Assembly (NCBI GenBank): GCA_964406665.1
Contig: CAYOSQ010000007.1
Location: 11,364-75,363, forward strand
Origin: an uncultured Planctomycetia bacterium
GTDB taxonomy: Bacteria; Omnitrophota; Gorgyraeia; VGKH01; JBHPFN01
DNA: 64,000 bases
Reading direction: 5' to 3'
In this document: positions 1 through 64,000 of the stretch, one piece after another
How the letters are laid out: each line of letters opens with the position of its first letter
How positions within the stretch are numbered: the first letter of the stretch is position 1
Notes under the pieces: model-generated
Database searches by the model: none
Seen by the model: only the letters and a program-made list of their open reading frames with translations
What the model was told of the DNA's origin: nothing
Position numbers and translations under genes: made by a program

Positions 1-436
1 TCACTGCTGCTATTTTTGCAATAGCATAAGGTTCGTTAGTTAATTCAAGGCTTCCGGTTAAAAGAGAATCTTCTTTTATCGGCTGAGCAGTAAACTTTGG
101 ATAGATGCAGGATGAACCAAGATTTAAAAGTTTCCTTACTCCATGATTGTATGATGAATTAATAATATTGGCAGCAATTATAAGATTATCATAAATGAAT
201 TCTGCCTTATATGTAATATTTGCCAATATACCTCCAACCTTAGCTGCGGCAAGAAAAACATAATCAGGCTTCTCAACTTCAAAAAACTTATTTACTTCCT
301 GTTGATTCCTTAAGTCTAATTCTGAAGACGTCCTTAAAATCAAGTTATTATAATTATTTAATATAAGTTTATCTTTTATGGTTGAACCTACTAAACCAGC
401 ATGCCCTGCAATATAGATTTTTGAATTTTTTTCCAT
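1..436 (-). CDS. fcl: GDP-L-fucose synthase (GDP-4-keto-6-deoxymannose 3,5-epimerase/4-reductase), C-terminal part; the gene continues past the window start
   Basis: Reverse-strand translation from the ATG at 436 gives [20 protein letters not shown]...[19 protein letters not shown]..., the typical Fcl N-terminus with the glycine-rich NADP site. It lies directly downstream of gmd. It is absent from the ORF track because it runs off the window edge. Confidence 0.8.
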
Positions 437-444
437 CAAATTCT

Positions 445-1599
445 TTAACTCCCCTCTATTATTCCTTCATAAAAAGAAAAGTCATGATCTGTATAGGTGA
501 AACCCTTACTTTCAGATATTCTAATTCCATCTTTTTTAGGTTCTAAACCAATGAGCTTCATATCATAATCAACCATTATTTTAACAAGTTCTTCAAAGTT
601 TATTCTTGGCTCCCAATTAAGCAAGTTCTTTGCTTTTGATGCATCCGCATTAAGATGCTCGGCTTCAGTTGGTCTGAAGTACCTGGGGTCTATTTCGATT
701 AAAGTATCACCTGATTTTAGAACTGAGTTCCATTCCTTATCAATTGATTTGATTATTCCTTTTTCCTTTTCTTCTCGACCTTTCCATTCTATTTCTATGC
801 CTATATAACTAAACGCTGTTTGTAAAAATTCTCTTACCGAATGGCTCTCCCCCGTACCCACAACATAATCATCAGGGTTATCCTGCTGCAGCATAAGCCA
901 CATTGTCTCAACGTACTCCGGGGCAAATCCCCAATCTCTCCTAGCATCAAGATTTCCTAAGTAAATTTTTCTTTGTTTTCCTGCAAGCATATTTGCTATC
1001 GCACGGGTTATTTTCCTTGTAACAAAGGTTTCACCCCTTCTTGGGCTTTCATGATTAAAAAGTATGCCGTTACAGGCAAAAATATTGTAGGCTTCTCGAT
1101 AATTTACAGTCATCCAATAAGCATAAACCTTTGCAATCGCATATGGGCTACGAGGATAAAAAGGAGTTTCCTCATTTTGCGGAGCATCAGCAGCACCAAA
1201 CATCTCTGATGAAGAAGATTGATAAAGCTTTGATTTTATTCCGCTTCTTCTTATCGCTTCAAGAATCCTTGTACACCCTAATCCGGTAATGTTGCCGGTA
1301 AACTCCGGCATATCGAAAGAAACTCTTACATGAGACTGAGCACCAAGATGATAAATCTCATCTGGTCTAATTTTCCAAATGATCTCAGTTATTAATCCAG
1401 GATCAGATAAATCACCATAATGAAGAAACAGTCTTGTGTTTGGTTGATGCGGATCCTTATATATATGATCTATTCTATGTGTATTAAATGTCGAGGCTCT
1501 TCTAATTATACCGTGTACTTCATACTTCTTTGATAAAAGAAATTCAGTTAAGTACGAGCCATCTTGCCCGGTTATACCAGTTATCAACGCTTTTTTCAT
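445..1599 (-). CDS. gmd: GDP-mannose 4,6-dehydratase
   Basis: N-terminus [22 protein letters not shown] and the whole 384 aa are collinear with Gmd (extended SDR; the YxxxK active site sits in ...[10 protein letters not shown]...). Confidence 0.92.
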
Positions 1600-1714
1600 G
1601 CAATCTCCTTGTATGTTGAATTTTTAACAAGCCTTGCGTTACTTGAAAAGCAAACTTTTTCCTTAAGCTACCCTAATAAAATTAACAGGTAAGCAGGCTT
1701 GATAGGATTGACAG

Positions 1715-1728
1715 TAACTTATTGTAAA
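1715..1728. repeat. 14-nt direct repeat TAACTTATTGTAAA, copy 1, in the gmd-protease divergent intergenic region
   Basis: Exact repeat seen in sequence; the second copy is at 1838-1851. Confidence 0.6.
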
Positions 1729-1809
1729 ACAGCTTGTTCTGTATTGCAAGAAGATTTTATGAACTTGTAGATTTATGTCTTTCTCGAGTTTGCCTTGGAC
1801 TCAATTTTC

Positions 1810-1838
1810 TTGCACTAAATATTTAGTTATGATAAACT
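1810..1838 (+). promoter_or_regulatory. Candidate sigma70-type promoter for the protease gene: TTGCAC, 17 nt spacer, TAAACT
   Basis: -35-like TTGCAC at 1810-1815, 17-nt spacer, -10-like TAAACT at 1833-1838, about 40 nt upstream of the ATG at 1879. By-eye motif match only. Confidence 0.25.
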
Positions 1839-1851
1839 AACTTATTGTAAA
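1838..1851. repeat. 14-nt direct repeat TAACTTATTGTAAA, copy 2
   Basis: Exact repeat of 1715-1728, about 120 bp downstream, just upstream of the protease start. Confidence 0.6.
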
Positions 1852-1878
1852 TAAATACGTTAGCAATTCTTAAGAAGA

Positions 1879-2664
1879 ATGATGCCGCGCTCAAAAATAA
1901 TCACAAATACAAAAAAAGTTTTCCTTTCAGCTGTTTTATGCTTTTTCATTTGCACTTCCGCTACTTACGCCCTGGGGAGAGACTCAATTATCCAGGTTAT
2001 TCAAACCTCTATGCCATCTATAGTAGGCATAAGGGCTGATAACGCCAAACTTACTAAATCGCCTAAGCCAGTTGCGGTTAAAGACCCAAAAACCGGTAGG
2101 ATAGCAATTGCCAGGGGAGTTAGGGCGTCGACTTATTCTCGAGAAGGTTCTGGAGTAATTGTTGATAAATCTGGATTGATTTCTACAAATGCACACACTA
2201 TTTCAGGTGCGGACCGAATCATCGTAACGCTACACAACAAAAAAGAATATGAGGTAAAATCAGCCTCAGTTGTTCCGGGCGAAGACGTTGCATTTCTGTA
2301 TATCAACCCTTCTTCTGACCTAACGCCAATTGTTTTTTCTAACTCTGATGAAATAAAAATTGGTGACAAAGCCTATACTGTGGGAAGCTCTGAATTTCTT
2401 GAAGGAACTATTAGCGCAGGTCGTGTAACCGGATTAGGCAGAAATAAACAACTTAAAAACAAAACTATGGCCCCCGTTGCAATCATTCAAACAAGTTTTA
2501 ACGTCTACAAAGGAGATAGCGGAGGACCTCTTCTTGACTACCAGGGAAAATTACTAGGTTTAATTGTTGCAGGAAAAACTAAGACTTCTCACGCGAGCTT
2601 TGCTATCCCATCAAACAAAATCAAATTATATTACGATAATCTCATAAAAGATAAATCCAAATAA
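1879..2664 (+). CDS. Secreted trypsin-like (S1 family) serine protease
   Basis: N-terminal signal peptide. His in TNAHTI, Asp in GEDVAFLY, and the GDSGGPL serine motif are present in order. Confidence 0.8.
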   Translation: MMPRSKIITNTKKVFLSAVLCFFICTSATYALGRDSIIQVIQTSMPSIVGIRADNAKLTKSPKPVAVKDPKTGRIAIARGVRASTYSREGSGVIVDKSGLISTNAHTISGADRIIVTLHNKKEYEVKSASVVPGEDVAFLYINPSSDLTPIVFSNSDEIKIGDKAYTVGSSEFLEGTISAGRVTGLGRNKQLKNKTMAPVAIIQTSFNVYKGDSGGPLLDYQGKLLGLIVAGKTKTSHASFAIPSNKIKLYYDNLIKDKSK

Positions 2665-2746
2665 TGAATTCATATCAACTAAAAGCTTATTATTTATTTG
2701 TTTTAAAACTTAATAAAAATTAGTATAATTAATTAGGGTGATATAA

Positions 2747-3154
2747 ATGATTACGTATAAGATAGAAATGATTGAAGAAGCACTTAAAGAAATCTGTAAA
2801 AAGTTTACTTTAACTAAAAATCTTCAAATCAAAAAAATAAAACTCGAAAAAGAAGATCTACAATACCGGATAACGCTTTTAGATGATTCCCAGCACACAG
2901 TGAAGCAGGAATTATTAAATCAATACATCGAAACCTTAGGCGATAAAGGCGGCTTAGAAATAGCCGGCTGTCTGATGCATTCTATCGAGCAAGAAGAAAG
3001 TGCTTTCTCTTCAGGAGACAGTGATTCTGATGAAACCTGGGACGGAGACATTCAAGATGCTATCGACTATGTTAACAAGCAAAAAAAAGAAGATGGCACT
3101 GAAGATGATGTTGACTACCAGGAAGGAAAAGATGGCGAAGATAAATATTTCTAA
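2747..3154 (+). CDS. Hypothetical small acidic protein (Asp/Glu-rich C-terminus)
   Basis: 135-aa ORF with an AGGGTGA Shine-Dalgarno-like sequence upstream. No recognisable domain. Confidence 0.45.
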   Translation: MITYKIEMIEEALKEICKKFTLTKNLQIKKIKLEKEDLQYRITLLDDSQHTVKQELLNQYIETLGDKGGLEIAGCLMHSIEQEESAFSSGDSDSDETWDGDIQDAIDYVNKQKKEDGTEDDVDYQEGKDGEDKYF

Positions 3155-3160
3155 GATTTA

Positions 3161-5644
3161 TTAATATACCAGTGGTCCCTTTAACCTACGAATACGAAAT
3201 ACTGTTTGCTTCTTAATCACCTTTCTATTCTTCTTTAATTGATTTCTGTTAAGAAAGAGATTCTTCCAAGCCCTGAAAATCGGTCGAATATCTCCATGTG
3301 CACATAACAAAATTCTAAATGTCCACAAACTGCTTGTAGTCAACACGTAGTGCAAAGGTAAATTTAAAACAGCTACCTTGATTCTATTTTCCAAAAAAGT
3401 GGTGAAATATTCACAAGACCCGCTTATCTTTTCATCCTGCTTCTTTTTATGAAGAACTGTCACGCTGGGAAAATATAATATTCTATAACCGGCATCTAAA
3501 ATTCTGTAGGATAAATCAATTTCTTCGTTACCCTTATAAGAAAAGTTTCCATAGACTCCCACTTCCTTAAAAACATCACGGCGCATCGCACAGCCTGCCG
3601 CGATAAACCAAGAGGTTTCAAATTCTTGCCTATGAGATACCATCTTATCTCTCATCGGAAAAGCAGCTTTCTGCAACCTTTTATTAAAATAATCTACAAT
3701 TTTAAAAGCCAAGACTCCAATACTCTCATCATTAATTAATTTATCCACAATTTTGCTTACTGCATCTTTCTCAACAATCTCAACATCATCATCTAAACCT
3801 ATTATGATACCTCCTTTTGATTCATTTATAGCAATATTCCTTCCCGCACTTGCTCCTTTATTAGTATTTTGTCTTAAATATTTAATCTTTTCGTTTTTGA
3901 ATTCTGACTCAAAAAGCTTTTCGGTACCATCTTGAGAACCATTGTCTACTATAATTATTTCATAATTCTCATAGTCCTGCTTTTCAAGTGATAAAAGTAA
4001 TTCACGTAAATATCTTCTGCGGTTAAAAGTGACTATTATAATAGAAACTAGTAGATTTTCTCTGTTTAGATTTACTCTTTTAGCTGAATAGGCTGATCTT
4101 TCAATTCTTTTATCAACAAAAGCATATTCCTTTCCACCCTTTCCCCTTAACTTACCGGCAACCATAGAAAGGACAAATTTGTCTTCGGCATCAAGCTTCA
4201 AAACAAAAATACTAATCAAATATACAATTAAGGTAGAACAAGAAATAATCAAAAGTCTTTTTACTTGAAAAATGTCTTCGCTGATATACTCCTTGATAAA
4301 TCCAAGAAAAACAATACAGACACCAGCAGCAATTAGTCCTTTTAAAAAAGATATTTTGAAAGAATGCATCTTAAGAAAGTGAAAGACTTCAACTAATTGC
4401 ACAAAACTCATTAGCACTATTGAAATTCCGGTTGCAATAGCTGCTCCATGCATCCCGTACTGAGGAATAAGCAAAAAGTTCAATAGAACATTAATTCCGG
4501 CAACAGCAATATCATTAAACAAAATTATTTTATGATGTCCCGACATTATCAACATGTGTCTAGCCGGTCCAATACTACAACGTATAAGTTGCGCAACAAT
4601 CAATATTACCAATACGTAGGAACCCAAAACAAACTTATCTCCAAATAATGCCATGATGTCTCTAGCTAAGAATGCCACAATAATACATGCAGGCAATGTT
4701 AGGAAACTAATCCATTTAGCAGTAATCTTGAATAAGTTTTCCAGTTGTTGACGTTTATTTCTGTTATAAAGATCTGAAATAACAGGTGCAAAAATTGTAA
4801 CAAAAGACCTTAGGAAAATTGTAAGAATAAAGGCAATTTGAACGGCAACCCTATAAATACCAACCTCTACCTCTGTTTTAAAATACCCCAGCATTAAAGC
4901 ATCGGTCCACATAATCAGGAAAAATAAAAAGTCAGAAATGGATAAAGGAAGAGAAAAAGTTATAAGCTTAGAGGTCTCAAATAGAGGCTTAACATCTTTG
5001 GCCACCTTTAATTCTCTATTAATAAGAAATAAAGTTACGACCAAACTTAATACTGCAGAAATTATCCATGCACATATCGCTCCGTAAAGCTTAAATCCAG
5101 CAATGTAGAAAACGCCAATTAAGGATAGATTAACTAAAGGATTGAAGAAATTTCTTACTCCGACGAAATAACGAATTTTCTGAAAACCTCTAGTAACATA
5201 AAGCGCAACTATTAATGATGCTCCAAAAGGTACACCTAAAGAAAAAAGTTTTATAACATTATTTATGCTTATGTTATGGAAAATTCTCTCAGCGATAAAG
5301 CCTGAGCTTAAAAATAATATTGCCCCAATTGCAACTCCTACAATAAATGAAAATGTAATTGATTGAAAAACAACACCCTTAGCCCTCCTATAATCTCCCT
5401 CTCCTAAATACAGGGCAACATATCGAACCGCACCTTCGTGAAGACCAATTCTTGATAAAATCTCAGCAACACCAAAAATTGCAAAACCAAGCGAATAGAT
5501 ACCAAATAGCTCCGCGCCCAAAAATCTAGCAATTATAAGATGTGAAAGACCGTATATTCCGGCACCAAAAAGACTACCAAAGAAACTAATACCTGCCCCC
5601 CTGGCAACTTTTCTTACATCGTTTTCATTAAACTCTATAGTCAT
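3161..5644 (-). CDS. Fusion protein: Wzx-like polysaccharide flippase (MOP superfamily, about 12-14 TM helices) fused to a C-terminal GT2 glycosyltransferase
   Basis: N-terminal ~490 aa are polytopic and hydrophobic, typical of O-unit flippases. The C-terminal ~300 aa carry the GT2 signature ...IIIVTFNRRRYLRELLLSLEKQDYENYEIIIVDNGSQDGT...GLDDD... in one continuous reading frame. Confidence 0.75.
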   Translation of the reverse strand: MTIEFNENDVRKVARGAGISFFGSLFGAGIYGLSHLIIARFLGAELFGIYSLGFAIFGVAEILSRIGLHEGAVRYVALYLGEGDYRRAKGVVFQSITFSFIVGVAIGAILFLSSGFIAERIFHNISINNVIKLFSLGVPFGASLIVALYVTRGFQKIRYFVGVRNFFNPLVNLSLIGVFYIAGFKLYGAICAWIISAVLSLVVTLFLINRELKVAKDVKPLFETSKLITFSLPLSISDFLFFLIMWTDALMLGYFKTEVEVGIYRVAVQIAFILTIFLRSFVTIFAPVISDLYNRNKRQQLENLFKITAKWISFLTLPACIIVAFLARDIMALFGDKFVLGSYVLVILIVAQLIRCSIGPARHMLIMSGHHKIILFNDIAVAGINVLLNFLLIPQYGMHGAAIATGISIVLMSFVQLVEVFHFLKMHSFKISFLKGLIAAGVCIVFLGFIKEYISEDIFQVKRLLIISCSTLIVYLISIFVLKLDAEDKFVLSMVAGKLRGKGGKEYAFVDKRIERSAYSAKRVNLNRENLLVSIIIVTFNRRRYLRELLLSLEKQDYENYEIIIVDNGSQDGTEKLFESEFKNEKIKYLRQNTNKGASAGRNIAINESKGGIIIGLDDDVEIVEKDAVSKIVDKLINDESIGVLAFKIVDYFNKRLQKAAFPMRDKMVSHRQEFETSWFIAAGCAMRRDVFKEVGVYGNFSYKGNEEIDLSYRILDAGYRILYFPSVTVLHKKKQDEKISGSCEYFTTFLENRIKVAVLNLPLHYVLTTSSLWTFRILLCAHGDIRPIFRAWKNLFLNRNQLKKNRKVIKKQTVFRIRRLKGPLVY

Positions 5645-5666
5645 ATATTTTAAGTTTTTTGAAATT

Positions 5667-6581
5667 TTACAGTTTTAGCTTACGTACCATTCTTTTCAAC
5701 CCTAGCATAATATACCTAAAATCGCCATAAAGCAAATACCACATAATCCTTTTAAGCATATAAAATTTTGCTTTGAATTTATTCCTCTTTAGTGAATATT
5801 TCATTAATATCTTTTTATCATCGGCTATTTTCATATCCCAAATATTAGATGTTTTTGTCTGCGGATGACAATGCATAGCGCCCCAGAATTCCGGAATATG
5901 CTTAAACCGTACCTTAGATAAACCTAATCGAAGAAAAAAATCATAATCCATAGAAAAAAACCAATTTTCATCAATATAGCCAACTTTCTCAAAAAGCTCC
6001 CTCTTCCAAAAAGCAGATTCATTCACGATAATATTTCCTTCATGGATCAACGACCCAAGAGAAAAAGGCGTATATTTAAATTCAAAATTGTAATTCTCAT
6101 TTTCATCTACCAAAAGCTTATCTGCGAAGAAAACATCTACAGATGGATTATTTTTATAAATTGAGCCAACTCTATTAAAAACTCCTGGTAGATAAAAATC
6201 GTCTGAATTCTGCCATCCGATTAAATCCCCTGTACATCTTTCGAACCCTTTATTCAACGCATGGGTATGGCACCTATCTGGTTCGCTCACCCAATAAGAA
6301 AGATACTTTTCATATTTTCTAATTATGTCTACTGAACCATCTTTCGAATTACCATCAATTATTATATATTCCAGATTGGGATAGTTTTGATTCAATACAC
6401 TAAGAATTGTTTTCTCCAGATACTTTTCTTGATTAAGCGAAGACGTAACAATAGAAATCTTAGGCCATGATTCACATTTGCCTAAAACTACTCTCTCTTC
6501 AAATAGCGGCTTAGAAAGAAACTCTTGCGTCTTCTCAGCATCATAAGTATTCACCAATCGATTTTTTAAGATAGTTCCCAT
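5667..6581 (-). CDS. Family 2 glycosyltransferase
   Basis: ISIVTSSLNQEKYLEKTILSVLNQNYPNLEYIIIDGNSKDGS ... NSDDFY: GT-A/GT2 DxD architecture. Confidence 0.8.
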   Translation of the reverse strand: MGTILKNRLVNTYDAEKTQEFLSKPLFEERVVLGKCESWPKISIVTSSLNQEKYLEKTILSVLNQNYPNLEYIIIDGNSKDGSVDIIRKYEKYLSYWVSEPDRCHTHALNKGFERCTGDLIGWQNSDDFYLPGVFNRVGSIYKNNPSVDVFFADKLLVDENENYNFEFKYTPFSLGSLIHEGNIIVNESAFWKRELFEKVGYIDENWFFSMDYDFFLRLGLSKVRFKHIPEFWGAMHCHPQTKTSNIWDMKIADDKKILMKYSLKRNKFKAKFYMLKRIMWYLLYGDFRYIMLGLKRMVRKLKL

Positions 6582-6583
6582 AT

Positions 6584-7855
6584 TTATCTTCGCTTCTTCA
6601 ATAACTCTTCATATAACTTAATATAGCGCTCTGCCTCTAAAACCGAAGAAAACTCTTCTTCCACCTTCTGTCTTGTTGTTTGAGATAGCCTTTTCATTCG
6701 ATTAGAATTAGAAAGTACCCAGTTAATACCATGCGCTAAATCTGAAGATTCAAACGGCTTGACAAGATAGCCAGTATATTCATGTTTAATCATGTCGGGA
6801 ATTCCACCAATACTAAAAGCGACACAAGGCGTACCGCACGACATTGCCTCCAGAATTGTATTGGGAAAATTATCCTCGACCGACGGAGCCACAAATACAT
6901 CACATGCCGCATAAAGCAATGCCTTGGAGATCTCATCGTGCAAATAACCCATGGAATAAATTTGAGAAGGCCAGTGACCCTGCATGGGCTTTTGCCATGA
7001 GCCAAAAATAACTAAGCCTGGTAATGGTATCTCGTTTTTTTCTTTTAATATTTCAAGCGCAGATTCTAAATATTTATACCCCTTGCGCGGATCACTTAAA
7101 GGATTTACCGCTCCGAAAAGTAATAATTGTTTATCTTGAGGCAAATTAAGAAGCGTTCTTGCTTGAGCCTTAGGAATTTGCCGATAAGTTGCAGTATCTA
7201 CCCCGTTTGGAATGACCTCTATGCGAGCATTGCCGAATAGAGAACTGCGTCTGACGCAAGTAGCAAGCCAGTTGCTTGGCGATACTATAGTCAATGCAGA
7301 AGTATCCCAGCTACGTTTTTTTTGCTTCAATACCCTATATGAAAGATCACAACTGCATTTACTGCCCAATTGGGGACATTGACCGCATTGTTGCTCAAAA
7401 CCCTTACATGAACCTACATAATGACAGCCACCAGTAAAAGGCCACATGTCGGATAATCTCCACACCGCAGGCTTTCCTAACTGTAAAAGATGGCCGATAG
7501 TTTTTACGCCTAAAAATCCTCCACAAATCCAATACAGAGCAATGATATCAGCTTGTTGTACTTGAGACAACTTTTCTACGGGAAATAGTTGAAGCCAACC
7601 AGGATGCCAAACAACCCTTTTTTGTCTACGGGGCCAAGAAAGCAGTGGAAGAAGATCTAGATAGCCAGCAATCTTACTAAGAAACTTTCCCCTAGTCGAA
7701 GTAAATGCCCATTCTACGGTACTATCATCCGAAAGGCCCTTTTGTACCAATCGCTTGCTATCTATCCCTTTTTCCAAGAGAGCTTGATGTAAATGATGCG
7801 ACTCGCGAGCAGCCCCTCCTTGAAGATCGAATGTGTTAAGATGAACAACGCGCAC
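6584..7855 (-). CDS. GT4-family (GT-B fold) glycosyltransferase with a Cys-rich insertion
   Basis: N-terminal MRVVHLNTFDLQGGAARESHHL and C-terminal ...GTPCVAFSIGGIPDMIK...EEF are GT4-like. There is a 7-Cys insertion WPFTGGCHYVGSCKGFEQQCGQCPQLGSKCSC. Confidence 0.75.
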   Translation of the reverse strand: MRVVHLNTFDLQGGAARESHHLHQALLEKGIDSKRLVQKGLSDDSTVEWAFTSTRGKFLSKIAGYLDLLPLLSWPRRQKRVVWHPGWLQLFPVEKLSQVQQADIIALYWICGGFLGVKTIGHLLQLGKPAVWRLSDMWPFTGGCHYVGSCKGFEQQCGQCPQLGSKCSCDLSYRVLKQKKRSWDTSALTIVSPSNWLATCVRRSSLFGNARIEVIPNGVDTATYRQIPKAQARTLLNLPQDKQLLLFGAVNPLSDPRKGYKYLESALEILKEKNEIPLPGLVIFGSWQKPMQGHWPSQIYSMGYLHDEISKALLYAACDVFVAPSVEDNFPNTILEAMSCGTPCVAFSIGGIPDMIKHEYTGYLVKPFESSDLAHGINWVLSNSNRMKRLSQTTRQKVEEEFSSVLEAERYIKLYEELLKKRR

Positions 7856-9554
7856 TGATAAAACACTCCCTTTTTAAATAATCTGAACTTGAATCACATA
7901 GCGCCCATTCTGCAAATTCATATAAATCCTCAGCATTTTTGAGCTCATCCAACGAATGTATCGTTGGTAGTAAATTATGATCAAGTGGATGCACTCCCTT
8001 TTTCTTATAATTAAATTCTGCCTTGAAGCTTTTCATCTCCCACAGACGTAGATTAAAAATCGCATAAGCATGTTTTTTTGCAAGCATCATTTGCTCTTCT
8101 GTTAGCTGAGAAAATTCATGGATATGTTTTAGTTTATCGAGATATTGCTCTCGAGAATCAGAATCAATAGTAAAGCCAAAACCTGAGTACCTTCCCGTCC
8201 CTGCAGTAAAAACCGGCTTCCCGAAACAAGGAAGCTCCATACCCACAGTTCCTCGGACTGTAATACCGTAATCTGCTAACTCAAACAGCGAAAATGAATT
8301 AATGTCAGTATCTGGATGCAGCAAGAATATGTGTGCAGGCAATTCTCCAACTTTTTCTCTTATTAGAAATACCTCTCTTAATTCTCCGGATATCTTCTCG
8401 CGATTCCTCTTCCACACGTTTCCAGGATGAAGTTTAATTATCCAATTTACATTAGGATTTAAAACAGCCACTTTTACAGTTTCAATAAACCATTCCTCAT
8501 AATCCTCGAAAAGATCATCACCATAAAATAAATTAGCATCCCAAAGTATATGAGAAAACAAGACTGCAGTCTTCTTTTGTGAATCTATTCCTAATTGCGA
8601 GACTATCTCTTGCTTACTCTTCTTTTGTTTTCCTTGTTGATTTCTTCGACTCAAAAACCATATCCCTCCATAACGCTTCTCGAATTCATCAAGTACGGCA
8701 CTCTCCTGTTCCTGGCCCCATGGCATTGTCTTTATTTTCTCAAACGTCGAAGGTGAAAGCGAATTTGGATGCGACCCCATCGATTCCTTGTCAAATCGCT
8801 TGAAGGTCACCGCGTCATCTCGCAGTGGTTGGACAAATTGTATTACATCCATCTGTCTATTAAATGCTAAATCGGATATACCACCATATACCGAACCTTT
8901 TGCTTCGTTAAAAATAAGCATATCAGGATTTATTTCATCTAAAAGCATGCCTGAGGCATAAATTGTTTTTATTTCATCACGCAGCAAAAAACCGAAAAGT
9001 TCATGCAGCTTAGGATGAGCTAAATCAGGTGTTCCGTGCAAACGCCTAGCGAATGAGCTTAAAATCTGTTGACCTAAATGACAATTCTTGAACTTCCATT
9101 GCTTCACTTCTTGAAAGCTTATCTTTTTCTGCAAAAATTCTTCCGCGACACCCTCAACCTCCTCATTCTTCACGCGAGAAATAAAATCTTCTAAATATAC
9201 GAATTTACTTATTCCAAAAGATCGAAAATACTTCTGGGGCCAGACGCAATGCTTATAAGTCACAACAGTTATATCACACCCTCGAAGCTGCAAGGCTTTT
9301 GCAAACGTTGCCTCTTTTTTAACCTGATAGAGAAACTGCGTAAGGCTAACTATGCATACTTTTTTATTTATTAATTGCTCTGGAACTTCTTTAAAAAAAC
9401 TAAACTTCTTTTCAAGAATTGCATAATCGTGAACGATAGCCAATCGATGAAGAATGTTCCAATTGTTTTTAATCAATTGCAACTTTAGCTTCAACCACGG
9501 CATACCTGAAATAAATCTTGATAATCTTTCTCTTGCCCTCTTTATAATCATCAC
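7836..9554 (-). CDS. Capsule_synth-family protein (KpsC/KpsS/LpsZ-like beta-Kdo-transferase family), tentative
   Basis: ...VLFSHILWDANLFYGDD...IIKLHPGN... resembles the conserved KpsC/KpsS core (..fPLQvnxDsQi...lvvKhHPxd). The domain boundaries could not be checked. Confidence 0.4.
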   Translation of the reverse strand: MMIIKRARERLSRFISGMPWLKLKLQLIKNNWNILHRLAIVHDYAILEKKFSFFKEVPEQLINKKVCIVSLTQFLYQVKKEATFAKALQLRGCDITVVTYKHCVWPQKYFRSFGISKFVYLEDFISRVKNEEVEGVAEEFLQKKISFQEVKQWKFKNCHLGQQILSSFARRLHGTPDLAHPKLHELFGFLLRDEIKTIYASGMLLDEINPDMLIFNEAKGSVYGGISDLAFNRQMDVIQFVQPLRDDAVTFKRFDKESMGSHPNSLSPSTFEKIKTMPWGQEQESAVLDEFEKRYGGIWFLSRRNQQGKQKKSKQEIVSQLGIDSQKKTAVLFSHILWDANLFYGDDLFEDYEEWFIETVKVAVLNPNVNWIIKLHPGNVWKRNREKISGELREVFLIREKVGELPAHIFLLHPDTDINSFSLFELADYGITVRGTVGMELPCFGKPVFTAGTGRYSGFGFTIDSDSREQYLDKLKHIHEFSQLTEEQMMLAKKHAYAIFNLRLWEMKSFKAEFNYKKKGVHPLDHNLLPTIHSLDELKNAEDLYEFAEWALCDSSSDYLKRECFISARCSS

Positions 9555-12019
9555 ATAAGCTCCAAAAAATCACTGCTGATTTTCTTTGCAGCTATATTAA
9601 ATTCAAAAAGTTCCTCAAATGTAGCACGACCATTTTCGGCCAAGACTTCCTGCAATTCTTTATTATGCAATAATTCAATAATACTTTCCCCTATTTCTTC
9701 TGGATTACTTGCAGTCAATGCGTTTTTTCTATGTACCATATCTGGCATTCCCAAAGTATTAGCACTATGTGTTACCACAGGGCAGCCTAAGGACCATGCC
9801 GTAACAATACGCGTCCTATTGCCCAAAGGTATAGGATTTGGCACAAACATCAAATCCGCTGATTGCATATCATCCTTTATAGGATTAACCTGCCCCCTTA
9901 AAATTATATCTTTGCGCTGAGCGCATATTTCTTTGAGACAGGGTTCTGTATTAAAAGTGTGTCCAAGAAAATGTACTTCGAACCTGTCTCTCCCTAAATG
10001 TTTATCCAAAAAAGGCAATATAACGCGCACAAAATCATGAATACCCGGGCGATTAGCTGTGCCTCCGGTATTGCCGACATGAATCAATTTGTATTTTCGA
10101 TTAACAGAGTTCTTTTTCTTTCTCTGGTCTCGCCAAGTCCCCCCAGCTAAATCAGCTACCGGACCACGATAATACTTACAGCCTCGACCATCCACACGAC
10201 CAAACCATTCTGCATGATGCTTAGCTATTGCTCCTCGCCTAGCCGTTCTTCTAATCATACACTTCAATCTTCTATTTATCGTAAAATTGTAAACAGCAGT
10301 AATAAGCGCACTTCTTATATTTCTGATTAAACTTTTATTTGGTAAATTAAACCGCCAAGAATACCAGCGTACCAGATGATACGGATCTCCAAAAAAAGCA
10401 AAGATAGGAATATTATCGATATTCTTTAGCGACAATAATCCATCATAACTGCATGCAAAAATTGCTTCTGGGCCCAAGTTTTGAATAAGTTCTTTTACCT
10501 GATCAGACACCAAAAAATAAGGAACCAGTTTATCAAGAATATTTCGAGGCTTGTTATTAGGAAAAATTAAATGAACCTTAGCACCCTGAGATTCTAGGTT
10601 GACAACCAGTTCTTTAATATTTGTTTTAAACTCATCAGAAACAATGCAGCAGATATCAGGTTTTAAGCCTAGACTCAAGAAACCCTTAACAACTTCATAC
10701 GTGGTTATAGAGAAACCCCCAAAGCTCGGATTGGGAATGAAATCTGTCACTACACAAAACGACGTCTTCTTACTTTGATTATTATGCTCAGATGAAGGAA
10801 AAGATTTTTCTTCAAACAAAGAATCGACAATAATTGGGATATTTATTTGTGGGTTAAAGTACTTAATCCATGCTTTTCTACTATTTTCACCAATATTTTT
10901 CATGCATTGAGGATTACCTTTCACTGTTTTTAATCTTACAGATATCTCTTCAGGAGAATCAGAATACATAATATCCCTCTCTGGTACGAGTTCTGGAAGA
11001 CCGCCAGCAACCGAGCTATCTGCAATAACAGGTATTCCATACGATAGTGCTGTTATAATTCTAGTCCTGACCCCAACAGAATATTTCAAAAGCGATAGAA
11101 AAATATCTGCGTTTAAAAACTCTGACTCCAAAGTATCAAGATGCCCAAGAAACTTTAAATCAATATTACTCCATTTTGATTTAACCATGTGCTTCTTCTC
11201 GCATTTTCCTACAAATCGTACTTCAAACTCATAAGGCAGCCGAGATATTACTGGAAAAACTTCTTTATATAAATAATTGAGTGCTTTTCTTCCTGCTGTG
11301 GAATAAAGAGAACCCACGTGTAATGCTATTATTTTATTATCTAAAGAGCCATCTCTATAAGCGGTTTTTGCCTTTACTGGCTCTGGTGTAAAAAATCTAT
11401 AATGACGGCATGGAATCCCATAATTTTGCAACTCCTCGGATTGGTGTAAAGGAAAACTTCCTATTGCGAATCTTTCCCCATTGAAAATACTTAACTCCTT
11501 TTTAAGACGATTATTAACGTTTTTTAAACTCTCTTTACAAATCCACCCCTTCCATGAGCTTGGCTTTAGGAATGAATACGAGCCTCCCAAGGCCATCCTG
11601 TGTTGCAAAGGATCACCTAACATACATACCCGTGGAACCTTTAGTTCAGTTAAAGCTAATGCCCAACCTGCATCCAGCGACAAACAACCGTCTACTTGCT
11701 GCAATTCAAGACAATTTTCCTCTATTGACTGCTTACAGACTTCAAATTGATGAGCTTCTAGAAAATATCGCCATCCAAATATTAATCTTTTTTGCTTGTG
11801 TTCATATACAAAGTGATACTTTAACCCCTTCTCTTCCAAGTTACGCAAGTATTGTAAATCGCTGTGCTTATCTAAGAAATCTTCATTGACTCTAAAAAAA
11901 GCACTAACTTCATAATCATTTCTTACCAAATAGTCACAGGCAAGATAATTAAAAATGCCAGAGCCTCCCTGGGTAGGATCTGGTACTCCTGTTGAAAAGA
12001 ATGCTATCTTTTTTTTCAT
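9551..12019 (-). CDS. Tandem two-domain GT4 glycosyltransferase (WbdA-like architecture)
   Basis: 822 aa. The N-terminal half starts MKKKIAFFSTGVPDPTQGGSGIFNY (GT4 N-domain). The second half restarts with SFCVVTDFIPNPSFGGFSITTYEVVKG (a second GT-B unit). Confidence 0.7.
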   Translation of the reverse strand: MKKKIAFFSTGVPDPTQGGSGIFNYLACDYLVRNDYEVSAFFRVNEDFLDKHSDLQYLRNLEEKGLKYHFVYEHKQKRLIFGWRYFLEAHQFEVCKQSIEENCLELQQVDGCLSLDAGWALALTELKVPRVCMLGDPLQHRMALGGSYSFLKPSSWKGWICKESLKNVNNRLKKELSIFNGERFAIGSFPLHQSEELQNYGIPCRHYRFFTPEPVKAKTAYRDGSLDNKIIALHVGSLYSTAGRKALNYLYKEVFPVISRLPYEFEVRFVGKCEKKHMVKSKWSNIDLKFLGHLDTLESEFLNADIFLSLLKYSVGVRTRIITALSYGIPVIADSSVAGGLPELVPERDIMYSDSPEEISVRLKTVKGNPQCMKNIGENSRKAWIKYFNPQINIPIIVDSLFEEKSFPSSEHNNQSKKTSFCVVTDFIPNPSFGGFSITTYEVVKGFLSLGLKPDICCIVSDEFKTNIKELVVNLESQGAKVHLIFPNNKPRNILDKLVPYFLVSDQVKELIQNLGPEAIFACSYDGLLSLKNIDNIPIFAFFGDPYHLVRWYSWRFNLPNKSLIRNIRSALITAVYNFTINRRLKCMIRRTARRGAIAKHHAEWFGRVDGRGCKYYRGPVADLAGGTWRDQRKKKNSVNRKYKLIHVGNTGGTANRPGIHDFVRVILPFLDKHLGRDRFEVHFLGHTFNTEPCLKEICAQRKDIILRGQVNPIKDDMQSADLMFVPNPIPLGNRTRIVTAWSLGCPVVTHSANTLGMPDMVHRKNALTASNPEEIGESIIELLHNKELQEVLAENGRATFEELFEFNIAAKKISSDFLELM

Positions 12020-12021
12020 TT

Positions 12022-12585
12022 TTAATAATGATCCGGTGGATATAGATGTTTAACACATTCAACGTTTAAACTCATATAAACACCATTGTCAAAATCCTTG
12101 TGCGGCCAATATGCTTTAGAGAAATCATCAACATTTGCATGTTCGGTTTTTCTCCAATCATATTCCACCACGCGCTTAAACCCTGCCTCTATTAAAAGAG
12201 TTTTAAGTCCAGAAAATGCAAACTGCCTGTAGTGGATATTCGTATCGGTCTCTGATCCCCCGTATATCCAGTTTAAAAGATTTTCATAGTCACCTGATCT
12301 TTTATAAACCTCAACAGTGCCTTCCCAATCAGGAACAGCCATTCTTAACACCCCTCCTGGTTTTAATACGCGGTTCCATTCAAGGAGAGTTTTAAATGTC
12401 TTTGGTCTTGGCAAATGCTCTAAAACATGGCAGGCATATATCAGATCCACTGAGTCTTTTTCAAAAGAATCCAGCTTAGAGATATCGCACTTTATGATAT
12501 CAGCACCGGGGACATCTCTAATATCAATATTAGTAAATCCTTTTAGAATCTTATCCCCACAACCTAAATGCAGTTTTTTTGCCAT
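12022..12585 (-). CDS. Class I SAM-dependent methyltransferase (Methyltransf_11/23-like)
   Basis: Motif I LHLGCGDKILKGFTNIDI, an acidic loop, and motif post-I LKPGGVL. Confidence 0.75.
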   Translation of the reverse strand: MAKKLHLGCGDKILKGFTNIDIRDVPGADIIKCDISKLDSFEKDSVDLIYACHVLEHLPRPKTFKTLLEWNRVLKPGGVLRMAVPDWEGTVEVYKRSGDYENLLNWIYGGSETDTNIHYRQFAFSGLKTLLIEAGFKRVVEYDWRKTEHANVDDFSKAYWPHKDFDNGVYMSLNVECVKHLYPPDHY

Positions 12586-12597
12586 TGCTTTCTCCTT

Positions 12598-13710
12598 CTA
12601 TAATTTTTTGAAAACATCTCTCCATATTTTTAAACCATTAACAACGTTGTCAAAAAGCTTGTGGTCTTTTTTAAATTCTTTGCATACTTTCTTTATTTCA
12701 TTAGGAAACTGTTCAGAAATTTCAGAAAAAACTGACTTATAGTTATTCGATGTCATCTTGCAAAAGCTAAGCGCTTTTAAAAAAACATCCGTATGTTCTA
12801 AACCAAATCTCTCATCATCAAAATCTTTAAAATAATTATGAGGATTTCTATCTTGATTTACCAAAGGAGATCCATAAGTAACATAGTCACCAAGAAAGTC
12901 AGAAATGTGCCGCACTACAAAACTTGCCCAGATGTCATCATAGCGCCCTAGATAAGGAAGTAAAAAGTATGCTGGAATTATATCGCGCGATAATGCTGTA
13001 TTCTGAGAATTAAAAGGAGACCATGTGCCAATATCGCAGGCAATTTTATGCTGAAAGTTGTTGCTTTTTTTCGCATCATCAATGGGAAAATTCAAATTAG
13101 TAATTGCATCTACATCAGGCGCACCAAACCAAAGACCGGCATTTACTACAACACGTCCTTCTCGAGAAACAATCGACCTATTGGCAAAGGTTGCTTCAGT
13201 ACGTTTCGATAAAGGAAAACCCCTATGGAAAAAAGGCATTTTAAATTTTCCTGATTCTAACATTTCACATACATTCCACCAACCAGAAGAATTAGAAACA
13301 GCTTGCAGTTTTTGTGCTTCCCCGATATGGCCGTGCAAACCCAGATAGTCAGGTTGATTCAAAAAATTATCATCGTCAATTATTGCAACTATATCCGAAC
13401 CAGATTCATAAGCCATCAATATGGCGATGTTACGGCGCTGCACACAATTCCAGGGAATAAATTTAGCTAGACTTGGCCATCTTTTTAAATAATCCTCCTG
13501 CTCTTGAGGAGAAACAAGCTTACACTCAATATCAAATTTTTTCTCAAGCCCTTTACAAAATGAATAAGCCTCATCAGGTGTTTTTTTATCAGCAGCGATA
13601 ATTACATTTTGAAGATTTCTCTTAAATTTAATTGCATCTTTTATGTACGACTCAAAAAGTAGCGGAACATTTATGGTTGTCGTAACAAGGCTAAACGTTT
13701 TACCTTTCAC
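12598..13710 (-). CDS. Reversibly-glycosylated-polypeptide (RGP / UDP-arabinopyranose mutase, GT75) family homologue
   Basis: Collinear motif matches to plant RGP1 (cited from memory; sequence shown first, RGP1 second). IVAIIDDDNF matches IFTIDDDCF. HRGFPLSKRTEA matches RGYPFSLREGV. AGLWFGAPDVDA matches HGLWLNIPDYDA. GRYDDIWASFVVRHISDFLG matches [20 protein letters not shown]. Confidence 0.6.
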   Translation of the reverse strand: MKGKTFSLVTTTINVPLLFESYIKDAIKFKRNLQNVIIAADKKTPDEAYSFCKGLEKKFDIECKLVSPQEQEDYLKRWPSLAKFIPWNCVQRRNIAILMAYESGSDIVAIIDDDNFLNQPDYLGLHGHIGEAQKLQAVSNSSGWWNVCEMLESGKFKMPFFHRGFPLSKRTEATFANRSIVSREGRVVVNAGLWFGAPDVDAITNLNFPIDDAKKSNNFQHKIACDIGTWSPFNSQNTALSRDIIPAYFLLPYLGRYDDIWASFVVRHISDFLGDYVTYGSPLVNQDRNPHNYFKDFDDERFGLEHTDVFLKALSFCKMTSNNYKSVFSEISEQFPNEIKKVCKEFKKDHKLFDNVVNGLKIWRDVFKKL

Positions 13711-13722
13711 TAAGCATTCCTT

Positions 13723-14487
13723 TCATTTTCTTACAAAATGAACTAATGACGCTATTTGCGCCACCTTATGCACACAGTCAGTATCTTCTAATTCTCTCAT
13801 AAGTCTTCTAATATCATCATGACCAGTAGAATCAACGCGCGCATCAGCAGCATCATGAAACAAAACATGTCCTCCGGGCTTTACTGAAGAAATCCAGTGC
13901 TCGTAATCTTTCTTCACTCCTTCATATGAATGGTCTCCGTCAATAAACAATAAATCGCAACTAATCTTGCTATTATCGTAAGATGTGCTGTCAGCTACAA
14001 TAATCTCTACTTTTTCTCTCATGCCAATTTTCTTTAGAATTTCCTCAAATTCTTCATCATAACTTTTCTCCACCTCTTTTAACATCATCTTCACATGAAG
14101 ATCTAAAGAAATAAGCCTCCCTCTCTGCATTGCTGAGGCGATTAGGAATGACGAACCACCTTTAAAACGACCTATCTCAACACAGGTAGGTGCAGATAAT
14201 GATCTTACCAACTTAAATAGATAACTGGCTTCATCTAAATCCATTCTCAATATTCCCCGATTAAGAGGTGAGGACCAAAACAAAAAACATAGATCTTCAA
14301 ATCCTTTTATTTTCTCAGGAACTTTAATATTCGAAAATCTCACTGCAAGATTATGTTCTCTGCCGAGTGCTTCCATGCATTCATATTTAAATTGGGGAGC
14401 TATCCACGCAAAGACCTTTCTCCCAACTGGATTCAAAAATAATTTCTTTATTGTGTTTTTTATGAATTGCTTCATCTTTTTAGTCAA
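13723..14487 (-). CDS. SAM-dependent O-methyltransferase (TylF/MycF, Methyltransf_24-like)
   Basis: CVEIGRFKGGSSF ... FIDGDHSYEGVKKDYEHW...GGHVLFHDA, the typical TylF/CmcI-type fold signature. Confidence 0.65.
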   Translation of the reverse strand: MTKKMKQFIKNTIKKLFLNPVGRKVFAWIAPQFKYECMEALGREHNLAVRFSNIKVPEKIKGFEDLCFLFWSSPLNRGILRMDLDEASYLFKLVRSLSAPTCVEIGRFKGGSSFLIASAMQRGRLISLDLHVKMMLKEVEKSYDEEFEEILKKIGMREKVEIIVADSTSYDNSKISCDLLFIDGDHSYEGVKKDYEHWISSVKPGGHVLFHDAADARVDSTGHDDIRRLMRELEDTDCVHKVAQIASLVHFVRK

Positions 14488-15185
14488 ATCTTCAAAAAAT
14501 ACTCAGCCATTCTTATGTCTTCTTCCGAATCAATATCAACACTTTCACTTTTCTCCATCAGATATGGAACAATTGAATCACCGTACATGCTTTTTTTGTT
14601 TAAGATGCAATCATACGTAAAAACTAAAACAGCAGGCCCATTTCTAGCAAAGAGTTTCGGTTTATTTTGGCGTAGATTTTCTTTCTCATCAATATCTTTA
14701 ACTGTATAAAGCTTATCATCTTCAACTCTCATCAAGCTATCAGGAACATAGTTATGAGGCACCTCGACAACACTTACAACAGAATCAGCGCCTGAATTTA
14801 TTAACTTCTCTAGCGCCTCACTAATATGCTCAGCTTTTCTAAGTGGAGATGTAGGCTGAAGCAATGCAACATAATCAGGCTGATAATTCTCATTTTCTTT
14901 TAAAAAATTAATAGCGTGTTGCACAACATCAATCATGGGAGCATTATCATCTGAATATTCCCCCGGGCGCTTAAACGGTACATCGATTCCCCGATTCTGG
15001 CAATAGTTAATGATCTTATCGTCATCACTTGAAAGAATGATCTTTGAAAGTATTTTGCTGGACTTTGCAGCATCTATAGTGAATTGAATTAGTGGTTTCC
15101 CGCATAATTCAATCATATTTTTTCCAGGAATACCCTTAGACCCTCCGCGCGCTGGGATAATTGCTAAAATTTCTTTATTTTTCAT
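14484..15185 (-). CDS. neuA: Acylneuraminate (nonulosonate) cytidylyltransferase, CMP-NeuAc synthetase family
   Basis: ILAIIPARGGSKGIPGKN is the P-loop-like CTP site of NeuA/KdsB-type enzymes. Overlaps neuC by 1 nt. Confidence 0.85.
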   Translation of the reverse strand: MKNKEILAIIPARGGSKGIPGKNMIELCGKPLIQFTIDAAKSSKILSKIILSSDDDKIINYCQNRGIDVPFKRPGEYSDDNAPMIDVVQHAINFLKENENYQPDYVALLQPTSPLRKAEHISEALEKLINSGADSVVSVVEVPHNYVPDSLMRVEDDKLYTVKDIDEKENLRQNKPKLFARNGPAVLVFTYDCILNKKSMYGDSIVPYLMEKSESVDIDSEEDIRMAEYFLKI

Positions 15186-16369
15186 CAGTATCTTATCCTT
15201 TTCTGTACAGGAACTTTTGATAAATTCAACTTCTTTAATATTGCAACAATTCTTTTACCTGCACTTCCATCTCCATAGATAAAATCAGGTTTATATTTGC
15301 CATGATTAATCTGTTTTTTTATAGCATCAACAATTTGTTTCTTGTTGTATTTAACATTCTTGACGTTTTTTCCTCTTGATCGACCTTGCTGCCTACTTCC
15401 AATATTAACAGCTGGAACACCAATAATAGCTCCTTCCCTAATAGCGCTGCTAGAATTACCTATAAGACAACTACATTTATCCATCAAATGAATATATACT
15501 TCTGTAGGCAAATTTGTAAACACATGAAGCCAACTGTCAGGCTTGAATTTTTCTCTAAATGATCTAATCTCCTTTGAAGTCTCATCAGAACCTGCATCAG
15601 CGTTTGGCCACAACATGATCGTAGGCATGTTTAAATCTTTCAATGCCATCAAAGTCTCATGCATGTTCTTTCTATTGTCGCCATATTCTGTAGTTACTGG
15701 ATGCTGTGAAACCAAAAGAAACTTCTCCTCTAGAAACCTGAAGTTACCGCCGACACCTTTATGCTTCTTCCAAAATTCTTTTTCTGAAAAGCTTCTTTTT
15801 TTGCTTAAAATATCCTTAACTAAATCAACTCGGGGACACCCAACAGGAAAAACATATTTTTTATCTTCACCCATCTTAATAATTCTTTCTGCAGCTTTTT
15901 TGTTTGCAGGAAAATGTATGTGTGAAAATTTTGTCACAGCATGACGAATACTTTCATCAATTGTTCCAGAAACCTCTCCACCCATTGTGTGAACAATGTG
16001 GATATTCATATATGACGCTGCGACTGCAGTAGCAATAGTTTCAAACCTATCTCCAACAGTAATAACCAAATCGGGTTTATGATTCATGAAAAGTCCCGAC
16101 AACTCAATAATACCTAAACCAGCAGACATGGCCATGGTTTGAGGATTCTCTCCTTCAACAAGAATGTAAAATTTCTCGGTTATCTTGAAGCCGTCTTTTT
16201 CGATTAGATTAACCATCCTGCCATATCTTTCAAGCAAAGCAGAGGCGCCAACGAATATTAACAGCTCAAGATTAGGGCTTTTACGAATTTCTTCCATCAC
16301 AGATTTAATACTTGAATAGTTTGCTCTACTACCGATAACAACAGCTATTTTTTTTCGTTTCTTTCTCAT
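15185..16369 (-). CDS. neuC: UDP-N-acetylglucosamine 2-epimerase, hydrolysing type (NeuC/LegG-like)
   Basis: KIAVVIGSRANYSSIKSVMEEIRK...LELLIFVGASALLERYG ... HTMGGEVSG... is collinear with NeuC. Confidence 0.8.
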   Translation of the reverse strand: MRKKRKKIAVVIGSRANYSSIKSVMEEIRKSPNLELLIFVGASALLERYGRMVNLIEKDGFKITEKFYILVEGENPQTMAMSAGLGIIELSGLFMNHKPDLVITVGDRFETIATAVAASYMNIHIVHTMGGEVSGTIDESIRHAVTKFSHIHFPANKKAAERIIKMGEDKKYVFPVGCPRVDLVKDILSKKRSFSEKEFWKKHKGVGGNFRFLEEKFLLVSQHPVTTEYGDNRKNMHETLMALKDLNMPTIMLWPNADAGSDETSKEIRSFREKFKPDSWLHVFTNLPTEVYIHLMDKCSCLIGNSSSAIREGAIIGVPAVNIGSRQQGRSRGKNVKNVKYNKKQIVDAIKKQINHGKYKPDFIYGDGSAGKRIVAILKKLNLSKVPVQKRIRY

Positions 16370-16381
16370 TTATTATCAAGC

Positions 16382-17392
16382 TCACTTTCTTTCGATAATA
16401 TTCTCTTGTCGGTATGTTTCGATAATTTCAAATCTGGGCTCCTTAATATTTTCCACCTTCTTAAAAACACACCATACGTTCCAATCAGGATCAATAGATT
16501 GCGTCACGCACGATTCTATTCGCTGAAAAAAACCAACGAATTTTCTGAATTGATTAAAACCTCTTTCGCCTAAAAGTACCTGCAGACGATTTTTTATTGA
16601 AGACTTTCTTTGCTGAATAACTTCTTGATTAATCTGACTCGCATCACTTTTTTTTCGCTTTTTTTTAGAGAGAACTAAATTGACAATGTTTTGTTTTCCT
16701 AAAGTAATGCGGAGCAAAGCAGTGACAATGAACTTACGAAAATGATAGAACAAAAAGAATCGAAAAGGAATGATAGCGCCGATCCAGGTTACCTTATATT
16801 TTGTAGGTACGTAAGGAATAGCATGGCCCCTTTTATTCTGCATAATCGCTTTCTCTAAGACAAAACCATTAGCCCTGTAGAAATCGATTAAGAAATTGGG
16901 CGATGGATTTAAATAAAACCTGTTCGTCATATCTCCCAACACTGAAACAACCATAATTTTTCCGCCAATTTTAACCATGCTGGCAGTGTTGAAAAATGCC
17001 TGGATTGCATTCATGGCATAATGCGCTGATACATTAAGCATGAAATCATATTTATTCTCTAGTTCACTAGGAATAGGATAATTTAAATTGAATAAAACGT
17101 CTGCTCGTTTATTTATATCAAGCTCTTCATAAATCTTATACCCATAATGTTGAAACAATTTTGCGCAAAGTCGCTTGCTTGATCTATTTCTCTCTTCTCC
17201 AATTGCAGAATAGTGATTTTTTAGATCATCATCTTTAATGGTATTAATACCGTATTTTTTCAAACAGTTTTTCGTAACATGAAAATCCATAGTTCCAATA
17301 GTCAAAAACTTAAGATCTCTACCTGCAATCTCAGGCCTTATACTGCCTTCTAGTACATTAAAAGCATTAACTAAAGAATTTGCAACACCCAT
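16382..17392 (-). CDS. Hypothetical protein (possibly a Rossmann-like modifying enzyme)
   Basis: 336-aa ORF tightly packed between neuC and neuB. No confident motif. Confidence 0.45.
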   Translation of the reverse strand: MGVANSLVNAFNVLEGSIRPEIAGRDLKFLTIGTMDFHVTKNCLKKYGINTIKDDDLKNHYSAIGEERNRSSKRLCAKLFQHYGYKIYEELDINKRADVLFNLNYPIPSELENKYDFMLNVSAHYAMNAIQAFFNTASMVKIGGKIMVVSVLGDMTNRFYLNPSPNFLIDFYRANGFVLEKAIMQNKRGHAIPYVPTKYKVTWIGAIIPFRFFLFYHFRKFIVTALLRITLGKQNIVNLVLSKKKRKKSDASQINQEVIQQRKSSIKNRLQVLLGERGFNQFRKFVGFFQRIESCVTQSIDPDWNVWCVFKKVENIKEPRFEIIETYRQENIIERK

Positions 17393-17394
17393 AA

Positions 17395-18429
17395 TTACAC
17401 CTTTTTAACCAACATACTGTCTTTAATCTTTGTATTAGCCGAAATATCTATTTTTGTCTCTCTTCCGATAATTTCCCTATATCTATCAGCTCGTATACCA
17501 TCACCGGGCTTTTTGAAAGCCAACTTATCAAAAGTAATTTCCTCGCCTTTTGGAATATCCTGCTTAGCAACAATGCTTTTCTCAAAAACGACCTTAATTC
17601 CTTTTAACTCTTCAACAAGCTGATCTTTATTCACATTTAAGAAATTTTTATCATCAACAACTCCTAAAGCACCATCTTTGACTTCTTCTACAAATTTACT
17701 GAATTCATCAGGAAGCAATGAATGCTTTGCATCAGAACCCTGCAAATTCTGTGATAAAGTAAGGTGCCGCTCAATAACTTCAGCCCCTGAAGTAATTGCT
17801 GCAAATGAGGCATCGTTTTTGAGCGTGTGATCAGAAAACCCAACTCGACAACCATATCGCTGCTTCATTTCAGGCATTATGTTTATCCCAACCTTATTTT
17901 CTGGGCACGGATACAGCGAGGTACACTGCATTACTGTTAAATCTACACATCCGCTGCTTCGTAATGTTTCTACAGCATTATCTATCTCTTTCCATGAGCT
18001 CATTCCGGATGAAAGTAAAACAGGCTTCCCTAATGGGCCGATTTTCTCCAACAATGGTAAATTTGTAACTTCTCCTGATGGTATTTTATATCTCTCAACC
18101 CCAACATCTTCTAATAAATCAACGGCTTCAAGAGAAAAAACTGACGACATAAATTCAATATTGCGCTTCTGTGAATACTCCCTTAGCTCTTTCCATTCTT
18201 CTGCTGTAAAAGCTGTCCGCTCAAGATAATTTTTACGGCTTTCCTGTGCATAAAAACTTGGCGTAGGAGCATCGGGTAAACTTTCAGCATCAAAAATATG
18301 TGTTTGAAACTTAACCGCATCTGCTCCACACTCAGCAGCAGTTTTTACAAAATCTTTGGCTGACTCTACTGAACCATTATGTAGATTACCAACCTCAGCA
18401 ATTATAAAGATACTATTTTTCTCAGCCAT
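17395..18429 (-). CDS. neuB: N-acetylneuraminate (nonulosonate) synthase
   Basis: IFIIAEVGNLHNGSVESAKDFVKTAAECGADAVKFQTH is the NeuB TIM-barrel signature. The C-terminal SAF-like domain ...KQDIPKGEEITFDKLAFKKPG... is present. Confidence 0.9.
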   Translation of the reverse strand: MAEKNSIFIIAEVGNLHNGSVESAKDFVKTAAECGADAVKFQTHIFDAESLPDAPTPSFYAQESRKNYLERTAFTAEEWKELREYSQKRNIEFMSSVFSLEAVDLLEDVGVERYKIPSGEVTNLPLLEKIGPLGKPVLLSSGMSSWKEIDNAVETLRSSGCVDLTVMQCTSLYPCPENKVGINIMPEMKQRYGCRVGFSDHTLKNDASFAAITSGAEVIERHLTLSQNLQGSDAKHSLLPDEFSKFVEEVKDGALGVVDDKNFLNVNKDQLVEELKGIKVVFEKSIVAKQDIPKGEEITFDKLAFKKPGDGIRADRYREIIGRETKIDISANTKIKDSMLVKKV

Positions 18430-19741
18430 TTTTCACACAAAAATTACGTTTTTTAGACTTCTGTGAATATTGTTCCATATAAACGGGAGATAACTTAGCT
18501 CCTGATTGCTTAATCCATGCATAGTTAGACAAGTTAGACACCGGGAGATTATCTTTTTCAATGGAATATGGATGCTCTAAATCTACAATAAACTGTCTTA
18601 CCGCGCTATCGATTTCTTGTGCACTATTACTTTCTAAAGTCGCATTCTCAAATACATATTTGTAAAGATGTTCAGAAAGAAGCTTTTCAACCTCAATCAG
18701 TTCTCCCTGAGAATCTCTCAATGTTTTATAGTATATCCACGAATATGGCTGTCCATACCCAAAAGGAAACGCATTCAAGATTAAGCGTGGAATTCTATTA
18801 ACTCCGGAAAGCCAAACTCCGCCTCCACTATCACCAACAAAAATATCAGCTTCAGTAGCAGCAAAAAGATAGAAGAAATCCCTGTCAACATGAATAACCT
18901 TATAATCAATGAGTTTACCACCAAATTTATTTATGAATTTATCATCAACCTCTACATCTCCAGTAAGCAGAACCTGATATCCTTGACTATTGAGAAATTC
19001 AATCGCGGGAACATAATCCATAAGATCAGAACCAGCTCGTGATGAAGAAGTAATATCATGGGCATCTTTATTTTTTTGCCTTAAATACAAACAGCATAAT
19101 TTGTGATTTTCAATTCCATTTTTTGCTAAAAAATCCTTTATCTTTTTGCGTATTTTTTTACAATTATTTTCTGGTAAAAAGACTCTACCAGAAGAATCGT
19201 TTTTCATTAGATTAAAATATCCTATAACCCATCGGCAGGTTATTTCATAACCTGCCCCATTCAACGACTCAGGTAAAACAGAGTTATCTTTATGCAAAAT
19301 TATTTTATACATATCTAACATATAATTAATCTTTGCCTTTTTATTCAAAAATCGAGTATATTTCAAGAATAACCTATGTATATTTGACTTATACCAATCT
19401 GACACTGGAAACGCCCTAGCAATTCCCCTTAGTCGAATACCAAAATTCAACGGGAAAAAGACAATGCGCACATCTTTCCACATCAGAGAAATTTTTCTAT
19501 TGTGCCGTCCGCACTCTGAAAAAATTACAAAAATATTATTCTTTTTTGGATATAGCCTTCTTAATATATCTGGCGCGGTAACAGTATGCCCAAAACCACC
19601 TTCCGGCATAATAGTAATAGAATCTGCTTTAACTATCTTCGGAATAACTATAAAACCTTTAACAATAGAATACAAAAAGCAAAAAATTGTATTTACTATT
19701 TTAAGAAAAAATATGATTATAGACTTAATAAATCTTTTCAT
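18422..19741 (-). CDS. Putative GT-B-fold glycosyltransferase of an uncharacterised family, with an N-terminal TM anchor
   Basis: N-terminal TM segment, then a glycine-rich ...TIMPEGGFGHTV... and a later ...FVGDSGGGVWLSG... reminiscent of GT-B nucleotide-sugar sites. Its position beside neuB makes a nonulosonate transferase possible but unproven. Confidence 0.35.
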   Translation of the reverse strand: MKRFIKSIIIFFLKIVNTIFCFLYSIVKGFIVIPKIVKADSITIMPEGGFGHTVTAPDILRRLYPKKNNIFVIFSECGRHNRKISLMWKDVRIVFFPLNFGIRLRGIARAFPVSDWYKSNIHRLFLKYTRFLNKKAKINYMLDMYKIILHKDNSVLPESLNGAGYEITCRWVIGYFNLMKNDSSGRVFLPENNCKKIRKKIKDFLAKNGIENHKLCCLYLRQKNKDAHDITSSSRAGSDLMDYVPAIEFLNSQGYQVLLTGDVEVDDKFINKFGGKLIDYKVIHVDRDFFYLFAATEADIFVGDSGGGVWLSGVNRIPRLILNAFPFGYGQPYSWIYYKTLRDSQGELIEVEKLLSEHLYKYVFENATLESNSAQEIDSAVRQFIVDLEHPYSIEKDNLPVSNLSNYAWIKQSGAKLSPVYMEQYSQKSKKRNFCVKNG

Positions 19742-19748
19742 ATCCTTA

Positions 19749-20681
19749 TCAACTTTTAACTGCCTTAATGATTTCTTTTAAATCAATGACATCCATACAA
19801 TGCTTTTTTTGTTTACACTTAAAAGAATAACAAGGTAAACACTTATACATAGTTTTAGGCTTTATAACTATCCCTCTGCCGTAGAGATATACTTCTTTTT
19901 CATCAGTCGCACCAAAAAGGGTAATCACTTTCTTCTTAAATGCTAATGCCAAATGCAGGCCTAAGCTATCACTTGTTACAATAGTCTTACAAGAATTAAT
20001 CCAATCCATATAATCGTAGAGATTGTCCATTCCTTTTTGCCAAGAAACAGATAATTTATCTTTTTTTAGAAGTTTTTCTAGTTCTTTCCACTTTTTTGCG
20101 TTCATAGCTTTTGTAGGCCATTTCGAACCAACATAATAGTTAAAACCAACATCATACTTATTCTTTGTCTTTGGCTTATACCCGAGAGAATACTCTTGCT
20201 CTTTCCACTTCCCTCCGATCATTTCAACAATAATCTTCTGCCAGATGTTTCTTTGCCCTTTGGAAGCTTTTTCTGTAATGTATTCCTTAGCCACCATAGA
20301 CTGCATATAAGTATCATAAATACCTGTCTGAGAATTGAATCTAAAACCAATCCTTTCCCAAGCATCAATCATATCTGTTAATGCGCAAACGCCATCAATC
20401 TTTTCCAAATTGATAACAATGTCATATTTCTCACGCATAAGCACATAAGGAATAAACTCATCCCAGACTAAAAGCCTATCAATATGCTTATTGTTATTAA
20501 CTAAAGGAACTGCTTCGTTAGAGATAAGCCAGGTAATGTGCGAATTAGGGAACCTTTTCTTCAAAGGCTCTAAGATTACTGTACAGCGCACTACGTCGCC
20601 TAAGCTTACCACTTTGGTCATTTCCTGATCAAGAGTCTCAGAATAACCCATCTTTATTATTAATATTTTTTTATGTTCCAT
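19749..20681 (-). CDS. GT9-family glycosyltransferase (ADP-heptose:LPS heptosyltransferase-like)
   Basis: ILIIKMGYSETLDQEMTKVVSLGDVVRCTVILEPLKKRFPNSHITWL and VTSDSLGLHLALAFKKKVITLFGATD match RfaC/RfaF-type GT9. The true start is probably the internal Met MEHKK at 20681; the track ORF extends to 20729. Confidence 0.7.
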   Translation of the reverse strand: MEHKKILIIKMGYSETLDQEMTKVVSLGDVVRCTVILEPLKKRFPNSHITWLISNEAVPLVNNNKHIDRLLVWDEFIPYVLMREKYDIVINLEKIDGVCALTDMIDAWERIGFRFNSQTGIYDTYMQSMVAKEYITEKASKGQRNIWQKIIVEMIGGKWKEQEYSLGYKPKTKNKYDVGFNYYVGSKWPTKAMNAKKWKELEKLLKKDKLSVSWQKGMDNLYDYMDWINSCKTIVTSDSLGLHLALAFKKKVITLFGATDEKEVYLYGRGIVIKPKTMYKCLPCYSFKCKQKKHCMDVIDLKEIIKAVKS

Positions 20682-20685
20682 CTTA

Positions 20686-21624
20686 TTACCCTTTCCTGAA
20701 GATATAGTTCTCTTGTTTATCGTATTCACTTGGTGTTTTAGTTTTTTCCGAAGCTACAATTGCAAATCCTTTACTCTTTAAAATCTCCATAACTTTTTTA
20801 TGTTCTTTGAGATTATCAAAAAGTTCTATGTATATCTCCTGGACATAATTAAGTGTTTTACTTAAACCTTCGGTTACCATAAGTTCATTTGTATCAACAT
20901 CAATTTTTAACTTTGTAGGATAGGGTAGCTTAAATAATTTAATCATATCATCTATATTCATGCAAAAAGTATCCAGCTTAAACATATCTTTTTCATTAAT
21001 GTTAAATAATGGTTTTCTACCAACAGTATTTAAAGCTCCTCCTTTAGAAAATTCCCGTATATAAAAAGGTTTTAAAGCTGTAGTATCATCACAAGCTATG
21101 GGTACCGGAGTAATTAAATCATTCATTCTGTTTTTATAAATATTTGAATAAAGTGTTTGTAGATTGTTTATTTCTGGTTCGAATGCATACACCTTTACAC
21201 CCTTTGTTTTAGCAGCGTATAATGAATAACCACCTATGTTAGCTCCCACATCAAAGAAAATATCATCTTTTTTAAAAGAATCTATCCATTCAACCATAAG
21301 CTTTTCTTCCGTAAGCAAAGTTTGCGCCCTCCAAACCAACCTACCGTGCCCTGTGGAAAAGATAAGCTTTTCATTATTTGGTAACTTAACTTTTATTACC
21401 GGATCAAGCATTTGTTGAATTTCAACATATAAACGATTATTGCTGTTAAGCCTAAACATGACAATAATAACTTTTGCTAAAGTTCTTATAAATTTCACTA
21501 AAAAGCTAGGTTTATATCCATATTTTCCATCTTTTTTACTATCCGGTGATGGATATAGTAAATTATTTAACTTATCCTTAAAAGTCATAGCAAACCTTTC
21601 TTTTATTCTAGAATTCCTGACCAA
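20686..21624 (-). CDS. FkbM-family methyltransferase
   Basis: FFDVGANIGGYSLYAAKTKGVKVYAFEPEINN is the FkbM (Methyltransf_21) signature. Confidence 0.75.
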   Translation of the reverse strand: MVRNSRIKERFAMTFKDKLNNLLYPSPDSKKDGKYGYKPSFLVKFIRTLAKVIIVMFRLNSNNRLYVEIQQMLDPVIKVKLPNNEKLIFSTGHGRLVWRAQTLLTEEKLMVEWIDSFKKDDIFFDVGANIGGYSLYAAKTKGVKVYAFEPEINNLQTLYSNIYKNRMNDLITPVPIACDDTTALKPFYIREFSKGGALNTVGRKPLFNINEKDMFKLDTFCMNIDDMIKLFKLPYPTKLKIDVDTNELMVTEGLSKTLNYVQEIYIELFDNLKEHKKVMEILKSKGFAIVASEKTKTPSEYDKQENYIFRKG

Positions 21625-22448
21625 GGCAAAACAACAGAAATGTCTTTAGTATCCTTAAGCTTATGCTTAATTTCTGCCTGAATATCTTTATTATTGCTGC
21701 ACACCACAATAACGTCCCCATTTTTAAAATTTTCCACTCTTGGCAAGCGAAAGATTTTCTCGAACTTTCCTTTATAGCTATCGTCAAAATAGAAACAAAT
21801 TCCTCTATCTAAATTATTTCCTTGAACGAGCTCCTTAAATAAAGCCTGAAAATAATAAGAAACACCATAAAAAATGATTCGCTTGCCTTCAGAAGCCTTC
21901 TCACTTACTTTTTTTATAATTTCAGCTTTATTTATTTTAAACTTATCGAATAATGGTTTAACGTCAATTCTATCGCTGCCAGATTTCAGACTCTGTTTAT
22001 CTTTTCTAGCTAACACTCTTAAGAAATTTTTAGTATCACTATAGCAAATCTTAAAACCTTCTAAAGTATCTGATAAAGAACTAAGGTTAAAAAAGCTTAC
22101 GTGCTCAGGAGAAAAGTCTTCAACAAGAAATTCAAGAGAGTTATTCAAATATGGAATTTCGATAAAAAGTAATCCGTCATCATGCAATATTTCTTTTGCT
22201 TCAGCAATGATATTCTTCGAATTCTTCAAATGCTCTAAAGTATGATCTAAAATAATCAAATCGAATTTATAATCAAAAATGTCTTCTCTAAATTGTTTCT
22301 TTATTGTTGGTACTGATACATCGATATTCGCAGGATCAACACCCAAAATTTCCACAGAAGGATTCTTTTCCTTAATCATATACAAAATATCACCGCGGTT
22401 TGAGCCAATTTCTAAGATTTTAATATTTTTTTTTAGGCAACTTTCCAA
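21603..22448 (-). CDS. C-methyltransferase-like protein, SAM-binding plus C-terminal domain; the 3-prime fragment of a gene split by an A9 tract
   Basis: KILEIGSNRGDILYMIKEKNPSVEILGVDP...IILDHTLEHL is class I MT motif I/II, as in TylC3/NovU-type sugar C-methyltransferases. The ORF has no ATG; the track start is a TTG. Confidence 0.6.
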   Translation of the reverse strand: MESCLKKNIKILEIGSNRGDILYMIKEKNPSVEILGVDPANIDVSVPTIKKQFREDIFDYKFDLIILDHTLEHLKNSKNIIAEAKEILHDDGLLFIEIPYLNNSLEFLVEDFSPEHVSFFNLSSLSDTLEGFKICYSDTKNFLRVLARKDKQSLKSGSDRIDVKPLFDKFKINKAEIIKKVSEKASEGKRIIFYGVSYYFQALFKELVQGNNLDRGICFYFDDSYKGKFEKIFRLPRVENFKNGDVIVVCSNNKDIQAEIKHKLKDTKDISVVLPWSGILE

Positions 22449-22725
22449 TAATTAAATTAACTTTATCAATATTTTCTCTACTTCTTCTGGGAAACTCGAA
22501 TAAATCACTTTTTCTAAATTCTGCATAAACCTTTTTAATTATTTCATCATATTGCTTAGAATAAGCACTCCCCTGAAATACATAACCACAATCTTTACAC
22601 TGACTAATTAAAAACATCATGCTTCTTTCACTATTGGAAAAATACGCGCTTTCACTAGAATACACTTCCTCTAAATTAGAGCTTTCACACAGCGGACAGA
22701 TTGTACCTACTTTATTTTTTTTCAT
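22420..22725 (-). CDS. Zinc-ribbon N-terminal module (CPLC...CKDC) of the same C-methyltransferase-like gene; the 5-prime fragment
   Basis: C-x2-C ... C-x2-C Zn-ribbon, as found N-terminal to sugar C-methyltransferases. It ends in ...LPKKKY at an A9 run (22426-22434 on the + strand). Deleting one A fuses it in frame to 21603-22448. Confidence 0.5.
   Translation of the reverse strand: MKKNKVGTICPLCESSNLEEVYSSESAYFSNSERSMMFLISQCKDCGYVFQGSAYSKQYDEIIKKVYAEFRKSDLFEFPRRSRENIDKVNLIIGKLPKKKY
22426..22434. repeat. Homopolymeric T9/A9 tract at the junction of the two C-methyltransferase fragments
   Basis: Nine consecutive T (+ strand) seen directly. A -1 change restores a single ORF. Confidence 0.8.
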
Positions 22726-22728
22726 TGC

Positions 22729-23835
22729 TTAGATATATTCCATCAATTTCATACAATCCTTAACAATAATGTCCATATTGTCATAGTGGTATTTACCCAT
22801 CCTGCCAATGGAATAACAATCTTCTGGTAACAAAGCAAGATACTTATTGGCTTTTCTTATTTCCGATTTAAGTGGATAAGGATAAAGCTTGTTACCGAAA
22901 GATGGAAATTCAACCACTATTAATGTATCTGGAGATTTATATCCGGTCAAAAGCTTATATTCCATAACCCTTGTATAGGGCTCATCACCTGCATAATGCA
23001 AATAGTAATACGGCTCCGGGGTAACCTGCTTACAAGGTAAGATTATCTTTAAGAAGTCTCTACCGATATATTTAAGCTCACCGAATTTATAATCAAACAC
23101 CAGATCTATCGATGCTGAAGAAACAACAATATCAGCCGAAAACCACTTCCCCTTAACTAAAACTCTCTTTTTCTTTAAATTGAATTTCTCTACATAAGAA
23201 TTATAAATCACCTTACAACCTTCAACACATCTATCAAAATAAGAGTTATACCCATCAAGCTCAACTGGATAGGCAATAATCTTCTTCTTATCAAAGCATT
23301 GCTTAGAGCCCTGCTTTAATGCAACGCCTTTTGGAGAGAAAGAAAATTCATCTATGCTTCTGTTGTCTTTCATTTGCCACATCTTTTCAGAATATTTATG
23401 TATAAATTTATCATAAAGCGTTTTTCCCACAGAACGGATCCAGTAATCTTCAAAGTTTTTTGCAGATTTGATATCCTTTCTCTTTAGAAGCTCTCTATAA
23501 ACCCTATCTTTATCTGGCATACCATTAATCTCAGCTTTGTGAATTGGATATGTATAAAACTTGTTATCATCAGATACATAAGTTAAACAATGGTGTTTAA
23601 GTTTGCGTAACTTCAAAAATTTACTGAAATAATCCCAAACATACATCTCCTTCAGATCAATCAGAAGATGGCGTGGTCCGTAAGTGAAAGGATGACCATG
23701 ATAGAAGTACGTTCTACACCCTCCTCCTAGCTCATGACTTGCCTCCACAATTGTTACGTTAAAACCTTTTTGCTTTAACATATATGCGGCAGTGCAACCG
23801 GCAAATCCACCGCCAACTACCAAAGCTTTTTTCAT
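22729..23835 (-). CDS. glf: UDP-galactopyranose mutase
   Basis: MKKALVVGGGFAGCTAAYMLKQKGFNVTIVEASHELGGG (FAD site) and FDYKFGELKYIGRDF ... GRMGKYHYDNMDIIV are collinear with E. coli Glf. Confidence 0.85.
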   Translation of the reverse strand: MKKALVVGGGFAGCTAAYMLKQKGFNVTIVEASHELGGGCRTYFYHGHPFTYGPRHLLIDLKEMYVWDYFSKFLKLRKLKHHCLTYVSDDNKFYTYPIHKAEINGMPDKDRVYRELLKRKDIKSAKNFEDYWIRSVGKTLYDKFIHKYSEKMWQMKDNRSIDEFSFSPKGVALKQGSKQCFDKKKIIAYPVELDGYNSYFDRCVEGCKVIYNSYVEKFNLKKKRVLVKGKWFSADIVVSSASIDLVFDYKFGELKYIGRDFLKIILPCKQVTPEPYYYLHYAGDEPYTRVMEYKLLTGYKSPDTLIVVEFPSFGNKLYPYPLKSEIRKANKYLALLPEDCYSIGRMGKYHYDNMDIIVKDCMKLMEYI

Positions 23836-23866
23836 ACCCCTAACTCCTTAAGATTAATTTAAATCC

Positions 23867-23898
23867 AGATTGTTATATAACATGTTATATAACAATCT
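23867..23898. promoter_or_regulatory. 32-bp perfect palindrome AGATTGTTATATAACATGTTATATAACAATCT in the only sizeable gap (61 nt) of the long operon
   Basis: Reverse complement verified by hand; it is identical on both strands. It lies between the stop of the FkbM MT (23897) and the glf start (23835), about 30 nt upstream of the glf AAGGAG SD. Confidence 0.5.
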
Positions 23899-24850
23899 AT
23901 CCGGAAAACTTTTCATAAAACTTATTTGATTTAGGGAATTCCTCATCAAATAAATTCTTATATGTTGAATAAACCTCATTCTTATTTGTAGATGGAAGAG
24001 ATAGCATATATTTAAATAAAAACGCGATCTTTTCTTTTAATTTCTTAAATAACGGATCGTTTTTAAAACCATCAAATTTAACTTTTTTCTGATCTTTTGC
24101 TCGCTGCATTAAATAAATCGCAATATCAGTTGCATTATTATTCATAAGAAACAACCCCAGCAAAACAACGTTCTCTGCAATTTTTGTGCTATTTTGCTTA
24201 AAAATAATCTCCGGATCTCTGATCCACACTGTCTCACACCCAATTAGTTGTCCATATTTATTCGGAAGGGTGAACTTGCTTAATGCGTGGCCTCGTCCAT
24301 CATAGTTTAGGTTTATTAATTCGAATTTATGCTCTTTTAAGAAATTATGAATGTCTCCAAATAAAGGTGCACCTATATATACCGGAAGAAAATATGTCTC
24401 CAGCCTAATACCCAATACAGTTGAGTCGAGAACGCTTTCTGCTCCTTTTAGAACCTCTAATTCTGTTCCCTCTGTATCGATTTTTAAAAAATGAATATCT
24501 TTATTATGAAATATCGAATCAATTGTTTTAACTGCTACTTTCTTCTCCGAAACAATATCGGCTTCATTTACCATAAACATTTTCTTTTTTCTTAAGGCAG
24601 AATCATTGCTCAAGATTGAGCTTAAGCCATTATGAGCTCTTTGCTTAAAGTTCACCTTACCATCAGAGCTATAGAGCCCCTGGGAATAAACTTCAATATT
24701 CCTATTATCCGCATATTTTTTCCTTAAACGCAAAGCTTCTTTAAAATCCATTTCAAATAGATGAAAATTAGCAATGTCACACAGCTCTTTCCATGTTGGA
24801 TGCAACCCGTAACGCGCTCCCACATCAATAACATTACATTTTAATTTCAT
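23897..24850 (-). CDS. FkbM-family methyltransferase
   Basis: NVIDVGARYGLHPTWKE ... FkbM-type motif. 317 aa. Confidence 0.7.
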   Translation of the reverse strand: MKLKCNVIDVGARYGLHPTWKELCDIANFHLFEMDFKEALRLRKKYADNRNIEVYSQGLYSSDGKVNFKQRAHNGLSSILSNDSALRKKKMFMVNEADIVSEKKVAVKTIDSIFHNKDIHFLKIDTEGTELEVLKGAESVLDSTVLGIRLETYFLPVYIGAPLFGDIHNFLKEHKFELINLNYDGRGHALSKFTLPNKYGQLIGCETVWIRDPEIIFKQNSTKIAENVVLLGLFLMNNNATDIAIYLMQRAKDQKKVKFDGFKNDPLFKKLKEKIAFLFKYMLSLPSTNKNEVYSTYKNLFDEEFPKSNKFYEKFSG

Positions 24851-25929
24851 TTTTTGACTTCCTTTCTTGATTTAACATAGCAAAATTTACAGGCGCCTGG
24901 AATATTCATATCTAGATGTTTTTTTCTAAAATCTTTATATTGCTTAGAATTCCAAATTGATTTCAAATCACCCAACTTACCTAAACAAAAAATGTCAGGA
25001 TTACCTATCATGCAACAAGGTACAACCTTTTTATCCGAAGAAATAAAAGATCTCTCAAACGGCCAGGGACAAATGTTGTCTTTCGAATATTTTGTGGTAA
25101 TATCCCAAAATGATAAGTTTATATTTTCCTGGGCTGCCTGGTCTAACAAACTATCGATGTCTGATTGAGTGACGGCATTTGAAATGCGCTTAATTTTATT
25201 TTTCTTATCCCACTCTTTACTTCCCCATGCGCTTACATCTAAACTTATGGTTAATCTTTTGAATCCCAGTTTTTTCGCAAAAGTTGGGAATTTATGAAGC
25301 TCTTTAAAATTATCCTTTTGCAAGAGAGCCCACATTCTCGTTTTGTCAGTCCCAAATTTGTCGCAATACTCATTTATAAGCTTGCAGTTTTCTACAACAC
25401 GCTTAAAACGTGCGCCTTTTCTAATATTCTCATAAACGGATTTCGTGGTCCCATCTATGGAAATCTGCACTTCTCCATTAATAAAATCAACTATCTTCTT
25501 ATAATAGTCATTCTTATGGATTACAGTTGCATTTGTAGTAGTCCTAACCCAGATATCTTTCGCACTTGCATACTTAACCATCTCAATAAAATCGTCCTGC
25601 AGAAATGGCTCTCCCAGACCCTGAAGCTTAAGCTCGAAAACTCCTACTTGGTCATCAATAATTCTTTTGAAATCATCAAAACTAAGATCTGAGGCCCTCT
25701 TTTTTGATTTAAATGTTGATACCTGGCACATATCACAGCTTAAATTACACCTACTAACGTTCTCTATATCTAACTTAACAGGTAAATAATTAGGCTCTAT
25801 TGAGGTTTTCGAATTCTTGAATTTTTTATAGTTCTCATAACGCCCAGGGAACCTTTCAAAGCCCCGCTCTAAAGTTTCATTATAGGCAGCAAGGTCCGCC
25901 GAAGGTTTAGGAAATTTAAGCTTTTTCAT
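24847..25929 (-). CDS. Radical SAM enzyme with a C-terminal SPASM/twitch-like Cys cluster
   Basis: CNLSCDMC (CxxxCxxC), GLGEPFL glycine-rich SAM motif, and C-terminal CPWP...CCMIGNPDIFCLGKLGD...ACKFC. Confidence 0.8.
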   Translation of the reverse strand: MKKLKFPKPSADLAAYNETLERGFERFPGRYENYKKFKNSKTSIEPNYLPVKLDIENVSRCNLSCDMCQVSTFKSKKRASDLSFDDFKRIIDDQVGVFELKLQGLGEPFLQDDFIEMVKYASAKDIWVRTTTNATVIHKNDYYKKIVDFINGEVQISIDGTTKSVYENIRKGARFKRVVENCKLINEYCDKFGTDKTRMWALLQKDNFKELHKFPTFAKKLGFKRLTISLDVSAWGSKEWDKKNKIKRISNAVTQSDIDSLLDQAAQENINLSFWDITTKYSKDNICPWPFERSFISSDKKVVPCCMIGNPDIFCLGKLGDLKSIWNSKQYKDFRKKHLDMNIPGACKFCYVKSRKEVKK

Positions 25930-26731
25930 ACTCTATCCTTTGCCTAACCCAAGTTCTCAAAACTTCCTCTGAATTATTGGGGAAAAAATTGTATTTTTTT
26001 TGTGCCTTTTTAATCGATAAGTTAAAAAAGTTTCTATGCCTTTCTTCAATTAGTAGCTTAGACGGAGAATTAAGCTTGTCTTTAACAATTTCAATTACTT
26101 CTTTCAATGTTTTGTCTTTATTCGATGCTAAATTAATTACGTCAAATTTTTCTTTCAAATACAAATTACTTACGAACCTAAATATATCCTCTATTGATAT
26201 AAAATTGTTAAAGATTCTATCTGAATTAAATATCTCAACGTGTTCTTCTTTTAATAACTTTAAGAAACTTCTAGAAAGCAAGTTTGTTTCATTTTTAAAA
26301 CTTAGTATTGCAGGAAAGCGCAAACATAAACAATCCAATTCACTACTCTCTAGCATATCCTCACCTAAAAGCTTAAGCGCGCCATACAAACAAGGAGTCA
26401 AGCCGATATCATCTTCACATACGTTTTCCTTATCAATATCTCCATAAACTGAAGCTGCAGAGAAAAAAATCAGTTCTTTTATTTTATTCTTTTCAGCAAA
26501 ATTAATTACTTTCTTAAGAAAAGCTATGTTAGATTCATGCATTTCTGAATCAGTGGCAGGTGGCGATTTAGCTGCTAAATGTAAAATTCTTTTAGCACTT
26601 ACATCTTGATTCAAATCTAACGGTGCGATATCTGCCCCAGAATCTTTAAACAGCTTATACAAAACGGAGCCTACGCCACCAAGATGCCCTGTCATTAATA
26701 TTTTTTCCATTTGCTTACTCCTTTTAAACAA
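25916..26731 (-). CDS. NAD(P)-dependent epimerase/reductase (short extended-SDR, RmlD-like)
   Basis: ILMTGHLGGVGSVL (Rossmann), SAASVYG, LYGALK (YxxxK). Confidence 0.6.
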   Translation of the reverse strand: MFKRSKQMEKILMTGHLGGVGSVLYKLFKDSGADIAPLDLNQDVSAKRILHLAAKSPPATDSEMHESNIAFLKKVINFAEKNKIKELIFFSAASVYGDIDKENVCEDDIGLTPCLYGALKLLGEDMLESSELDCLCLRFPAILSFKNETNLLSRSFLKLLKEEHVEIFNSDRIFNNFISIEDIFRFVSNLYLKEKFDVINLASNKDKTLKEVIEIVKDKLNSPSKLLIEERHRNFFNLSIKKAQKKYNFFPNNSEEVLRTWVRQRIEYEKA

Positions 26732-27845
26732 AATCTAAATGCTCTCTGTCAGCATTTAGATATTCTAAAATCATCCTGTTTTTTGCATCTGCCACACAAT
26801 GATGATTACAAACCAAAGTTGGATTAATCTTAAAAAACTTGTCTTTACTACTAAACCAAAAATCCTTAAACCTTTTATCCTTTATTGTTCCTATTAAACC
26901 ATCTGCAAGATTATATGCCTTATCCTGACAAGGATAAATATTTAAATCTGCCCCTATAACCGGTAAGATTTGCAAATACGGGCACCATTTATACTTCTTT
27001 TCAAATCCATCTTCAAGCTCATGATATGAATCATAAATCTCAAAAGAATCATCTGCGAATTCTTCACTTGCTCGATTAATTTGACATTTTATAAGATCCA
27101 AAAGAGACTTGTGATACTTTTTATTTTTTTCCGCAGAATTACTGATAACACACGGGGAAACTTTAACGCTGTCAATTTTAATTTTTTTTAGCTTTTCAAT
27201 AAAATCAAATATGTGATTAGCATTATATTTATCAACTATAATCACTACACCTAAATAGCAGTTTCCTTTAATTCTTTTAAAATCTTCCATGTTTTTCATT
27301 ATCTTGGGAAACTCATCTTTCTTCACTCCTCTGTATTCTGCATAGCTTTCTTCATCCCAACCATCCATTGAAACCCTAAGCCAAGTAGCATTCTTGGCAA
27401 ATATTTCGGCAATTTCCCCTTCAAGCAAAGAACCATTGGTAAGCGCAGAAAATTTAATTGATGTCTTAGATAGCTTTTTTATAGTTTCTAGAATATGTGG
27501 ATAGCAAAACGGCTCTCCCCCTCCGCTAAAAGTAACTGCTTTAACTCCCATTTCAACTAAATCATCAATAATTTCAAACATTTTATCTCTAGGGATAAAA
27601 TCTTTCTTAGACATATCCTGTCCGAGTTGAAGATCATCTGTCTTATAAGCACAATAACTACAGTTATGCTGACACGTATTAGTAGGCTTTATCCTGATGT
27701 GTAGTGGTGATAATATTTTTGAATTTTCTTTTACAAGAGAATCAAGCTTGTCTTTGAAATGAAATATCTTAAGCTTCGTATAGAGAATTTTCTTATTTTT
27801 CATTTTATTCAAAATATATAAACTCAAAATCTCCGCTGTAGTCAA
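26724..27845 (-). CDS. Radical SAM enzyme (SPASM-like C-terminus)
   Basis: CQHNCSYC (CxxxCxxC), FSGGGEPF, and C-terminal CPY...YPCQD...CNHHC. Confidence 0.8.
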   Translation of the reverse strand: MTTAEILSLYILNKMKNKKILYTKLKIFHFKDKLDSLVKENSKILSPLHIRIKPTNTCQHNCSYCAYKTDDLQLGQDMSKKDFIPRDKMFEIIDDLVEMGVKAVTFSGGGEPFCYPHILETIKKLSKTSIKFSALTNGSLLEGEIAEIFAKNATWLRVSMDGWDEESYAEYRGVKKDEFPKIMKNMEDFKRIKGNCYLGVVIIVDKYNANHIFDFIEKLKKIKIDSVKVSPCVISNSAEKNKKYHKSLLDLIKCQINRASEEFADDSFEIYDSYHELEDGFEKKYKWCPYLQILPVIGADLNIYPCQDKAYNLADGLIGTIKDKRFKDFWFSSKDKFFKINPTLVCNHHCVADAKNRMILEYLNADREHLDFV

Positions 27846-28467
27846 ATTCCTTCAACAGCCACTCCCACTCTTGTTTGCCGAAGAAAGACTCACAAGTAAG
27901 CGCCCAACACTGAAGGTTAAAAAGCTCGGTTTCGTTTCTGAAGCTTTCCACAACTACGTATTTATTCTTTCCGACTCTCTCCATTTCACCAATTGCCTTT
28001 TTTAAATCGAAGATCGCCAAATTATGCAATGTCGTAATCGAAATCACCAAATCGAACTCATTATCGTCAAACGCATATTTATCCTGCGCCCTATGCTGAA
28101 AAAGATTCGACCTCACCTCTTCTTTAGCATTCTCTAGCGCATACCCTGAAATATCTATTCCTTTTACAGTACAATTTGACAACAATTGAGTAAATTCGTA
28201 TAAAAGATGTGCCTTACCACAACCTACGTCAAGAATCTTAGCGTTATCTTTCAATCCATAGACATCAATTAATTTTTCGGCAACGACCTTCCATCTGCCG
28301 TCATATCTATACCCTCCATATCCAAATCGCCTATTTCCATCCCAGTAATCCTGGCCATATTCTTTTGCCACTTTCATACAATGTACCTTTTTATCCTGCA
28401 TTCTGTCGATATAATCTCTTTTTGTTTTTTTATGAAGTGGCGTAACAATATTCATTAACTTACCCAT
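27805..28467 (-). CDS. Class I SAM-dependent methyltransferase
   Basis: ILDVGCGKAHLLYEF motif I. The start is probably the internal Met MGKLMNIV at 28467 (the track ORF extends to 28545 and overlaps the transketolase gene). Confidence 0.7.
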   Translation of the reverse strand: MGKLMNIVTPLHKKTKRDYIDRMQDKKVHCMKVAKEYGQDYWDGNRRFGYGGYRYDGRWKVVAEKLIDVYGLKDNAKILDVGCGKAHLLYEFTQLLSNCTVKGIDISGYALENAKEEVRSNLFQHRAQDKYAFDDNEFDLVISITTLHNLAIFDLKKAIGEMERVGKNKYVVVESFRNETELFNLQCWALTCESFFGKQEWEWLLKEFDYSGDFEFIYFE

Positions 28468-28474
28468 GACTACC

Positions 28475-29389
28475 TCACTTTGTGATTTTCTCGATATAGA
28501 TAGAAATCTCTTCAGCTGAAATTCCGAAATAATCGCGCATTCCATTTAGATCTTTGATTTCATGAATGAATTTATTTCTGATTCCCAGATTATGAAGCTT
28601 CCATTTAGGATTTCTCTTTAAGTATTCTTGAGCAATTATTGAACCTAAGCCACAAGTTAAATAATGTTCTTCAACAACAACCAAATTTTTTACATCTCTG
28701 CAAAGAAAAAAAAGTTTATCAAAATCAAGTGGCATGATCATTGGATTAGATATAAGTTTTGGCTTAATGCCTTTTTTAATCAATATGTCTCTAGCCTTTA
28801 TCACTTCTATACCGATTGAGCCATGAAAAACAATAGCTACGTCCTCTCCATCATTTATCAACTGTGGCTGAGATATATCAAACTTAGAATCTTTATGGAT
28901 ATTTGGTTCGCCTTTTTTTGCCAACCTTACATATAGTGGAGTTTCGCAGTTAAGTGAAAACTCTGCAGCTAATTTTGATTCTATAAGGTCTGCTGGAGAA
29001 ATCACAGCAAGGTTCGGCAATGTCTGAGCAATGCCCAAATCTTCTATAGAATAATGCGTCATCCCCTGCAATGGATAAGTTATGCCGCTTCCAATTCCCG
29101 TTAAGGTGACCGCAAGTCTCTGATAACAGATATCATTTCTGATTTGCTCATAGCATCTATACAATAAGAATGGAATTATGTTATAGGCATACACTTTAAA
29201 TCCAGCCAGCGAAAGACCAGCAGAGAAACTAATCATGTTTTGCTCGGCAATACCTAAATTAAGAAAATTATCAGCGCAACCTTCTTTCAATTCATCAAAC
29301 ACGCCTAAGCCCGCATCACCGCTGATTATAAACATATCTTTGCGTTTTTTTGCGTTATTTAAAACAGTATTGACGAATGCATTTCTCAT
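28475..29389 (-). CDS. Transketolase, C-terminal (pyrimidine-binding) subunit
   Basis: ...GDAGLGVFDELKEGCADNFLNLGIAEQNMISFSAGLSLAGFKVYAY... is collinear with split-transketolase B subunits. Confidence 0.85.
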   Translation of the reverse strand: MRNAFVNTVLNNAKKRKDMFIISGDAGLGVFDELKEGCADNFLNLGIAEQNMISFSAGLSLAGFKVYAYNIIPFLLYRCYEQIRNDICYQRLAVTLTGIGSGITYPLQGMTHYSIEDLGIAQTLPNLAVISPADLIESKLAAEFSLNCETPLYVRLAKKGEPNIHKDSKFDISQPQLINDGEDVAIVFHGSIGIEVIKARDILIKKGIKPKLISNPMIMPLDFDKLFFLCRDVKNLVVVEEHYLTCGLGSIIAQEYLKRNPKWKLHNLGIRNKFIHEIKDLNGMRDYFGISAEEISIYIEKITK

Positions 29390-30171
29390 GATAACTCTTT
29401 TAAGGCCTGCTTTTTATGCTCATCTCTTACAATATAATAATGCCAGATGAGTTCATTCTCCATAAAAGAAACACCCTTACCCTTAACTGTACAGGCTAAA
29501 ATTATTTTTGGCTTTCCCTGTGAATCCTTTTTTAAAGCACTTTCTATAGCAGCGTGATCATGGCCGTCAACCTCTTCAACATACCAGCCAAACGCTTCCC
29601 ACTTAGCCTTTAAAGGCTCAAAATAGCATATTTCCTTTGCCCTGCCATAACCTTGTAAGTTGTTATAATCCATGATTGCTGTAAAATTATCTATTTTTAA
29701 CTGTGCAGCAAACAATGCCCCCTCCCAAATAGAACCTTCCTGAGATTCACCGTCACCGATAACTGCAAATACCTTCCTGTCTAAATTATCTTTCTTAAAC
29801 CCATACGCCATACCTAAGCCAATATTAAAACCATGACCCAAAGAGCCTGTTGACACTTCAATACCTTTGGCTGTAAATCTATCTAAATGGGCAGGCAGCG
29901 TTCCATCATTCTTCAGATAGCCATCCAAAAACTTTCTTTCCATGAGGCCGCGCTCTACCAAAGTCGTATACAATGCCATATCTGCATGACCTTTACTCAA
30001 GACAAAAATATCCCTTTTATCCCAATCATCAAATTTTAATATCCTATAATATAGAACTGTCAGAATATCGACGCAAGAAAGACAGGAACCAACATGTGGA
30101 CACTTAGATCTATGCGCAAGTTCAATGATCTCTTTTCTTATATTATTCGCAATTATTTTTAATTCTTCCAT
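29386..30171 (-). CDS. Transketolase, N-terminal (thiamine-diphosphate-binding) subunit
   Basis: ...SKGHADMALYTTL..., GSLGHGFNIGLGMAY, and GDGESQEGSIWEGALFA ThDP motifs. Confidence 0.85.
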   Translation of the reverse strand: MEELKIIANNIRKEIIELAHRSKCPHVGSCLSCVDILTVLYYRILKFDDWDKRDIFVLSKGHADMALYTTLVERGLMERKFLDGYLKNDGTLPAHLDRFTAKGIEVSTGSLGHGFNIGLGMAYGFKKDNLDRKVFAVIGDGESQEGSIWEGALFAAQLKIDNFTAIMDYNNLQGYGRAKEICYFEPLKAKWEAFGWYVEEVDGHDHAAIESALKKDSQGKPKIILACTVKGKGVSFMENELIWHYYIVRDEHKKQALKELS

Positions 30172-30173
30172 AG

Positions 30174-31235
30174 TTAAATAAAGTTTACATGCTCAACTTC
30201 AGGATGTTTAAGTTCCCATAAAAAACTATTAATCTGATGATGCCTGCAGTTAGGCTGACACATTTTTTTATCATAAGTTTTATTGATATAGTCAATAGTC
30301 TTCCGCCTTTTACTCCACACCTGTGAAAATGATTTTTCAAAAATATTTCCCAGAGATGTTTTTTTGTCATGCTGATAAGAAAAACATGTATAAACTTCTC
30401 CATCTTCACGGATATAAATGATAAACGGAAGACCATAGCACTCTTTATAAAACCTATCTTTGGAAATATTACTTCTACTTCTGACGATAAAAGAAAAACT
30501 CTCATCGGATAAAGATTCTGCTGACCTACTTAAAGATTTAATAAAATCATCAGTTAACCAATCATTATTTAAACCAGATTGATTTTTGCTATGTCCATAA
30601 AAATACTTTACAACAAAATAATCAACACCTGCTTTCTTCATTGTCTTAGCACAATCAACTACAAAATCTTTATTATCATCTAAAATAATATATTGTATGC
30701 CTATAGTAATGTCTGCATTTAGTTCATTTTTTTTAACTCTTAGTTTCTGAATATTATTTAAAACTAAAGAATAGTCTTCCTTTTTTGCTTTATGAACCTT
30801 TGCATAATTTTCGGCGTTTCCTGAATTAAATGAAAACCTTATCCAGGTAAGAGATTTTGCCAAAATACCAAGATCATCTTCTTTAAGCAAAGCTCCGTTA
30901 GTGCTTAAGGCTACGTCGATGCCTTTCTCTTTAGCATATGCAATTGATGGAACAGTCTCTTGGTTTATCAGGGGCTCACCAGTACCGGCAAAAACCATTG
31001 ATTTAATACCTGAATCTTTTAACTCATCAATCAAAGTTTTCATTCTGCCTTGTTTAAACATCCCCTTATGGCCTAAATATTCATAATGGCAAAAAATGCA
31101 GCCGTGATTACAATTTGCAGATGGTGAAATTTCTGCATAAATAGGCTTTATGTTTTTTCCGGACAAAAAATCAACAAGTGCTTGCGGGTGATACAAAAGC
31201 TTATGTCCGTCTAGCTCGAATTTAGCCACTAACAA
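30174..31235 (-). CDS. Radical SAM enzyme (SPASM-like C-terminus)
   Basis: CNHGCIFC (CxxxCxxC), FAGTGEPL, and C-terminal C...C...CQPNC. Confidence 0.8.
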   Translation of the reverse strand: MLVAKFELDGHKLLYHPQALVDFLSGKNIKPIYAEISPSANCNHGCIFCHYEYLGHKGMFKQGRMKTLIDELKDSGIKSMVFAGTGEPLINQETVPSIAYAKEKGIDVALSTNGALLKEDDLGILAKSLTWIRFSFNSGNAENYAKVHKAKKEDYSLVLNNIQKLRVKKNELNADITIGIQYIILDDNKDFVVDCAKTMKKAGVDYFVVKYFYGHSKNQSGLNNDWLTDDFIKSLSRSAESLSDESFSFIVRSRSNISKDRFYKECYGLPFIIYIREDGEVYTCFSYQHDKKTSLGNIFEKSFSQVWSKRRKTIDYINKTYDKKMCQPNCRHHQINSFLWELKHPEVEHVNFI

Positions 31236-32127
31236 CCTCTTTCTCAGACTCAGATAGATCGCGGATATTTTTAATTTCTACTGAAGTATGTCCGAATATC
31301 TGCAAACGGTTAGTCTTGACCTTTATATCACAAGGGTTACAGTGACCAAACAGATAACAAGGCCGATAAATGTCCTCTATTTGAAAATTCTCATCAAGAA
31401 TATGTCCGATGGGTTGCCTTTTAGAATAAAGGTCTGAATGGCATCGGTAAATGTTCCCTGCAGGACCAACGATGAGTTCCGTTGTTTTGCATTCGCAGAA
31501 TTTATTTATCTCTTCGCTTACTGCTAAAGGATATTTATATGTACCGTGCCATTTTTTACCATCATACCCAAGATATTCTTTTGTCCTAAAATCTATACCG
31601 AGCTTTTTACAGCGCCCTTGTATATCTCTTATATGCTCAGCATTTTCTGGTGTCATCACAGAATATAATCCTACATAAAATCCTGCATCTGCCAACCGCA
31701 GAATTTTTTTGATAATTTCTTCGATATCATTTTGTCCTGGATGATAGCTTGCTCTGATTGCGGCATATTTTGCTTCACGGGTAAACTTCGAAGGCGGGAT
31801 ATTCTTGATAAACTCATCAACCTCAAACATCAAATTAGTAAGTAGATCCAGCTTTATGTTATCTCTAATACCATTAACTATCTCATAAAATCCTGGATGA
31901 ATCGTTGGTTCTCCGCCTTGAAAAGTCACCGGTAAATCTTCCCTGTTAATCTGTATTCTATTTATCGCATCAATCCACTCTTTAGCAATTAATGATGCGC
32001 GAGTTATTTCATTTCTCGGTGATTTTAAATCTTTATAATTAATACAATAATCACAAGATAAATTACAGTTAAGCGTTAAAAACATTGCAACATAATTATA
32101 GTGTTTTGGGATAGGAATAGGTTTCAT
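31222..32127 (-). CDS. Radical SAM enzyme
   Basis: CNLSCDYC (CxxxCxxC), FQGGEPT. Confidence 0.8.
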   Translation of the reverse strand: MKPIPIPKHYNYVAMFLTLNCNLSCDYCINYKDLKSPRNEITRASLIAKEWIDAINRIQINREDLPVTFQGGEPTIHPGFYEIVNGIRDNIKLDLLTNLMFEVDEFIKNIPPSKFTREAKYAAIRASYHPGQNDIEEIIKKILRLADAGFYVGLYSVMTPENAEHIRDIQGRCKKLGIDFRTKEYLGYDGKKWHGTYKYPLAVSEEINKFCECKTTELIVGPAGNIYRCHSDLYSKRQPIGHILDENFQIEDIYRPCYLFGHCNPCDIKVKTNRLQIFGHTSVEIKNIRDLSESEKEVVSG

Positions 32128-32129
32128 TT

Positions 32130-33773
32130 TTATAACTGTAAATACTTATTAGCAAATTTTCTAACAGATTCTCTGTGAGATACTGCAATTATAGTTAACT
32201 CAGGATAATTCTTACGGATTTCCACAAAAATTTTCTCTTCAGTGATTTCGTCTATATTTGCTGTTGCTTCATCTAGAATTAACACGCTTGGATTGTATAG
32301 CAAGGCCCGAGCAAGAGAAATGCGTTGCTTCTGCCCCGCTGAAATCCCTTCTCCTGATTCTCCAAGCTTATAGGATAATCCACCATCCAATTCATGTATA
32401 AATGTACAGCAGGAAATATTTAGCACCTTTTCAAGATCATTGCTTGCCAAATCTTTATTTCTTACTCCGTAAAAAAGATTTTCTCTAACAGTGCTGTCGA
32501 TGAGAAATGGATCTGTCCCGGAATATCCAACATTGCTTCTAAAAACTTCCCGGCTCCACAAAGACAAGTCAACATTATTCCATTTAATATCTCCGCTAAG
32601 TTTCTCCACAATTCCTAAGATCGTCATAAGAAATGTTGTCTTTCCTTTTCCGGATTCTCCCTTAACCAGCAAAAAATCACCTTTATTAATTTCGAGATTA
32701 ACATCTTTAAGCAGTTCTGCGTTTCGTCCAATGCTTAGATCTTTAACGCTAAGACTTTCAGGAACGCCTCTATATGATTTAAGGTCTTCTCTAGCTTCGT
32801 TTTCAGTCTTATCTGAAAACATTTCTGAATACTCTAGAAAATTTGTTAAAAATGGATAACAAAACTGAACATGGCCAAAAGACCTAGCGAGTTGAGAAAT
32901 AGCTTGAGGCAATCTAATCAATAAATATATAAATGTAATAAGAGTACCACTTTCGACGTAATTTTCTCTGTGGTTACCCCAAATAGTAAATATCACTATT
33001 AACACCCCGGCAAAAAGTGGCCAAGTATTATTAACTGAAATCCCAACTGCATACTTTATAAACTGCTTGTAAATAGTATTGTTAACAGTATTTAGATTAC
33101 TTAGTTCTCGATTATTTGTTCCAACTATTCTTAAAAAATAAATATTGCGTAAATCCCGTAATATATTTAAAGAAAACATTTTAAGGTTTTTATGGAAACT
33201 TCCTGCATAAGACTGGTAAGCACTTTTTAGAATAATTGTCGGGAAGATCATGACCGCTACTGCAACTAAGGCAACAAGTGTAAGGTTTGCAGAAATAACT
33301 GCCATCCCCACTAGAATAGTAAGCATTAGGAAAAAAGCGCTGATCATTTGGCAAAAAGATGAAACAAAATTGCCTACCTTGGGAGTGAGATTAGTTGTTA
33401 TATGACTAACTTCTGCAACAGAAAGATAACTATTTTCTGCATCAGTCCCTAAAATTGCAAGTCCTAGCATTCTCCTTACTCTGGAGCTAAAAGTTTCATA
33501 TGAAAAATCCGGCAGGAAACTGGCTAAAAAATAAAAACAAAAACGCACTACTGCAACAGAGGCAAGAAAAACTGTTGGCATTGTAGCAAAAGGCAGCAAA
33601 ATACTTGGGATGTTCTTTGATTGAATCAAATCAAAGCTAACTAAAAAGTTTTGCAGAGCAAAACCAAAAATCATCTCGATAAGGCCTAAGAAAAACCCTA
33701 AGAATATCGTGGTAATAAAAAGAAAAAATACCTTTTTGCCAAATAATCTTTTAACTTTTTCAAAAAAAGTCAT
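32130..33773 (-). CDS. ABC exporter, fused permease plus ATPase half-transporter
   Basis: N-terminal ~6 TM helices. Walker A GESGKGKTT, signature ISAGQKQRISLARAL, Walker B ILDEATANID. Confidence 0.85.
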   Translation of the reverse strand: MTFFEKVKRLFGKKVFFLFITTIFLGFFLGLIEMIFGFALQNFLVSFDLIQSKNIPSILLPFATMPTVFLASVAVVRFCFYFLASFLPDFSYETFSSRVRRMLGLAILGTDAENSYLSVAEVSHITTNLTPKVGNFVSSFCQMISAFFLMLTILVGMAVISANLTLVALVAVAVMIFPTIILKSAYQSYAGSFHKNLKMFSLNILRDLRNIYFLRIVGTNNRELSNLNTVNNTIYKQFIKYAVGISVNNTWPLFAGVLIVIFTIWGNHRENYVESGTLITFIYLLIRLPQAISQLARSFGHVQFCYPFLTNFLEYSEMFSDKTENEAREDLKSYRGVPESLSVKDLSIGRNAELLKDVNLEINKGDFLLVKGESGKGKTTFLMTILGIVEKLSGDIKWNNVDLSLWSREVFRSNVGYSGTDPFLIDSTVRENLFYGVRNKDLASNDLEKVLNISCCTFIHELDGGLSYKLGESGEGISAGQKQRISLARALLYNPSVLILDEATANIDEITEEKIFVEIRKNYPELTIIAVSHRESVRKFANKYLQL

Positions 33774-33786
33774 CTTTTACAACCTA

Positions 33787-34299
33787 TTAGTACCCAATTA
33801 GTTTTCGGAGGGAATTAATGTTTTTTGTTGTCTTAGCCACTTTATTTATAAGATTATCCAAATCTTTAATGTTTTCTTGATATGCCTTTAATTCATTCTT
33901 TTGTTCTACACTAAGAGCGACCATATCAAGAGTAGCTAGCTTTGCCTTAACCTCATCCAACGAACCCCTACCCTCATCAAGAATACCAGAAAAGATTTCT
34001 ACAGAATGATTAATCACAAAGTTCATAATATCCCTGTTAGCTTCGTAATGGTCTTTGCGGTTTTCCTGCACCCAAACCCTTTTAGCTGCTCCCCATTTCT
34101 CTAAACGCCTAATATTTATGCTAACATTACCCTTGCTCATCCTACAAACCCTACCTAGTTGATCTAAGTCTAGAGCACTCTTGCTAAAATAAAGAGCAGC
34201 GTAAAGCTGCCCAATAGATTTATTCAAACCTATCTTGTTGGTCAGATAGCCGAATCTAAAAATTAGTTCTTCTTGTAAACTTGCAATCTCTTTATTCAT
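33787..34299 (-). CDS. GbsR/MarR-type HTH transcriptional regulator, first gene of the long minus-strand array
   Basis: ...LGRVCRMSKGNVSINIRRLEKWGAAKRVWVQENRKDHYEA... matches the GbsR-family wing/HTH pattern (GdRrdyYeA). Confidence 0.55.
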   Translation of the reverse strand: MNKEIASLQEELIFRFGYLTNKIGLNKSIGQLYAALYFSKSALDLDQLGRVCRMSKGNVSINIRRLEKWGAAKRVWVQENRKDHYEANRDIMNFVINHSVEIFSGILDEGRGSLDEVKAKLATLDMVALSVEQKNELKAYQENIKDLDNLINKVAKTTKNINSLRKLIGY

Positions 34300-34436
34300 A
34301 GATATTAATAGTGTTCAAAATTATTAAAACACCAGATATGTCTTCTTCCAGTCATTTTTTATGCTTTTTCTTATCATGTTTTCCTCCCGATTATCCATTA
34401 AGAAGGATGGCAAAGAGTATCCTTAGGTTCGTTTTA

Positions 34437-35009
34437 TCAAATAGTATCAGTTTTCTTAATTTGACTTAATGCGCATGGATTTGTACACCCCGGGTTAAAG
34501 CAATGCAGATCAATGTCAATGTTTTCACTCAATATTTTGATGTAATTAAACTTAGGGGGCACGTTATCTTTTTGCTCAAATGGACCCAGTTTTGTCTCGG
34601 TGTAAAGAACATAATCCGTTAAGGGAATCCAAAGGTGATATTTCCCGGCAGGATTCATATAAACAAAATTTTCTTGAGGGGTAAGTAAAGTTTTTTTGAG
34701 GAGATCCCCATTATCATCAAACATGAGGGCAAGCATTTCTCCTTCAATCATTTGCAGAAATTCATCTTTCTCAATATGTTTGTGTGGTTTTCTACATTTT
34801 CTATCTTTATATTCTAAGATTACCATCGCGTGTAATAATTTATCACAACTCTGATGCATGCAAAATCTTATATTCGCATTATTACCATTGCGAGAAATGA
34901 GTTTCATTTTCTCAATATTTTTCCGATGAAACACAGCAGGCTCACTATCTACAAAATAAGTGATTGATTTCGCCTTTATTTCTTTGAAATTATCAATTTT
35001 TTCATTCAT
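34437..35009 (-). CDS. Cupin-fold protein (possibly WbuC-like) with a Cys-rich tail
   Basis: Small beta-rich ORF with HxH-type residues (IRFCMHQS...HAMVI...PHKH) and C-terminal HCFNPGCTNPC. The family call is weak. Confidence 0.3.
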   Translation of the reverse strand: MNEKIDNFKEIKAKSITYFVDSEPAVFHRKNIEKMKLISRNGNNANIRFCMHQSCDKLLHAMVILEYKDRKCRKPHKHIEKDEFLQMIEGEMLALMFDDNGDLLKKTLLTPQENFVYMNPAGKYHLWIPLTDYVLYTETKLGPFEQKDNVPPKFNYIKILSENIDIDLHCFNPGCTNPCALSQIKKTDTI

Positions 35010-35073
35010 TTTTTAGAATATAAATATTTTTTTATAAATTTTTCAAAAATAGACAGTTTTGACTCCATTTTCT

Positions 35074-35106
35074 AGCGTTTAGTTTGTTCAAAACAATTTA
35101 AACGCT
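35074..35106. other. Imperfect 33-nt hairpin (AGCGTTTAGTTTGTT-caaa-ACAATTTAAACGCT) followed by ATTTTTGG
   Basis: Seen in sequence; 2 mismatches in a 15-bp stem. It lies between the GT87 stop and the cupin start. Possible operator or terminator-like element. Confidence 0.3.
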
Positions 35107-35179
35107 ATTTTTGGATTATACAACACTCACCACATGCTGTCAATGACAATTTAAGGGTATGATATTATGATTTAAGCGC

Positions 35180-36595
35180 TTAGGTAGGTAGTTTTAATGA
35201 TTGTTTCATTCGAATGGATTCGTAAAGATTCTTTCTTAACATAAGTAAAAGCCCAATAAACAATGCTAAGCCAGCTATTACATATTTGTGAACAAGAAGA
35301 GTTCCTCCTCCGGGTAATATTTTTACAAAGACGCTATCAGTAATCGCAGCAATTGTAAAGCCAGATAAGCAAATTAACGCTCCTAAAATGTTCTCTTCTT
35401 TCTTGCGCTGCAGAATCTCCTTTAAAACATAAGCAAAACCAGGTATAAACCAAATGGTATTCATTACCCAGGTTCTAACCCCTGATAAAACTATAACAAC
35501 TAATACAATCTGCCAGAATAGGAACTCTTGGGCATTGGACCATTCAAACCTAGCCTCGAAACTTTTAAATAAATTAAGAAAAACAACAATAATAAATGTA
35601 GCTAAAATTAAAAAGGATAAAAAAGTATCTTTATGGTCAGCAAATTTAGTTCGATTGAACATAATATATAGCCTTCTACCTAATTTAGTCCCTTTTATAG
35701 CTTTTACAAGCGTAGCATTATGAGAAAACCTTAAAGTTGAAGAACTATAATAAACTCCGTCTTTTACGGTCTTTCCAGCCGGTGTATTAGTGTACTTTAA
35801 ATATAAAGGAACAATCATCATAGGCAACATCATATTCATAGTCCCTTCTTCTTGAAACTGAGATATTCTCGGAAGATGCTTTGAAAAATAGTCGAGATTT
35901 AAAGTTCTACAAGAGAAAAATGAAACTATCACAAGTATGCCTATGCCAATAGCATATCCAGAAAGAACCCTCCATTTTCTCCTCAACATTAAAAAAGGAA
36001 CTAAAAATAAACAATAGGGTTTGAAAAATGTTGCCAGCGAGATTAATCCTCCGGAAAGATACTCTCCCTTATTCTGCTTAAGCATAAACATCATAGCTAG
36101 CATTATCAACAATAAGTTTATGGCATCAATTTGTCCTCTTTCAATTTCCGCCAGAAAAGGAAAAAATAAACAAATAAAGATACCGCAACTCAAAAGTACT
36201 TCAGCGGACAATTCTAACTTTATTATGTTACAAGCGATAATCAACGAAGAAATAACAGATAGAATAAGTATCGATATCCAAACCCACTTAGCAACTTTGT
36301 AAGGAAGCAAGGCTAATGGTCTTGTTAAAAAAGCAACAAGTGGAGTATAGGTAAATCTGCTGTGTTTATAAATTGCTACTCCATCCCAAATAGGTGGATC
36401 TCTGCGGATATGGTTTTTGTAAGGAGATAATCCGCTATTCATTGACTCAGCAGCCGTATAAGAAGCTGAGAAATCCATCTGCAGGCTTTCATTGCCAAAC
36501 TCAACAACATAGCTTATAAAGCGCACAGAAACACAAATGAAAATAATAGATAAAATAATTCTTATAGCTAGTTTACGAGATATTTTTCTTTGCAT
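35180..36595 (-). CDS. GT87/DUF2029-family integral-membrane (GT-C) glycosyltransferase
   Basis: MDFSASYTAA...SPYKNH...FTYTPLVAFLTRPLALLPYKVAKWVW matches the DUF2029 N-terminal signature (DF..Y...G..PY....FtYPP..a.l..PlalLp). Polytopic. Confidence 0.65.
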   Translation of the reverse strand: MQRKISRKLAIRIILSIIFICVSVRFISYVVEFGNESLQMDFSASYTAAESMNSGLSPYKNHIRRDPPIWDGVAIYKHSRFTYTPLVAFLTRPLALLPYKVAKWVWISILILSVISSLIIACNIIKLELSAEVLLSCGIFICLFFPFLAEIERGQIDAINLLLIMLAMMFMLKQNKGEYLSGGLISLATFFKPYCLFLVPFLMLRRKWRVLSGYAIGIGILVIVSFFSCRTLNLDYFSKHLPRISQFQEEGTMNMMLPMMIVPLYLKYTNTPAGKTVKDGVYYSSSTLRFSHNATLVKAIKGTKLGRRLYIMFNRTKFADHKDTFLSFLILATFIIVVFLNLFKSFEARFEWSNAQEFLFWQIVLVVIVLSGVRTWVMNTIWFIPGFAYVLKEILQRKKEENILGALICLSGFTIAAITDSVFVKILPGGGTLLVHKYVIAGLALFIGLLLMLRKNLYESIRMKQSLKLPT

Positions 36596-36708
36596 ATTTA
36601 CAAATTACCATATGTGCATACCAATGTCAACGAAAGACAATTTTCATAAACATAATTGCCCTTGTGATTTATAAATAATTATGCTATAACTTTGTTCTAA
36701 GGAGGAAC

Positions 36709-37476
36709 GTGATGATTTATTTTATTTTACCGATTTATAACGAGGCAAGAAATCTTAGAGAGCTAATTAATGAAATCAGGCAGCTTCTGCTTGGGCAAGA
36801 ATGTAAGATCGTAGCCGTAAATGATGGAAGCACTGATTCTTCCCTTGATGTGTTAAACGAATTAGGCGATAAAGACTTATTGATAGAAAGCCAAAGAATA
36901 AATATGAACATCGGGGCTGTTTTTTCTGCAGGCATCTTACGCATACTTCAAGAGTCAACAAACCCTAATGATATTGTTATCATAATGGAAAGTGATCAAA
37001 CTAGCTCTCTTGATGAGATAAATGACCTTCTACATGAAATTAATAAAAACAACAAAGATGTGGTTGTCGCTTCAAGGTACAAAAAAGGTGGTGGCTATGC
37101 TCATTTTCCTATTTTGAGAAATCTGTTTAGCCATTGTGCAAACAAACTATTAAGCAGCATCTTTCCCATAAATGACGTAAAGGATTATACTATCTTTTTC
37201 CGTGCATACAGAATAAGCGCTCTTAAGAAAGCTGTTAATTATTTCGGAAAATTTGGATTAATTCAGTCCCGGGGATTTGCCGCCAATGCAGAGCTACTTA
37301 TCAAACTGTCTTTTTTTACTAACCAAATTACAGAAGTCCCTTTTGTTTATGATTACTCTAAGAAAAAAGGTAGAAGTAAAATAAGGATACTAAGCACCAT
37401 CAATGAAACTATAATGCTCATCGGATATCTGAAAGAAATATACCGCAAACTGGAAAAATTCAGAGACATTAAATAA
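36709..37476 (+). CDS. Dpm1-like GT2 polyprenyl-phosphate sugar synthase
   Basis: IYFILPIYNEARNLRELINEIRQ ... VAVNDGSTDSS... ...SDQTSSLDEI... is collinear with Dpm1/Ppm1 type. AAGGAGG SD at 36694-36700. The track start is a GTG; an ATG follows at 36712. Confidence 0.8.
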   Translation: MMIYFILPIYNEARNLRELINEIRQLLLGQECKIVAVNDGSTDSSLDVLNELGDKDLLIESQRINMNIGAVFSAGILRILQESTNPNDIVIIMESDQTSSLDEINDLLHEINKNNKDVVVASRYKKGGGYAHFPILRNLFSHCANKLLSSIFPINDVKDYTIFFRAYRISALKKAVNYFGKFGLIQSRGFAANAELLIKLSFFTNQITEVPFVYDYSKKKGRSKIRILSTINETIMLIGYLKEIYRKLEKFRDIK

Positions 37477-37477
37477 G

Positions 37478-37494
37478 TGTATTTTTTAAAAATA
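37478..37494. terminator. AT-rich palindrome GTATTTTTTAAAAATAC between convergent genes
   Basis: Seen in sequence between the + gene stop (37476) and the - gene stop (37513). Weak stem (A/T only). Confidence 0.25.
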
Positions 37495-37512
37495 CTTCCG
37501 CAGCAAAAAATA

Positions 37513-38922
37513 CTATTTTCTCAAAAAAACTTCGAGGGCACGATTGGCGAAAGTCTTGAAAGACTCAGGGATAAACTGCCGTATTGCTGTCAAATAAACA
37601 AAACAGCTATCAAAAAAAAGCACAAAAAGCGCTTTAGGGAAGCTAGTTTTTCTTAATACTTTAAATCTAAAAGTAATCTTTTCCCAATAAATTATTGCAG
37701 AAGAAATCTGTGGATACTTAAGCAACGAAGAAAACTGATGAGAATACGGCAAAATTTTACTATCCAGCCATTGATTATCTATGCATAGTTTATACAAGGC
37801 TGTGCCAGGATAGGGCTGGAAAATAGAAACCTGTAAAAAATTTGGCCCTACCTCCCTGTTTAAATCAATTGTCTCCTTTATCTCAGCTGTAGTCTCATAT
37901 GGCAGACCGACAATATTATAAGAATATGTCGGTAATCCTACATCGTGGCAGGTTTTAAATGCATTTTTTATCTGCTTATTAGAAACGTTCCTATTTAAAA
38001 CCTCTTTTCTGATTTTCTCAGAGCCACTCTCTATTCCTATGCAAACATTGGTACATCCGCTTCCCTTCAAATATTCACAAAGCTTAGGCGTAACCATTTC
38101 TGTTCTTGTGCTACATGAGTAAGTAAGATTAAAATCCTTGGGCAATTGCTGGCTGAACTCTTTAACCCAATTAATCGGAATAGCAAAAAGATCATCATGA
38201 AAAAACAACCTCTTGATTCCATACTTTTCTTTAAGCTCTTTAATTTCCTTAATTACATTTTTAACTGAACGCTTACGTATTAATTTACCTTTATCCTCAT
38301 ACAACTTGTGAAGATAAGAATTAATACAATAAGAACAATCATATGGGCAACCTCGCGAAGACATAATGTCCGCACCGCCGTTCCTCGATTTTATGTAACG
38401 CTCAATCTGAAAAATCTCTCTATCAGGAAATGGAATTGAATCAAGATCTGCAATAGGTGCATCTGCATCGTTGCGAATTATCTTCCCATTATCTTTTAAC
38501 CACAAGCCCTTTATATCAACAATCTGTTTTTTAGACTCAAGCCTATTACACAGCTCCAGCAAAGGCTTCTCCCCTTCTCCGATACAAACAATATCAACTG
38601 ACTTCTTAGCGATTACGCTTTCTGGCGCAACAGTTGGATGAACTCCACCAAAGATTATTTTTACCTCATTACCGAATTTATGCTTGATTTTCTCAGCAAT
38701 TTTTATTGAACGGTTAAATTCCCCCGTCCGCACTGAAAAAGCAACTATTTGAGGCTGAAACTTATCGATCTCCCTAATGGCAGTCTGAGAATTTCCTCCC
38801 CAGGTATAATCAACCAAGGCAGTTTTATGACCAGAATTCTTAATATATGCAGAAAGATATGCGATACCTAAAGAAATATTTTCCTGCCGCATAAAATTAG
38901 GATAAACAAATAATACCTTCAT
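37513..38922 (-). CDS. B12-binding radical SAM enzyme (class B rSAM)
   Basis: MKVLFVYPNF...LGIAYLSAYIKNSGHKTALVD (cobalamin-binding Rossmann), then SSRGCPYDCSYC (CxxxCxxC). Confidence 0.8.
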   Translation of the reverse strand: MKVLFVYPNFMRQENISLGIAYLSAYIKNSGHKTALVDYTWGGNSQTAIREIDKFQPQIVAFSVRTGEFNRSIKIAEKIKHKFGNEVKIIFGGVHPTVAPESVIAKKSVDIVCIGEGEKPLLELCNRLESKKQIVDIKGLWLKDNGKIIRNDADAPIADLDSIPFPDREIFQIERYIKSRNGGADIMSSRGCPYDCSYCINSYLHKLYEDKGKLIRKRSVKNVIKEIKELKEKYGIKRLFFHDDLFAIPINWVKEFSQQLPKDFNLTYSCSTRTEMVTPKLCEYLKGSGCTNVCIGIESGSEKIRKEVLNRNVSNKQIKNAFKTCHDVGLPTYSYNIVGLPYETTAEIKETIDLNREVGPNFLQVSIFQPYPGTALYKLCIDNQWLDSKILPYSHQFSSLLKYPQISSAIIYWEKITFRFKVLRKTSFPKALFVLFFDSCFVYLTAIRQFIPESFKTFANRALEVFLRK

Positions 38923-39054
38923 AATTTCAAAAGTACCTTTCAATGAAATAGTTACAGGTATATTGTATAGCTCTGTAAGAAAAATATCAAGCTAAGCTAC
39001 GATTATCTATTTTTTTGTTGCCAGCTTAACATTTATAGTATATGATTTGATAAT

Positions 39055-41142
39055 ATGATTATATCGCTTGCAGTATTTTTAGTTATTATCATCGGCCTTG
39101 GTTCTATAGCAAGAATTGCTGGCTGGTCCAAAGAAGATGCCCTTGAGAAATTTTTTATTACTTCTGGAATTGGATTACTTGCGATTCCTGTTGTAGGAGT
39201 CATATTCAACCTTCTAGGCATACCGATTGATTTCAAAAATTTTATCTATCTTGCTTTAACAATCCTTATCTTCTCTGTAATAATAGAGTTAATCCGCAAA
39301 TCTTCCAGATCCAGCATAAAAAATCTTATAAAAGAATTAATCTCCCTTCCCAATATTGCGCTATTAGTTATTTTTGGTATAGCCCTTTATATGTATTTAA
39401 AAGGAAGTTTTTCATATGAATGGTTTGAAGATTATGATCCCTGGCTTTATGCAGCCTCTACGAAATTCATTGCGCTTGAGAAAACTTTTAATTCTTCATT
39501 CTGGTCTCGAGTTTCCCAGCCGTATCCTCAGGGATTCCAAATCATCTTGGCAATTTTGCATCAGACCAATTCCAGCTTAAGCTGGACAATGAAATTTTTT
39601 AACGCAATAATTGTCTCCCTAAGCTACCCTATGTTTTATTATCTTTCTAAAAAACTAGTTCCGGGAAAATGGCCTTCCATAATCGGCACTGCTGCCCTTT
39701 TGTCTATGCCTGCTTGGTTAACTCATTTTATTTTCCCTTTCAGCCTTAGCATGACATCAATCCCGATTTTCTTTTATGCGCTTATTAAAAGTGAAGAAAA
39801 CAATAAATGGTTTACAATTGCACTCATTTCATTTATATCCATATGGTTCATTCACTTTTATTCAAGCTTTGTTATAACAATTATGTTATTTCTTTACTGG
39901 TTAAATAAATCGTTCTGTGAAAATAAATTTAATAAATCTATAATCTGGTTAACAATTTCAGGGATGGTTGTAAGTCTCTCAATTTTCTGGCTGCCTTCTC
40001 TTTATAAATTTAAGGATGAAATTCTCATAGATCAAAAAGTTCCTGCAGGATTACACGTATTTATCAATCCCATTAAATCGCTTATTGAAACCGGATACTG
40101 GATTAATGTTTTATCATTTATTTTATTTTTTATAATTATCATCTCAACACAAAAATTCTGGAGACGCGCCCTGAGCAGAATTACTTCTAAGTTTAATTTT
40201 AAATATACTAAAGCAACAATCTTTACAATTGCAATATCTTTAACAATGGTTGTGTTGTTGTGGCCGAAAAAGTTCATGCGCGTGCTTGGTTCAGGATCCA
40301 TGCCATATACCCTTGAACATTTTCTTTCTCTGAATACCGAACGCAACCTTATCCAAAATCCGTTTGGAATAGGAGCTGTTTCAATGGCTCTAGCTGCAGT
40401 TGGCTTTATTTACTGTATTGTCATAATAGCCAAGCTATTCTCGAAAGAAAAACAATTCACTGCACTAATATTTGTTTGGAGTATCTTTACTTTTTTAGGC
40501 GTAAGCAGTGCGAGATTTTCCTTAAACCTTATGCCTTTTAGAATGTGGTCATTCTTCGCGTTTTCTGTAGCTCTGCTTGTAGCTTTATGTTATAATCTAA
40601 TAACCAACAAAATAAAACAGCCGATACTGAAAATTTGCCTAACTGTTCTTTTGATAATTGGGTTTTCCTTCACATGGTTTCCTATAAAATACAAGCTAAA
40701 CAGCAATAGATGGAAAGAAGGTTGGCTAACCACCATTCAAGCTATTAATCTATATGTTTGGGTAGGTGAAAACTTACCCAAAAATTCCAAGGTGTACTCA
40801 CTGGGAACAAACCAATGTGTCCCCATAGTCTTTGATATGATTTCTTACCCTTGGGATTACGAAGTAAAAAATTATATAAATAAAGATATTGAGAATTCGC
40901 CATCGGATAATTATGAATTTCTTAAAGCCAAAGGCTATGAATACGTTATCGTTGATGTTTCTAGCTCCTTGTATCATTTTAACTACACTCATTACGAGCT
41001 TCCTGAAGGTGTAAAAAACGTACTCTTTATCAAAAATCTAAAATTGCTAAACTTCAAAAAAGCAATTATGCGACAGATGGATAATAAATTTGAACTCATC
41101 AAAGAATTCGGCGATACCGGAGCAATTTTTAAAATACTATAA
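39055..41142 (+). CDS. Polytopic GT-C membrane protein; degenerate STT3/PglB-family paralogue
   Basis: EL1-like EDYDPWLYAASTKF...W...YPQG resembles STT3 efDPYfnYraTrF...W...YPlG. The C-terminal NLPKNSKVYS-LGTNQ-CVPI sits at the ntPedAKVmS-WWDYG-yqI position. NYEFLKAKGYEYVIVD resembles AYkIMRsLDVDYVLV. The DxD and WWDYG acidic residues are missing. Confidence 0.45.
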   Translation: MIISLAVFLVIIIGLGSIARIAGWSKEDALEKFFITSGIGLLAIPVVGVIFNLLGIPIDFKNFIYLALTILIFSVIIELIRKSSRSSIKNLIKELISLPNIALLVIFGIALYMYLKGSFSYEWFEDYDPWLYAASTKFIALEKTFNSSFWSRVSQPYPQGFQIILAILHQTNSSLSWTMKFFNAIIVSLSYPMFYYLSKKLVPGKWPSIIGTAALLSMPAWLTHFIFPFSLSMTSIPIFFYALIKSEENNKWFTIALISFISIWFIHFYSSFVITIMLFLYWLNKSFCENKFNKSIIWLTISGMVVSLSIFWLPSLYKFKDEILIDQKVPAGLHVFINPIKSLIETGYWINVLSFILFFIIIISTQKFWRRALSRITSKFNFKYTKATIFTIAISLTMVVLLWPKKFMRVLGSGSMPYTLEHFLSLNTERNLIQNPFGIGAVSMALAAVGFIYCIVIIAKLFSKEKQFTALIFVWSIFTFLGVSSARFSLNLMPFRMWSFFAFSVALLVALCYNLITNKIKQPILKICLTVLLIIGFSFTWFPIKYKLNSNRWKEGWLTTIQAINLYVWVGENLPKNSKVYSLGTNQCVPIVFDMISYPWDYEVKNYINKDIENSPSDNYEFLKAKGYEYVIVDVSSSLYHFNYTHYELPEGVKNVLFIKNLKLLNFKKAIMRQMDNKFELIKEFGDTGAIFKIL

Positions 41143-41144
41143 AA

Positions 41145-42008
41145 ATGCCCAAAGTTAGCATTATTCTCCCAGCATTCAACGAAGAAAAATCAATAGGACC
41201 GCTTATCCGTCAAATCCAAACAATTATTAAAGAGGATTATGAAATTTTAGTTGTTGATGACGGCTCTACTGATAAAACTTTCTCGCAGGCACAAAAAGCA
41301 GGTGCTCGAGTACTTAAACACCCTTACCAACTAGGTAATGGCGCTGCAGTAAAAACCGGCATGAGAAATGCCGTTGGGGACATTTTCCTTCTTTTGGATG
41401 CAGATGGCCAGCACGATCCCAAATACATACCAGAAATTCTAAGCTTGATGGAAGAATACGACATGGTTGTAACTGCTCGCACAAAATGGACTGATGCTCC
41501 CTTGCATCGTAAATTTGCAAATGTAATTTATAATGCCCTTGCTTCTTATTTATCAAAGACTAAGATTCTTGATCTAACGTCTGGATTCAGGGCTATAAAA
41601 GCAAAAATTGCTAGAAATTTTATTTATTTACTGCCGAATACATTTTCTTATCCCTCCACTCTTACTATGGCTATATGCAAAACCGGCCATAGCTTGACTT
41701 ATGTTCCGGCAAAGCTAAAACCGAGAATCGGAAAAAGTAAAATAAACCTAATTTCCGACGGCGTTAGATTTATATTAATAATAATGAAGATTGCAACTCT
41801 CTTTAATCCCATGAGAATATTCTTCCCAACTAGCCTTGCTATTTCTGCCATGGGAATAGGCCATGCTGCCTATAAAATATTCGTACGCCACGAGCAATAT
41901 ACCGGCCTTTCTTTATTGTTTATTACTACTGGTATTATGGTATTTCTCTTAGGGCTTATTGCAGAACAAATTACTCAGCTTCGCCTTGAAAGAAGCGAAG
42001 GTAACTAA
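41145..42008 (+). CDS. GtrB/Dpm1-like GT2 polyprenyl-phosphate glycosyltransferase with C-terminal TM helices
   Basis: VSIILPAFNEEKSIGPLIRQIQ...ILVVDDGSTDKT...LLLDADGQHDP..., then two C-terminal hydrophobic helices. Confidence 0.8.
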   Translation: MPKVSIILPAFNEEKSIGPLIRQIQTIIKEDYEILVVDDGSTDKTFSQAQKAGARVLKHPYQLGNGAAVKTGMRNAVGDIFLLLDADGQHDPKYIPEILSLMEEYDMVVTARTKWTDAPLHRKFANVIYNALASYLSKTKILDLTSGFRAIKAKIARNFIYLLPNTFSYPSTLTMAICKTGHSLTYVPAKLKPRIGKSKINLISDGVRFILIIMKIATLFNPMRIFFPTSLAISAMGIGHAAYKIFVRHEQYTGLSLLFITTGIMVFLLGLIAEQITQLRLERSEGN

Positions 42009-42030
42009 ACTATCCTCATTCACCCTTAAC

Positions 42031-43128
42031 ATGATCCACGTTTTTATTGGAACAAAAGCTCAATTCATAAAAGTAGCGCCAATTCTAAAAGAACTAGATA
42101 ACCGCACTATTTCCTACAGATTAATCGACAGTTGCCAGCATAGTGATATCACAAAAGATCTAAGAAAAATATTCTCGATAAAAAATCCGGATGCATTTTT
42201 AGATGAAAAATTTACTAACATAAATTCTCTTCCTAAAGCTTTTCTCTGGGTTTCGAAAATAATCTTTAGAATTATTTTTTTAAAAAATAAGCTCAGAAAC
42301 AGTCTCTTTGGGGAAAATCCTTACGGTGTATGTTTAATTCACGGAGACACTCTCTCTACTCTTTTAGGTTTAATCATTGCTAAATCCTGCGGATTAAAGG
42401 TTGCTCACCTTGAAGCGGGGTTAAGAAGCTTTGACCTTTTTAACCCTTTTCCTGAAGAAATCATCAGGATCATTTGCATGAAGTTTGCTGACTACCTTTT
42501 TACCCCCTCACAATGGGCAGAAGATAACTTAATCAAAATGAATATAAGAGGAGAAATATTTAATGTAGGAGAAAACACAATTATTGATTCTATGGGGCTT
42601 ATGCTACCGCAAAAAAAGGATTTTAAATTTTCTGATATGAAGCCATATGCGATTATGAGTATTCATCGATTCGAAAACATTTATTCTTCTAAAAGACTTA
42701 AGCTTATCATCAATCTTGCACTTCAAATTTCTAATAAGTTAAATTTATTTTTTATTATGCATCAACCCACACAAAAAAAATTAGAGCGCTCAGGAGCTAT
42801 AAATCGCATAAAAAAAGAAAAGATCTATAATTATCCACTGACAAGCTATGATAATTTTATACTCATCCTAAAAAATGCTGAATTTATTATTACGGATGGC
42901 GGAAGCATCCAAGAAGAAAGCTATGCCCTTGATATCCCCTGTTTGTTAATGAGAAAAAAGACAGAGCGACAAGATGGTATTAGCGAAAATGTATGTCTTT
43001 CTAAATTCGATTCAAAAATAATTGATAATTTTTTAAAAGATTATAAAAGTTTTAGGAGTTTAAAATCTCAAAACGATGAAAGTCCTTCGAAAAAAATCGT
43101 AGATATAATTAGCGGCTTTCCTTCTTAA
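42031..43128 (+). CDS. UDP-N-acetylglucosamine 2-epimerase (WecB/Epimerase_2 family)
   Basis: MIHVFIGTKAQFIKVAPILKEL, HLEAGLRSFD, PFPEEIIRIICMKFADYLFTPSQ. The start was taken at the MIHVF Met; the track ORF starts at 41959. Confidence 0.75.
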   Translation: MIHVFIGTKAQFIKVAPILKELDNRTISYRLIDSCQHSDITKDLRKIFSIKNPDAFLDEKFTNINSLPKAFLWVSKIIFRIIFLKNKLRNSLFGENPYGVCLIHGDTLSTLLGLIIAKSCGLKVAHLEAGLRSFDLFNPFPEEIIRIICMKFADYLFTPSQWAEDNLIKMNIRGEIFNVGENTIIDSMGLMLPQKKDFKFSDMKPYAIMSIHRFENIYSSKRLKLIINLALQISNKLNLFFIMHQPTQKKLERSGAINRIKKEKIYNYPLTSYDNFILILKNAEFIITDGGSIQEESYALDIPCLLMRKKTERQDGISENVCLSKFDSKIIDNFLKDYKSFRSLKSQNDESPSKKIVDIISGFPS

Positions 43129-44116
43129 AACTAAAAGACTTAAAATTATCTAACCAGCCTTTTAAAATTCCTAGATAAAACATAATCAGATATTTCCATA
43201 ACAAAGGCGTAACAATCAGAATGTCTTTCTTTTTTTCTATTATGGAAAAGACTGCAAAAAAATAAATTAATAAAAAAGCTAAAAATGCCGAGGCAAGATA
43301 CATAGGTTGCCCAAAAGCTGCATAGGCGATAAAAAATAATATAGTAACAGGCAAAAGCGCAGCTATGCGGTAAAGCATATTACGCTTAATATAAAAATCA
43401 AAAAATGTTACACCCCTTTTTAAAACCCAGGATGAGAGCTCTTTCGAATCTTCGCGTTGAGAATAATGAATTTTTATATTTCTATGCTTAAGTATTTTAA
43501 TATTCTCGCGAAAAACGATATTTTCTATCAAGGCTATATCATCATTGGTGTTTTTAGTAAAAACTTCGGGAATTGATCTGAAAAATAAATCTTTTTCTAT
43601 AAAAAGGCATGTTGTTCCTTTGGGGATTCTACGAAAATTATTTTTAGTAATAAACACTTGTCCTTCCTTTTCATTAAGAGGAAAATACGGATAATAGTAT
43701 CTTCTTCTTATTAAAAAGAATAGCCGCTCAGTAGGAGTCATTGTTTTCTCTAATTCCAGCTGCCTACCTGCAATAAGCGGAGAATATCCTAAGCTCCAAT
43801 ACTGCTTTAAAATATCCTCGCTAGCTTCAACTTTTGCATCTATAAATAAAATAGTATTATAACTTGCTTGCTCAGCTCCAGTTTTTCGAGCAATAATTTT
43901 TCCGCAGTTTTTTGTCAAACGGATTATTCTTACAGGATAATTGCTTACAACTTCCGCAGAATTATCTGAAGAGCCATCATCTACAACAATTATCTCATAA
44001 TCATTGCTTAAACTAGCACCGCTAAGCTTAAGCAAGGCATCTAGACATTTTCCAATGAATTTTGATTCATTGTAAATAGGTACTACTATCGATATTCTTT
44101 CATGAGTTGGATTCAT
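43109..44116 (-). CDS. GT2 glycosyltransferase with C-terminal membrane helices
   Basis: ISIVVPIYNESKFIGKCLDALLK...IIVVDDGSSDNS...FIDAKVE, then hydrophobic C-terminal helices. Confidence 0.75.
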   Translation of the reverse strand: MNPTHERISIVVPIYNESKFIGKCLDALLKLSGASLSNDYEIIVVDDGSSDNSAEVVSNYPVRIIRLTKNCGKIIARKTGAEQASYNTILFIDAKVEASEDILKQYWSLGYSPLIAGRQLELEKTMTPTERLFFLIRRRYYYPYFPLNEKEGQVFITKNNFRRIPKGTTCLFIEKDLFFRSIPEVFTKNTNDDIALIENIVFRENIKILKHRNIKIHYSQREDSKELSSWVLKRGVTFFDFYIKRNMLYRIAALLPVTILFFIAYAAFGQPMYLASAFLAFLLIYFFAVFSIIEKKKDILIVTPLLWKYLIMFYLGILKGWLDNFKSFSFKKESR

Positions 44117-44134
44117 AAGATTAATTTCCTAAAA

Positions 44135-45967
44135 TTATTTTTTTAAAAGCTTTCTATTTATTCTCAAAACATACAGAGCTTTCATCTTTTCATCTATGTA
44201 TCCTGCATACTTTTTGTTTCTATCCAGCTCTTTTAATTGATTTAAATACTTACCTACCTTATCAAAATCTCCCTCCTGCCAATAGAATTCAGTAAGTTGA
44301 AAAACTAATCGAATAGTTGCTTCTCCGTGTGGCAATATCTCAAGCAAATGCTCGAATACGGATATTACCGCTTCCGTGGTATTTTCTACAGGATTATAAT
44401 ACTCAATGGCTGTAAGACCATTAACGTAAATATGTTTAAAATTATCTTCATTAAAATTTTCTTTATTATTTATAATTTCTTTATAAATTCCTTTTGAAGC
44501 AAATGCAAAGAATAATTTTTGATTAGGAATATTAAAACCGGCAAGTTTTCTTGCAGCTAGTATCAAGTTTCGATTACTGGTAGTTAACAGAGGAGAATAT
44601 TTCAATTCTTCATCATTGAAATAAAAGTACTCACCGTGCCAATCCGGAGTGAACCCACCATCAATTAAGGTTTCCATAATCAAAGCATCGCCTCTTTTTA
44701 CGCGCTCTTTTAGAGCAGCGTAGAAATCTCTCCAGGACCTATCCGCTGGGGCCAACTTTCTAGATTCAGCTCTAGCATTAAAAATATTATTCCCAACTAA
44801 TAGCAGCAGGCCTAATGTAATTATAGTCATAAAAGAATTTTTCATCCTTTTACTCTTTACTTTTCTCTCAATAATTTCTAAAAAGTCTTTTAAGCCAATT
44901 ACTACAACAAAAAACATAATAGGAATATAGGTTAGCACGTACCGTGGCTTAAAATCAGCTCCTTTAGTAGCAAGCCCAAACATAAACCAGCAAATAACAG
45001 GATAAATCAACATCACAAGCAATAAAGTCGTCTTTATCTGGGCAGTTTTTTTATCAAAAGAAGCCTCGCGCCTCTGTAATATTGAAGTTAGTAGAATTAC
45101 CGGAACTGCCAGAAATAATAAATATTTATAGTTTCCTATCAAGTCATAAAAAAGAAAATAATTTGAAGCTGAATATTCATTGATCAATCCAGCAGCCCTC
45201 TCCATCCATTGATCAAAGGGATTAAACCAAGCAGTGGATGAATTCTTTATGCGAGAAAAGATAGGATAAAATAATCCCAATGCTGCGAAATAGGGAATAA
45301 TGTCGCAACAGACTCTTTCGTGAATTTTCTGTTTTACAAAAAATAGCCCCAAAAACGCAGAAGTCACTCCAAAAACAAAAAGCATAACTATGGGCTGAAA
45401 ACCAATTGAACAAAGAAGGATAAATTGAGAAATTGTAAAGACTACACCATTCTTTACATTTTTTTCTTTGACAAAAGTATAATAAGAAAAAATAAACAAG
45501 ATAACACAAAAAACTGATACAGAATAAGGTCTTCCCTCAGCAGAATAGCGAATTAGCCAGGGATTAAAACAAATCAGCAAAAAACCAAAGAAAGCTATTA
45601 TTTTTCCGTAGTATTTCAATATGCAGAGAAAAAACAAAAAACAAGTAAAAGCACCAAAGAAAACTGCATGGATGCGAACCCCCATCTCATTTAAACCAAT
45701 AAAAGAGATGCCTATTGCTTCAAGATAATAATCTAAAGGAGGTTGCTGTTGAGATGCCGCCAAATCAATAATATTTGAAGTTATTATTTCTGCGGAAGGA
45801 TTCTGATTTTTAAATGTATCATCAAGCCAAATGCTTCTTGAACAGTACATCGCCTGTCGATCTTCATCCATCCAAATACTTCTAAAGGAAATCTCCCCCA
45901 GCCTTACAATAAAGGCTATAAAAAAAAGTACAACTATTAAAAGAATTAGAGAAAATTTATTATTCAT
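44135..45967 (-). CDS. PMT_2/ArnT-like GT-C glycosyltransferase fused to a C-terminal TPR-containing soluble domain (TMTC-like architecture)
   Basis: WMDEDRQAMY...QQPPLDYYL...GLNEMGVRIHAVFFGAFT is the PMT_2 (GT39/GT83) N-terminal signature. About 11 TM helices, then ~250 aa of helical repeats. Confidence 0.6.
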   Translation of the reverse strand: MNNKFSLILLIVVLFFIAFIVRLGEISFRSIWMDEDRQAMYCSRSIWLDDTFKNQNPSAEIITSNIIDLAASQQQPPLDYYLEAIGISFIGLNEMGVRIHAVFFGAFTCFLFFLCILKYYGKIIAFFGFLLICFNPWLIRYSAEGRPYSVSVFCVILFIFSYYTFVKEKNVKNGVVFTISQFILLCSIGFQPIVMLFVFGVTSAFLGLFFVKQKIHERVCCDIIPYFAALGLFYPIFSRIKNSSTAWFNPFDQWMERAAGLINEYSASNYFLFYDLIGNYKYLLFLAVPVILLTSILQRREASFDKKTAQIKTTLLLVMLIYPVICWFMFGLATKGADFKPRYVLTYIPIMFFVVVIGLKDFLEIIERKVKSKRMKNSFMTIITLGLLLLVGNNIFNARAESRKLAPADRSWRDFYAALKERVKRGDALIMETLIDGGFTPDWHGEYFYFNDEELKYSPLLTTSNRNLILAARKLAGFNIPNQKLFFAFASKGIYKEIINNKENFNEDNFKHIYVNGLTAIEYYNPVENTTEAVISVFEHLLEILPHGEATIRLVFQLTEFYWQEGDFDKVGKYLNQLKELDRNKKYAGYIDEKMKALYVLRINRKLLKK

Positions 45968-46124
45968 AATAACTAAGAATTACCGATGATGATTTTTTCA
46001 TTTCTGTATTTATTTTACCTTACCGCATATATGTGTCAATCTTATAATCGTTTAAGTTATAACTTGTTAATTTGCTTGTTCTTAAACTAGCCTAATGATA
46101 CAATATCCGAAAAGGAGGCAAAAA

Positions 46125-46649
46125 ATGAAACTATTAAAAATAATAATTGTCATCTCTTTTTGTGCTATTATCTTTCTACCTGCATCAACATTTGCACAAA
46201 AAAAGCAATACAAATTCTTTGACGGTGAAGATTGGACATATATAGATAGGCTAGAAATACCTGGAGAAACTAAGGTAAAAATTAAGGCACTGGTGTTAAG
46301 ACCAATGTATGAAACTACATTTTTGATGGGAAGTCCTGCGGTTGAAACTTCTGGGCCGATCATTGATTTTCTTCCTGATCTAGATAAGTTTTACGAACAC
46401 AAAGAAAACAAACCACTCCCCCTTCTCTTTGCATTAAAAATAATTGAAGCGCAAAGACGTGGAGCCTCAATACCAACAACTCAAAAACTTAGAAGTTCAA
46501 TGATTATTAAGCTAGTTAATGCAGGCGTAATAGATCCTGCCCGCATAAAGAAACTTTATGGAGAAAAAACTACAGAACCACCCCAAGAAAAACCTGGAAA
46601 AGAAGAATCTGAGGAGAAAAAAGGATTTTTCGGATTATTCAACCGGTAG
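46125..46649 (+). CDS. Secreted hypothetical protein
   Basis: Strong AAGGAGG SD 8 nt before the ATG at 46125. Signal peptide MKLLKIIIVISFCAIIFLPASTFA. The track ORF starts further upstream at 46095. Confidence 0.5.
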   Translation: MKLLKIIIVISFCAIIFLPASTFAQKKQYKFFDGEDWTYIDRLEIPGETKVKIKALVLRPMYETTFLMGSPAVETSGPIIDFLPDLDKFYEHKENKPLPLLFALKIIEAQRRGASIPTTQKLRSSMIIKLVNAGVIDPARIKKLYGEKTTEPPQEKPGKEESEEKKGFFGLFNR

Positions 46650-46672
46650 GAATTAATAATTTCTGTTTTGGA

Positions 46673-47854
46673 TTACTGACTTCTAATACCGTATTCTTCC
46701 ACAATGAATCTTTTCCATTTATCTTCGAACTTATCAAAGTTGTCCCCAAAAACCTTCTCTAGCGCACTCTCTGCAGACATGCCCATTCCCAGATATTCCA
46801 ATATATTTTTGAGCCCGCTATTTCCAACTCTTTTTACAATAAAATCTACAAGTAGATAAGACTCGATATACATAAGGGTTACCATGTTCATATCTTTCAT
46901 ATGCGAAAAATCCTGAGGTATCTGCCTTATAGGCCTTATACCAAAATGAGAAATATATTTTTTTATTAAATCCCTATCTCTCATTTCTACAAAATCTTCC
47001 GCTTTGCTTGCAATTCCTTCATTAAGCCATAATGGACAGTTACCTTTAGTTATTTCATGCACGAGTGCATGCGCATATTCATGATAAACAATTTTTATAA
47101 CATCCTGATCAGTATACTTAAATTTATTTACAGGAATTCTTAACTTTCCATCAAAAATAGCCATTGTCCAATGAGGCCTTCGATGTAACAATTGGTCATA
47201 ATTATTCTCTGAATACAATATTGCGATAACTTTATTAGCAGGATATTGATCAAGAAACATCCCTACCCTTCCATATCCTTCTTCAAGATATGTTCTAATA
47301 TAGGATAATTTATTTACTGGCAGATCGCTAGAATAAGCTATCACGAAATGCATTGTTTCATATTTACCAAAACTCTTCTCGACCTTCTCTTCGCCGCTTA
47401 CTTTATCTAGAAGTTCCCTTAAACCTTTAAGTTCTGGCTTTAAGGCATAGGCTTTACTTAGATATACTTTTGCCTTTTTCATATCCTGAATCCTATAATA
47501 GGCCTGGCCGATATTGTAAAGAGTAAATGGATTACCTTGGTCAAAATTGAGAGCTTGCTCAAACTTCTCAATTGCCAGCCCTGGATTACCATTATTCATA
47601 AGATAAAATGCATAGTTGTTGTAAGCAATTGAAAGGTTCTTTTTAATATTATTATTGGCAGGACTATAAAGATGGGCAGTCTTTAAATCATTTATTGCAC
47701 CTTGGTAATTATTGTTTCTGAGCTTGTTCAGGCCACTTTCATTATATTTGTAAGCCGCCTCATCTGAGCAAAACGCAAGCTTAACAAACAATAAAAAAGC
47801 TAGTAAAACCATAAAGGGTATGATTCTGCGAAAAGTTTTTTTTGTCATCAACAA
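46673..47854 (-). CDS. TPR-repeat protein with a C-terminal Peptidase_MA-like HExxH domain
   Basis: N-terminal signal/TM, TPR-like repeats, then YHEYAHALVHE...PLWLNEGIASKAE (the HExxH...P.W..EG.A pattern of the Peptidase_MA_2 family). Confidence 0.45.
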   Translation of the reverse strand: MLMTKKTFRRIIPFMVLLAFLLFVKLAFCSDEAAYKYNESGLNKLRNNNYQGAINDLKTAHLYSPANNNIKKNLSIAYNNYAFYLMNNGNPGLAIEKFEQALNFDQGNPFTLYNIGQAYYRIQDMKKAKVYLSKAYALKPELKGLRELLDKVSGEEKVEKSFGKYETMHFVIAYSSDLPVNKLSYIRTYLEEGYGRVGMFLDQYPANKVIAILYSENNYDQLLHRRPHWTMAIFDGKLRIPVNKFKYTDQDVIKIVYHEYAHALVHEITKGNCPLWLNEGIASKAEDFVEMRDRDLIKKYISHFGIRPIRQIPQDFSHMKDMNMVTLMYIESYLLVDFIVKRVGNSGLKNILEYLGMGMSAESALEKVFGDNFDKFEDKWKRFIVEEYGIRSQ

Positions 47855-47926
47855 TCATTATAGGCTTAATTGTATGGCTGTCAATAAAACTAACCGTGTT
47901 TTAAATTTTAAAAAGATAAGATGTAA

Positions 47927-47956
47927 TTGACCTATCTATGAACCTAATGGTATAAT
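47927..47956 (+). promoter_or_regulatory. Near-consensus sigma70-type promoter: TTGACC, 18 nt spacer, TATAAT
   Basis: TTGACC at 47927-47932 and TATAAT at 47951-47956, seen directly. The -10 ends 1 nt before the ATG at 47958. Confidence 0.4.
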
Positions 47957-47957
47957 T

Positions 47958-49313
47958 ATGCAAAATAATAAGAGAATTTATCATAAAATGTCAAAAAGAT
48001 CTAATTACTATCTCAAAGAAATTGAAAATTATATAAATTTCCTGATCCCACCCCATTCTTCTGTATTAATGTTGGGTTGTGGATGCGGTGAAATCTTAGG
48101 CTCGCTTAAACCCTCTCGAGGATTAGGCATTGACTGCGAAATCAAAAACATAGACGCCGCAAGAAAAAGCTTCCCCTCTCTTGAATTTCAAGCTGGCATA
48201 AATGAGCTAAAAAATATTCATGAGAAATTTGATTATATCCTAATCTATGACATCCCTAATGATATAGATTCGCTTAAGAAAACTTTAAAAATACTAGAAA
48301 GTTGCTCCCTGTCAGATTCTCGAATTATAATAATCCATGATAAGAAAAAAACCTGCCCTGAATGTAATGCTAAGAATAAAGTTTCTACTCTTAAGTGGAG
48401 TGCTATTAAAGGTGCTATTTCACAAGAATCAATCGAACCCATTAAAGAAGCCCATAGAACTCTCATTTGCAAATATATTCCACTTATTTCAGTGCTTTTC
48501 AATAAAATAATCATAAACCTACCGATTTTCTGGAGATTTTCTTTAATTAATATTCTAGTAGCCAAACCTACTAAAACCAGAAAACCCCAAAAAGATGTAT
48601 CCTGCTCTGTCATAATTCCCTGCCGTAACGAAAAAGGTAATATTGAACCTGCAATTAAAAGAACTCCCAAGATGGGTAGTCATACAGAATTTATCTTTAT
48701 AGAAGGACATTCTCAAGACGGTACGCTTGAAGAATGCTACAGAGTGCAAAAGGCTTATCCAGAAAAAGATATAAAAGTATTCGTACAAGACAACGTAGGC
48801 AAGCGAGATGCAGTATACAAGGGCTTCGCTAATGCGAAAGGCGATATTTATATAATACTTGATGCAGATTTAACAGTTTTACCAGAAGACCTGTCTAAAT
48901 TTTTCAACGCTATCGCCTCAGGAAAAGGAGAATTCATAAATGGCTCAAGGTTAGTTTTAAAAATGGAAAAAGAAGCAATGCGAAAACTAAATTGGCTGGC
49001 TAATAAATTTTTTGGCTTTATGTTCTCCTATTTGCTCTCACAAAAACTCACTGATACATTATGTGGAACAAAAGTTTTGTGGAAAGATGATTTTCAAAGA
49101 ATAGTCGCTGGCAGATGCTATTTTGGTAACTTTGACCCCTTTGGTGATTTTGACCTAATACTCGGATCTGCAAAATTAAATCTAAAATTTGTTGAAATCC
49201 CCATCAGGTATCAAGCTAGAAAATATGGCTCTACTCAGATATCGAGATTTAGGCATGGGCTACTGCTTCTTAAAATGACAATATTTGCCATGAGAAAAAT
49301 AAAATTTATTTAG
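47958..49313 (+). CDS. Fusion: class I SAM methyltransferase (N-terminal) plus GT2 polyprenyl-phosphate glycosyltransferase (C-terminal)
   Basis: VLMLGCGCGEILGSL (MT motif I), then CSVIIPCRNEKGNIEPAIKR ... ILDADLT (GT2 DxD). The real start may be the Met at 47988, given the promoter position. Confidence 0.7.
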   Translation: MQNNKRIYHKMSKRSNYYLKEIENYINFLIPPHSSVLMLGCGCGEILGSLKPSRGLGIDCEIKNIDAARKSFPSLEFQAGINELKNIHEKFDYILIYDIPNDIDSLKKTLKILESCSLSDSRIIIIHDKKKTCPECNAKNKVSTLKWSAIKGAISQESIEPIKEAHRTLICKYIPLISVLFNKIIINLPIFWRFSLINILVAKPTKTRKPQKDVSCSVIIPCRNEKGNIEPAIKRTPKMGSHTEFIFIEGHSQDGTLEECYRVQKAYPEKDIKVFVQDNVGKRDAVYKGFANAKGDIYIILDADLTVLPEDLSKFFNAIASGKGEFINGSRLVLKMEKEAMRKLNWLANKFFGFMFSYLLSQKLTDTLCGTKVLWKDDFQRIVAGRCYFGNFDPFGDFDLILGSAKLNLKFVEIPIRYQARKYGSTQISRFRHGLLLLKMTIFAMRKIKFI

Positions 49314-49323
49314 AGAGGCTATT

Positions 49324-50814
49324 TTGGGAAAAGGTAAAAAAGCAAAATTAGAATTAGAGAAAAGAAATGTAATCATTGTTATTGCAATAATCTTTGCAGT
49401 TGGGCTATTTTACTTCTTTACTTTAAGAGAAGGCCACAACTGGGGTGGAGATTTTGCCATGTATATCCATCATGCTAAGAATATTGCAGAGGGCTTAAAC
49501 TATAGGGAAACCGGATATATATTTAACCCTCTAAACCCGATTGCCCCTAAAACCTTTCCTCCTGTTTTCCCTCTTTTGCTGTCGCCGATTTATTTAATAT
49601 TCGGCTTAAATTTAGCCGTAATGAAAGTCGAGGTAGTTTTATTCTTCCTAGCATCAGTTTTTTTAATGTTTCAAATATTCAAGGATGATCTACCGTTTAA
49701 ATATATTATCCCTCTTATTATTCTAATAAGCCTTCATCCATTCTTCTGGTCTTTCAGGAATAACGTCATTTCTGATTTTCCGTTTTTATTTTTTGTATAT
49801 TTAAGCATCTTTTTAATCCACAGAAAGCGACCCAAGGATAAATCCAAGAAATTTCAATTCCTAAATGCTGTCTTAACTGGATTTGCTGTATACTTAGCCT
49901 GCGGAACAAGAAGTATAGGCATTGTATTAATTCCCACTTTGATTTTAAGCGAGATTTCTCGATATAGAAAAATAACTAAGTTTTCAGTAATTTCCACACT
50001 CACCACAATTCTATTTTTGCTATTACAAACAATCTTCTTTTACAGCGCACGGGGAAATCTGGAGTTCTTCTTCTTAAGCAAAAAAGTTGTATTATTTAAT
50101 ATTTCGATGTATTCAAAGATAGCTTTCTTGTTCTGGAATAACGGATATATCCAACCTTTGAGCTTAGGACTATTAATCTTAATGTGCATTTTAGCTGCAG
50201 CCTCTTACATAACCAGAACCAGAAAAAAAATCACTGCATTGGAAATATTTCCTTTCTTTTACTCAATTCCAATTATTGTTTGGCCATACTTTGATGGCCC
50301 AAGATTTATTTTCCCGCTTATTCCTCTCTTCTTATTCTATGCTTTTACTGGACTTTACAGAATTATCTTAAATCGCAAGAAAAAAATCGAGAAAATTGCA
50401 TTTATCACAGTTTTCTCTTTATGTTTTTTAACTTATTTTCTTCAATACACAAAGATGGATTTCGGCAAAATACATGAAGGAATAGCTAAAAAGGAGAGCG
50501 TCGAACTCTTTAACTACATCAAAAAATCTTCTGAAAAAGACGATGTTTTCATCTTCGTAAAGCCGCGAGTATTATCTTTTTATACCGAAAGAAAAACCGC
50601 AATTTATCCTATAGTAAAAAATGATACTGAATTCTGGAAATATCTTTTGCAAATAAAAGCTAGTTATTTAATTGTTAACAAAAACTTTCCTAATGATTTG
50701 AGAATACTTTTACCATTTGTTTTAAAATTCAAAAGCTATTTAAGCAACGTATTTTCTAATGATGACTTTATTCTACTCAAAATCCAGTGGAACTTATTAC
50801 CCTACAATAAGTAA
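49324..50814 (+). CDS. PMT_2/ArnT-like GT-C membrane glycosyltransferase
   Basis: GGDFAMYIHHAKNIAEG...TFPPVFPLLLSPIYLIFGLNLAVMK is the PMT_2-type N-terminal loop. About 11-12 TM helices. Confidence 0.6.
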   Translation: MGKGKKAKLELEKRNVIIVIAIIFAVGLFYFFTLREGHNWGGDFAMYIHHAKNIAEGLNYRETGYIFNPLNPIAPKTFPPVFPLLLSPIYLIFGLNLAVMKVEVVLFFLASVFLMFQIFKDDLPFKYIIPLIILISLHPFFWSFRNNVISDFPFLFFVYLSIFLIHRKRPKDKSKKFQFLNAVLTGFAVYLACGTRSIGIVLIPTLILSEISRYRKITKFSVISTLTTILFLLLQTIFFYSARGNLEFFFLSKKVVLFNISMYSKIAFLFWNNGYIQPLSLGLLILMCILAAASYITRTRKKITALEIFPFFYSIPIIVWPYFDGPRFIFPLIPLFLFYAFTGLYRIILNRKKKIEKIAFITVFSLCFLTYFLQYTKMDFGKIHEGIAKKESVELFNYIKKSSEKDDVFIFVKPRVLSFYTERKTAIYPIVKNDTEFWKYLLQIKASYLIVNKNFPNDLRILLPFVLKFKSYLSNVFSNDDFILLKIQWNLLPYNK

Positions 50815-50874
50815 CTACGGTATTTCCAGAACGCTCAATCATAAACAAAATTGATAAATAAACAGTAACTCTGC

Positions 50875-50891
50875 AGTAAATGGCATTTACT
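50875..50891 (+). terminator. Weak hairpin AGTAAAT-ggc-ATTTACT followed by TTGTTATC
   Basis: Seen in sequence 60 nt downstream of the 49324-50814 stop. AT-only stem, so it is weak. Confidence 0.25.
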
Positions 50892-50939
50892 TTGTTATCA
50901 AATTGAATTATAATAATCTAAGAAAAGAATTCAAATAAT

Positions 50940-53111
50940 ATGAAAATAATCATTTTTTCACTTATAGGTCTGTTTTTAGTTTTTCTTCTGCTAATATCTC
51001 TTCTTTTAAGCATAGATCGCCTTAGTTCGAGAAAATCAACAAAATCATCAATACCAAAAAAGATAACAAGAAAAACATCAAAAGCTAAAAAGATATTTTT
51101 CAACAGCTTGTTTATCTTGTTGCTGTCTTTTATTTCAATTGCGCTTGTTTATACATCTTACAATATTAATTCAATGGTTTCCAAAAAGAGTTCCACTTCA
51201 GACAAAAAAAAGACTGTTCTAGATAAAAGTATTCAAGGTGGGGTTTTAGAAAATAGCTCTGGTAGAGACTATTCTATCGATACAAAAACCGCATCTTCAA
51301 AAATATCAAAAGAAACAAGCAGTAAAGAAAGTGGCTCTTTAACCACATCTGAACAAAAATACTCACGAGGCCAAAGCGAAACTGCCGAATCAACTTTTTT
51401 AATGGATATCCCCTCAAGCACTCAAGAATCATCCACTTTGACAACTTTTTCTGACACTTTTACACCAACTACTTCAGAATTTGATTCTTCAACTTTTTTG
51501 AACATTATGTCTTCATCCTTTTCGAAAAATAAAGATGAAAAAGAATCAAAGCCTATTGCTTACTTAAAAGGTGCAAAGCCTGGTGAAATATTTATCACTG
51601 CTTTTTACGATCAAATGAAAAATGGTAAATTCACAAAATCTGAAAAGATAGGTTTTTCTCAATCTGAAAATAACCTTTGCAACAATATAAATATAGCCAT
51701 AAACCTGCCTAGCTTAAGAAAATCCCAACTAACACAACTTCCCTTTACTATCAATGGTTCAATTGTACCCCAAACTTCTAAAGATTTACCCTTAGAATTA
51801 AATAAAAAGGGAATTTTAAAACCTTTAAAAGATTTTAAAAAAAGTGAGTTTGATTATACGATAAAAAACTGCATAGGATCACCCAGTATCGTCCTAGAGA
51901 GAAAAAAGACAGAATGGTTAACGAAAGAGATAAAAAACATACCTGAGGAACTAATTGGGTTTTTAAAAGCAGTAAAAGAAAAAAATAGTTTTGTAAAACT
52001 TGCCACTGTAGCATCTATATTGAATTCCTATTTCGGATATCAGGCTTCTCTTGAACCAATTGAACTACCTAAAAACAATACCTGGGGAAATCTTTTAACA
52101 GAAAAAATAGCTCTTAATGAAAAGCTGCTTTGCGACTGCGATGTATTATCAACCTATTCTTACATTTTTCTTCAATATTTGGATTTCAACCCAATCTTAC
52201 TTATTGGTTATTTTAACAGCCCTAAACATAGCGAATCTCTAATGGCTGAGGAACTACATGCAACTCTATTGATTGAATCAGATGGTAAATGGATTATATT
52301 TGAGCCAACACTGTTCGTTCATAATTTTACTTTTGAAATTATCAAAAAGAAATTAAAAATTATCGGACCAGTTTTTAAAGGCATTCTTTCTACTGATTTA
52401 ACCGAAAGAGGTATTGATCCAGAATCGTCCATGTCTTATATAATTGAGAATTCTGAAATCGGCTATTTCAGAATTCCTGAAAGCATATCAGAAGACCTGG
52501 AAGAAATTAATCATCAATCTCAAGCAGAAATTAAGCTCGCTAAATTGATTATAGAAATATTGTCTTTTAAGGATAATAAGTCTAAAAATTATAATGATAG
52601 CGGAGACACCACTTTTCCTATAATGTTATTAGTTCAATCTTCTATTGTAATGTATTTTTTGAGCATTATTTTAATTAAGCTATTCGCCGCACTCAAAGGT
52701 TTTAGAAGAATTGTATTCCCTATAGATAAACCATTCTTTTACATCTATCATTTGTTGCTTTTTGCTGTTTTTGTGAGCATATTAAGCCGTTCTCTTGCAG
52801 GCGAAGCTTCAGCCTATTGGAGCAAATCAACAACCGCTAACTTCTTAGGAATCACTTTTTGCCTATCTGCTGGTATAAGTAGTGCTATATTAATGATCGT
52901 CTTTCTATTTTCTGATAAAACTGAAACTATGTACAGCAATAAACTTATCCAATCCATCAATGACAGATCGTACCTTATCGTTGGATTACTATTCACTATT
53001 TCTGCCTTACTCTACTCTCCAAGCAATATTGTCTTTATAAGTTCGCTTTTAATAATAGTTCTATTTATTGTAGAAATAAAAAAAATATGCGATAATCTAA
53101 AGATAGTTTGA
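50940..53111 (+). CDS. Membrane-anchored transglutaminase-like protein with an S/T-rich linker and C-terminal TM helices
   Basis: N-terminal TM, then a ~120-aa Ser/Thr-rich low-complexity region. Transglutaminase-like core: Cys in LLCDCDVLSTYSY, His in ELHATLLIE, acid in GKWIIFEPT. Four or more C-terminal TM helices follow. Confidence 0.55.
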   Translation: MKIIIFSLIGLFLVFLLLISLLLSIDRLSSRKSTKSSIPKKITRKTSKAKKIFFNSLFILLLSFISIALVYTSYNINSMVSKKSSTSDKKKTVLDKSIQGGVLENSSGRDYSIDTKTASSKISKETSSKESGSLTTSEQKYSRGQSETAESTFLMDIPSSTQESSTLTTFSDTFTPTTSEFDSSTFLNIMSSSFSKNKDEKESKPIAYLKGAKPGEIFITAFYDQMKNGKFTKSEKIGFSQSENNLCNNINIAINLPSLRKSQLTQLPFTINGSIVPQTSKDLPLELNKKGILKPLKDFKKSEFDYTIKNCIGSPSIVLERKKTEWLTKEIKNIPEELIGFLKAVKEKNSFVKLATVASILNSYFGYQASLEPIELPKNNTWGNLLTEKIALNEKLLCDCDVLSTYSYIFLQYLDFNPILLIGYFNSPKHSESLMAEELHATLLIESDGKWIIFEPTLFVHNFTFEIIKKKLKIIGPVFKGILSTDLTERGIDPESSMSYIIENSEIGYFRIPESISEDLEEINHQSQAEIKLAKLIIEILSFKDNKSKNYNDSGDTTFPIMLLVQSSIVMYFLSIILIKLFAALKGFRRIVFPIDKPFFYIYHLLLFAVFVSILSRSLAGEASAYWSKSTTANFLGITFCLSAGISSAILMIVFLFSDKTETMYSNKLIQSINDRSYLIVGLLFTISALLYSPSNIVFISSLLIIVLFIVEIKKICDNLKIV

Positions 53112-53123
53112 TTTTAAAATCGC

Positions 53124-54410
53124 ATGAAAATGAAAAACTTAATTCACATACTTTTTATTTCTATTGCTACCATATCTTTTTTAACTATGCAGCCTTGTCC
53201 TTTTTTAATAGCTTTAGGAGATACGAAACCTGCCATAGAGGAAGAAATTCCCGATTACTATATGCCCTACTTGGAGTTTTTAGAAGAAGTTTACAATAAA
53301 ATGGACCAATATTACTATAAGCCTATTTCAAAAGATGTTTACGATACTTATGTGGAAAAGTACAAAAGATCTGTTTTGAGTAAGATCGGAAAACATGATA
53401 AAAAAATTAATAGAATTGCTCATATTGGAGCAGGTCTTATGGTTAACCATTTAAAGGATAGAAAAGAAGATAACTTTACTAATTTTATTCCACCAAAAGA
53501 GGCTAAAGAATATGCAAAGAAAGTATACGGCTATGAAAACGGCATAGGAATAACTGGAACTGTAACCGAAAAAGGATATAAGATTACTCATGTACAAATA
53601 AGGTCAGATGCCTATAAAAAAGGCATATCTTCAGAAGATATTGTTCTTAAAATTAATGATTTTGATATCTTATCGCTAAGCGAAGAAGATTTAAATAATT
53701 ATCTTTTCCCCCCACTAGAAACAATAATTAAACTGGAAATTCTTTCATACAAAGAAGAAAAAACTAAGATATATAAAGTTGTCTGCGAAGAATATTTTAA
53801 AGAAACAATTACCAATATTTCTACCAACACACCTAGAGTTTTTTGCTTAAAAATTCATACATTCAACAGAAAAACTTCCGATGATTTTAAGGAATACATT
53901 AAAGATTTTACAAAAAAAGATATCGATTTACTTATCATTGATCTAACAGATAATCCTGGAGGCCCCCCTTTGGCAGTACATGAGCTTTCTGGAATATTCT
54001 TCCCTCCCGAAACCAAGCTGGTTTACTACAAAAAAAGGGAGGCTGAAAAGTTTGGCTTAATATCGCCGGAATCAAATATCCACTATGATGGAAAGGTTGC
54101 AATTTTAGTAAATAAAATGAGTGGGAGCGCTTCTGAAATTCTTGCCGGTACAATGAAAGCCTACAAAAGAGCTATTGTCGTGGGAAAAGAATCAACGGCA
54201 GGAAGAGCATTTCTTAAAAGCACCTTCAATTTTGAAGATGGCTCTATGCTCGCCATGGTAACCGGTTTTGCCTATCTTGCCGATGGAACTAAATTCGGCA
54301 TGGAAGGTGTCTCTCCAAATGTAAAAGTACCAATGGATGCAGATAACATGTTATTATATATTATTGATAAATACAAAGAAAACGCCTTAGCCAAACCAAG
54401 CCTTCAATAA
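53124..54410 (+). CDS. S41-family C-terminal processing (tail-specific) peptidase
   Basis: A PDZ-like segment, then DLTDNPGGPPLAVHELSGIFF and KMSGSASEILAGTMKAYKRAIVVGKESTAGRAF (the Ser/Lys dyad region). Confidence 0.85.
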   Translation: MKMKNLIHILFISIATISFLTMQPCPFLIALGDTKPAIEEEIPDYYMPYLEFLEEVYNKMDQYYYKPISKDVYDTYVEKYKRSVLSKIGKHDKKINRIAHIGAGLMVNHLKDRKEDNFTNFIPPKEAKEYAKKVYGYENGIGITGTVTEKGYKITHVQIRSDAYKKGISSEDIVLKINDFDILSLSEEDLNNYLFPPLETIIKLEILSYKEEKTKIYKVVCEEYFKETITNISTNTPRVFCLKIHTFNRKTSDDFKEYIKDFTKKDIDLLIIDLTDNPGGPPLAVHELSGIFFPPETKLVYYKKREAEKFGLISPESNIHYDGKVAILVNKMSGSASEILAGTMKAYKRAIVVGKESTAGRAFLKSTFNFEDGSMLAMVTGFAYLADGTKFGMEGVSPNVKVPMDADNMLLYIIDKYKENALAKPSLQ

Positions 54411-54414
54411 AATT

Positions 54415-56883
54415 ATGTCTTGTTTTAAAAAATTGAACAATAAATTCCTGACTTATCTGCTGATTTCAATAACTGTAATCACCATTGGGCTACATTTTAG
54501 ACTTTATCCTATCACCATCAATTTAAACAGACAAAATCTTTCTGCTTCGAGGATTGCTCTCTTCATAAATATAAAGAAAACTCTAGCCAGAAAAATTAAT
54601 GCTGCTTTCCCAAACCTTCCACAAGAAAACAAAAATGTTTTGATAAATAAAGGATTTGAAAGTTTTACAAAAAAGGATCCTGAAAAATTAAAAGCCTTGA
54701 TAGATGAATTCAAATCAAAAAATGAGAATTCATTATATAGATACTTTCTTCTTGGCTCTGATTCCTATTATTTCTATTATCTAACAAAAGAGATAGTTTC
54801 CCACGGAGCCATATCCAAACAAATAAAAAACGGAAGTTACTTTGATGTTCTTATGAGTGCACCTGGCGGCCATTGGAGGAAAATTGAAGCTCACCCCTAT
54901 TTCGGTTTTTCCATCTACAAACTATTCACTGTTTTTTCTAAAGATTTTTCTCTTCTCTGGGCTTTATCTATTGTTCCTTTAATACTTTTTACTGTCTCGG
55001 CCTTAATTTTTATTTTAATTTGTTTAAATCTAAAGATTGATAAAATTAACATTCTTTTCAGCTCTTTATTCTTTTGTCTTTCTCCAATCTTCATTCAACG
55101 CAGTTCTTTTGGTTGGTACGATAGTGACCCATACAATATTCTATTCTTGTGCCTTGCGCTTTTTATAATTCTTAAGTTAGTAAAAAATGAAACTCATATC
55201 TTCTGGTCCCTTTCCTTGGGTTTTGTTACAGGACTATATTCATTATTTTGGCAGGGCTGGGTTTTGCTACCTGCTCTGTCTTTTTCATCTATGTTTTTTG
55301 TTTTAATCATAAAGGTTATCGAAAAACAAAAATTTACAATATTATTAAAAAAAATCGGGCTATTTTCTGCAAGTTTTCTTATTTTTGCAATAATTATACT
55401 TTCTCCTAAAGGCTTCGCAAATTCTGCTTCCGATATTTCAAGCATCATCTTTGGTTTTTTTCAGCTAAATTCAAATTTATGGCCTGATATCTTCTTAACC
55501 GTCGGAGAACTAAAGTCGCCCAATGCTTTAAAGATTATTCACACATTAGGTGGCTATGTGTTTATCGGAGTTGCTGTTTTGGGTTTTATCTTATTATGCT
55601 TTGGAAGAATCAAAAATTCAGATAAAGGACAGAGTATTGTAATAGTAGTTTCGACAATTTTATGTTTATTATTAACCAGAAACGCTGAACGCTTTGTCCT
55701 CTTTTTATTAGTTCCTATTTCAATTTGTTTTGCGCTAGGAATTAATGAGATCTGGAGGGCTGTAAATACGCAGTACTCAAAAATATCCAAGTTGAGAAAA
55801 AATCATTGTAACTGTGCAGCGACTTTTACATTATCCCTACTTTTGATTTCTCCCTTTATTTACGGCCATGCAACATCTCTTTCTCAAGTCCCTCTTTTTA
55901 ACATCGTATGGAAAGATTCACTTGAAAAAATAAAGAACAAGACTGATAAATCAGCAGTAGTCAATTCCTGGTGGCCTCCTGGACACTTCATTAAAGCTAT
56001 TGCTGAAAGAAGAGTAACTTTTGACGGTGCAACAATCAACACTCCTCAGGCATACTGGATGGCTAATTTCTTTTTATCAAATAGTGAAGAAGAAGCTTTA
56101 GGCATACTAAGAATGTTAAATACCAGCAGCAATGAAGCAACTGAATTTATGATTGATAAAAGAATTCCTCTTCAGAAAGCAATACCTTTATTAAAAGAAA
56201 TAATTGTAAAAAGTAAGCAATCTGCCAAGGATACCCTGAAAAACTATTTAGATGATAAAGATATAGAGCGTATTTTAATATTAACTCATTCAAGCCCCCC
56301 TCCTTCCTATTGCCTTATTTATAATGAAATGGTGGAGAACGCTCTTGGTCTTCGGTTCGTCAAAAATTGGAATTTCAATAAAGCATTTAATATTAAGAAG
56401 GAGCGGTATGCCGCTTTAAAAAAGGGAAAGTTCTTCTGGAGGGGAACCAAAGACTATATAGGAGAGGCTTGGTCTGTTTCTGGTGGTCCAACATACATCG
56501 GAGAAGAATCTTACGAAATCTCCACTAATAATAATTCAATTCGATTTGCTAACGGAGTAATCCTAGATAAAGAATTAATGATTGCTAAAATCGATAGGCT
56601 TGAAGACAAAATATCCGGGGTTCCCCATTCCTTGCTTTATGTAAAAAATAATAAACTAATAGAGAAAAAACTTGAAAATCCGACTATTAAGCTTTCTGTC
56701 TTAATTATTCCTCATTCTAATAACAGTCAAAGTTCAATTGTTGCTCCCGCTGAAGTTCTAAAATCTATTCTTTTTAGGCTTTATTATCTTGATGGGCTGG
56801 GATTAAAAAGGTTTGAAAAGGTTATTCAAGAAGAAAACCCTTTGCTTAAAACAAGGATTTTTGTCTTTAAAATTATCTGGTAA
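54415..56883 (+). CDS. STT3/PglB/AglB-family oligosaccharyltransferase homologue with WWPPG in place of WWDYG
   Basis: EL1 GSDSYYFYYLTKEIVSHGAISKQIKNGSYFDVLMSAPGG resembles STT3 fDPYFNYRtTRFlaeeGfykfhNWFDDrAWYPlG. RSSFGWYDSDPYNILF resembles RSvAGsYDNEgIAIF. The C-terminal soluble domain NKTDKSAVVNSWWPPGHFIKAIAERRVTFDGATIN...NFFLSNSEEEALGILRML resembles NTpEdAkVmSWWDYGYQI..mANRTtLVDNNTWNN...SSnEeaAYkIMR.L. About 13 TM helices. Confidence 0.6.
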   Translation: MSCFKKLNNKFLTYLLISITVITIGLHFRLYPITINLNRQNLSASRIALFINIKKTLARKINAAFPNLPQENKNVLINKGFESFTKKDPEKLKALIDEFKSKNENSLYRYFLLGSDSYYFYYLTKEIVSHGAISKQIKNGSYFDVLMSAPGGHWRKIEAHPYFGFSIYKLFTVFSKDFSLLWALSIVPLILFTVSALIFILICLNLKIDKINILFSSLFFCLSPIFIQRSSFGWYDSDPYNILFLCLALFIILKLVKNETHIFWSLSLGFVTGLYSLFWQGWVLLPALSFSSMFFVLIIKVIEKQKFTILLKKIGLFSASFLIFAIIILSPKGFANSASDISSIIFGFFQLNSNLWPDIFLTVGELKSPNALKIIHTLGGYVFIGVAVLGFILLCFGRIKNSDKGQSIVIVVSTILCLLLTRNAERFVLFLLVPISICFALGINEIWRAVNTQYSKISKLRKNHCNCAATFTLSLLLISPFIYGHATSLSQVPLFNIVWKDSLEKIKNKTDKSAVVNSWWPPGHFIKAIAERRVTFDGATINTPQAYWMANFFLSNSEEEALGILRMLNTSSNEATEFMIDKRIPLQKAIPLLKEIIVKSKQSAKDTLKNYLDDKDIERILILTHSSPPPSYCLIYNEMVENALGLRFVKNWNFNKAFNIKKERYAALKKGKFFWRGTKDYIGEAWSVSGGPTYIGEESYEISTNNNSIRFANGVILDKELMIAKIDRLEDKISGVPHSLLYVKNNKLIEKKLENPTIKLSVLIIPHSNNSQSSIVAPAEVLKSILFRLYYLDGLGLKRFEKVIQEENPLLKTRIFVFKIIW

Positions 56884-56887
56884 GAAA

Positions 56888-57820
56888 CTATTCAAAAACT
56901 GGTCTCACTTGCCCTTGAATCTGCACCTTTCCAGTACCCCCAACTTTAACCCTAGTGGTAACAGTACCTGTACCTGACTGTCTAACTGTGTTATCATCGG
57001 GAGTTTCAACTCCATCGTCTACCATTTGGGTCTTTATCGTAAGCTTACCTTTTCCTGAAACCTGAGATGTAGGCTGACCCGTAGATAAATCAACAGTTTG
57101 TGGATCACCATTCGCAGGTTGAGCCTTAGGTCTATTATCATATTCTTTGATTGCATTTGTTACATTCAAACCACCACCACTACTATGCTTTCTCATAATC
57201 TTTTCTAACTGAGTGGCTAAAAATTCCTCTCTTATCTCTCTTAGTCTTGTCACAGAATCTAAAGCTGCATAATTATCACCCATTAATAAGTAGGTCAAAC
57301 CATTAAGGTAAAGCAGCTTTTCAAATTTGGGTCTTTGCTTCTCGGCTTTTAAAAAATACTCATTAGCTTTATAAGCATCTTTTTTATCAATAAGATAAAG
57401 CAATCCTAAATTAAAGTTTAAATAAAAATAATTAGTGTCAAATTTCAAACCTTTTTTGAAAATTTCAATTGCAGCATCTTTATCATTAAGTTTATTTAGA
57501 GTTGAACCAATATAGTTATAAACTTCCACTTGTGCTGGATTAATAGAAATTGATTTATTAAAATTTTCTAACGCTTTTTCCTCAAAGCCTTTCTTCTGAG
57601 AATAAATACTCCCCAGCAGATTATAAGCATAAAAAAAACTAGGGGCAATTTTTATAACATCATGACAAATTAATTCTACTTGCTCATACTCTCCTGCTTC
57701 AAATAATTCCTGTGCTTGTTTCATCAACGTGTAAACCGAATCATTCTGGGCAAATACAATCCCATCTTTAAAAAAAGTGAACATAAAAATAAGAATAATT
57801 ACGATCAGAGACTTCTTCAT
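56888..57820 (-). CDS. Secreted TPR-repeat protein with a Gly/Thr/Val-rich C-terminal tail; last gene of the T2SS-like operon
   Basis: Signal peptide MKKSLIVIILIFMFTFFKDGIVFAQ, several TPR-like units, and a ~90-aa low-complexity C-terminus. Confidence 0.55.
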   Translation of the reverse strand: MKKSLIVIILIFMFTFFKDGIVFAQNDSVYTLMKQAQELFEAGEYEQVELICHDVIKIAPSFFYAYNLLGSIYSQKKGFEEKALENFNKSISINPAQVEVYNYIGSTLNKLNDKDAAIEIFKKGLKFDTNYFYLNFNLGLLYLIDKKDAYKANEYFLKAEKQRPKFEKLLYLNGLTYLLMGDNYAALDSVTRLREIREEFLATQLEKIMRKHSSGGGLNVTNAIKEYDNRPKAQPANGDPQTVDLSTGQPTSQVSGKGKLTIKTQMVDDGVETPDDNTVRQSGTGTVTTRVKVGGTGKVQIQGQVRPVFE

Positions 57821-57829
57821 CTTTAAACC

Positions 57830-58444
57830 TTATTCCATTTCTTCTTCTGATATCTCTTCTTCTACGGCAATTTCAGGAACAGATCCATCAGGCATAATAA
57901 TTATCTTCTCAACTGTCAAAGCACATTTTGCTTCATAATCATCTCGGTTTTTAGGAGAGATTTCAAAAGAGGCTACTCGCATTGGCTTTTGAGAATCTTC
58001 GATTGAATAAATAAAATCTGTAAGTGCCTCCATTTTGCCGGAGCATTCAATTGATAAGGTACTACGAATAAAACCCTTTTTTAATTCAGAATAAACAGGA
58101 TTAATATTAGTAAGTGCCACATTGGAGGATTTTGCCAGCTTTTCCACCTCGCTTAAAAAAAATGCTGTTCTTTGATCTTGAGTAGAGTCTAAATTAGCAT
58201 AAAAATCTCCGTGTAATTCATCTTCACCAATAATTTTATCTTTATATTGTAGAATCATCAGATTCTTTTCAATTAGTTTCGTCTGAGAATCAATTCTTTC
58301 CTCAAGCAAATTTGATTCTCGTGAAATAGGACCAACAACTAATCTGTCAAACAAAGCCAAACACACAAGGCCTCCCGCAATATACAGAATCTTTTTTTCT
58401 TTTGGTGAAAGTCCAGAAATGAATGCTTTTAGCATATTAGCCAT
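57830..58444 (-). CDS. GspM/PilO-like bitopic inner-membrane protein
   Basis: Short cytoplasmic N-terminus, single TM (ILYIAGGLVCLALF), a coiled segment, then a ~120-aa periplasmic domain. The position after the gspL-like gene is typical. Confidence 0.45.
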   Translation of the reverse strand: MANMLKAFISGLSPKEKKILYIAGGLVCLALFDRLVVGPISRESNLLEERIDSQTKLIEKNLMILQYKDKIIGEDELHGDFYANLDSTQDQRTAFFLSEVEKLAKSSNVALTNINPVYSELKKGFIRSTLSIECSGKMEALTDFIYSIEDSQKPMRVASFEISPKNRDDYEAKCALTVEKIIIMPDGSVPEIAVEEEISEEEME

Positions 58445-58445
58445 A

Positions 58446-59909
58446 TTAAGACCTCTGTTCTATAAGCAACGATAAACCAAAATCAGCAAGCTCTTTTCCC
58501 TGCAACATTCTACTTTTAGTAAAATCTACTTTTACATTTTTAAACGACTTGTTGTTTTCTAAATCTGTTACTAAAGAAAAAACCATCGACATTGAATCGG
58601 CGGTTCCTGTAAGCATAACAGAACCATCTTCTCGCAATCCTATGCTGCTTAGATATACCTCATCAGGCATTGCACTGTAAAGTTCAGTCAACACATAAAG
58701 AGACACACCTTTTTTATCTAAAAATCTTTTTATGGTACCTGTCCTTTTTCTAATTTCCTTAAGATCTTGAACTTCCTCATTTTTTTCTGAATATCTAGAA
58801 AGTAAATTCTTTAAATATATTTTCTTAAAAATCATACCTGTCAATAGAAGAGCGCAAAGAATTACAAGTACAGCCATGGCCGACATACCCATGATCGTCA
58901 CTTCTTTTGCCTTAGCTTTCAAAGCTTGATTAATCTTAACATCTTCAGGAATAAGATTAAGTTTACTTTGCTGAAACGCAAATGAAGCAGCAATAATATC
59001 TAAAAAAGAACTATCTTTATTTCCGGAAAGCGCTTCAGAAATGTCCTTATTCGTAGCAAAAATCTTTGAATATGGGATTACGTCCACTCCGGTACCAGCT
59101 ACCCCTTTTACTTCTTCTGTAAAGCTAGATACACAATCAGTCGCACCAACTACAAAAAAGTGAGCTGGCAAAGAATCCATGTTTTCCGATTGGTAAGATT
59201 CTACAGACTTTTTTATCTCATCAAGGATTTTTTGCTTGTTTGTTTGAAGATCAGCAGTAATTTCTGCTGCTCCTATAGGAATTGATCTTGTGTAAACAAC
59301 AACACCTTTATTGCTAATTATAAAATCAATATTATATTTATCTACATGAATTAAACCTAAGGTTTTATCTCTCAACTCCTTTGGCTGTATGCTGCAACAC
59401 AATTGGGAAATTGGCTCTGAAGTTAAAAAAGCAGTATTAGCCTTAAATCCTGCTTTTTTTATAGTTTCGTACCGGCCTGAGACTACGTCTCTTTTAACTA
59501 AAACTAGCAATATCTTTGTATATCTTTCGTGGAATACACCAATATTCATGTAATCCATTACGATTTCATCACGAGAATATGGCGTATGCCTACCAGCTTG
59601 CAAATCAATAATTTCTTTTATTTCCTTCTTATCGATTGAAGGGATTTCTATATTTTTAGTTATTGCAAAGTGTGACGGTATAACATTAACTGTTTCGCAT
59701 TTTTTGATATGATGCTTAGCCGCAAACTCCTTTATTTTCTCAGGAATCTTTTCATCAGCATCACTGGAAATTTCTGAAGCAAAAACCCCTACTATCTCTT
59801 GCTTTTCTTTACTAATCTTAACAAAGGCCAGCTTAAGACATTTCTCAGCAATTTCTATTACAAAAAAATCTTTATAGGCAGTAGCAATATTTTTTTCCGC
59901 TGGAACCAT
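58446..59909 (-). CDS. GspL-like protein: PilM-like actin-fold cytoplasmic domain, one TM, and a PilN-like periplasmic domain
   Basis: 487 aa. The N-terminal ~330 aa has a PilM-like two-subdomain pattern. TM helix MGMSAMAVLVILCALLLTGMIF, then a ~120-aa C-terminal domain. Same architecture as T2SS GspL. Confidence 0.6.
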   Translation of the reverse strand: MVPAEKNIATAYKDFFVIEIAEKCLKLAFVKISKEKQEIVGVFASEISSDADEKIPEKIKEFAAKHHIKKCETVNVIPSHFAITKNIEIPSIDKKEIKEIIDLQAGRHTPYSRDEIVMDYMNIGVFHERYTKILLVLVKRDVVSGRYETIKKAGFKANTAFLTSEPISQLCCSIQPKELRDKTLGLIHVDKYNIDFIISNKGVVVYTRSIPIGAAEITADLQTNKQKILDEIKKSVESYQSENMDSLPAHFFVVGATDCVSSFTEEVKGVAGTGVDVIPYSKIFATNKDISEALSGNKDSSFLDIIAASFAFQQSKLNLIPEDVKINQALKAKAKEVTIMGMSAMAVLVILCALLLTGMIFKKIYLKNLLSRYSEKNEEVQDLKEIRKRTGTIKRFLDKKGVSLYVLTELYSAMPDEVYLSSIGLREDGSVMLTGTADSMSMVFSLVTDLENNKSFKNVKVDFTKSRMLQGKELADFGLSLLIEQRS

Positions 59910-59913
59910 TTTA

Positions 59914-60981
59914 TTAAAATTCCTCCGAATTTACGTATTGATATCCCCAGTATTTTATCTTTCCACCTCTGTCAAAAACACAAATAATCCTTGCCTGCAA
60001 ATCATCATCATCCAATGAACCTCTACAATGTGCAGTAAAGGTACTTGAGCTTATATCTAAGTTTCCTTCTTCTATTACCTTATCTAAATCTTCCTTCTCC
60101 TTATCAGATAAATCGTAATAGCTGGATAGCTCACTTTCAATATCAACAAGGGAGCTAAAAATGTTATCGTCAAAAGTCCCCTCAGTCATATCTGGACCAG
60201 AACGGAAATTTGCAATTTTATACACCAAAGTATCCGATAAACCTAGAGAAAATAATGTTGTTTTTGAAGCAGTGTTGATATTAACCTTTCCGTTACTAAA
60301 AACAGTTATATGGTCTCTAATCTTTAAAAAAACGTCCTTGCTTAAGCCCTTGATAAGAAGCAATTCCTCCAAATTCTTTAATTCAACATTACTCGGATGA
60401 TATTCGTATCCGGAATTAGAATAATCTACGCGTTCACTCAGATTTCTTTCATCATTATTCAGAATATCATCACCATCGCGCCAATCAATAAGCGAACTAA
60501 CTACCTGGGAAACTATAACAGGATCAAAAATACCCAAAGACGAAAATAGCCTTTCAATCATTTCTTTTGATGCGAAATTAATGTTAATTTTCCTTTCTTC
60601 ATCTACAACACCATATTTTCTTTCCTTTCGCCCAGTAACGTTATTAAAATATGTATAAGAAACAGAAAACCTACCATTGGAAAGCTTGACATTTCTAAAT
60701 GCACCCAAATTATGCGCCCAAAAATCATTTAATGAATCACTATCAAAGGTTAAGTCTCTTTTTTTCTCTGCTCTAACCATATTGATGCTTTTTAACATAC
60801 CAGAGTAAACTATGCTGTACAATTTATCTCTAGCTTCAATCTTTTTTCTTACAAGGATTTCCTGTCTAACCATAGAACCTGAATAAATTGCAATTATGCT
60901 AAGAAATAATAGTGTCCATAAAGCCAAAATCAAAGCACTACCATTATCAGCTAAGGTTAATTTAGTTTTAGAATTAAACAT
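59914..60981 (-). CDS. GspK-like minor pseudopilin
   Basis: N-terminal hydrophobic segment GSALILALWTLLFLSIIAIY without Glu5. Two helix-hairpin-helix-like INxNTAS motifs (ININFASKEM, VNINTASKTTLFSLGLS) characteristic of GspK. Confidence 0.6.
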   Translation of the reverse strand: MFNSKTKLTLADNGSALILALWTLLFLSIIAIYSGSMVRQEILVRKKIEARDKLYSIVYSGMLKSINMVRAEKKRDLTFDSDSLNDFWAHNLGAFRNVKLSNGRFSVSYTYFNNVTGRKERKYGVVDEERKININFASKEMIERLFSSLGIFDPVIVSQVVSSLIDWRDGDDILNNDERNLSERVDYSNSGYEYHPSNVELKNLEELLLIKGLSKDVFLKIRDHITVFSNGKVNINTASKTTLFSLGLSDTLVYKIANFRSGPDMTEGTFDDNIFSSLVDIESELSSYYDLSDKEKEDLDKVIEEGNLDISSSTFTAHCRGSLDDDDLQARIICVFDRGGKIKYWGYQYVNSEEF

Positions 60982-60993
60982 GTTTTATGCTCA

Positions 60994-61605
60994 TTAAACG
61001 CTAATTGGAATTTCTATAACTTTAGTAAAACTTTCCGTTGAATCACTGTTATTTCTTATTTTTATATTAATCTCAACAGCTATAGGTAATTGATCGCTTA
61101 AAGTATATTTTTTTTCAAAACCACCACCTACACCCCCTGACACAAAAAAAGCAAACGTAGCTTCCTCTACGTTAGCTAAACTAGAAAGATCGACTTCAGG
61201 ACTAGTAAATCCATATTTATACATTTTTCTTCTTATCTCTTTTCTCTCAGGAATATAAACATACTCTATCCGACTAATTGCATCATCCTGAAATAATAAA
61301 GCTGATTGGGCATTTTCGGAAACAACTAAATATTCAGGATTATGAACCAGAAAAGAAACAGAAAAAGAGCTTCCGTTAAAATCTGAAGAAGCAATATCGC
61401 AATAATTCCTTAAATCAGAAGATACCTTATCAAAAAAAATCAACACTTCTCCATCTGGACGATTAGCTTCTATCCATTTCCAAACTGTTATACCGCTAGT
61501 AAAAGTTTTATATATTCCTAAACCCACAAAAGTCATTATGGATGCAACTAATAAAATCTCTACTAAGGTTATCCCTTTTTTTCTTAAAACTTTCTTTCGC
61601 ATCAT
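60994..61605 (-). CDS. GspJ-like minor pseudopilin
   Basis: Class III signal KKG|ITLVEILLVASIMTFVGLGIY. 203 aa. Confidence 0.55.
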   Translation of the reverse strand: MMRKKVLRKKGITLVEILLVASIMTFVGLGIYKTFTSGITVWKWIEANRPDGEVLIFFDKVSSDLRNYCDIASSDFNGSSFSVSFLVHNPEYLVVSENAQSALLFQDDAISRIEYVYIPERKEIRRKMYKYGFTSPEVDLSSLANVEEATFAFFVSGGVGGGFEKKYTLSDQLPIAVEINIKIRNNSDSTESFTKVIEIPISV

Positions 61606-61608
61606 AGC

Positions 61609-62001
61609 CTATAAACGTTTTATGTATAATTGCTTACTGATAGATACCTCTTTTCTCTCCTCATTCCAAGAGGCGGTTATATCTAAGCTATACAAATCCG
61701 GGAAATCTCTGATCTTTTTTACTCTTAGCTTAAAATCAATCTCAGGATTATGCCCTTCGACAACGTTAGACAAAAACTCATTAGAAATATCTTTGGTTTT
61801 AAGAGTCCTTTTTATATCCCATATTTTTTCTTCTATCTTTAATTGCGCTTGAAATCTGTTTTCTAAATGCTTCAAAGCAGCCATAGAGCCAAAAAGAATC
61901 CTAAAAATACTAGTAATGCCAAATGCCAAAACAGCCATGGCAACTAAGATTTCAAGAAGCATAAATGCTCTTTTTCTTTTAAAAAAATATTTTCTTAGCA
62001 A
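61609..62001 (-). CDS. GspI-like minor pseudopilin
   Basis: Prepilin-like N-terminus KRKRAFMLLEILVAMAVLAFGI (Ala at the -1 position). 130 aa. Confidence 0.5.
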   Translation of the reverse strand: MLRKYFFKRKRAFMLLEILVAMAVLAFGITSIFRILFGSMAALKHLENRFQAQLKIEEKIWDIKRTLKTKDISNEFLSNVVEGHNPEIDFKLRVKKIRDFPDLYSLDITASWNEERKEVSISKQLYIKRL

Positions 62002-62005
62002 ATAA

Positions 62006-62455
62006 TTACTCCCAATTTACTATGTTACTGTCATCATCAGATCCGGTACGCCCCAAAGAATAAAGATCATAATCATTTCCGTGAGCTCCAGGATATTTAT
62101 AAATATACTCATTGCCCCAGGGATCTCTTACGATCCCACCCTCAATGTATGGACCATTCCAATTCTTAGGCCTAGGCTCTGTGGATGGCCTTGAAAACAA
62201 AGACTTTAACCCTTGGCTTGTTGTCGGATATCTTCCATTATCTAATTCATAAAGCCTTAAAGCAGTTGGTATGTTTACCTTAATATCAGCTAGAGCAATA
62301 GACTCTTTAGCTTGCTCAGACCTACCCGTAAGCCGAGGCACCACCATTGCTGCTAAAGCACTGATAATAACTACAACGAGTAATATTTCAATAATTGTAA
62401 AACCTAAGCTTTCCCTAAATGATCTTGGTCTAAAAGAAAAATTATTAAGAAACAC
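62006..62455 (-). CDS. gspG: Type II secretion major pseudopilin GspG
   Basis: Leader ...RESLG|FTIIEILLVVVIISALAAMVVP (G-1, F+1, E+5). C-terminal NWNGPYIEGG...DPWGNEYIY...YDLYSLGRTGSDDD calcium-site region, typical of GspG. Confidence 0.85.
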   Translation of the reverse strand: MFLNNFSFRPRSFRESLGFTIIEILLVVVIISALAAMVVPRLTGRSEQAKESIALADIKVNIPTALRLYELDNGRYPTTSQGLKSLFSRPSTEPRPKNWNGPYIEGGIVRDPWGNEYIYKYPGAHGNDYDLYSLGRTGSDDDSNIVNWE

Positions 62456-62469
62456 TAGCTTCCTCCTTA

Positions 62470-63684
62470 TTAAAGACGCATAAAGTTTAACTGGAAAATC
62501 GGCAAAAGCACAGCACTTACTATAAAACCAACAACCAAACCAATAATTAATACCATGGCTGGCTCTAAAAGCGTTGTTAAAGTTTTCACAGCATCTTCAC
62601 AATCAGTTTTAAAAGACTCTGCGATATTCGATAAAGCTTCGTAAAGCTTTCCGGATTCTTCGCCTACGCTTATTATGTTATATATAAACGGCGGAAATAA
62701 TTTAGATTTTTTGAGAGCACTACTTAATGTCCCGCCCCCCTCTAACTCTTGGAGACTTTTTGTTAAATTATCCTTTATCACAAATTCGTTGACTATCGGC
62801 AAAGATATGTCTATAGCCTTAATAATCGGTATGCCACTATGTAGTGACATTTCTAAAGCTCTAGCAAAACGGGCGAATTCAGATTTAAAAATCAATTGAC
62901 CAAAAATTGGAATTTTTAACTTTAGATTAGAAATATATGATTTAAAAACATCGTTACTCATTGCCCGTTTAAAAATCAATAAAAATAGCAGCATAAACAG
63001 AGCGATCCAAGGAAGGTTGCTTCTTAAAAAATCACTTATCATTATCAAAATTCTCGTCGGCAAAGGTAGCTCAACGTTTAAATTTGTAAACAAAGGAATA
63101 ATCTTTGGCATAACATTTGTAAAAATAAATATAATTGAGCCAATGCCTACAAGCAAAATAAGAATAGGGTATGCTAACGCGGACTTAATTTTTGATTGAA
63201 GCTCAAGTTGTTTATAGTAATAATCAGAAATTCGAAGAAGTGCTTGATCAACACCTCCACTATCTTCTCCAGCTTTTATCATCGCGATAAAAAAAGATGA
63301 GAAGACCTTTGGATAACTCTTAAGGCTCACAGAGAAAGGATGGCCTTTTTTTACTTTTTCTCCAATGTCTAATAAAATCGTAGAAAAATATTTGTCATTT
63401 GTTTGTTCAGCAAGAATGCGTAAGGCTTTCAATATGGGAATGCCTGACTTCAAAAGATTTGAAAGTTGCCGAGAAAAAATTACAAGATTTTTCAAATTAA
63501 CACCCAATAACTTCTTCCAGCTCTTTCTAACTACAGCATCCTTCTCCTGCTCTTCTTCAATGCTGATAGCCACATAACCTTTCTTTGCCAAAAGATCAAC
63601 TATCTCTTGAGAACTATTAGCGCTAATAGACCCCTCAATGATTTGATCCGGACCGCTTTTAGCTTTATAAATATAATTTTTCAT
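62470..63684 (-). CDS. gspF: GspF/PilC-family inner-membrane platform protein
   Basis: 404 aa with two repeated T2SF domains, each ending in a TM pair. ...SGIPILKALRILAEQ... and ...SGIPIIKAIDISLPIV... are the paired conserved motifs. Confidence 0.85.
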   Translation of the reverse strand: MKNYIYKAKSGPDQIIEGSISANSSQEIVDLLAKKGYVAISIEEEQEKDAVVRKSWKKLLGVNLKNLVIFSRQLSNLLKSGIPILKALRILAEQTNDKYFSTILLDIGEKVKKGHPFSVSLKSYPKVFSSFFIAMIKAGEDSGGVDQALLRISDYYYKQLELQSKIKSALAYPILILLVGIGSIIFIFTNVMPKIIPLFTNLNVELPLPTRILIMISDFLRSNLPWIALFMLLFLLIFKRAMSNDVFKSYISNLKLKIPIFGQLIFKSEFARFARALEMSLHSGIPIIKAIDISLPIVNEFVIKDNLTKSLQELEGGGTLSSALKKSKLFPPFIYNIISVGEESGKLYEALSNIAESFKTDCEDAVKTLTTLLEPAMVLIIGLVVGFIVSAVLLPIFQLNFMRL

Positions 63685-63690
63685 AATCTT

Positions 63691-64000
63691 CTACTCGAAC
63701 ATTTTTATATCCAACACTTTTTGTTTTGCAGCTTCTTTTTTTGTAAATTTATCTATTCGCTTTCTATCAGCTCCTGCAATATCAAGAAAACAAACTGCAA
63801 CATAAAAACATCTTGGTAAATCCTTCTCCACCCTGACAACTTTTGCCAAGCATTGAATGGATTCTTTATCCGACGGTAAATCAATCTTCAACTCTAAGAT
63901 TGAGTCCTCTGGTGTCAAATAGCGTGACTCAAAAACTAAACCACCGGCACTAATATTAGTTGAGCTGGAAAATACATTCTTGAAATCTTTATCTTTAATT
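63691..64000 (-). CDS. PilZ-domain protein, C-terminal part; the ORF continues past the window end
   Basis: The reading frame is open to the window edge. ...STNISAGGLVFESRYLTPEDSILELKIDLPSDKESIQCLAKVVRVEK...YVAVCFLDI fits a PilZ beta-barrel pattern. The track ORF started at an internal TTG. Confidence 0.5.
   Translation of the reverse strand, partial: IKDKDFKNVFSSSTNISAGGLVFESRYLTPEDSILELKIDLPSDKESIQCLAKVVRVEKDLPRCFYVAVCFLDIAGADRKRIDKFTKKEAAKQKVLDIKMFE

Follow-up and report, generated by a model that had tools for sequence, protein, structure and literature searches.

A GT75 gene in a glycan operon

The window, a 64-kb stretch of DNA from an uncultured member of the Omnitrophota, carries a glycan operon in which one gene encodes a protein of the RGP/GT75 family (hereafter GT75). 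Its open reading frame occupies exactly positions 12598..13710 on the minus strand, begins with GTG and has an AAGGAA ribosome-binding site 6 nt 5' of that codon; 12 nt separate the GTG from the stop codon of the upstream gene, and homologues align from residue ~5 of the predicted protein. The translation includes DIVAIIDDDNF, HRGFPLSKRTEA, AGLWFGAPDVDA, GRYDDIWASFVVRHISDFLG and RNPHNYF, and all the motif blocks quoted in a first-pass annotation, which had already placed the protein in a glycan locus, are thus present. Similarity to known proteins is far beyond chance, which rules out a fortuitous open reading frame, and the two plus-strand frames that overlap the gene (12317..12742 and 13058..13348) were dismissed as antisense by-products. 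An identical protein is encoded on short metagenome contigs from the same organism, which carry no further gene context.

GT75 lies between two methyltransferase genes (Table 1). The downstream methyltransferase has a ribosome-binding site of its own (AAGGAGA), and its orthologues in other organisms form the C-terminal domain of proteins in which GT75 and a methyltransferase are fused. It shares 52-59% identity with the fused domains of P0074/79/85/109/110 and 60% with L023, and a fused form also occurs in L012. Linkage of the upstream methyltransferase to GT75 was seen only in contigs of this organism. Searched against the PDB, the two flanking proteins gave generic class-I methyltransferase matches only (E 1e-5 or weaker), and neither matched an NCBIfam model. 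For the double GT4 protein encoded next, the N-terminal half has orthologues immediately 3' of GT75 in the two closest relatives (40% identity to L010 and 32% to L007), which makes it the candidate transferase for the product of the predicted mutase.

Several other genes in the window bear on which sugar might be used. The genes for Gmd and Fcl are found 11 kb from GT75, in a different operon and beyond an intervening plus-strand protease gene; the Fcl fragment scores 205 bits (E=2e-60) against NF047922 over profile positions 2-141 of 308. The gene previously labelled glf does encode a member of the UGM family, as its product aligns over its full length with solved UGMs (best E=2.4e-26), but the specific Glf label does not hold, its score being below the TIGR00031 equivalog cut-off of 303.75 bits. 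It is possibly, judging from sequence, a second, FAD-type NDP-sugar ring mutase, and the earlier suggestion that the glycan of this locus contains two different furanoses is a possible one. The locus also encodes radical SAM enzymes and a split transketolase, which, together with the FAD-type mutase-like gene, mean that the actual substrate of GT75 could be an unusual sugar.

Table 1. Genes of the window discussed in the text (positions within the window)
Position	Strand	Product	Size	Remarks
1..436	-	GDP-L-fucose synthase (Fcl), N-terminal part	145 aa	Gene extends past the window edge
445..1599	-	GDP-mannose 4,6-dehydratase (Gmd), true equivalog		Pfam 482 bits; TIGR01472 548 bits vs cut-off of 415
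9551..12019	-	Double GT4 glycosyltransferase	822 aa	Candidate transferase; N-terminal half has orthologues next to GT75 in relatives
12022..12585	-	Class-I SAM methyltransferase (Methyltransf_11)	187 aa	12 nt downstream of GT75
12598..13710	-	GT75 (MtdL-type), predicted NDP-pyranose/furanose mutase	370 aa	Assigned by homology, fold and residues
13723..14487	-	Methyltransf_24/O-methyltransferase-like protein	254 aa	Adjoins GT75 upstream, same operon
22729..23835	-	Divergent UGM-family flavoprotein (earlier 'glf')		TIGR00031 115.3 bits

GT75 resembles MtdL over its full length

Two bacterial GT75 enzymes serve as reference points, MtdL from the A201A pathway of Marinactinospora thermotolerans and Hyg20 from the hygromycin A pathway of Streptomyces hygroscopicus. 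They are GDP-L-galactose/GDP-L-fucose pyranose-furanose mutases, for which the structures 7XPR, 7XPS, 7XPT, 7XPU and 7YUA are available. Both enzymes have been characterized biochemically and structurally, and both accept GDP-L-Fuc and GDP-L-Gal (PMC9937993), which contradicts the earlier view that bacterial members of the family are uncharacterized. In the literature that we searched, we found neither other characterized bacterial GT75 enzymes nor a GT75-type heptose mutase.

Family membership was confirmed by the Pfam RGP profile (PF03214), which GT75 matches with 29.8 bits, above the gathering threshold of 23.8. This match is limited to residues 183-364, corresponding to profile positions 151-338 of 342. 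The STELLO profile scores 26.1 bits, under its threshold of 27.8, and a search of NCBIfam found no model for GT75, with a single spurious match of 14.8 bits. By contrast with these partial matches, a phmmer search of the PDB aligned residues 35-332 with MtdL (E=1.8e-42), and a profile built from the clade aligned residues 5-366 with residues 7-371 of MtdL (E=7e-74). Identity between the two proteins is ~30% (26-30%, depending on the alignment). For the comparison with plants, rice UAM (8CID) was used as the nearest proxy for Arabidopsis RGP1. It matches the clade profile with E=3e-7 and only in the C-terminal half (profile positions 184-363), and its structural alignment with GT75 gives 14% identity.

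The fold leads to the same placement. An AlphaFold (AF2) model of GT75, with a pLDDT of 95.4, consists of a GT-A Rossmann-like N-terminal domain, a family-specific core and a C-terminal helical domain. As assessed by Foldseek, this model superposes on MtdL (7XPR) with a TM-score of 0.89 and an rmsd of 2.2 Å. Rice UAM comes next among the solved folds, with TM-scores of 0.62-0.67, and folds outside GT75, generic GT-A folds included, reach 0.44 at most. The superposition with MtdL covers the whole chain, including the C-terminal part, described as a core and helical region that is unique to MtdL (PMC9937993). The product of 12598..13710 is a full-length homologue of MtdL within bacterial GT75, and the description 'plant-type' given to it initially is not supported, since in E-value it is ~67 orders of magnitude closer to MtdL than to a plant UAM.

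These comparisons already weigh on two other readings of the gene. The first, proposed in the first-pass annotation, takes GT75 for a plant-like UDP-L-arabinopyranose (or UDP-galactopyranose) mutase that would supply UDP-L-arabinofuranose to the glycan. The above-threshold RGP match and the rank of rice UAM among solved folds favor it, and the confinement of the plant match to the C-terminal half speaks against it, as do the residues and genes described below; overall we regard it as very improbable. The second is that GT75 is no mutase, but either an ordinary GT-A glycosyltransferase or a primer protein that glycosylates itself on arginine, resembling the STELLO or class-2 RGP proteins without mutase activity. 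The sub-threshold STELLO match is in keeping with such a role, as is the fact that GT75 proteins autoglycosylate and that some plant members (AtRGP5) have no mutase activity. The extension of the superposition into the part of MtdL that is unique to it argues against it, and in light of the residue conservation and gene linkage presented below we consider a non-mutase role very improbable.

Catalytic residues are conserved and the sugar pocket is altered

The residues of GT75 that are key in a comparison with MtdL are T11, I13, D41, K43, C89, V90, R93, D112-D113-D114 and N115 in the N-terminal part, and R163, D199, S235, Q236, R256, D259, Q286, R288 and H291 in the remainder. None of the 120 close homologues deviates at the equivalents of MtdL R90, D109-D111, N112, R159, D195, Q229, R257, D260 and R289, and the same set is kept in 242 of the 257 sequences of a wider homologue set. 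The invariant residues include the DDD metal motif correctly pointed out in the initial annotation, D112-D113-D114, and the adjoining N115. R163, which corresponds to the proposed nucleophile R159 of MtdL, lies within an HRGFP motif and is invariant as well. D259 and D199, the counterparts of the general-base Asp260 and the orienting Asp195, are conserved, as are Q236, R256, R288 and H291, which correspond to the substrate-binding Gln229, Arg257, Arg289 and His292. In MtdL, mutagenesis has shown that D109, R159, D195, Q229, R257 and D260 are required for activity (PMC9937993). GT75 and MtdL have in common their fold, the DDD motif, the proposed nucleophilic Arg, the general-base Asp, a second Asp, a Ser-Gln pair, and two Arg and one His that bind phosphate. 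The catalytic Arg, Asp and DDD are also common to plant GT75 (PMC9937993), a similarity on which the UDP-arabinose reading can draw. Indeed, plant RGP/UAM proteins (AtRGP1-3, OsUAM1/3 and rice UAM2, 8CID) belong to the same superfamily, share the proposed Arg/Asp/DDD machinery, and carry out the metal-dependent, flavin-free ring contraction that we predict for GT75.

The positions that select the base distinguish GT75 from the plant enzymes. T11 and I13 align with T13 and I15 of MtdL, D41 with D40, and C89 with S86, a position occupied by Cys or Ser across the clade. Two key base-selection positions are Thr and Ser in GDP-specific MtdL, but Pro and Asp in UDP-specific plant RGPs, and in MtdL the T13P change weakened GDP binding and S86D abolished it (PMC9937993). 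At both of these positions GT75 is of the GDP type, with Thr11 and a small residue, Cys89, unlike the plant UDP type, which argues against UDP-L-arabinopyranose as the substrate. The third base-contact residue, N42 in MtdL, is Lys43 in GT75. The plant enzymes have Asp at this position, as they do at MtdL position 86, and Pro at position 13 (PMC9937993). Lys43 is neither GDP-type nor UDP-type, and its difference from the MtdL residue gives the UDP-arabinose reading some room.

Two departures from MtdL affect the sugar and metal sites. Asp87 of MtdL is replaced by Val90, and this position is Ile, Val or Leu in 116 of 120 homologues, so that the polar residue touching O4/O6 of the sugar is absent; in MtdL, the changes D87N and D87S each eliminate activity. 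Gln286 takes the place of the Mn ligand His287, and Gln is found in 119/120 close homologues. The residues at the two positions co-vary in the wider homologue set, and the subclade has a pocket of its own, with Val/Ile at Asp87 and Gln at His287, whereas the plant enzymes keep the His and have Ser at position 87. Because of these substitutions, the activity and metal dependence of MtdL are not simply transferable to GT75. Among the Arabidopsis proteins, the active AtRGP1-3 retain the Mn-ligand His and the inactive AtRGP5 has lost it, a parallel that would suit a non-mutase role. On the other hand, Arg256 (MtdL R257), which AtRGP5 has also lost, is invariant in the clade, and the almost uniform presence of Gln286 indicates selection rather than decay. 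Gln286 could itself serve as a metal ligand, to judge from the alignment. The possibility of a decayed pseudo-enzyme was rejected in view of the conservation across the clade. At the hydrophobic dimer interface of MtdL, on the helix that follows loop A, L295 and L298 are replaced by the hydrophobic F294 and F297, and V302 by Arg301.

Bacterial relatives are widespread and linked to GDP-sugar genes

Rather than being rare, as had been assumed, bacterial relatives of GT75 are numerous. There are 2154 homologues in the database, and relatives are present in at least 505 species genomes, mostly from uncultured organisms, and form 2337 clusters at 50% identity. The best relative among GTDB representative genomes shares 56% identity with GT75, and the species of the window is not itself one of them; its placement in Candidatus Omnitrophota was deduced from PilC homologues, every one of which belongs to that group.

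The neighborhoods of these relatives point to GDP-linked sugars. An extended SDR is encoded directly upstream of GT75 in 26-27 of 75 loci (27 by ORF labels, 26 by classification of loci), and among proteins of solved structure it is closest to GDP-mannose 3,5-epimerases (E=3e-24). In two cases (L036 and P0125) GT75 is fused to a GME/Fcl-like SDR, and Fcl-like genes are located immediately 5' of GT75 in L052, L057 and L060, and at most 3 kb away in L062. A partnership with enzymes that make L-configured GDP-sugars is a feature shared with MtdL, which is supplied by GME activity in A201A biosynthesis (PMC6678494). In at least 15 loci, GT75 is part of complete GDP-6-deoxyheptose cassettes encoding HddA, HddC-GmhB, a Gmd-like dehydratase, an RmlD-like reductase and a cupin. 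Both arrangements weigh against a non-mutase role, since relatives are fused or adjacent to SDRs that form nucleotide sugars, and in the cassettes GT75 sits between the synthesis and tailoring genes. The linkage to GDP-sugar enzymes likewise disfavors UDP-arabinose, and among the annotated ORFs of 150 aa or more that the window contains we recognized none for UDP-glucose dehydrogenase, UDP-xylose synthase or UDP-xylose 4-epimerase, i.e. no gene of the UDP-GlcA, UDP-Xyl and UDP-Ara pathway. From the first-pass name 'UDP-arabinopyranose mutase', a pyranose-furanose mutase is thus probably to be retained, and UDP-L-arabinopyranose is not, given Thr11/Cys89, the GDP-sugar linkage and the presence of gmd and fcl.

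The relatives also raise the question of whether an MtdL-type mutase would act here on a sugar other than GDP-L-fucose, such as GDP-L-galactose, another Gmd-derived GDP-6-deoxyhexose, or an unusual sugar built by the locus. Most relatives are partnered by a GME-like SDR rather than Fcl, and the subclades wired to GDP-heptoses show that members of the clade differ in the sugar they are specific for. The departure of the pocket from MtdL at D87 and the amount of unexplained tailoring chemistry in the locus (radical SAM, transketolase and methyltransferase genes) point in the same direction. Against this, the GME-like SDR was not found in the 64-kb window by tblastn, where gmd and fcl are the only recognizable source of an L-galacto-configured GDP-sugar. 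In addition, Val at the D87 position is common to enzymes linked to Fcl, being present in all four loci with such a link as well as in the window, compared with 5/68 other loci, a correlation that comes from four loci and is uncorrected for phylogeny. The pocket residues H162/L167/Y257 are like those of the hexose (SDR) class, whereas the heptose class has P/W/F; a heptose-specific enzyme was rejected because this signature is absent. A different substrate is in our view unlikely.

Proposed function and mechanism

The explanation that best accounts for these findings is that GT75 is a mutase of the MtdL branch that would convert GDP-L-fucopyranose to GDP-L-fucofuranose for the glycan operon, to which we assign a rough probability of 0.68. 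Homology, fold, residue conservation and gene linkage were observed directly, whereas we infer that the protein is catalytically active, that it uses a metal, which substrate it acts on and what the methyltransferase does. Its parts are not equally firm. By analogy, GT75 is very probably a mutase of the MtdL mechanistic type, and its substrate is probably GDP-linked. The sugar is most likely L-galacto-configured, and its identification specifically as GDP-L-fucose is tentative, with a little under an even chance of being right.

GT75 would be a cytosolic, divalent-cation-dependent and flavin-independent NDP-sugar pyranose-to-furanose mutase. By analogy with MtdL, the DDD motif would hold the metal-diphosphate, with Gln286 in place of the His ligand. 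Asp259 would deprotonate Arg163, which would then attack C1 and displace GDP, generating an arginine-sugar adduct. The ring of this adduct would open and close again via O4, before renewed attack by GDP would release the furanose nucleotide. In the window, GDP-beta-L-fucopyranose would be provided by the nearby Gmd and Fcl, and the resulting GDP-L-fucofuranose would be consumed by glycosyltransferases of the operon, the first candidate being the N-terminal GT4 domain of the protein encoded at 9551..12019. The translationally coupled methyltransferase downstream of GT75 may take part in this step of the pathway, perhaps adding a methyl group to the furanose sugar and thereby pulling an equilibrium that favors the pyranose. 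That this methyltransferase acts on the nucleotide-furanose is a weaker proposition, which we think rather unlikely.

In comparison with MtdL, which belongs to an actinomycete antibiotic cluster, GT75 is part of a cell-surface/protein-glycan operon of an uncultured bacterium and is known from its sequence. It has Val for Asp87, Gln for His287 and Lys for Asn42, changes that are conserved throughout the subclade, and it is coupled, or fused in relatives, to a small SAM methyltransferase. A broader and more doubtful proposal is that the subclade represents a third active-site class of GT75, defined by Val/Ile + Gln as opposed to Asp + His in MtdL and Ser + His in plants, which would make GDP-furanoses for surface or N-linked glycans. 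Its hosts would include Omnitrophota, Patescibacteria, Acidobacteriota, gut Alphaproteobacteria and Melainabacteria, and its products might be L-fucofuranose in this organism and, in others, L-galactofuranose or 6-deoxyheptofuranoses. Within this lineage, the coupled or fused methyltransferase would then be the second enzyme of a 'contract-and-lock' device, methylating the nucleotide-furanose, e.g. at the hydroxyl freed by ring contraction, and so driving an unfavorable equilibrium forward.

To our knowledge, mammals lack furanose sugars, and very few types of enzyme produce them; we know of the flavin-free GT75 route in biochemical terms only from plants and two actinomycete antibiotic pathways. 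The FAD-type Glf/UGM family has the same net reaction as that predicted for GT75, from NDP-pyranose to NDP-furanose, and also occurs in surface-glycan loci, but its fold, cofactor and mechanism are unrelated, N5 of the reduced flavin taking the part of the arginine nucleophile and metal. Members of this family include the Campylobacter jejuni CDP-fucopyranose mutase HS41.17 and the predicted GDP-6-deoxyheptopyranose mutases HS10.16 and HS41.15. In the GDP-6-deoxyheptose cassettes of C. jejuni, the place of the mutase has been assigned to the FAD enzyme (PMC10680097), whereas the cassettes of our relatives have GT75 in that place. Some lineages would thus have GT75 at a step for which Campylobacter is presumed to rely on a flavoenzyme. 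The species distribution reported above indicates that the GT75 route is common in uncultured bacteria, and occurs in some archaea, where it would provide GDP-furanoses for envelope glycans. For the gene at 12598..13710, the annotation should accordingly read GDP-sugar (probably GDP-L-fucose) mutase instead of UDP-arabinose mutase. The conserved replacements at Asp87 and His287 amount to an experiment of nature on the proposed arginine-adduct mechanism, and the fusions with methyltransferases and SDRs suggest how pathways may be coupled and where biocatalysts for GDP-furanoses, which are scarce, might be found.

The GT75 protein belongs to the bacterial MtdL branch

The GT75 gene at 12598..13710 is an ORF with a GTG start, in exact agreement with the first-pass annotation, and all the motifs quoted there (DIVAIIDDDNF, HRGFPLSKRTEA, AGLWFGAPDVDA, GRYDDIWASFVVRHISDFLG, and RNPHNYF) are present in its translation. 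The start is credible because a ribosome-binding site (RBS), AAGGAA, lies 6 nt 5' of the GTG, 12 nt past the stop of the preceding gene, and because alignments with homologues begin at about residue 5. As assessed by profile searches, the RGP family (PF03214) matches residues 183-364 only, at 29.8 bits (gathering threshold 23.8). The STELLO profile scores just under its threshold, and an NCBIfam profile search returned no model for the protein.

Among solved structures, 7XPR, 7XPS, 7XPT, 7XPU, and 7YUA, all deposited under the title "Transglycosylse," match residues 35-332 (E = 1.8e-42). These entries are MtdL of Marinactinospora thermotolerans, a GT75 GDP-L-galactose/GDP-L-fucose pyranose-furanose mutase of the A201A pathway (PMC9937993). 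A clade profile made from 34 relatives of the window protein covers the full length of MtdL (E = 7e-74), whereas it matches rice UDP-arabinopyranose mutase (UAM; 8CID) in the C-terminal half only (E = 3e-7). Likewise, the AlphaFold2 model (mean pLDDT 95.4, pTM 0.94) superposes on MtdL with a TM score of 0.89 and an rmsd of 2.2 Å, versus TM scores of 0.62-0.67 on rice UAM2 (14% identity); those on generic GT-A glycosyltransferases are ≤0.44. The full-length profile match and the superposition on MtdL thus place the protein in the bacterial MtdL branch of the GT75 superfamily, and the label "plant-type" does not apply.

Nor are bacterial members rare, as had been thought. Homologues number 2154 in a word-indexed search, and 2337 clusters match at E ≤ 1e-3 (305 of these at E ≤ 1e-30) when cluster representatives are searched exhaustively. 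With each GTDB species represented by one genome, at least 505 genomes carry a relative. The matches listed include Patescibacteria/CPR, Acidobacteriota, Nitrospirota/Nitrospinota, gut Alphaproteobacteria, Elusimicrobia, Melainabacteria, Akkermansia, and archaea. The best 80 of these at least 505 genomes are all uncultured (79 MAGs and one single-cell-like assembly, L060). "Uncharacterised" is accurate for the subclade of the window protein but not for bacterial GT75 overall, since MtdL and its hygromycin A pathway counterpart Hyg20 have been characterised; our literature search found no characterised bacterial GT75 enzyme besides these two.

Active-site residues look GDP-type, with a distinct conserved pocket

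The window protein and 120 homologues were compared at the MtdL residues defined by crystallography and mutagenesis (PMC9937993). Invariant in all 120 are R93 (MtdL R90), D112-D113-D114-N115 (the DDD-N motif), R163 (R159), D199 (D195), Q236 (Q229), R256 (R257), D259 (D260), and R288 (R289), and S235 and H291 are nearly so. In MtdL, R159 is the autoglycosylated arginine and proposed nucleophile, and D260 the proposed general base (PMC9937993). The base contacts T11 (MtdL T13), I13 (I15), and D41 (D40) are invariant in the 34-sequence alignment, and C89 occupies the position of MtdL S86, where the clade has Cys or Ser. T13 and S86 are key base-selectivity sites in MtdL, GDP binding being weakened by T13P and abolished by S86D, and UDP-using plant RGPs have Pro and Asp at these positions (PMC9937993). 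With T11 and C89 at these sites, the window protein looks GDP-type. A plant-like UDP-Arap mutase, the activity originally assigned, is therefore very improbable: it would have to be reconciled with the weak C-terminal match to rice UAM, with Thr11/Cys89 instead of Pro/Asp, and with relatives that lie in GDP-sugar pathways.

Three other positions differ from MtdL, with consistent changes throughout the clade. The N42 position is Lys in 112 of the 120 homologues; at the D87 position the window protein has Val (V90) and 116/120 have Ile, Val, or Leu; and the position of the Mn2+ ligand H287 is Gln in 119/120. When the set is widened to 257 sequences, the residues at 87 and 287 are seen to co-vary: the majority read [C/S]-[I/V]...Q and a minority S/T-D...H, as in MtdL. 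This suggests structural or functional coupling of a sugar-contact residue with a metal ligand. The ten-residue catalytic core is complete in 242/257, and the clade pocket is a conserved alternative, not decay. That the protein is instead a non-mutase glycosyltransferase or a self-glycosylating protein has a very low probability, considering that the Gln replacing the metal-ligand His is under selection, that Arg256 is retained, and that the gene is tied to nucleotide-sugar synthesis rather than to acceptors. The window protein does not represent a novel type of system: as a member of GT75 it shares fold and catalytic core with MtdL, and its subclade differs from MtdL in the conserved pocket and metal site.

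GT75 relatives are found in GDP-sugar pathways

ORFs were called in the fetched loci around GT75 relatives (L0xx) and clustered with the window proteins. GT75 is its own ORF in 74 loci (75 with the window), and three recurrent architectures surround it, all of which are GDP-sugar pathways.

Architecture A is that of CPR, Acidobacteriota, Nitrospinota, and the closest relatives, L007-L009 (54-56% identity). Here the gene immediately 5' of GT75, on the same strand, encodes an extended SDR of ~355 aa (26-27 loci, from 27 labelled ORFs and 26 classed loci). A small GT2 usually precedes it (within 3 kb in 32 loci), and multi-pass membrane proteins, of PMT_2 type or other, are often nearby, as is a small SMR/EamA-like protein. 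The best solved relatives of this SDR are GDP-mannose 3,5-epimerases (GME; E = 3e-24), with other extended SDRs close behind and GDP-fucose synthases (Fcl) also high. SDR and GT75 are fused in L036 (5093..7258, 721 aa) and in the homologue P0125 (742 aa), which come from Saccharibacteria and a metagenome; such a fusion would be a bifunctional enzyme, forming an L-sugar and then contracting its ring. In CPR/Patescibacteria (L013-L016, L018, L022, L028, L034, L058, L065, L069, and others), a GT2 of ~240 aa precedes SDR-GT75, often with PMT_2-like/multi-pass membrane proteins and a 118-aa SMR/EamA-like protein around. By analogy, this layout is like polyprenol-phosphate-sugar routes (ArnC/ArnT/ArnEF-like), hinting at extracytoplasmic furanosylation.

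Architecture B (at least 15 loci in gut Alphaproteobacteria, Elusimicrobia, Melainabacteria, and Akkermansia) is a GDP-6-deoxyheptose cassette with the order Gmd-like dehydratase, HddA, HddC-GmhB fusion, GT75, RmlD-like reductase, and cupin. The GT75 of these cassettes has its own pocket signature, P162/W167/F257. In Campylobacter jejuni, FADH2-dependent mutases are credited with the corresponding GDP-6-deoxyheptofuranoses, among them the L-galacto isomer, which is the heptose analogue of L-fucose (PMC10680097; PMC12369002). In architecture B, GT75 therefore appears to be a non-orthologous replacement, which suggests a flavin-free GDP-6-deoxyheptofuranose route in place of the FAD mutase predicted in C. 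jejuni. Complete cassettes are seen in L037, L039, L043, L044, L047, L049, L050, L053-L055, L059, L061, L068, and L073, with GT75 at ~10001..11070 in most; the hosts are MAGs of gut/rumen Alphaproteobacteria, Elusimicrobia, Melainabacteria, Akkermansia, Phascolarctobacterium, and Succinivibrio (gut-associated and related lineages).

In architecture C, an Fcl-like gene is directly upstream of GT75 (L052, L057, and L060) or within 3 kb (L062). None of the literature searched describes the subclade's SDR and methyltransferase fusions or its contexts in GDP-heptose cassettes, polyprenol-type GT2/GT-C sets, or an Omnitrophota glycan operon near STT3.

A downstream methyltransferase and a GT4 domain are linked to GT75

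In the window, GT75 lies within ~30 co-directional genes (~3.1 to 34 kb), 12 nt from a Methyltransf_24 gene upstream and 12 nt from a Methyltransf_11 gene downstream, with a strong RBS at both junctions. The downstream methyltransferase (187 aa) is 52-59% identical to the C-terminal domains of five GT75 fusion proteins (P0074, P0079, P0085, P0109, and P0110), full-length in four and over its residues 4-88 only in P0085, and domain order in the fusions is gene order in the window. More orthologues, at or fused to GT75, are found in a Dehalococcoidia MAG (L023, 60%) and a Saccharibacteria MAG (L012), and L089 has the order SDR, GT75-methyltransferase fusion, GT2. By this Rosetta-stone evidence, the two proteins are predicted to act in one pathway. 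The first candidate for using the mutase product would be the N-terminal GT4 half of the protein encoded at 9551..12019; in L010 (40%) and L007 (32%), an orthologue of this half directly follows GT75.

GDP-L-fucose is the most likely substrate

Both the residues that select the base and the GDP-sugar context, which is universal, point to GDP as the probable nucleotide. MtdL and Hyg20 both use L-galacto-configured GDP-sugars, L-Gal and L-Fuc (PMC9937993), and in A201A biosynthesis GME activity supplies MtdL (PMC6678494). No GME-like SDR was found in the window. Its start encodes a true GDP-mannose 4,6-dehydratase (Gmd; 548 versus 415 bits) and the first 145 residues of a GDP-L-fucose synthase (205 bits, 141/308 profile positions, E = 2e-60), on the same strand as the glycan locus, with a plus-strand protease gene in between. 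The D87 position is Val in the window and in 4/4 Fcl-linked loci versus 5/68 other loci (naive Fisher p of 1.2e-4; the four Fcl-linked enzymes are only 43-53% identical to each other, but the test ignores phylogeny). The heptose signature is absent; the window protein has H162/L167/Y257, common to the SDR (hexose) class. Considering gmd and fcl without a GME-like SDR, the Val, the hexose-class pocket, and the MtdL/Hyg20 substrates, GDP-beta-L-fucopyranose to GDP-L-fucofuranose is the most likely reaction (probability roughly 0.4-0.45). The possibility that this MtdL-type mutase acts on some other sugar deserves serious consideration, albeit as an unlikely one; the options would be GDP-L-Gal, a second 6-deoxyhexose derived from the Gmd product, or an unusual sugar specific to the locus. 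For glycobiologists this gives a useful correction of the annotation and a lead that can be tested, with no surprise in principle.

By homology to the MtdL scheme, itself proposed but not proven, the metal-diphosphate would be held by D114, by D112 via water, and by Gln286 instead of His. Asp259 would take a proton from Arg163, which would attack C1 and expel GDP; the ring would open at O5 and close again through O4, before a second attack by GDP. NDP-sugar ring equilibria favour the pyranose, as stated for FAD enzymes (PMC12369002), so a coupled downstream step is expected. Speculatively, the fused/adjacent methyltransferase or the adjacent GT4 might pull the equilibrium.

The wider glycan locus

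The glycan run also encodes a flippase-GT2 fusion, several GT2 and GT4 enzymes, Capsule_synth-like and GT9-like proteins, six methyltransferases, four radical SAM enzymes, a split transketolase, a divergent UGM-like flavoprotein, and an ABC exporter.

Features of the window with their coordinates
Feature	Position	Strand	Length (aa)	Remarks
GT4-containing protein	9551..12019		822	
GT75	12598..13710	-	370	GTG start
Nonulosonic-acid module	14484..18429	-		directly upstream of GT75 block
Module protein	16382..17392		336	no family match
UGM-family flavoprotein	22729..23835	-		115 versus 304 bits (equivalog model)
Sugar-tailoring set	24847..32127	-		same operon
Transketolase, C-terminal part	28475..29389	-		
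Transketolase, N-terminal part	29386..30171	-		
Large ORF	39055..41142	+	496-723 (all four)	no Pfam family
Large ORF	44135..45967	-		no Pfam family
Large ORF	49324..50814	+		no Pfam family
Large ORF	50940..53111	+		no Pfam family
STT3-type oligosaccharyltransferase	54415..56883	+	822	Pfam STT3 73 bits; weak archaeal STT3 subfamily match
PilM-PilN fusion	58446..59909	-	487	type IV pilus cluster

The nonulosonic-acid module contains a true NeuC (402 versus 236 bits), a NeuB-like synthase under the NeuB and PseI cut-offs (339 versus 400 bits), and a PseF-like cytidylyltransferase below its cut-off; its product may be a sialic-acid-like sugar of uncertain type. The neighbour first named glf is indeed a full-length UGM homologue (E = 2.4e-26 to D. 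radiodurans UGM), but a divergent one by its equivalog score. It may act as an FAD-type mutase on a substrate other than UDP-Gal, as the C. jejuni CDP/GDP-sugar mutases do, and the glycan might contain a second furanose. The sugar-tailoring set, whose chemistry is unusual, comprises the split transketolase, a short SDR, several methyltransferases, and the four radical SAM enzymes, of which two have SPASM domains.

Beyond the glycan run are the STT3-type gene, further glycosyltransferases, and type IV pilus genes. By its PilC homologues the contig belongs to Candidatus Omnitrophota (71% and 68% identity to the best named matches), and the identical PilC and GT75 proteins both have 86,228 bp as their longest recorded contig, in line with one shared contig. 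As STT3 is ~20 kb from the operon, the locus might feed protein N-glycosylation, not LPS or capsule. The four Pfam-less large ORFs are interspersed with glycosyltransferase, peptidase, and STT3 genes, and the PilM-PilN fusion adjoins T2SSK-like and PilC genes.

Follow-up and report, generated by a model that had tools for sequence, protein, structure and literature searches.

A nine-adenine run divides a putative sugar methyltransferase gene in an uncultured marine bacterium, probably by a recent slipped-strand frameshift

In the 64-kb stretch of DNA analysed here (the window), a methyltransferase gene is divided by a run of nine adenines (A9) into two open reading frames, ORF1 and ORF2. The division is a real frameshift in a gene of about 373 aa and forms the consensus in a near-clonal marine population; it probably arose by recent strand slippage, and the gene would now be a young pseudogene or a locked OFF allele. 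It is inactivation of an ordinary kind, and nothing shows the A9 run acting as a switch. The sequence-only reading had named three options, a phase-variable switch, a fixed pseudogene and a homopolymer sequencing error. The fixed frameshift turned out to be the best supported of these, and no positive evidence and no length variant were found for the phase-variable switch.

Both ORFs are on the minus strand (Table 1), the sense A9 corresponding to T9 on the plus strand. ORF1 includes the motifs CPLC (residues 10–13) and CKDC (residues 43–46) and ends with ...LPKKKY*, its TAA stop being located two codons past A9. The frames of ORF1 and ORF2 are open together only in a stretch bounded by one TAA in the ORF2 frame (22452–22454) and another in the ORF1 frame (22420–22422); the frame change must therefore be located within this stretch, in which A9 is the sole repeat. 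Removing one A (A8) gives ...GKLPKKNIKILEIGSNRGD... and one ORF of 373 aa, adding two (A11) gives one ORF of 374 aa, and A10 leads to a stop (...KKKILKS*). The position of the run, the 101-aa ORF with its two cysteine motifs and its C-terminus, and the 373-aa product of a one-A deletion were thus all as first described from the sequence. The description of ORF2 as starting from TTG and having no ATG was right for the first start codon only, as an in-frame ATG is present at codon 24. The 258-aa product starting from this ATG is without motif I (LEIGSNRGD).

Table 1. Features of the split methyltransferase gene, with positions in the window.
Feature	Position	Strand	Description
ORF1	22420..22725	-	101 aa N-terminal fragment, four-Cys zinc ribbon (C10, C13, C43, C46) and two helices
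A9 homopolymer	22426..22434	-	Frameshift site; Lys-Lys-Lys in the ORF1 frame
Dual-open stretch, ORF1 and ORF2 frames	22423..22451	-	29 nt; read directly from the sequence
ORF2	21603..22448	-	281 aa from TTG, +1 frame relative to ORF1; SAM-binding Rossmann and C-terminal alpha/beta domain
Motif I LEIGSNRGD	22389..22415	-	SAM-binding glycine-rich loop; begins 3–4 residues past the frameshift site
Internal ATG, ORF2 codon 24	22377..22379	-	Start in the ENA/NCBI gene calls, 258 aa product

The homologues support ORF1 and ORF2 as one ancestral gene consisting of a Zn-ribbon, a SAM domain and a C-terminal domain, the order proposed from the sequence. The 18 close homologues were single proteins of 342–404 aa (all but one 360–404 aa) covering 89–100% of the fusion, and 93–100% for those of 360–404 aa. 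Also at the genomic level, 20 of 20 orthologous loci from several phyla, retrieved with motif I as a peptide pattern, had one uninterrupted ORF and not two separate ORFs, and none of the 20 had a poly-A run at the frameshift site. Among the family representatives (197 with E ≤ 1e-30), nearly all of the 150 listed were full length, 358–410 aa. A single-cell genome of Candidatus Omnitrophota included a collinear locus with an intact 382-aa gene and the same neighbours; this synteny, the sole taxonomic evidence, makes the marine bacterium a probable relative of Omnitrophota.

ORF1 and ORF2 are frameshifted halves, each without visible decay. Their mean identities to the family (0.38 for the N-terminal and 0.42 for the C-terminal part) are at the level of intact members, and all invariant residues are kept. 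As both halves look undecayed, the frameshift is likely to be recent, even though their perfect preservation fits equally well a gene still used by way of reversion or recoding.

One unrelated family member, L046, is frameshifted independently in the same linker region, approximately 14 residues further upstream, resulting in overlapping ORFs of 87 and 288 aa. It hints that a split in this inter-domain region may be tolerated; L046 is a single contig which may itself be a pseudogene or an error, and the way in which short hits were picked favours splits near the N-terminus. An apparently split homologue (L047) proved to be a gap of N's.

The AF2 model of the fused protein (pLDDT 90.4, pTM 0.89) showed a fold of three domains with the NDP-sugar-binding domain at the C-terminus. 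In the Foldseek search against PDB, the top 18 matches were all MtmC, KijD1 or TcaB9, aligned over the full length including the N-domain (approximately 420 columns; E 1e-20 to 1e-17, TM 0.70–0.77), and no other fold was found above TM 0.4. The profile-to-PDB sequence search gave MtmC (1e-12) and TcaB9 (5e-11), the identity to TcaB9, KijD1 and MtmC being only 14–18%. TylC3, NovU and EryBIII are known homologues of these three NDP-4-keto-sugar C3-methyltransferases. The modelled fold supports the gene product as a distant relative of the TcaB9-type sugar C3-methyltransferases; the predicted enzyme may accordingly carry out C-methylation rather than O-methylation, probably of an NDP-ketosugar.

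The individual domains were in line with the fold. Pfam Methyltransf_23 matched residues 81–222 (8.3e-15), a class I SAM-dependent Rossmann domain, and L104 to D112 (LEIGSNRGD) formed invariant or nearly invariant columns in the family alignment, as did the four zinc-domain cysteines C10, C13, C43 and C46. The part encoded by ORF1 aligned to the N-terminal domain of TcaB9, with the second CxxC opposite the TcaB9 'RCDSCEMV', which agrees with its first interpretation as a methyltransferase Zn-binding module, although PF08421 did not match it. In the HMM alignment, H165, E207 and H208 (fusion numbering) were opposite H181, E224 and H225 of TcaB9, and both H165 and H208 were invariant in the family; Y222 of TcaB9 was not conserved, being S205 in the fusion. 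PF08421 (Methyltransf_13, Zn domain) matched none of 19 family members and PF08484 (Methyltransf_14, C-terminal) only one of 19 (6.5e-5), and neither matched the window protein at E ≤ 1. Because these two profiles fail to match, the family is placed as a distant sister group. The proposed TylC3/NovU type thus stands for fold and profile but not for the word 'typical'. The order of domains is that of TcaB9, KijD1 and MtmC: the four-Cys Zn domain comes first, the class I SAM Rossmann domain follows, and the alpha/beta domain is at the C-terminus. Unlike in these three, the gene is frameshifted, and its setting is a Gram-negative operon for surface glycans, shared with Glf and radical-SAM/SPASM enzymes, instead of an antibiotic deoxysugar pathway.

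A9 was present exactly in 17 of the 17 fetched loci (≥99.9% identity). These represented 15 distinct contigs from at least 12 metagenomes or samples besides the window record, and they derived from five JGI metagenomes, seven ENA assemblies and two Logan runs, i.e. from three pipelines. The contributing data sets were SRR8062344, SRR8062331, the runs of SAMN10231893/903/904/913/914 and SAMN11854489/493, and JGI 3300007510, 3300009008, 3300009332, 3300009374 and 3300009405. The exact 101-aa product of ORF1 was found on at least 12 contigs. Exact look-ups among approximately 15 billion proteins found the A9 product and none of the predicted A6, A7, A8, A10, A11 and A12 products, and no fused protein was found with a junction-spanning query of the protein collection; both were added because the homologue search was not exhaustive, having missed the existing 101-aa ORF1 cluster. 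A scan of metagenome_contigs with the tract flanks and run lengths 5–14 gave no matches, the A9 contigs themselves being evidently missing from that collection. No other tract length was thus present in the assemblies, which represent the majority allele only and would keep a minority A8 or A11 hidden. In one apparent variant, the 95-aa length of ORF1 resulted from a gap of N's in the scaffold.

The population is almost clonal, with approximately 0.2–0.4 SNP per kb and sequences ~99.9–100% identical, and the A9 consensus may therefore mirror one recent lineage. Most of the few SNPs were nonsynonymous, and this held for the neighbouring genes as well as for the split gene; at this level of identity, selection tests are without power.

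A/T runs of 6, 7, 8 and 9 nt numbered 187, 73, 23 and 1 in the window. The 8-to-9 count ratio was 0.043 in comparison to 0.32–0.44 at the shorter steps, and one run of at least 9 nt was observed against approximately 7–10 expected (P(≤1) ~3e-4). This lone run is the frameshift site. The run counts rule out the A9 tract as a chance feature, and the genome otherwise avoids A/T runs of ≥9. The shortage fits the 9-nt threshold of selection against slippery runs, and such under-representation is also found in the genomes of Baranov et al. 2005 (PMC1088944). All 23 A8/T8 runs fall in, or at the start of, intact ORFs and no frameshifts are associated with them; one A8 run is located in the split gene itself, just after the ORF1 start codon (22715–22722). 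Homopolymer interruption of any further gene was not detected in the window. Two candidates for further split genes were rejected: the 187-aa methyltransferase at 12022–12585 has its motif I at the N-terminus and is intact, and the 271-aa epimerase is of the same length as its orthologues.

Under the preferred explanation, a slipped-strand length change in the poly-A tract, most simply from A8 to A9 or alternatively from A11 to A9, would have put the single gene of ~373 aa out of frame. Standard decoding would then produce the 101-aa Zn-ribbon fragment, and the predicted enzyme would be off or nearly off, because the SAM-binding and C-terminal domains would be left without a credible independent start. 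The scan did not find a Shine-Dalgarno sequence upstream of the ORF2 TTG, which is weak evidence as only 22 of the 52 genes have a match of at least 4 nt; the codon-24 ATG, preceded 10 nt upstream by a weak GGTGA, is the sole SD-like start for ORF2. Promoters and terminators above the shuffled expectation were not found in 20500–24000. Replication slippage could physically revert the gene, and transcriptional slippage (-1 or +2) could rescue it at a low level; either would be incidental. The locus would offer a clean case of a very young homopolymer frameshift as the consensus allele of an uncultured population in the wild, and this in a genome otherwise purging A/T runs of ≥9; the heterogeneity of tract length in nature could be measured from the public reads.

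Homopolymers are a classic site of indel errors, and three contigs (L001, L007 and L012) end within ~50 nt of the run. However, an error of sequencing or assembly, with a true A8 and an intact gene, is so improbable that it can be dismissed: the same A9 was recovered in all 17 loci and the window record by JGI, ENA re-assemblies and Logan, no product of alternative length was present in the protein collection, and the 23 A8/T8 runs of the window are without frameshifts. A 3-SNP haplotype nearby accounts for the contig breaks, and both haplotypes have A9. Slippage in a genuine A9 could also flip the methyltransferase between ON (A8 or A11) and OFF (A9) and thereby vary the surface glycan, with the samples dominated by the OFF state and the downstream operon genes perhaps affected through polarity. 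This is unlikely rather than implausible. The longest homopolymer of the window, in a genome otherwise avoiding such lengths, sets the reading frame from within a glycan-modifying gene of a surface-polysaccharide operon, the gene is intact apart from the tract, and the A8 run after the start codon adds another repeat. Genes of this class typically undergo phase variation in Campylobacter, Helicobacter, Neisseria and Haemophilus. The intragenic homopolymer, the polysaccharide locus and the OFF frame reached through a single-unit length change are all shared with the phase-varied capsule and LOS genes of Campylobacter and the LPS glycosyltransferases of Helicobacter. Unlike in these, there was no length polymorphism, all 17 loci being A9 at the consensus level and alternative products absent, and the host is an uncultured free-living marine bacterium. 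The poly-A is only 9 nt long, near the lower length limit for efficient slipped-strand switching; it is absent from the site in all 20 orthologues, and while contingency loci usually occur in sets, the split gene is the sole homopolymer-interrupted gene in 64 kb.

Full-length protein could alternatively arise in a useful fraction by recoding, either by RNA polymerase slipping on A9/T9 or by the ribosome shifting +1 on AAA-AAA-AAA; this is very doubtful. Programmed recoding cases are conserved, but the tract and the split organisation were present in none of the 20 orthologous loci, which differs also from the IS-element and dnaX/mxiE cases, and a stimulatory Shine-Dalgarno or structure for frameshifting was not evident at A9. 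Ribosomal frameshifting of -1 was rejected, as the -1 frame gives KKKILKS*. Recoding has two points in its favour, the perfect preservation of both halves and a tract of nine A/T, the length at which slippage turns efficient in many bacteria (PMC1088944). In Thermus thermophilus dnaX, an A9 run results in mRNAs with 8, 10, 11 and 13 A's, and disrupted ORFs with 9A/9T runs, restorable by slippage, have been catalogued (PMC1088944). The window gene resembles these ORFs in having a 9-nt A run at the frame break and in a length change restoring a conserved ORF, but only -1 or +2 restores its frame, whereas the usual +1 insertion, the commonest homopolymer slippage product (PMC5574713), gives A10 and the stop. 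Ribosome sliding, again, is robust at A11 but merely slight at A9 or A10 (PMC4363877). A functional enzyme in two pieces, with the Zn-ribbon and catalytic fragments both made and assembling non-covalently and the split being tolerated or neutral, is highly improbable. In the model the break falls in a surface loop at the domain boundary, between helix 83–95 and strand 102–106, the TTG-started ORF2 retains motif I, and L046 is split in the same linker region. Against this, the TTG is without a Shine-Dalgarno, the SD-like ATG costs motif I, the listed family representatives are nearly all single chains, and L046 is subject to the reservations given above. Taken as a working expression control, i.e. 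a contingency switch or -1/+2 RNA-polymerase slippage, the A9 tract would provide a tunable small amount of a TcaB9-fold methyltransferase, which is decidedly unlikely. If so, a surface or N-linked glycan would be methylated to a varying degree, and L046 would suggest that the family has been repeatedly throttled at the Zn-domain/Rossmann junction.

In annotations, ORF1 and ORF2 ought to be entered as a single frameshifted methyltransferase gene and not as a 'hypothetical protein' next to a 'class I SAM-dependent methyltransferase'. The gene belongs to a long surface-glycan operon on the minus strand, together with Glf, FkbM methyltransferases, a GT9 glycosyltransferase, NeuB/NeuC/NeuA and radical-SAM enzymes. 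Within the TcaB9-type sugar methyltransferases, the family forms a distant branch that is still uncharacterised. Its members occur in several phyla, magnetotactic Nitrospirota and Magnetococcales among them, and are accompanied by a Glf-like mutase, a radical-SAM/SPASM enzyme, an epimerase/reductase and FkbM methyltransferases. This company points to an undescribed pathway for a branched or methylated sugar.

The frameshift that interrupts the methyltransferase gene is real, a slipped-strand event at the region's single long poly-A tract. The minus-strand reading of 21400-22900 and the ORF listing bore out the description in the sequence-only reading, two ORFs and a run of nine A's, and also the single-A deletion giving a protein of about 373 aa. 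When the tract was edited in silico, one A fewer produced a 373-aa ORF with the junction ...GKLPKKNIKILEIGSNRGD..., two A's more a 374-aa ORF, and one A more a stop (...KKKILKS*). The frame is thus restored by a change of -1 or +2 only, and a -1 ribosomal shift would be ineffective. The downstream ORF had been described as having no ATG, which did not hold: an in-frame ATG is present at codon 24 of ORF2, and some gene callers choose it, resulting in a 258-aa call in which motif I is removed.

Features of the split methyltransferase gene (positions in the window)
Feature	Position	Strand	Description
ORF1	22420-22725	minus	101 aa; CPLC at residues 10-13, CKDC at residues 43-46; C-terminus ...GKLPKKKY*
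A9 run (T9 on the plus strand)	22426-22434	minus	three Lys codons of ORF1
ORF2	21603-22448	minus	281 aa, +1 frame, first codon TTG; start reads MESCLKKNIKILEIGSNRGD...
Zone with both frames open	22423-22451	minus	sole repeat inside is the A9 run

The search with the frame-restored (fused) protein identified 18 close homologues. Their lengths are 342-404 aa, 360-404 aa if one of them is set aside, and they have 30-45% identity and cover 89-100% of the fusion. In the family alignment the break in frame lies within a short, variable linker, three to four residues upstream of the invariant motif I LEIGSNRGD. The linker length resulting from A8 is inside the natural range, and that from A11 is the commonest length. 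A scan of species-representative genomes yielded 20 orthologous loci from Omnitrophota, magnetotactic Nitrospirota, Magnetococcales, Desulfobacterota, Arcobacter/Halarcobacter, Latescibacterota and Bdellovibrionales. The comparison of orthologues proposed in the sequence-only reading showed one unbroken ORF across the site in all 20 loci and a poly-A run at the site in none; at the tract position the nearest orthologue reads CTA CCT AAG GAG AAG CCT. When 1.84 billion cluster representatives were searched with a profile, 197 family members were found at E ≤ 1e-30, and among the 150 of these that were listed nearly all were end-to-end matches of 358-410 aa. The locus of a Candidatus Omnitrophota single-cell genome (L014) is collinear with the window, and the corresponding gene there, of 382 aa, is intact. 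Identity to the window proteins is 42% for this methyltransferase, 70% for rSAM, 60% for the epimerase, 66% for rSAM-SPASM, 58% for one FkbM, 74% for Glf, 65% for the other FkbM, 80% for GT9 and 66% for NeuB.

Exact-sequence look-ups found the 101-aa and 281/258-aa products on many contigs. The 17 fetched loci represented 15 distinct contigs, from five JGI metagenomes, seven ENA assemblies (distinct BioSamples) and two Logan runs, and were 99.9-100% identical to the window. All 17 had exactly A9, in both of two haplotypes that lie three SNPs apart just downstream of the tract; assemblies show the majority allele only, which applies to all these counts. The predicted A6, A7, A8, A10, A11 and A12 products were absent from a collection of roughly 15 billion proteins, and a junction-spanning query found no fused protein. 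Since A9 was present in all the loci and products of other lengths were absent, random sequencing error, one of the options offered earlier, is excluded, and so is random assembly error. In every population sampled A9 is the consensus allele, and it interrupts a conserved sugar methyltransferase gene of the TcaB9 fold.

On one JGI contig (the L001 haplotype) three SNPs were clustered within 45 nt at 22353-22397, directly downstream of the tract: one replaces R by S in motif I, one replaces K by N, and the third is synonymous. The population SNP density was about 0.2-0.4 per kb. The ends of three contigs, at 22411, 22464 and 22475, are also no more than about 50 nt from the tract. The cluster and the contig ends could reflect a strain haplotype, errors at contig ends or reads that are locally heterogeneous. 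Another difference between otherwise identical contigs was found at 23857-23944 (L002 1772-1869, L042), where about 90 nt at the 3' terminus of the upstream FkbM gene and in the spacer that precedes Glf were not alignable and the FkbM product had 320 instead of 317 aa; the segment is small and either hypervariable or the site of an indel.

The G+C content of the window is 34%, and it includes 187, 73, 23 and one A/T runs of lengths 6, 7, 8 and 9, respectively, and none longer. The ratio between successive lengths was 0.32-0.44 up to 8 and then 0.043; about 7-10 runs of at least 9 were expected (P(≤1) ~ 3e-4), and the frameshift site is the sole one in 64 kb. Each of the 23 A8/T8 runs is inside an intact ORF or right at its beginning. 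The pattern matches the signature of Baranov et al. (PMC1088944), according to whom genomes with slippery 9-nt A/T runs select against them, and the sharp cut-off at length 9 implies selection against A/T runs of at least 9 in this genome. A second long run, A8, is situated right behind the start codon of ORF1 (22715-22722; ATG AAA AAA AAT), so that two of the longest homopolymers of the region are in one gene.

Homopolymer frameshifts are a known kind of event, and this methyltransferase gene is another case of it. The split gene is probably a young pseudogene or an OFF allele; of the three earlier readings, that of a fixed pseudogene is the one favoured. The dN/dS ratio was powerless because the population is near-clonal. 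Every invariant family residue is kept in the fused protein, which has no long branch; its mean identity to relatives (0.38 in the N-terminal and 0.42 in the C-terminal part) is comparable to that of intact members, and neither half has gained stop codons despite the 34% G+C. With halves so undecayed, the frameshift is either recent or compensated. A phase-variable switch is possible, but its key test, tract-length polymorphism, gave no positive evidence either among the 17 loci, all A9 at the consensus level, or in the protein collection.

Compensation by recoding, in which transcriptional slippage or ribosome sliding would rescue the full-length enzyme, is possible but probably minor. Slippage on A9 is well documented in Thermus dnaX, with mRNAs of 8, 10, 11 and 13 A's (PMC1088944). 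Transcriptome-wide, however, homopolymer slippage consists mostly of +1 insertions, deletions being rarer (PMC5574713), and in this gene +1 leads to a stop; ribosomes slide robustly at A11 but just slightly at A9 or A10 (PMC4363877). Neither was any sign of programmed rescue detected, as the tract is conserved in no relative, which was the key test. Independent translation of ORF2 lacks support: its TTG has no Shine-Dalgarno sequence, which is weak evidence when a clear one precedes just 22 of the 52 genes, and the codon-24 ATG has a weak one but loses motif I. Another family member (L046 2778-3867; JGI 3300031541, Ga0321331_1002752) apparently carries a frameshift of independent origin in the same Zn-domain/Rossmann linker, about 14 residues further upstream, giving overlapping 87-aa and 288-aa ORFs at a site with no long homopolymer, just an A4 run and a GAGAGA repeat. 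This single contig, from a search route biased towards N-terminal splits, hints that splitting in this linker may be tolerated.

The protein is a member of a distant, uncharacterised branch of the TcaB9-type sugar methyltransferases. Pfam gave generic class I methyltransferase domains only (Methyltransf_23 at 8e-15, residues 81-222). The C-methyltransferase-specific models PF08421 and PF08484 matched none and one of 19 family members, respectively, and neither matched the window protein. The best matches of the family profile were the solved sugar C3-methyltransferases MtmC (1e-12) and TcaB9 (5e-11, query 28-286). In the confident AlphaFold model of the fused protein (pLDDT 90.4, pTM 0.89) the break is in the loop joining helix 83-95 to the first Rossmann strand 102-106. 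Foldseek against PDB placed MtmC, KijD1 or TcaB9 in all of places 1-18 (E 1e-20 to 1e-17, TM 0.70-0.77, about 420 aligned columns, 14-18% identity), followed by matches to the Rossmann domain alone (E ~1e-8, TM ~0.3). His181 and Glu224-His225 of TcaB9 align with the family-conserved H165 and E207-H208, whereas its Tyr222 is not kept. The earlier label TylC3/NovU-like thus stands for architecture and probable chemistry, on fold and profile matches; C-methylation is the predicted reaction.

The gene is part of an operon on the minus strand that is tightly packed and extends from about 35 kb to about 3 kb. The operon also encodes an ABC exporter, four radical-SAM enzymes, a two-piece transketolase, several methyltransferases, an epimerase/reductase, a Glf-like mutase, two FkbM methyltransferases, a GT9 glycosyltransferase, NeuB, NeuC, a CMP-sugar cytidylyltransferase and further glycosyltransferases. 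The promoter and terminator scan around the gene gave no signal above shuffled expectation, and early termination of ORF1 could therefore act on downstream genes by polarity. At 21603-27845 and in loci L014-L030 the methyltransferase family accompanies a Glf-like mutase, a radical-SAM/SPASM enzyme, an RmlD-like epimerase/reductase and FkbM methyltransferases. This grouping, which recurs in Omnitrophota, magnetotactic Nitrospirota, Magnetococcales, Desulfovibrio relatives and Arcobacter, suggests that they share a modified-sugar pathway as yet undescribed. A B12-binding radical-SAM methyltransferase-like protein (37513-38943), an AglJ-like glycosyltransferase (47958-49313) and an STT3/PglB-like oligosaccharyltransferase (54415-56883) hint that the window has an N-glycosylation system close to the glycan operon. 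Three sizeable operon genes of 439, 336 and 572 aa (18422-19741, 16382-17392 and 7836-9554) had no Pfam match at E ≤ 1e-5; the first two are kept in the single-cell genome locus L014, at 41% and 68% identity.

Follow-up and report, generated by a model that had tools for sequence, protein, structure and literature searches.

A perfect 32-bp palindrome separates the genes for an FkbM-family methyltransferase and UDP-galactopyranose mutase (glf) in a ~31-kb, minus-strand glycan operon of a marine Candidatus Omnitrophota, and most likely represents a young, lineage-specific addition to an otherwise ordinary FkbM-glf spacer of ~29 nt. It bears little resemblance to a regulatory site that is old and under selection. 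The explanation preferred here, tentatively and with slightly less than even confidence, is a recent local duplication at the DNA level in situ, acting at most as a passive intercistronic mRNA hairpin. All coordinates refer to the window, i.e., the whole 64-kb stretch of DNA that was analysed, in which the junction is organized as follows:

22729-23835, minus strand: glf, UDP-galactopyranose mutase, 368 aa; its Shine-Dalgarno sequence AAGGAG (23849-23844) lies outside the hairpin
23836-23896, minus strand: FkbM-glf spacer, 61 nt (29 nt without the palindrome; 34 and 25 nt in the relatives)
23867-23898, no strand assigned: 32-bp perfect palindrome AGATTGTTATATAACATGTTATATAACAATCT, based on sequence, simulations, fold and 7 independent contigs with identical sequence
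23871-23882, no strand assigned: second copy (in operon orientation) of the 12-mer TGTTATATAACA, 0 mismatches
23883-23894, no strand assigned: first copy (in operon orientation) of the 12-mer TGTTATATAACA, adjoining the FkbM stop codon, 0 mismatches
23897-24850, minus strand: FkbM-family methyltransferase, 317 aa, whose C-terminus aligns with the ends of 12 homologues

The 32-mer is real and non-random. As the sequence-only reading had claimed, it is an exact inverted repeat, i.e., its own reverse complement with 16-nt arms that are 100 % complementary and have no spacer between them. It is built as AGAT-(TGTTATATAACA)x2-ATCT, where the 12-mer is itself a self-complementary palindrome present in two tandem copies, so that the symmetry passes through the centre of the 32-mer. 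Each 12-mer can also be read as TGTT-ATAT-AACA, i.e., as two half-sites 4 bp apart. No longer perfect palindrome exists in the window, the runner-up (16 bp) being shorter by a factor of two. A chance occurrence, to which the AT-richness of the sequence might point, or an assembly artefact can practically be dismissed: only 6e-5 such palindromes are expected analytically per window, and the longest perfect arm in 300 first-order Markov simulations of the window was 7-12 nt, with none of them reaching 16 nt.

The artefact is further contradicted by marine metagenome contigs (JGI, ENA and Logan assemblies) encoding identical FkbM and Glf proteins. The palindrome is unchanged, with identical unique flanks on both sides, in 7 distinct contigs from 7 different assemblies (JGI or ENA). 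Some contigs do break at the palindrome, which could be taken in favour of an artefact: three (L003, L008, L011) have one end within it or precisely at its border, and the scaffold L002 carries at this position an N-gap with ~100 nt of foreign sequence, such that 4 of the 12 distinct contigs around the FkbM-glf junction are interrupted or mis-joined at the palindrome. This is, however, the expected behaviour of de Bruijn assemblers at a perfect palindrome. The apparent variant junction of L002 was considered as an empty site and rejected as a scaffold mis-join with an N-gap. Since the palindrome-bearing contigs are at least 99.9 % identical to the window, they prove the reality of the sequence and say nothing on its constraint.

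The palindrome lies within the 61-nt FkbM-glf spacer and overlaps the FkbM stop codon, both of which had been noticed from the letters; the overlap with the TAG (23899-23897, minus strand) amounts to 2 nt. The spacer had also been described as the only gap of the 31-kb array. It is indeed the largest gap from 3161 to 34299, the next one measuring 22 nt, but larger gaps of 137 and 170 nt are present further upstream (34300-34436 and 35010-35179), where the operon promoter is located. The distance to the glf Shine-Dalgarno sequence, previously given as about 30 nt, is actually 17 nt from the end of the palindrome, and 31 nt separate the latter from the glf ATG (23835).

Besides FkbM and Glf, the cluster encodes NeuB, a UDP-GlcNAc 2-epimerase, a cytidylyltransferase, several glycosyltransferases and methyltransferases, radical-SAM enzymes, a split transketolase, an ABC exporter and a flippase-glycosyltransferase fusion, preceded by a WbuC-type cupin and a GbsR/CudC/MJ223-type winged-helix regulator as the first two genes of the operon. 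Gaps in this extremely compact genome are mostly 0-22 nt long, with almost no space for terminators. Convergent genes are only 4-23 nt apart at 3154-3161, 46649-46673 and 56883-56888 of the window. The methyltransferase gene directly downstream of glf (21603-22725, minus strand) is split into ORFs of 101 and 281 aa, matching residues 3-103 and 102-377, respectively, of a single 380-aa protein in both relatives described below. The frame changes at an A9 homopolymer (~22438-22446) that is identical in 8 metagenome contigs and could reflect a fixed frameshift, a pseudogene or a slippage site.

The nearest homologues of FkbM (62 and 58 % identity) and Glf (75 and 73 % identity) are encoded in two single-cell genomes of Candidatus Omnitrophota. 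Both loci are syntenic with the window over ~20 kb, sharing the gene order ABC exporter, radical-SAM genes, transketolase halves, methyltransferase, radical-SAM gene, epimerase, radical-SAM/SPASM gene, FkbM, glf, methyltransferase, second FkbM, GT9 glycosyltransferase and NeuB. The FkbM-glf spacers of both relatives (34 and 25 nt; L080/L150 and L081/L151) contain no palindrome, and a comparable one is absent throughout both operons. Subtraction of the palindrome from the spacer of the window (61 - 32) leaves 29 nt, as compared to the 34 and 25 nt of the relatives. Non-conservation in orthologous loci had been named beforehand, along with a lack of transcript starts or ends at the site, as speaking against a regulatory function, and non-conservation is what both syntenic loci display; there is no evidence for the palindrome being a conserved regulatory device. 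Relatives of intermediate distance were not found (none at 75-100 % identity for Glf and none at 62-100 % for FkbM), and more distant glf loci have different upstream neighbour genes.

All 12 FkbM homologues, including the two syntenic ones, stop at the same aligned residue (..FYETFS[L/G]*). Thus, the position of the stop codon is native and the palindrome is situated just downstream of the coding sequence. Insertion of the palindrome with duplication of a GGAT target was rejected, since the 12 homologues end at exactly the present FkbM stop; excision of the palindrome together with one GGAT (36 bp) would extend FkbM by 7 codons to a TAG located 4 nt before the glf ATG. A recombination junction between gene cassettes was likewise rejected, since the adjacency of FkbM and glf as well as both flanking modules are conserved in the relatives. 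GDSL-like genes are found inside both relatives' operons (1534-2733 and 14402-15721 of L150; 1434-2651 and 13279-14568 of L151), and the L150 operon contains an extra 377-aa gene. These genes are missing from the window; hence, operon content varies even though FkbM and glf stay adjacent.

In a three-way alignment, the stop-proximal 12-mer (23883-23894) aligns at the same offset with TGTTTTATAAG of L150, 9 of 11 positions being identical (p ~0.01 by our own estimate). This similarity hints that the 12-mer unit may have grown out of native spacer sequence. The doublet build and the symmetry running through the would-be loop point to an origin at the DNA level and in place. An AT-rich, nearly self-complementary stretch just past the FkbM stop may first have become perfectly symmetric and subsequently been doubled in tandem, the likely routes being slippage during replication or a template switch at a hairpin. 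Correction of quasipalindromes and tandem duplication by template switching or slippage are established mutational mechanisms. Such an origin in place fits the doublet, the symmetry through the loop, the absence from the relatives, the normal length of the leftover spacer, the similarity to L150, the lack of expression signals detailed below and the single copy in the surrounding genome. On the other hand, the retention of 32 bases in every sampled contig of a very compact genome could mean selection rather than neutrality. This argument has little power, since the contigs are at least 99.9 % identical.

Transcribed with the operon, the 32-mer is predicted to fold in the minus-strand RNA into an AU-rich 14-bp stem with a 4-nt loop (-12.7 kcal/mol, z = -5.6; -9.6 kcal/mol when folded as DNA). 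The predicted hairpin begins in the FkbM stop codon and persists in a 111-nt context, leaving the glf Shine-Dalgarno sequence unpaired. Thus, the mRNA stem-loop with a 14-bp stem proposed from the sequence is physically plausible according to the fold prediction, while the function ascribed to it (control of processing or stability, or differential expression of the distal genes) found no evidence. Rfam 15 gave no match in the window at gathering score and only chance-level matches (E above 1) around the site.

A leaky intrinsic terminator or attenuator, reducing transcription of the distal half of the operon, appears very improbable. An alternative, extended fold (-14.9 kcal/mol), in which UCCGGAU pairs with AUCUGGA at the hairpin base and which is directly followed by UUUAAAUUAAUCUU (also given as UUUAAAUU), might be taken in its favour. 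This extended stem requires a 4-nt bulge, however, and the predicted structure is far from a classical terminator. The terminator scan detected nothing at the palindrome. Compared with the at least 3 G-C pairs in the stem and at least 5 U in the 8 nt directly after it required of an intrinsic terminator, the perfect 14-bp stem has only 2 G-C pairs, and its tail (GGAUUUAA) contains 3 U in 8 nt, with at most 3 consecutive U in the T-run. An intrinsic terminator was rejected on both counts, and a d'Aubenton-Carafa-type score, calculated by hand, would be clearly negative. The absence of the element from the operons of the relatives also argues against termination.

For the judgement of promoter and operator functions, three features at the upstream end of the operon are relevant:

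33787-34299, minus strand: GbsR/CudC/MJ223-type winged-helix regulator, 170 aa
35073-35107, no strand assigned: 35-bp near-palindrome, starting ~8 nt past the -10 hexamer and unrelated in sequence to the 32-mer
35115-35143, minus strand: operon promoter TTGACA-17-TATAAT, matching the consensus at 12/12 positions

The perfect match of the operon promoter to the consensus indicates that the organism uses canonical sigma-70 promoters. The internal promoter suspected at the palindrome is not supported: a search upstream of glf on the minus strand for -35/-10 hexamers with at least 9/12 matches and 16-18 nt apart, and correspondingly on either strand across 23836-23900, yielded no sigma-70-like site, and this candidate was rejected for lack of a hexamer pair. 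The operon mRNA would start at the consensus promoter (35143-35115), and the 14-bp AU-rich hairpin would form within this transcript, beginning in the FkbM stop codon. Given the missing U-tract, the missing promoter hexamers and the single-stranded glf Shine-Dalgarno sequence, it would most likely act as a passive stem-loop between the two cistrons. Such a hairpin would separate initiation at glf from termination at FkbM; it might also delay 3'-to-5' exonucleases or serve as the mark of a processing site. Its effect on the mRNA is probably small or nil.

The presence of a GbsR-like regulator in the same operon, as assumed previously, was corroborated by matches to NCBIfam CudC (E 1.7e-17) and the structure of MJ223 (PDB 1ku9, E 1.3e-14). 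In B. subtilis, the targets of GbsR are AT-rich inverted repeats whose half-sites are spaced by 4 bp; they lie downstream of the transcription start, and the bound protein represses as a roadblock (PMC7396694). The 32-mer, or its two 12-bp palindromes, may accordingly be conceived to bind a dimeric repressor, e.g., the co-encoded GbsR-type protein. We regard such binding as unlikely, as also its conceivable effect, namely that the bound repressor forms a mid-operon transcriptional roadblock tuning the distal 20 kb (glf onward). In favour of binding, a perfect dyad symmetry that includes the centre is seen more typically in sites acting as DNA than in RNA hairpins, the 32-mer is an AT-rich inverted repeat within a transcribed region, and the 12-mer is readable with the half-site spacing of GbsR operators. 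By analogy with that system, the co-encoded regulator could also be held against a mere in-situ duplication, albeit with little probability that the palindrome serves protein binding.

Several observations speak against an operator. The 12-mer does not recur in the regulatory regions of the window (up to 2 mismatches allowed) or in ~20 kb of flanking genome (up to 1 mismatch); the half-site search suggested from the sequence, when run, thus brought up no further copies there, and a related site at the promoter of the regulator or operon is missing from the window and the 20-kb flanks. The operon promoter is instead accompanied by a palindrome of different sequence, the near-palindrome at 35073-35107. 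The latter reads TAGCGTTTA..TAAACGCTA, has an RNA fold of -12.4 kcal/mol, and is a candidate operator for the GbsR-type regulator, likelier so than the 32-mer, or else a candidate 5' stabilising hairpin. The 32-mer is moreover missing from both orthologous operons (L080/L150 and L081/L151), and the one copy of its core in a related genome (see below) sits inside an ORF. Overall, the operator reading of the palindrome is weak. A literature search for TGTTATATAACA gave a single mention, as a variant of a CcpA site in Clostridium (PMC8091064); a LacI-family gene was not noticed in the window. A dif/Xer site, a reading of our own, was rejected, since the GC skew is uniformly negative across the window without any switch and the arms are unlike the dif consensus.

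No second copy of the sequence was found in ~84 kb of the host genome, the window and its flanks taken together. A scan with one genome per species retrieved 57 loci with two 12-mers within 30 nt, none of them being the source locus; they are mostly iteron- or array-like repeats of unrelated taxa. The zero-spaced doublet was found in just 3 of ~185,000 species genomes. Scanning the JGI metagenomes for the 24-mer likewise gave 57 loci, nearly all from freshwater arrays or a Moranbacteria genome, and no Omnitrophota copies, though the scan also missed the contig of the window itself. In viral contigs, three other palindromes used as controls yielded 22, 2 and 45 loci versus 9 for the 12-mer pair. 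Since other AT-rich 12-bp palindromes occur in pairs equally often or more often, recurrence across taxa is uninformative, which also weakens the operator reading. Longer and single-unit versions of the pattern had no matches in viral contigs, and similarity to phages was rejected, matches being at chance level only. Candidatus Moranbacteria UBA1362 (CPR) contains the 24-mer three times (L025, L046 and L078), each time between genes. Convergent ORFs enclose one copy, which is flanked by runs of A and T (terminator-like); the other two are located shortly upstream of ORFs. On contigs from freshwater lakes (L082-L138), the 24-mer is surrounded by dense GTTATATAAC-type repeats, which look like iteron or operator arrays of a phage or plasmid family.

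One of the three species genomes with the zero-spaced doublet is SAG AM-311-J20, one of the two closest sequenced genomes and holder of one of the two syntenic operons. The identical 24-nt core is located there on a contig other than that of the operon (JBHPFN010000023.1; L066, 6433-6456), in frame within an open frame of >2666 aa with TPR repeats, reading LLYNMLYNT (..KTLLYNMLYNTFS..). The match extends to 25 nt with the preceding T; the flanks otherwise share nothing with the window. The G+C content of the L066 region (47 %) differs from that of the syntenic glycan locus in the same genome (39 %), and a homologue search with a 400-aa segment of the giant ORF around the core, by which an insertion of the 4 or 8 codons might have been recognised, returned nothing. 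With an estimated (by us) chance of ~1e-3 to 1e-4 for the same 24-mer in this genome, the coincidence is unaccounted for by a purely local accident.

One may therefore consider the 24-nt core, (TGTTATATAACA)x2, to be a tiny mobile or copy-prone palindromic element spreading in this Omnitrophota lineage, which we judge to be a rather improbable explanation; the same holds for its landing in spacers and, 24 being a multiple of 3, in frame inside genes. Its presence here and absence from the orthologous site of the relatives, the identical in-frame copy in SAG AM-311-J20 and the limitation of the zero-spaced doublet to 3 species genomes are consistent with this, and such an element would account for the coincidence with SAG AM-311-J20. 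Against mobility count the low copy number (1 per ~84 kb here and 1 strict-pattern match in SAG AM-311-J20), the lack of shared termini or a target duplication beyond the core at the two sites, and the absence of a transposase (RAYT or IS200-like) among the window ORFs scanned. Likewise, no further Omnitrophota copies emerged from the metagenome scan, which had missed the window's own contig as well, and the unit nearest the stop codon seems to be homologous to native L150 spacer sequence, favouring an in-situ origin. We would assign a low probability to the core being a miniature palindromic sequence, inserted or prone to copying, that is specific to a lineage of marine Omnitrophota and can reside in spacers as well as in frame in giant genes. 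If true, it would be a very small analogue of REP sequences or Rickettsia palindromic elements in a phylum for which such repeats have not been described.

Returning to the duplication in situ, a hairpin that altered mRNA stability or polarity would mean a recent, strain-level way for an uncultured nanobacterial lineage to re-balance both halves of its 31-kb surface-glycan operon. This is a modest point. Two practical lessons stand on firmer ground: short-read assemblies are interrupted by perfect palindromes as large as this one, and even a conspicuous perfect palindrome located in the sole gap of an operon is not necessarily a regulatory element under conservation. Wider interest attaches only to the reappearance of the identical 24-mer in a related genome, SAG AM-311-J20.

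Compared to known systems, the palindrome shares with the operators of GbsR-family (MarR-type) regulators, as known from gbsAB and opuB of B. subtilis (PMC7396694), the AT-rich inverted repeat in a transcribed region, the regulator gene being part of the same operon here and each 12-mer being readable as two half-sites 4 bp apart. It differs in that known GbsR operators are located just downstream of the transcription start, whereas the 32-mer lies 11 kb into the operon, as well as in the different sequence of the palindrome at the operon promoter and the absence of the 32-mer from the relatives. Rho-independent terminators likewise consist of a hairpin followed by U residues, some of which are present here; the stem of the 32-mer, in contrast, is AU-rich and without a proper U-tract, stands mid-operon and failed the terminator scan.

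REP sequences and intercistronic stem-loops protect upstream mRNA segments, e.g., the malE-malF REP in E. coli. As in these cases, a polycistronic operon harbours an extragenic palindrome immediately 3' of a stop codon, and a stable hairpin without terminator features is predicted, followed by an AU-rich single-stranded stretch. REPs are, however, imperfect and GC-rich, whereas the 32-mer is perfect, AT-rich, single-copy in ~84 kb and not conserved in the orthologous operons. Rickettsia palindromic elements are palindromic insertions that keep the reading frame, measure 100-150 bp and occur in many copies. The core copy at L066 (6433-6456) resembles them in that it keeps the frame of a giant ORF in a related genome, but the core has only 24 nt and occurs once per genome sampled.

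Correction and duplication of a quasipalindrome explain origin rather than function and leave the same 24-mer in the related genome unaccounted for. They do account for a symmetric, duplicated, self-complementary unit formed in place, without any need for selection. The 32-mer is best filed as a young intercistronic palindrome/hairpin of a known general kind.
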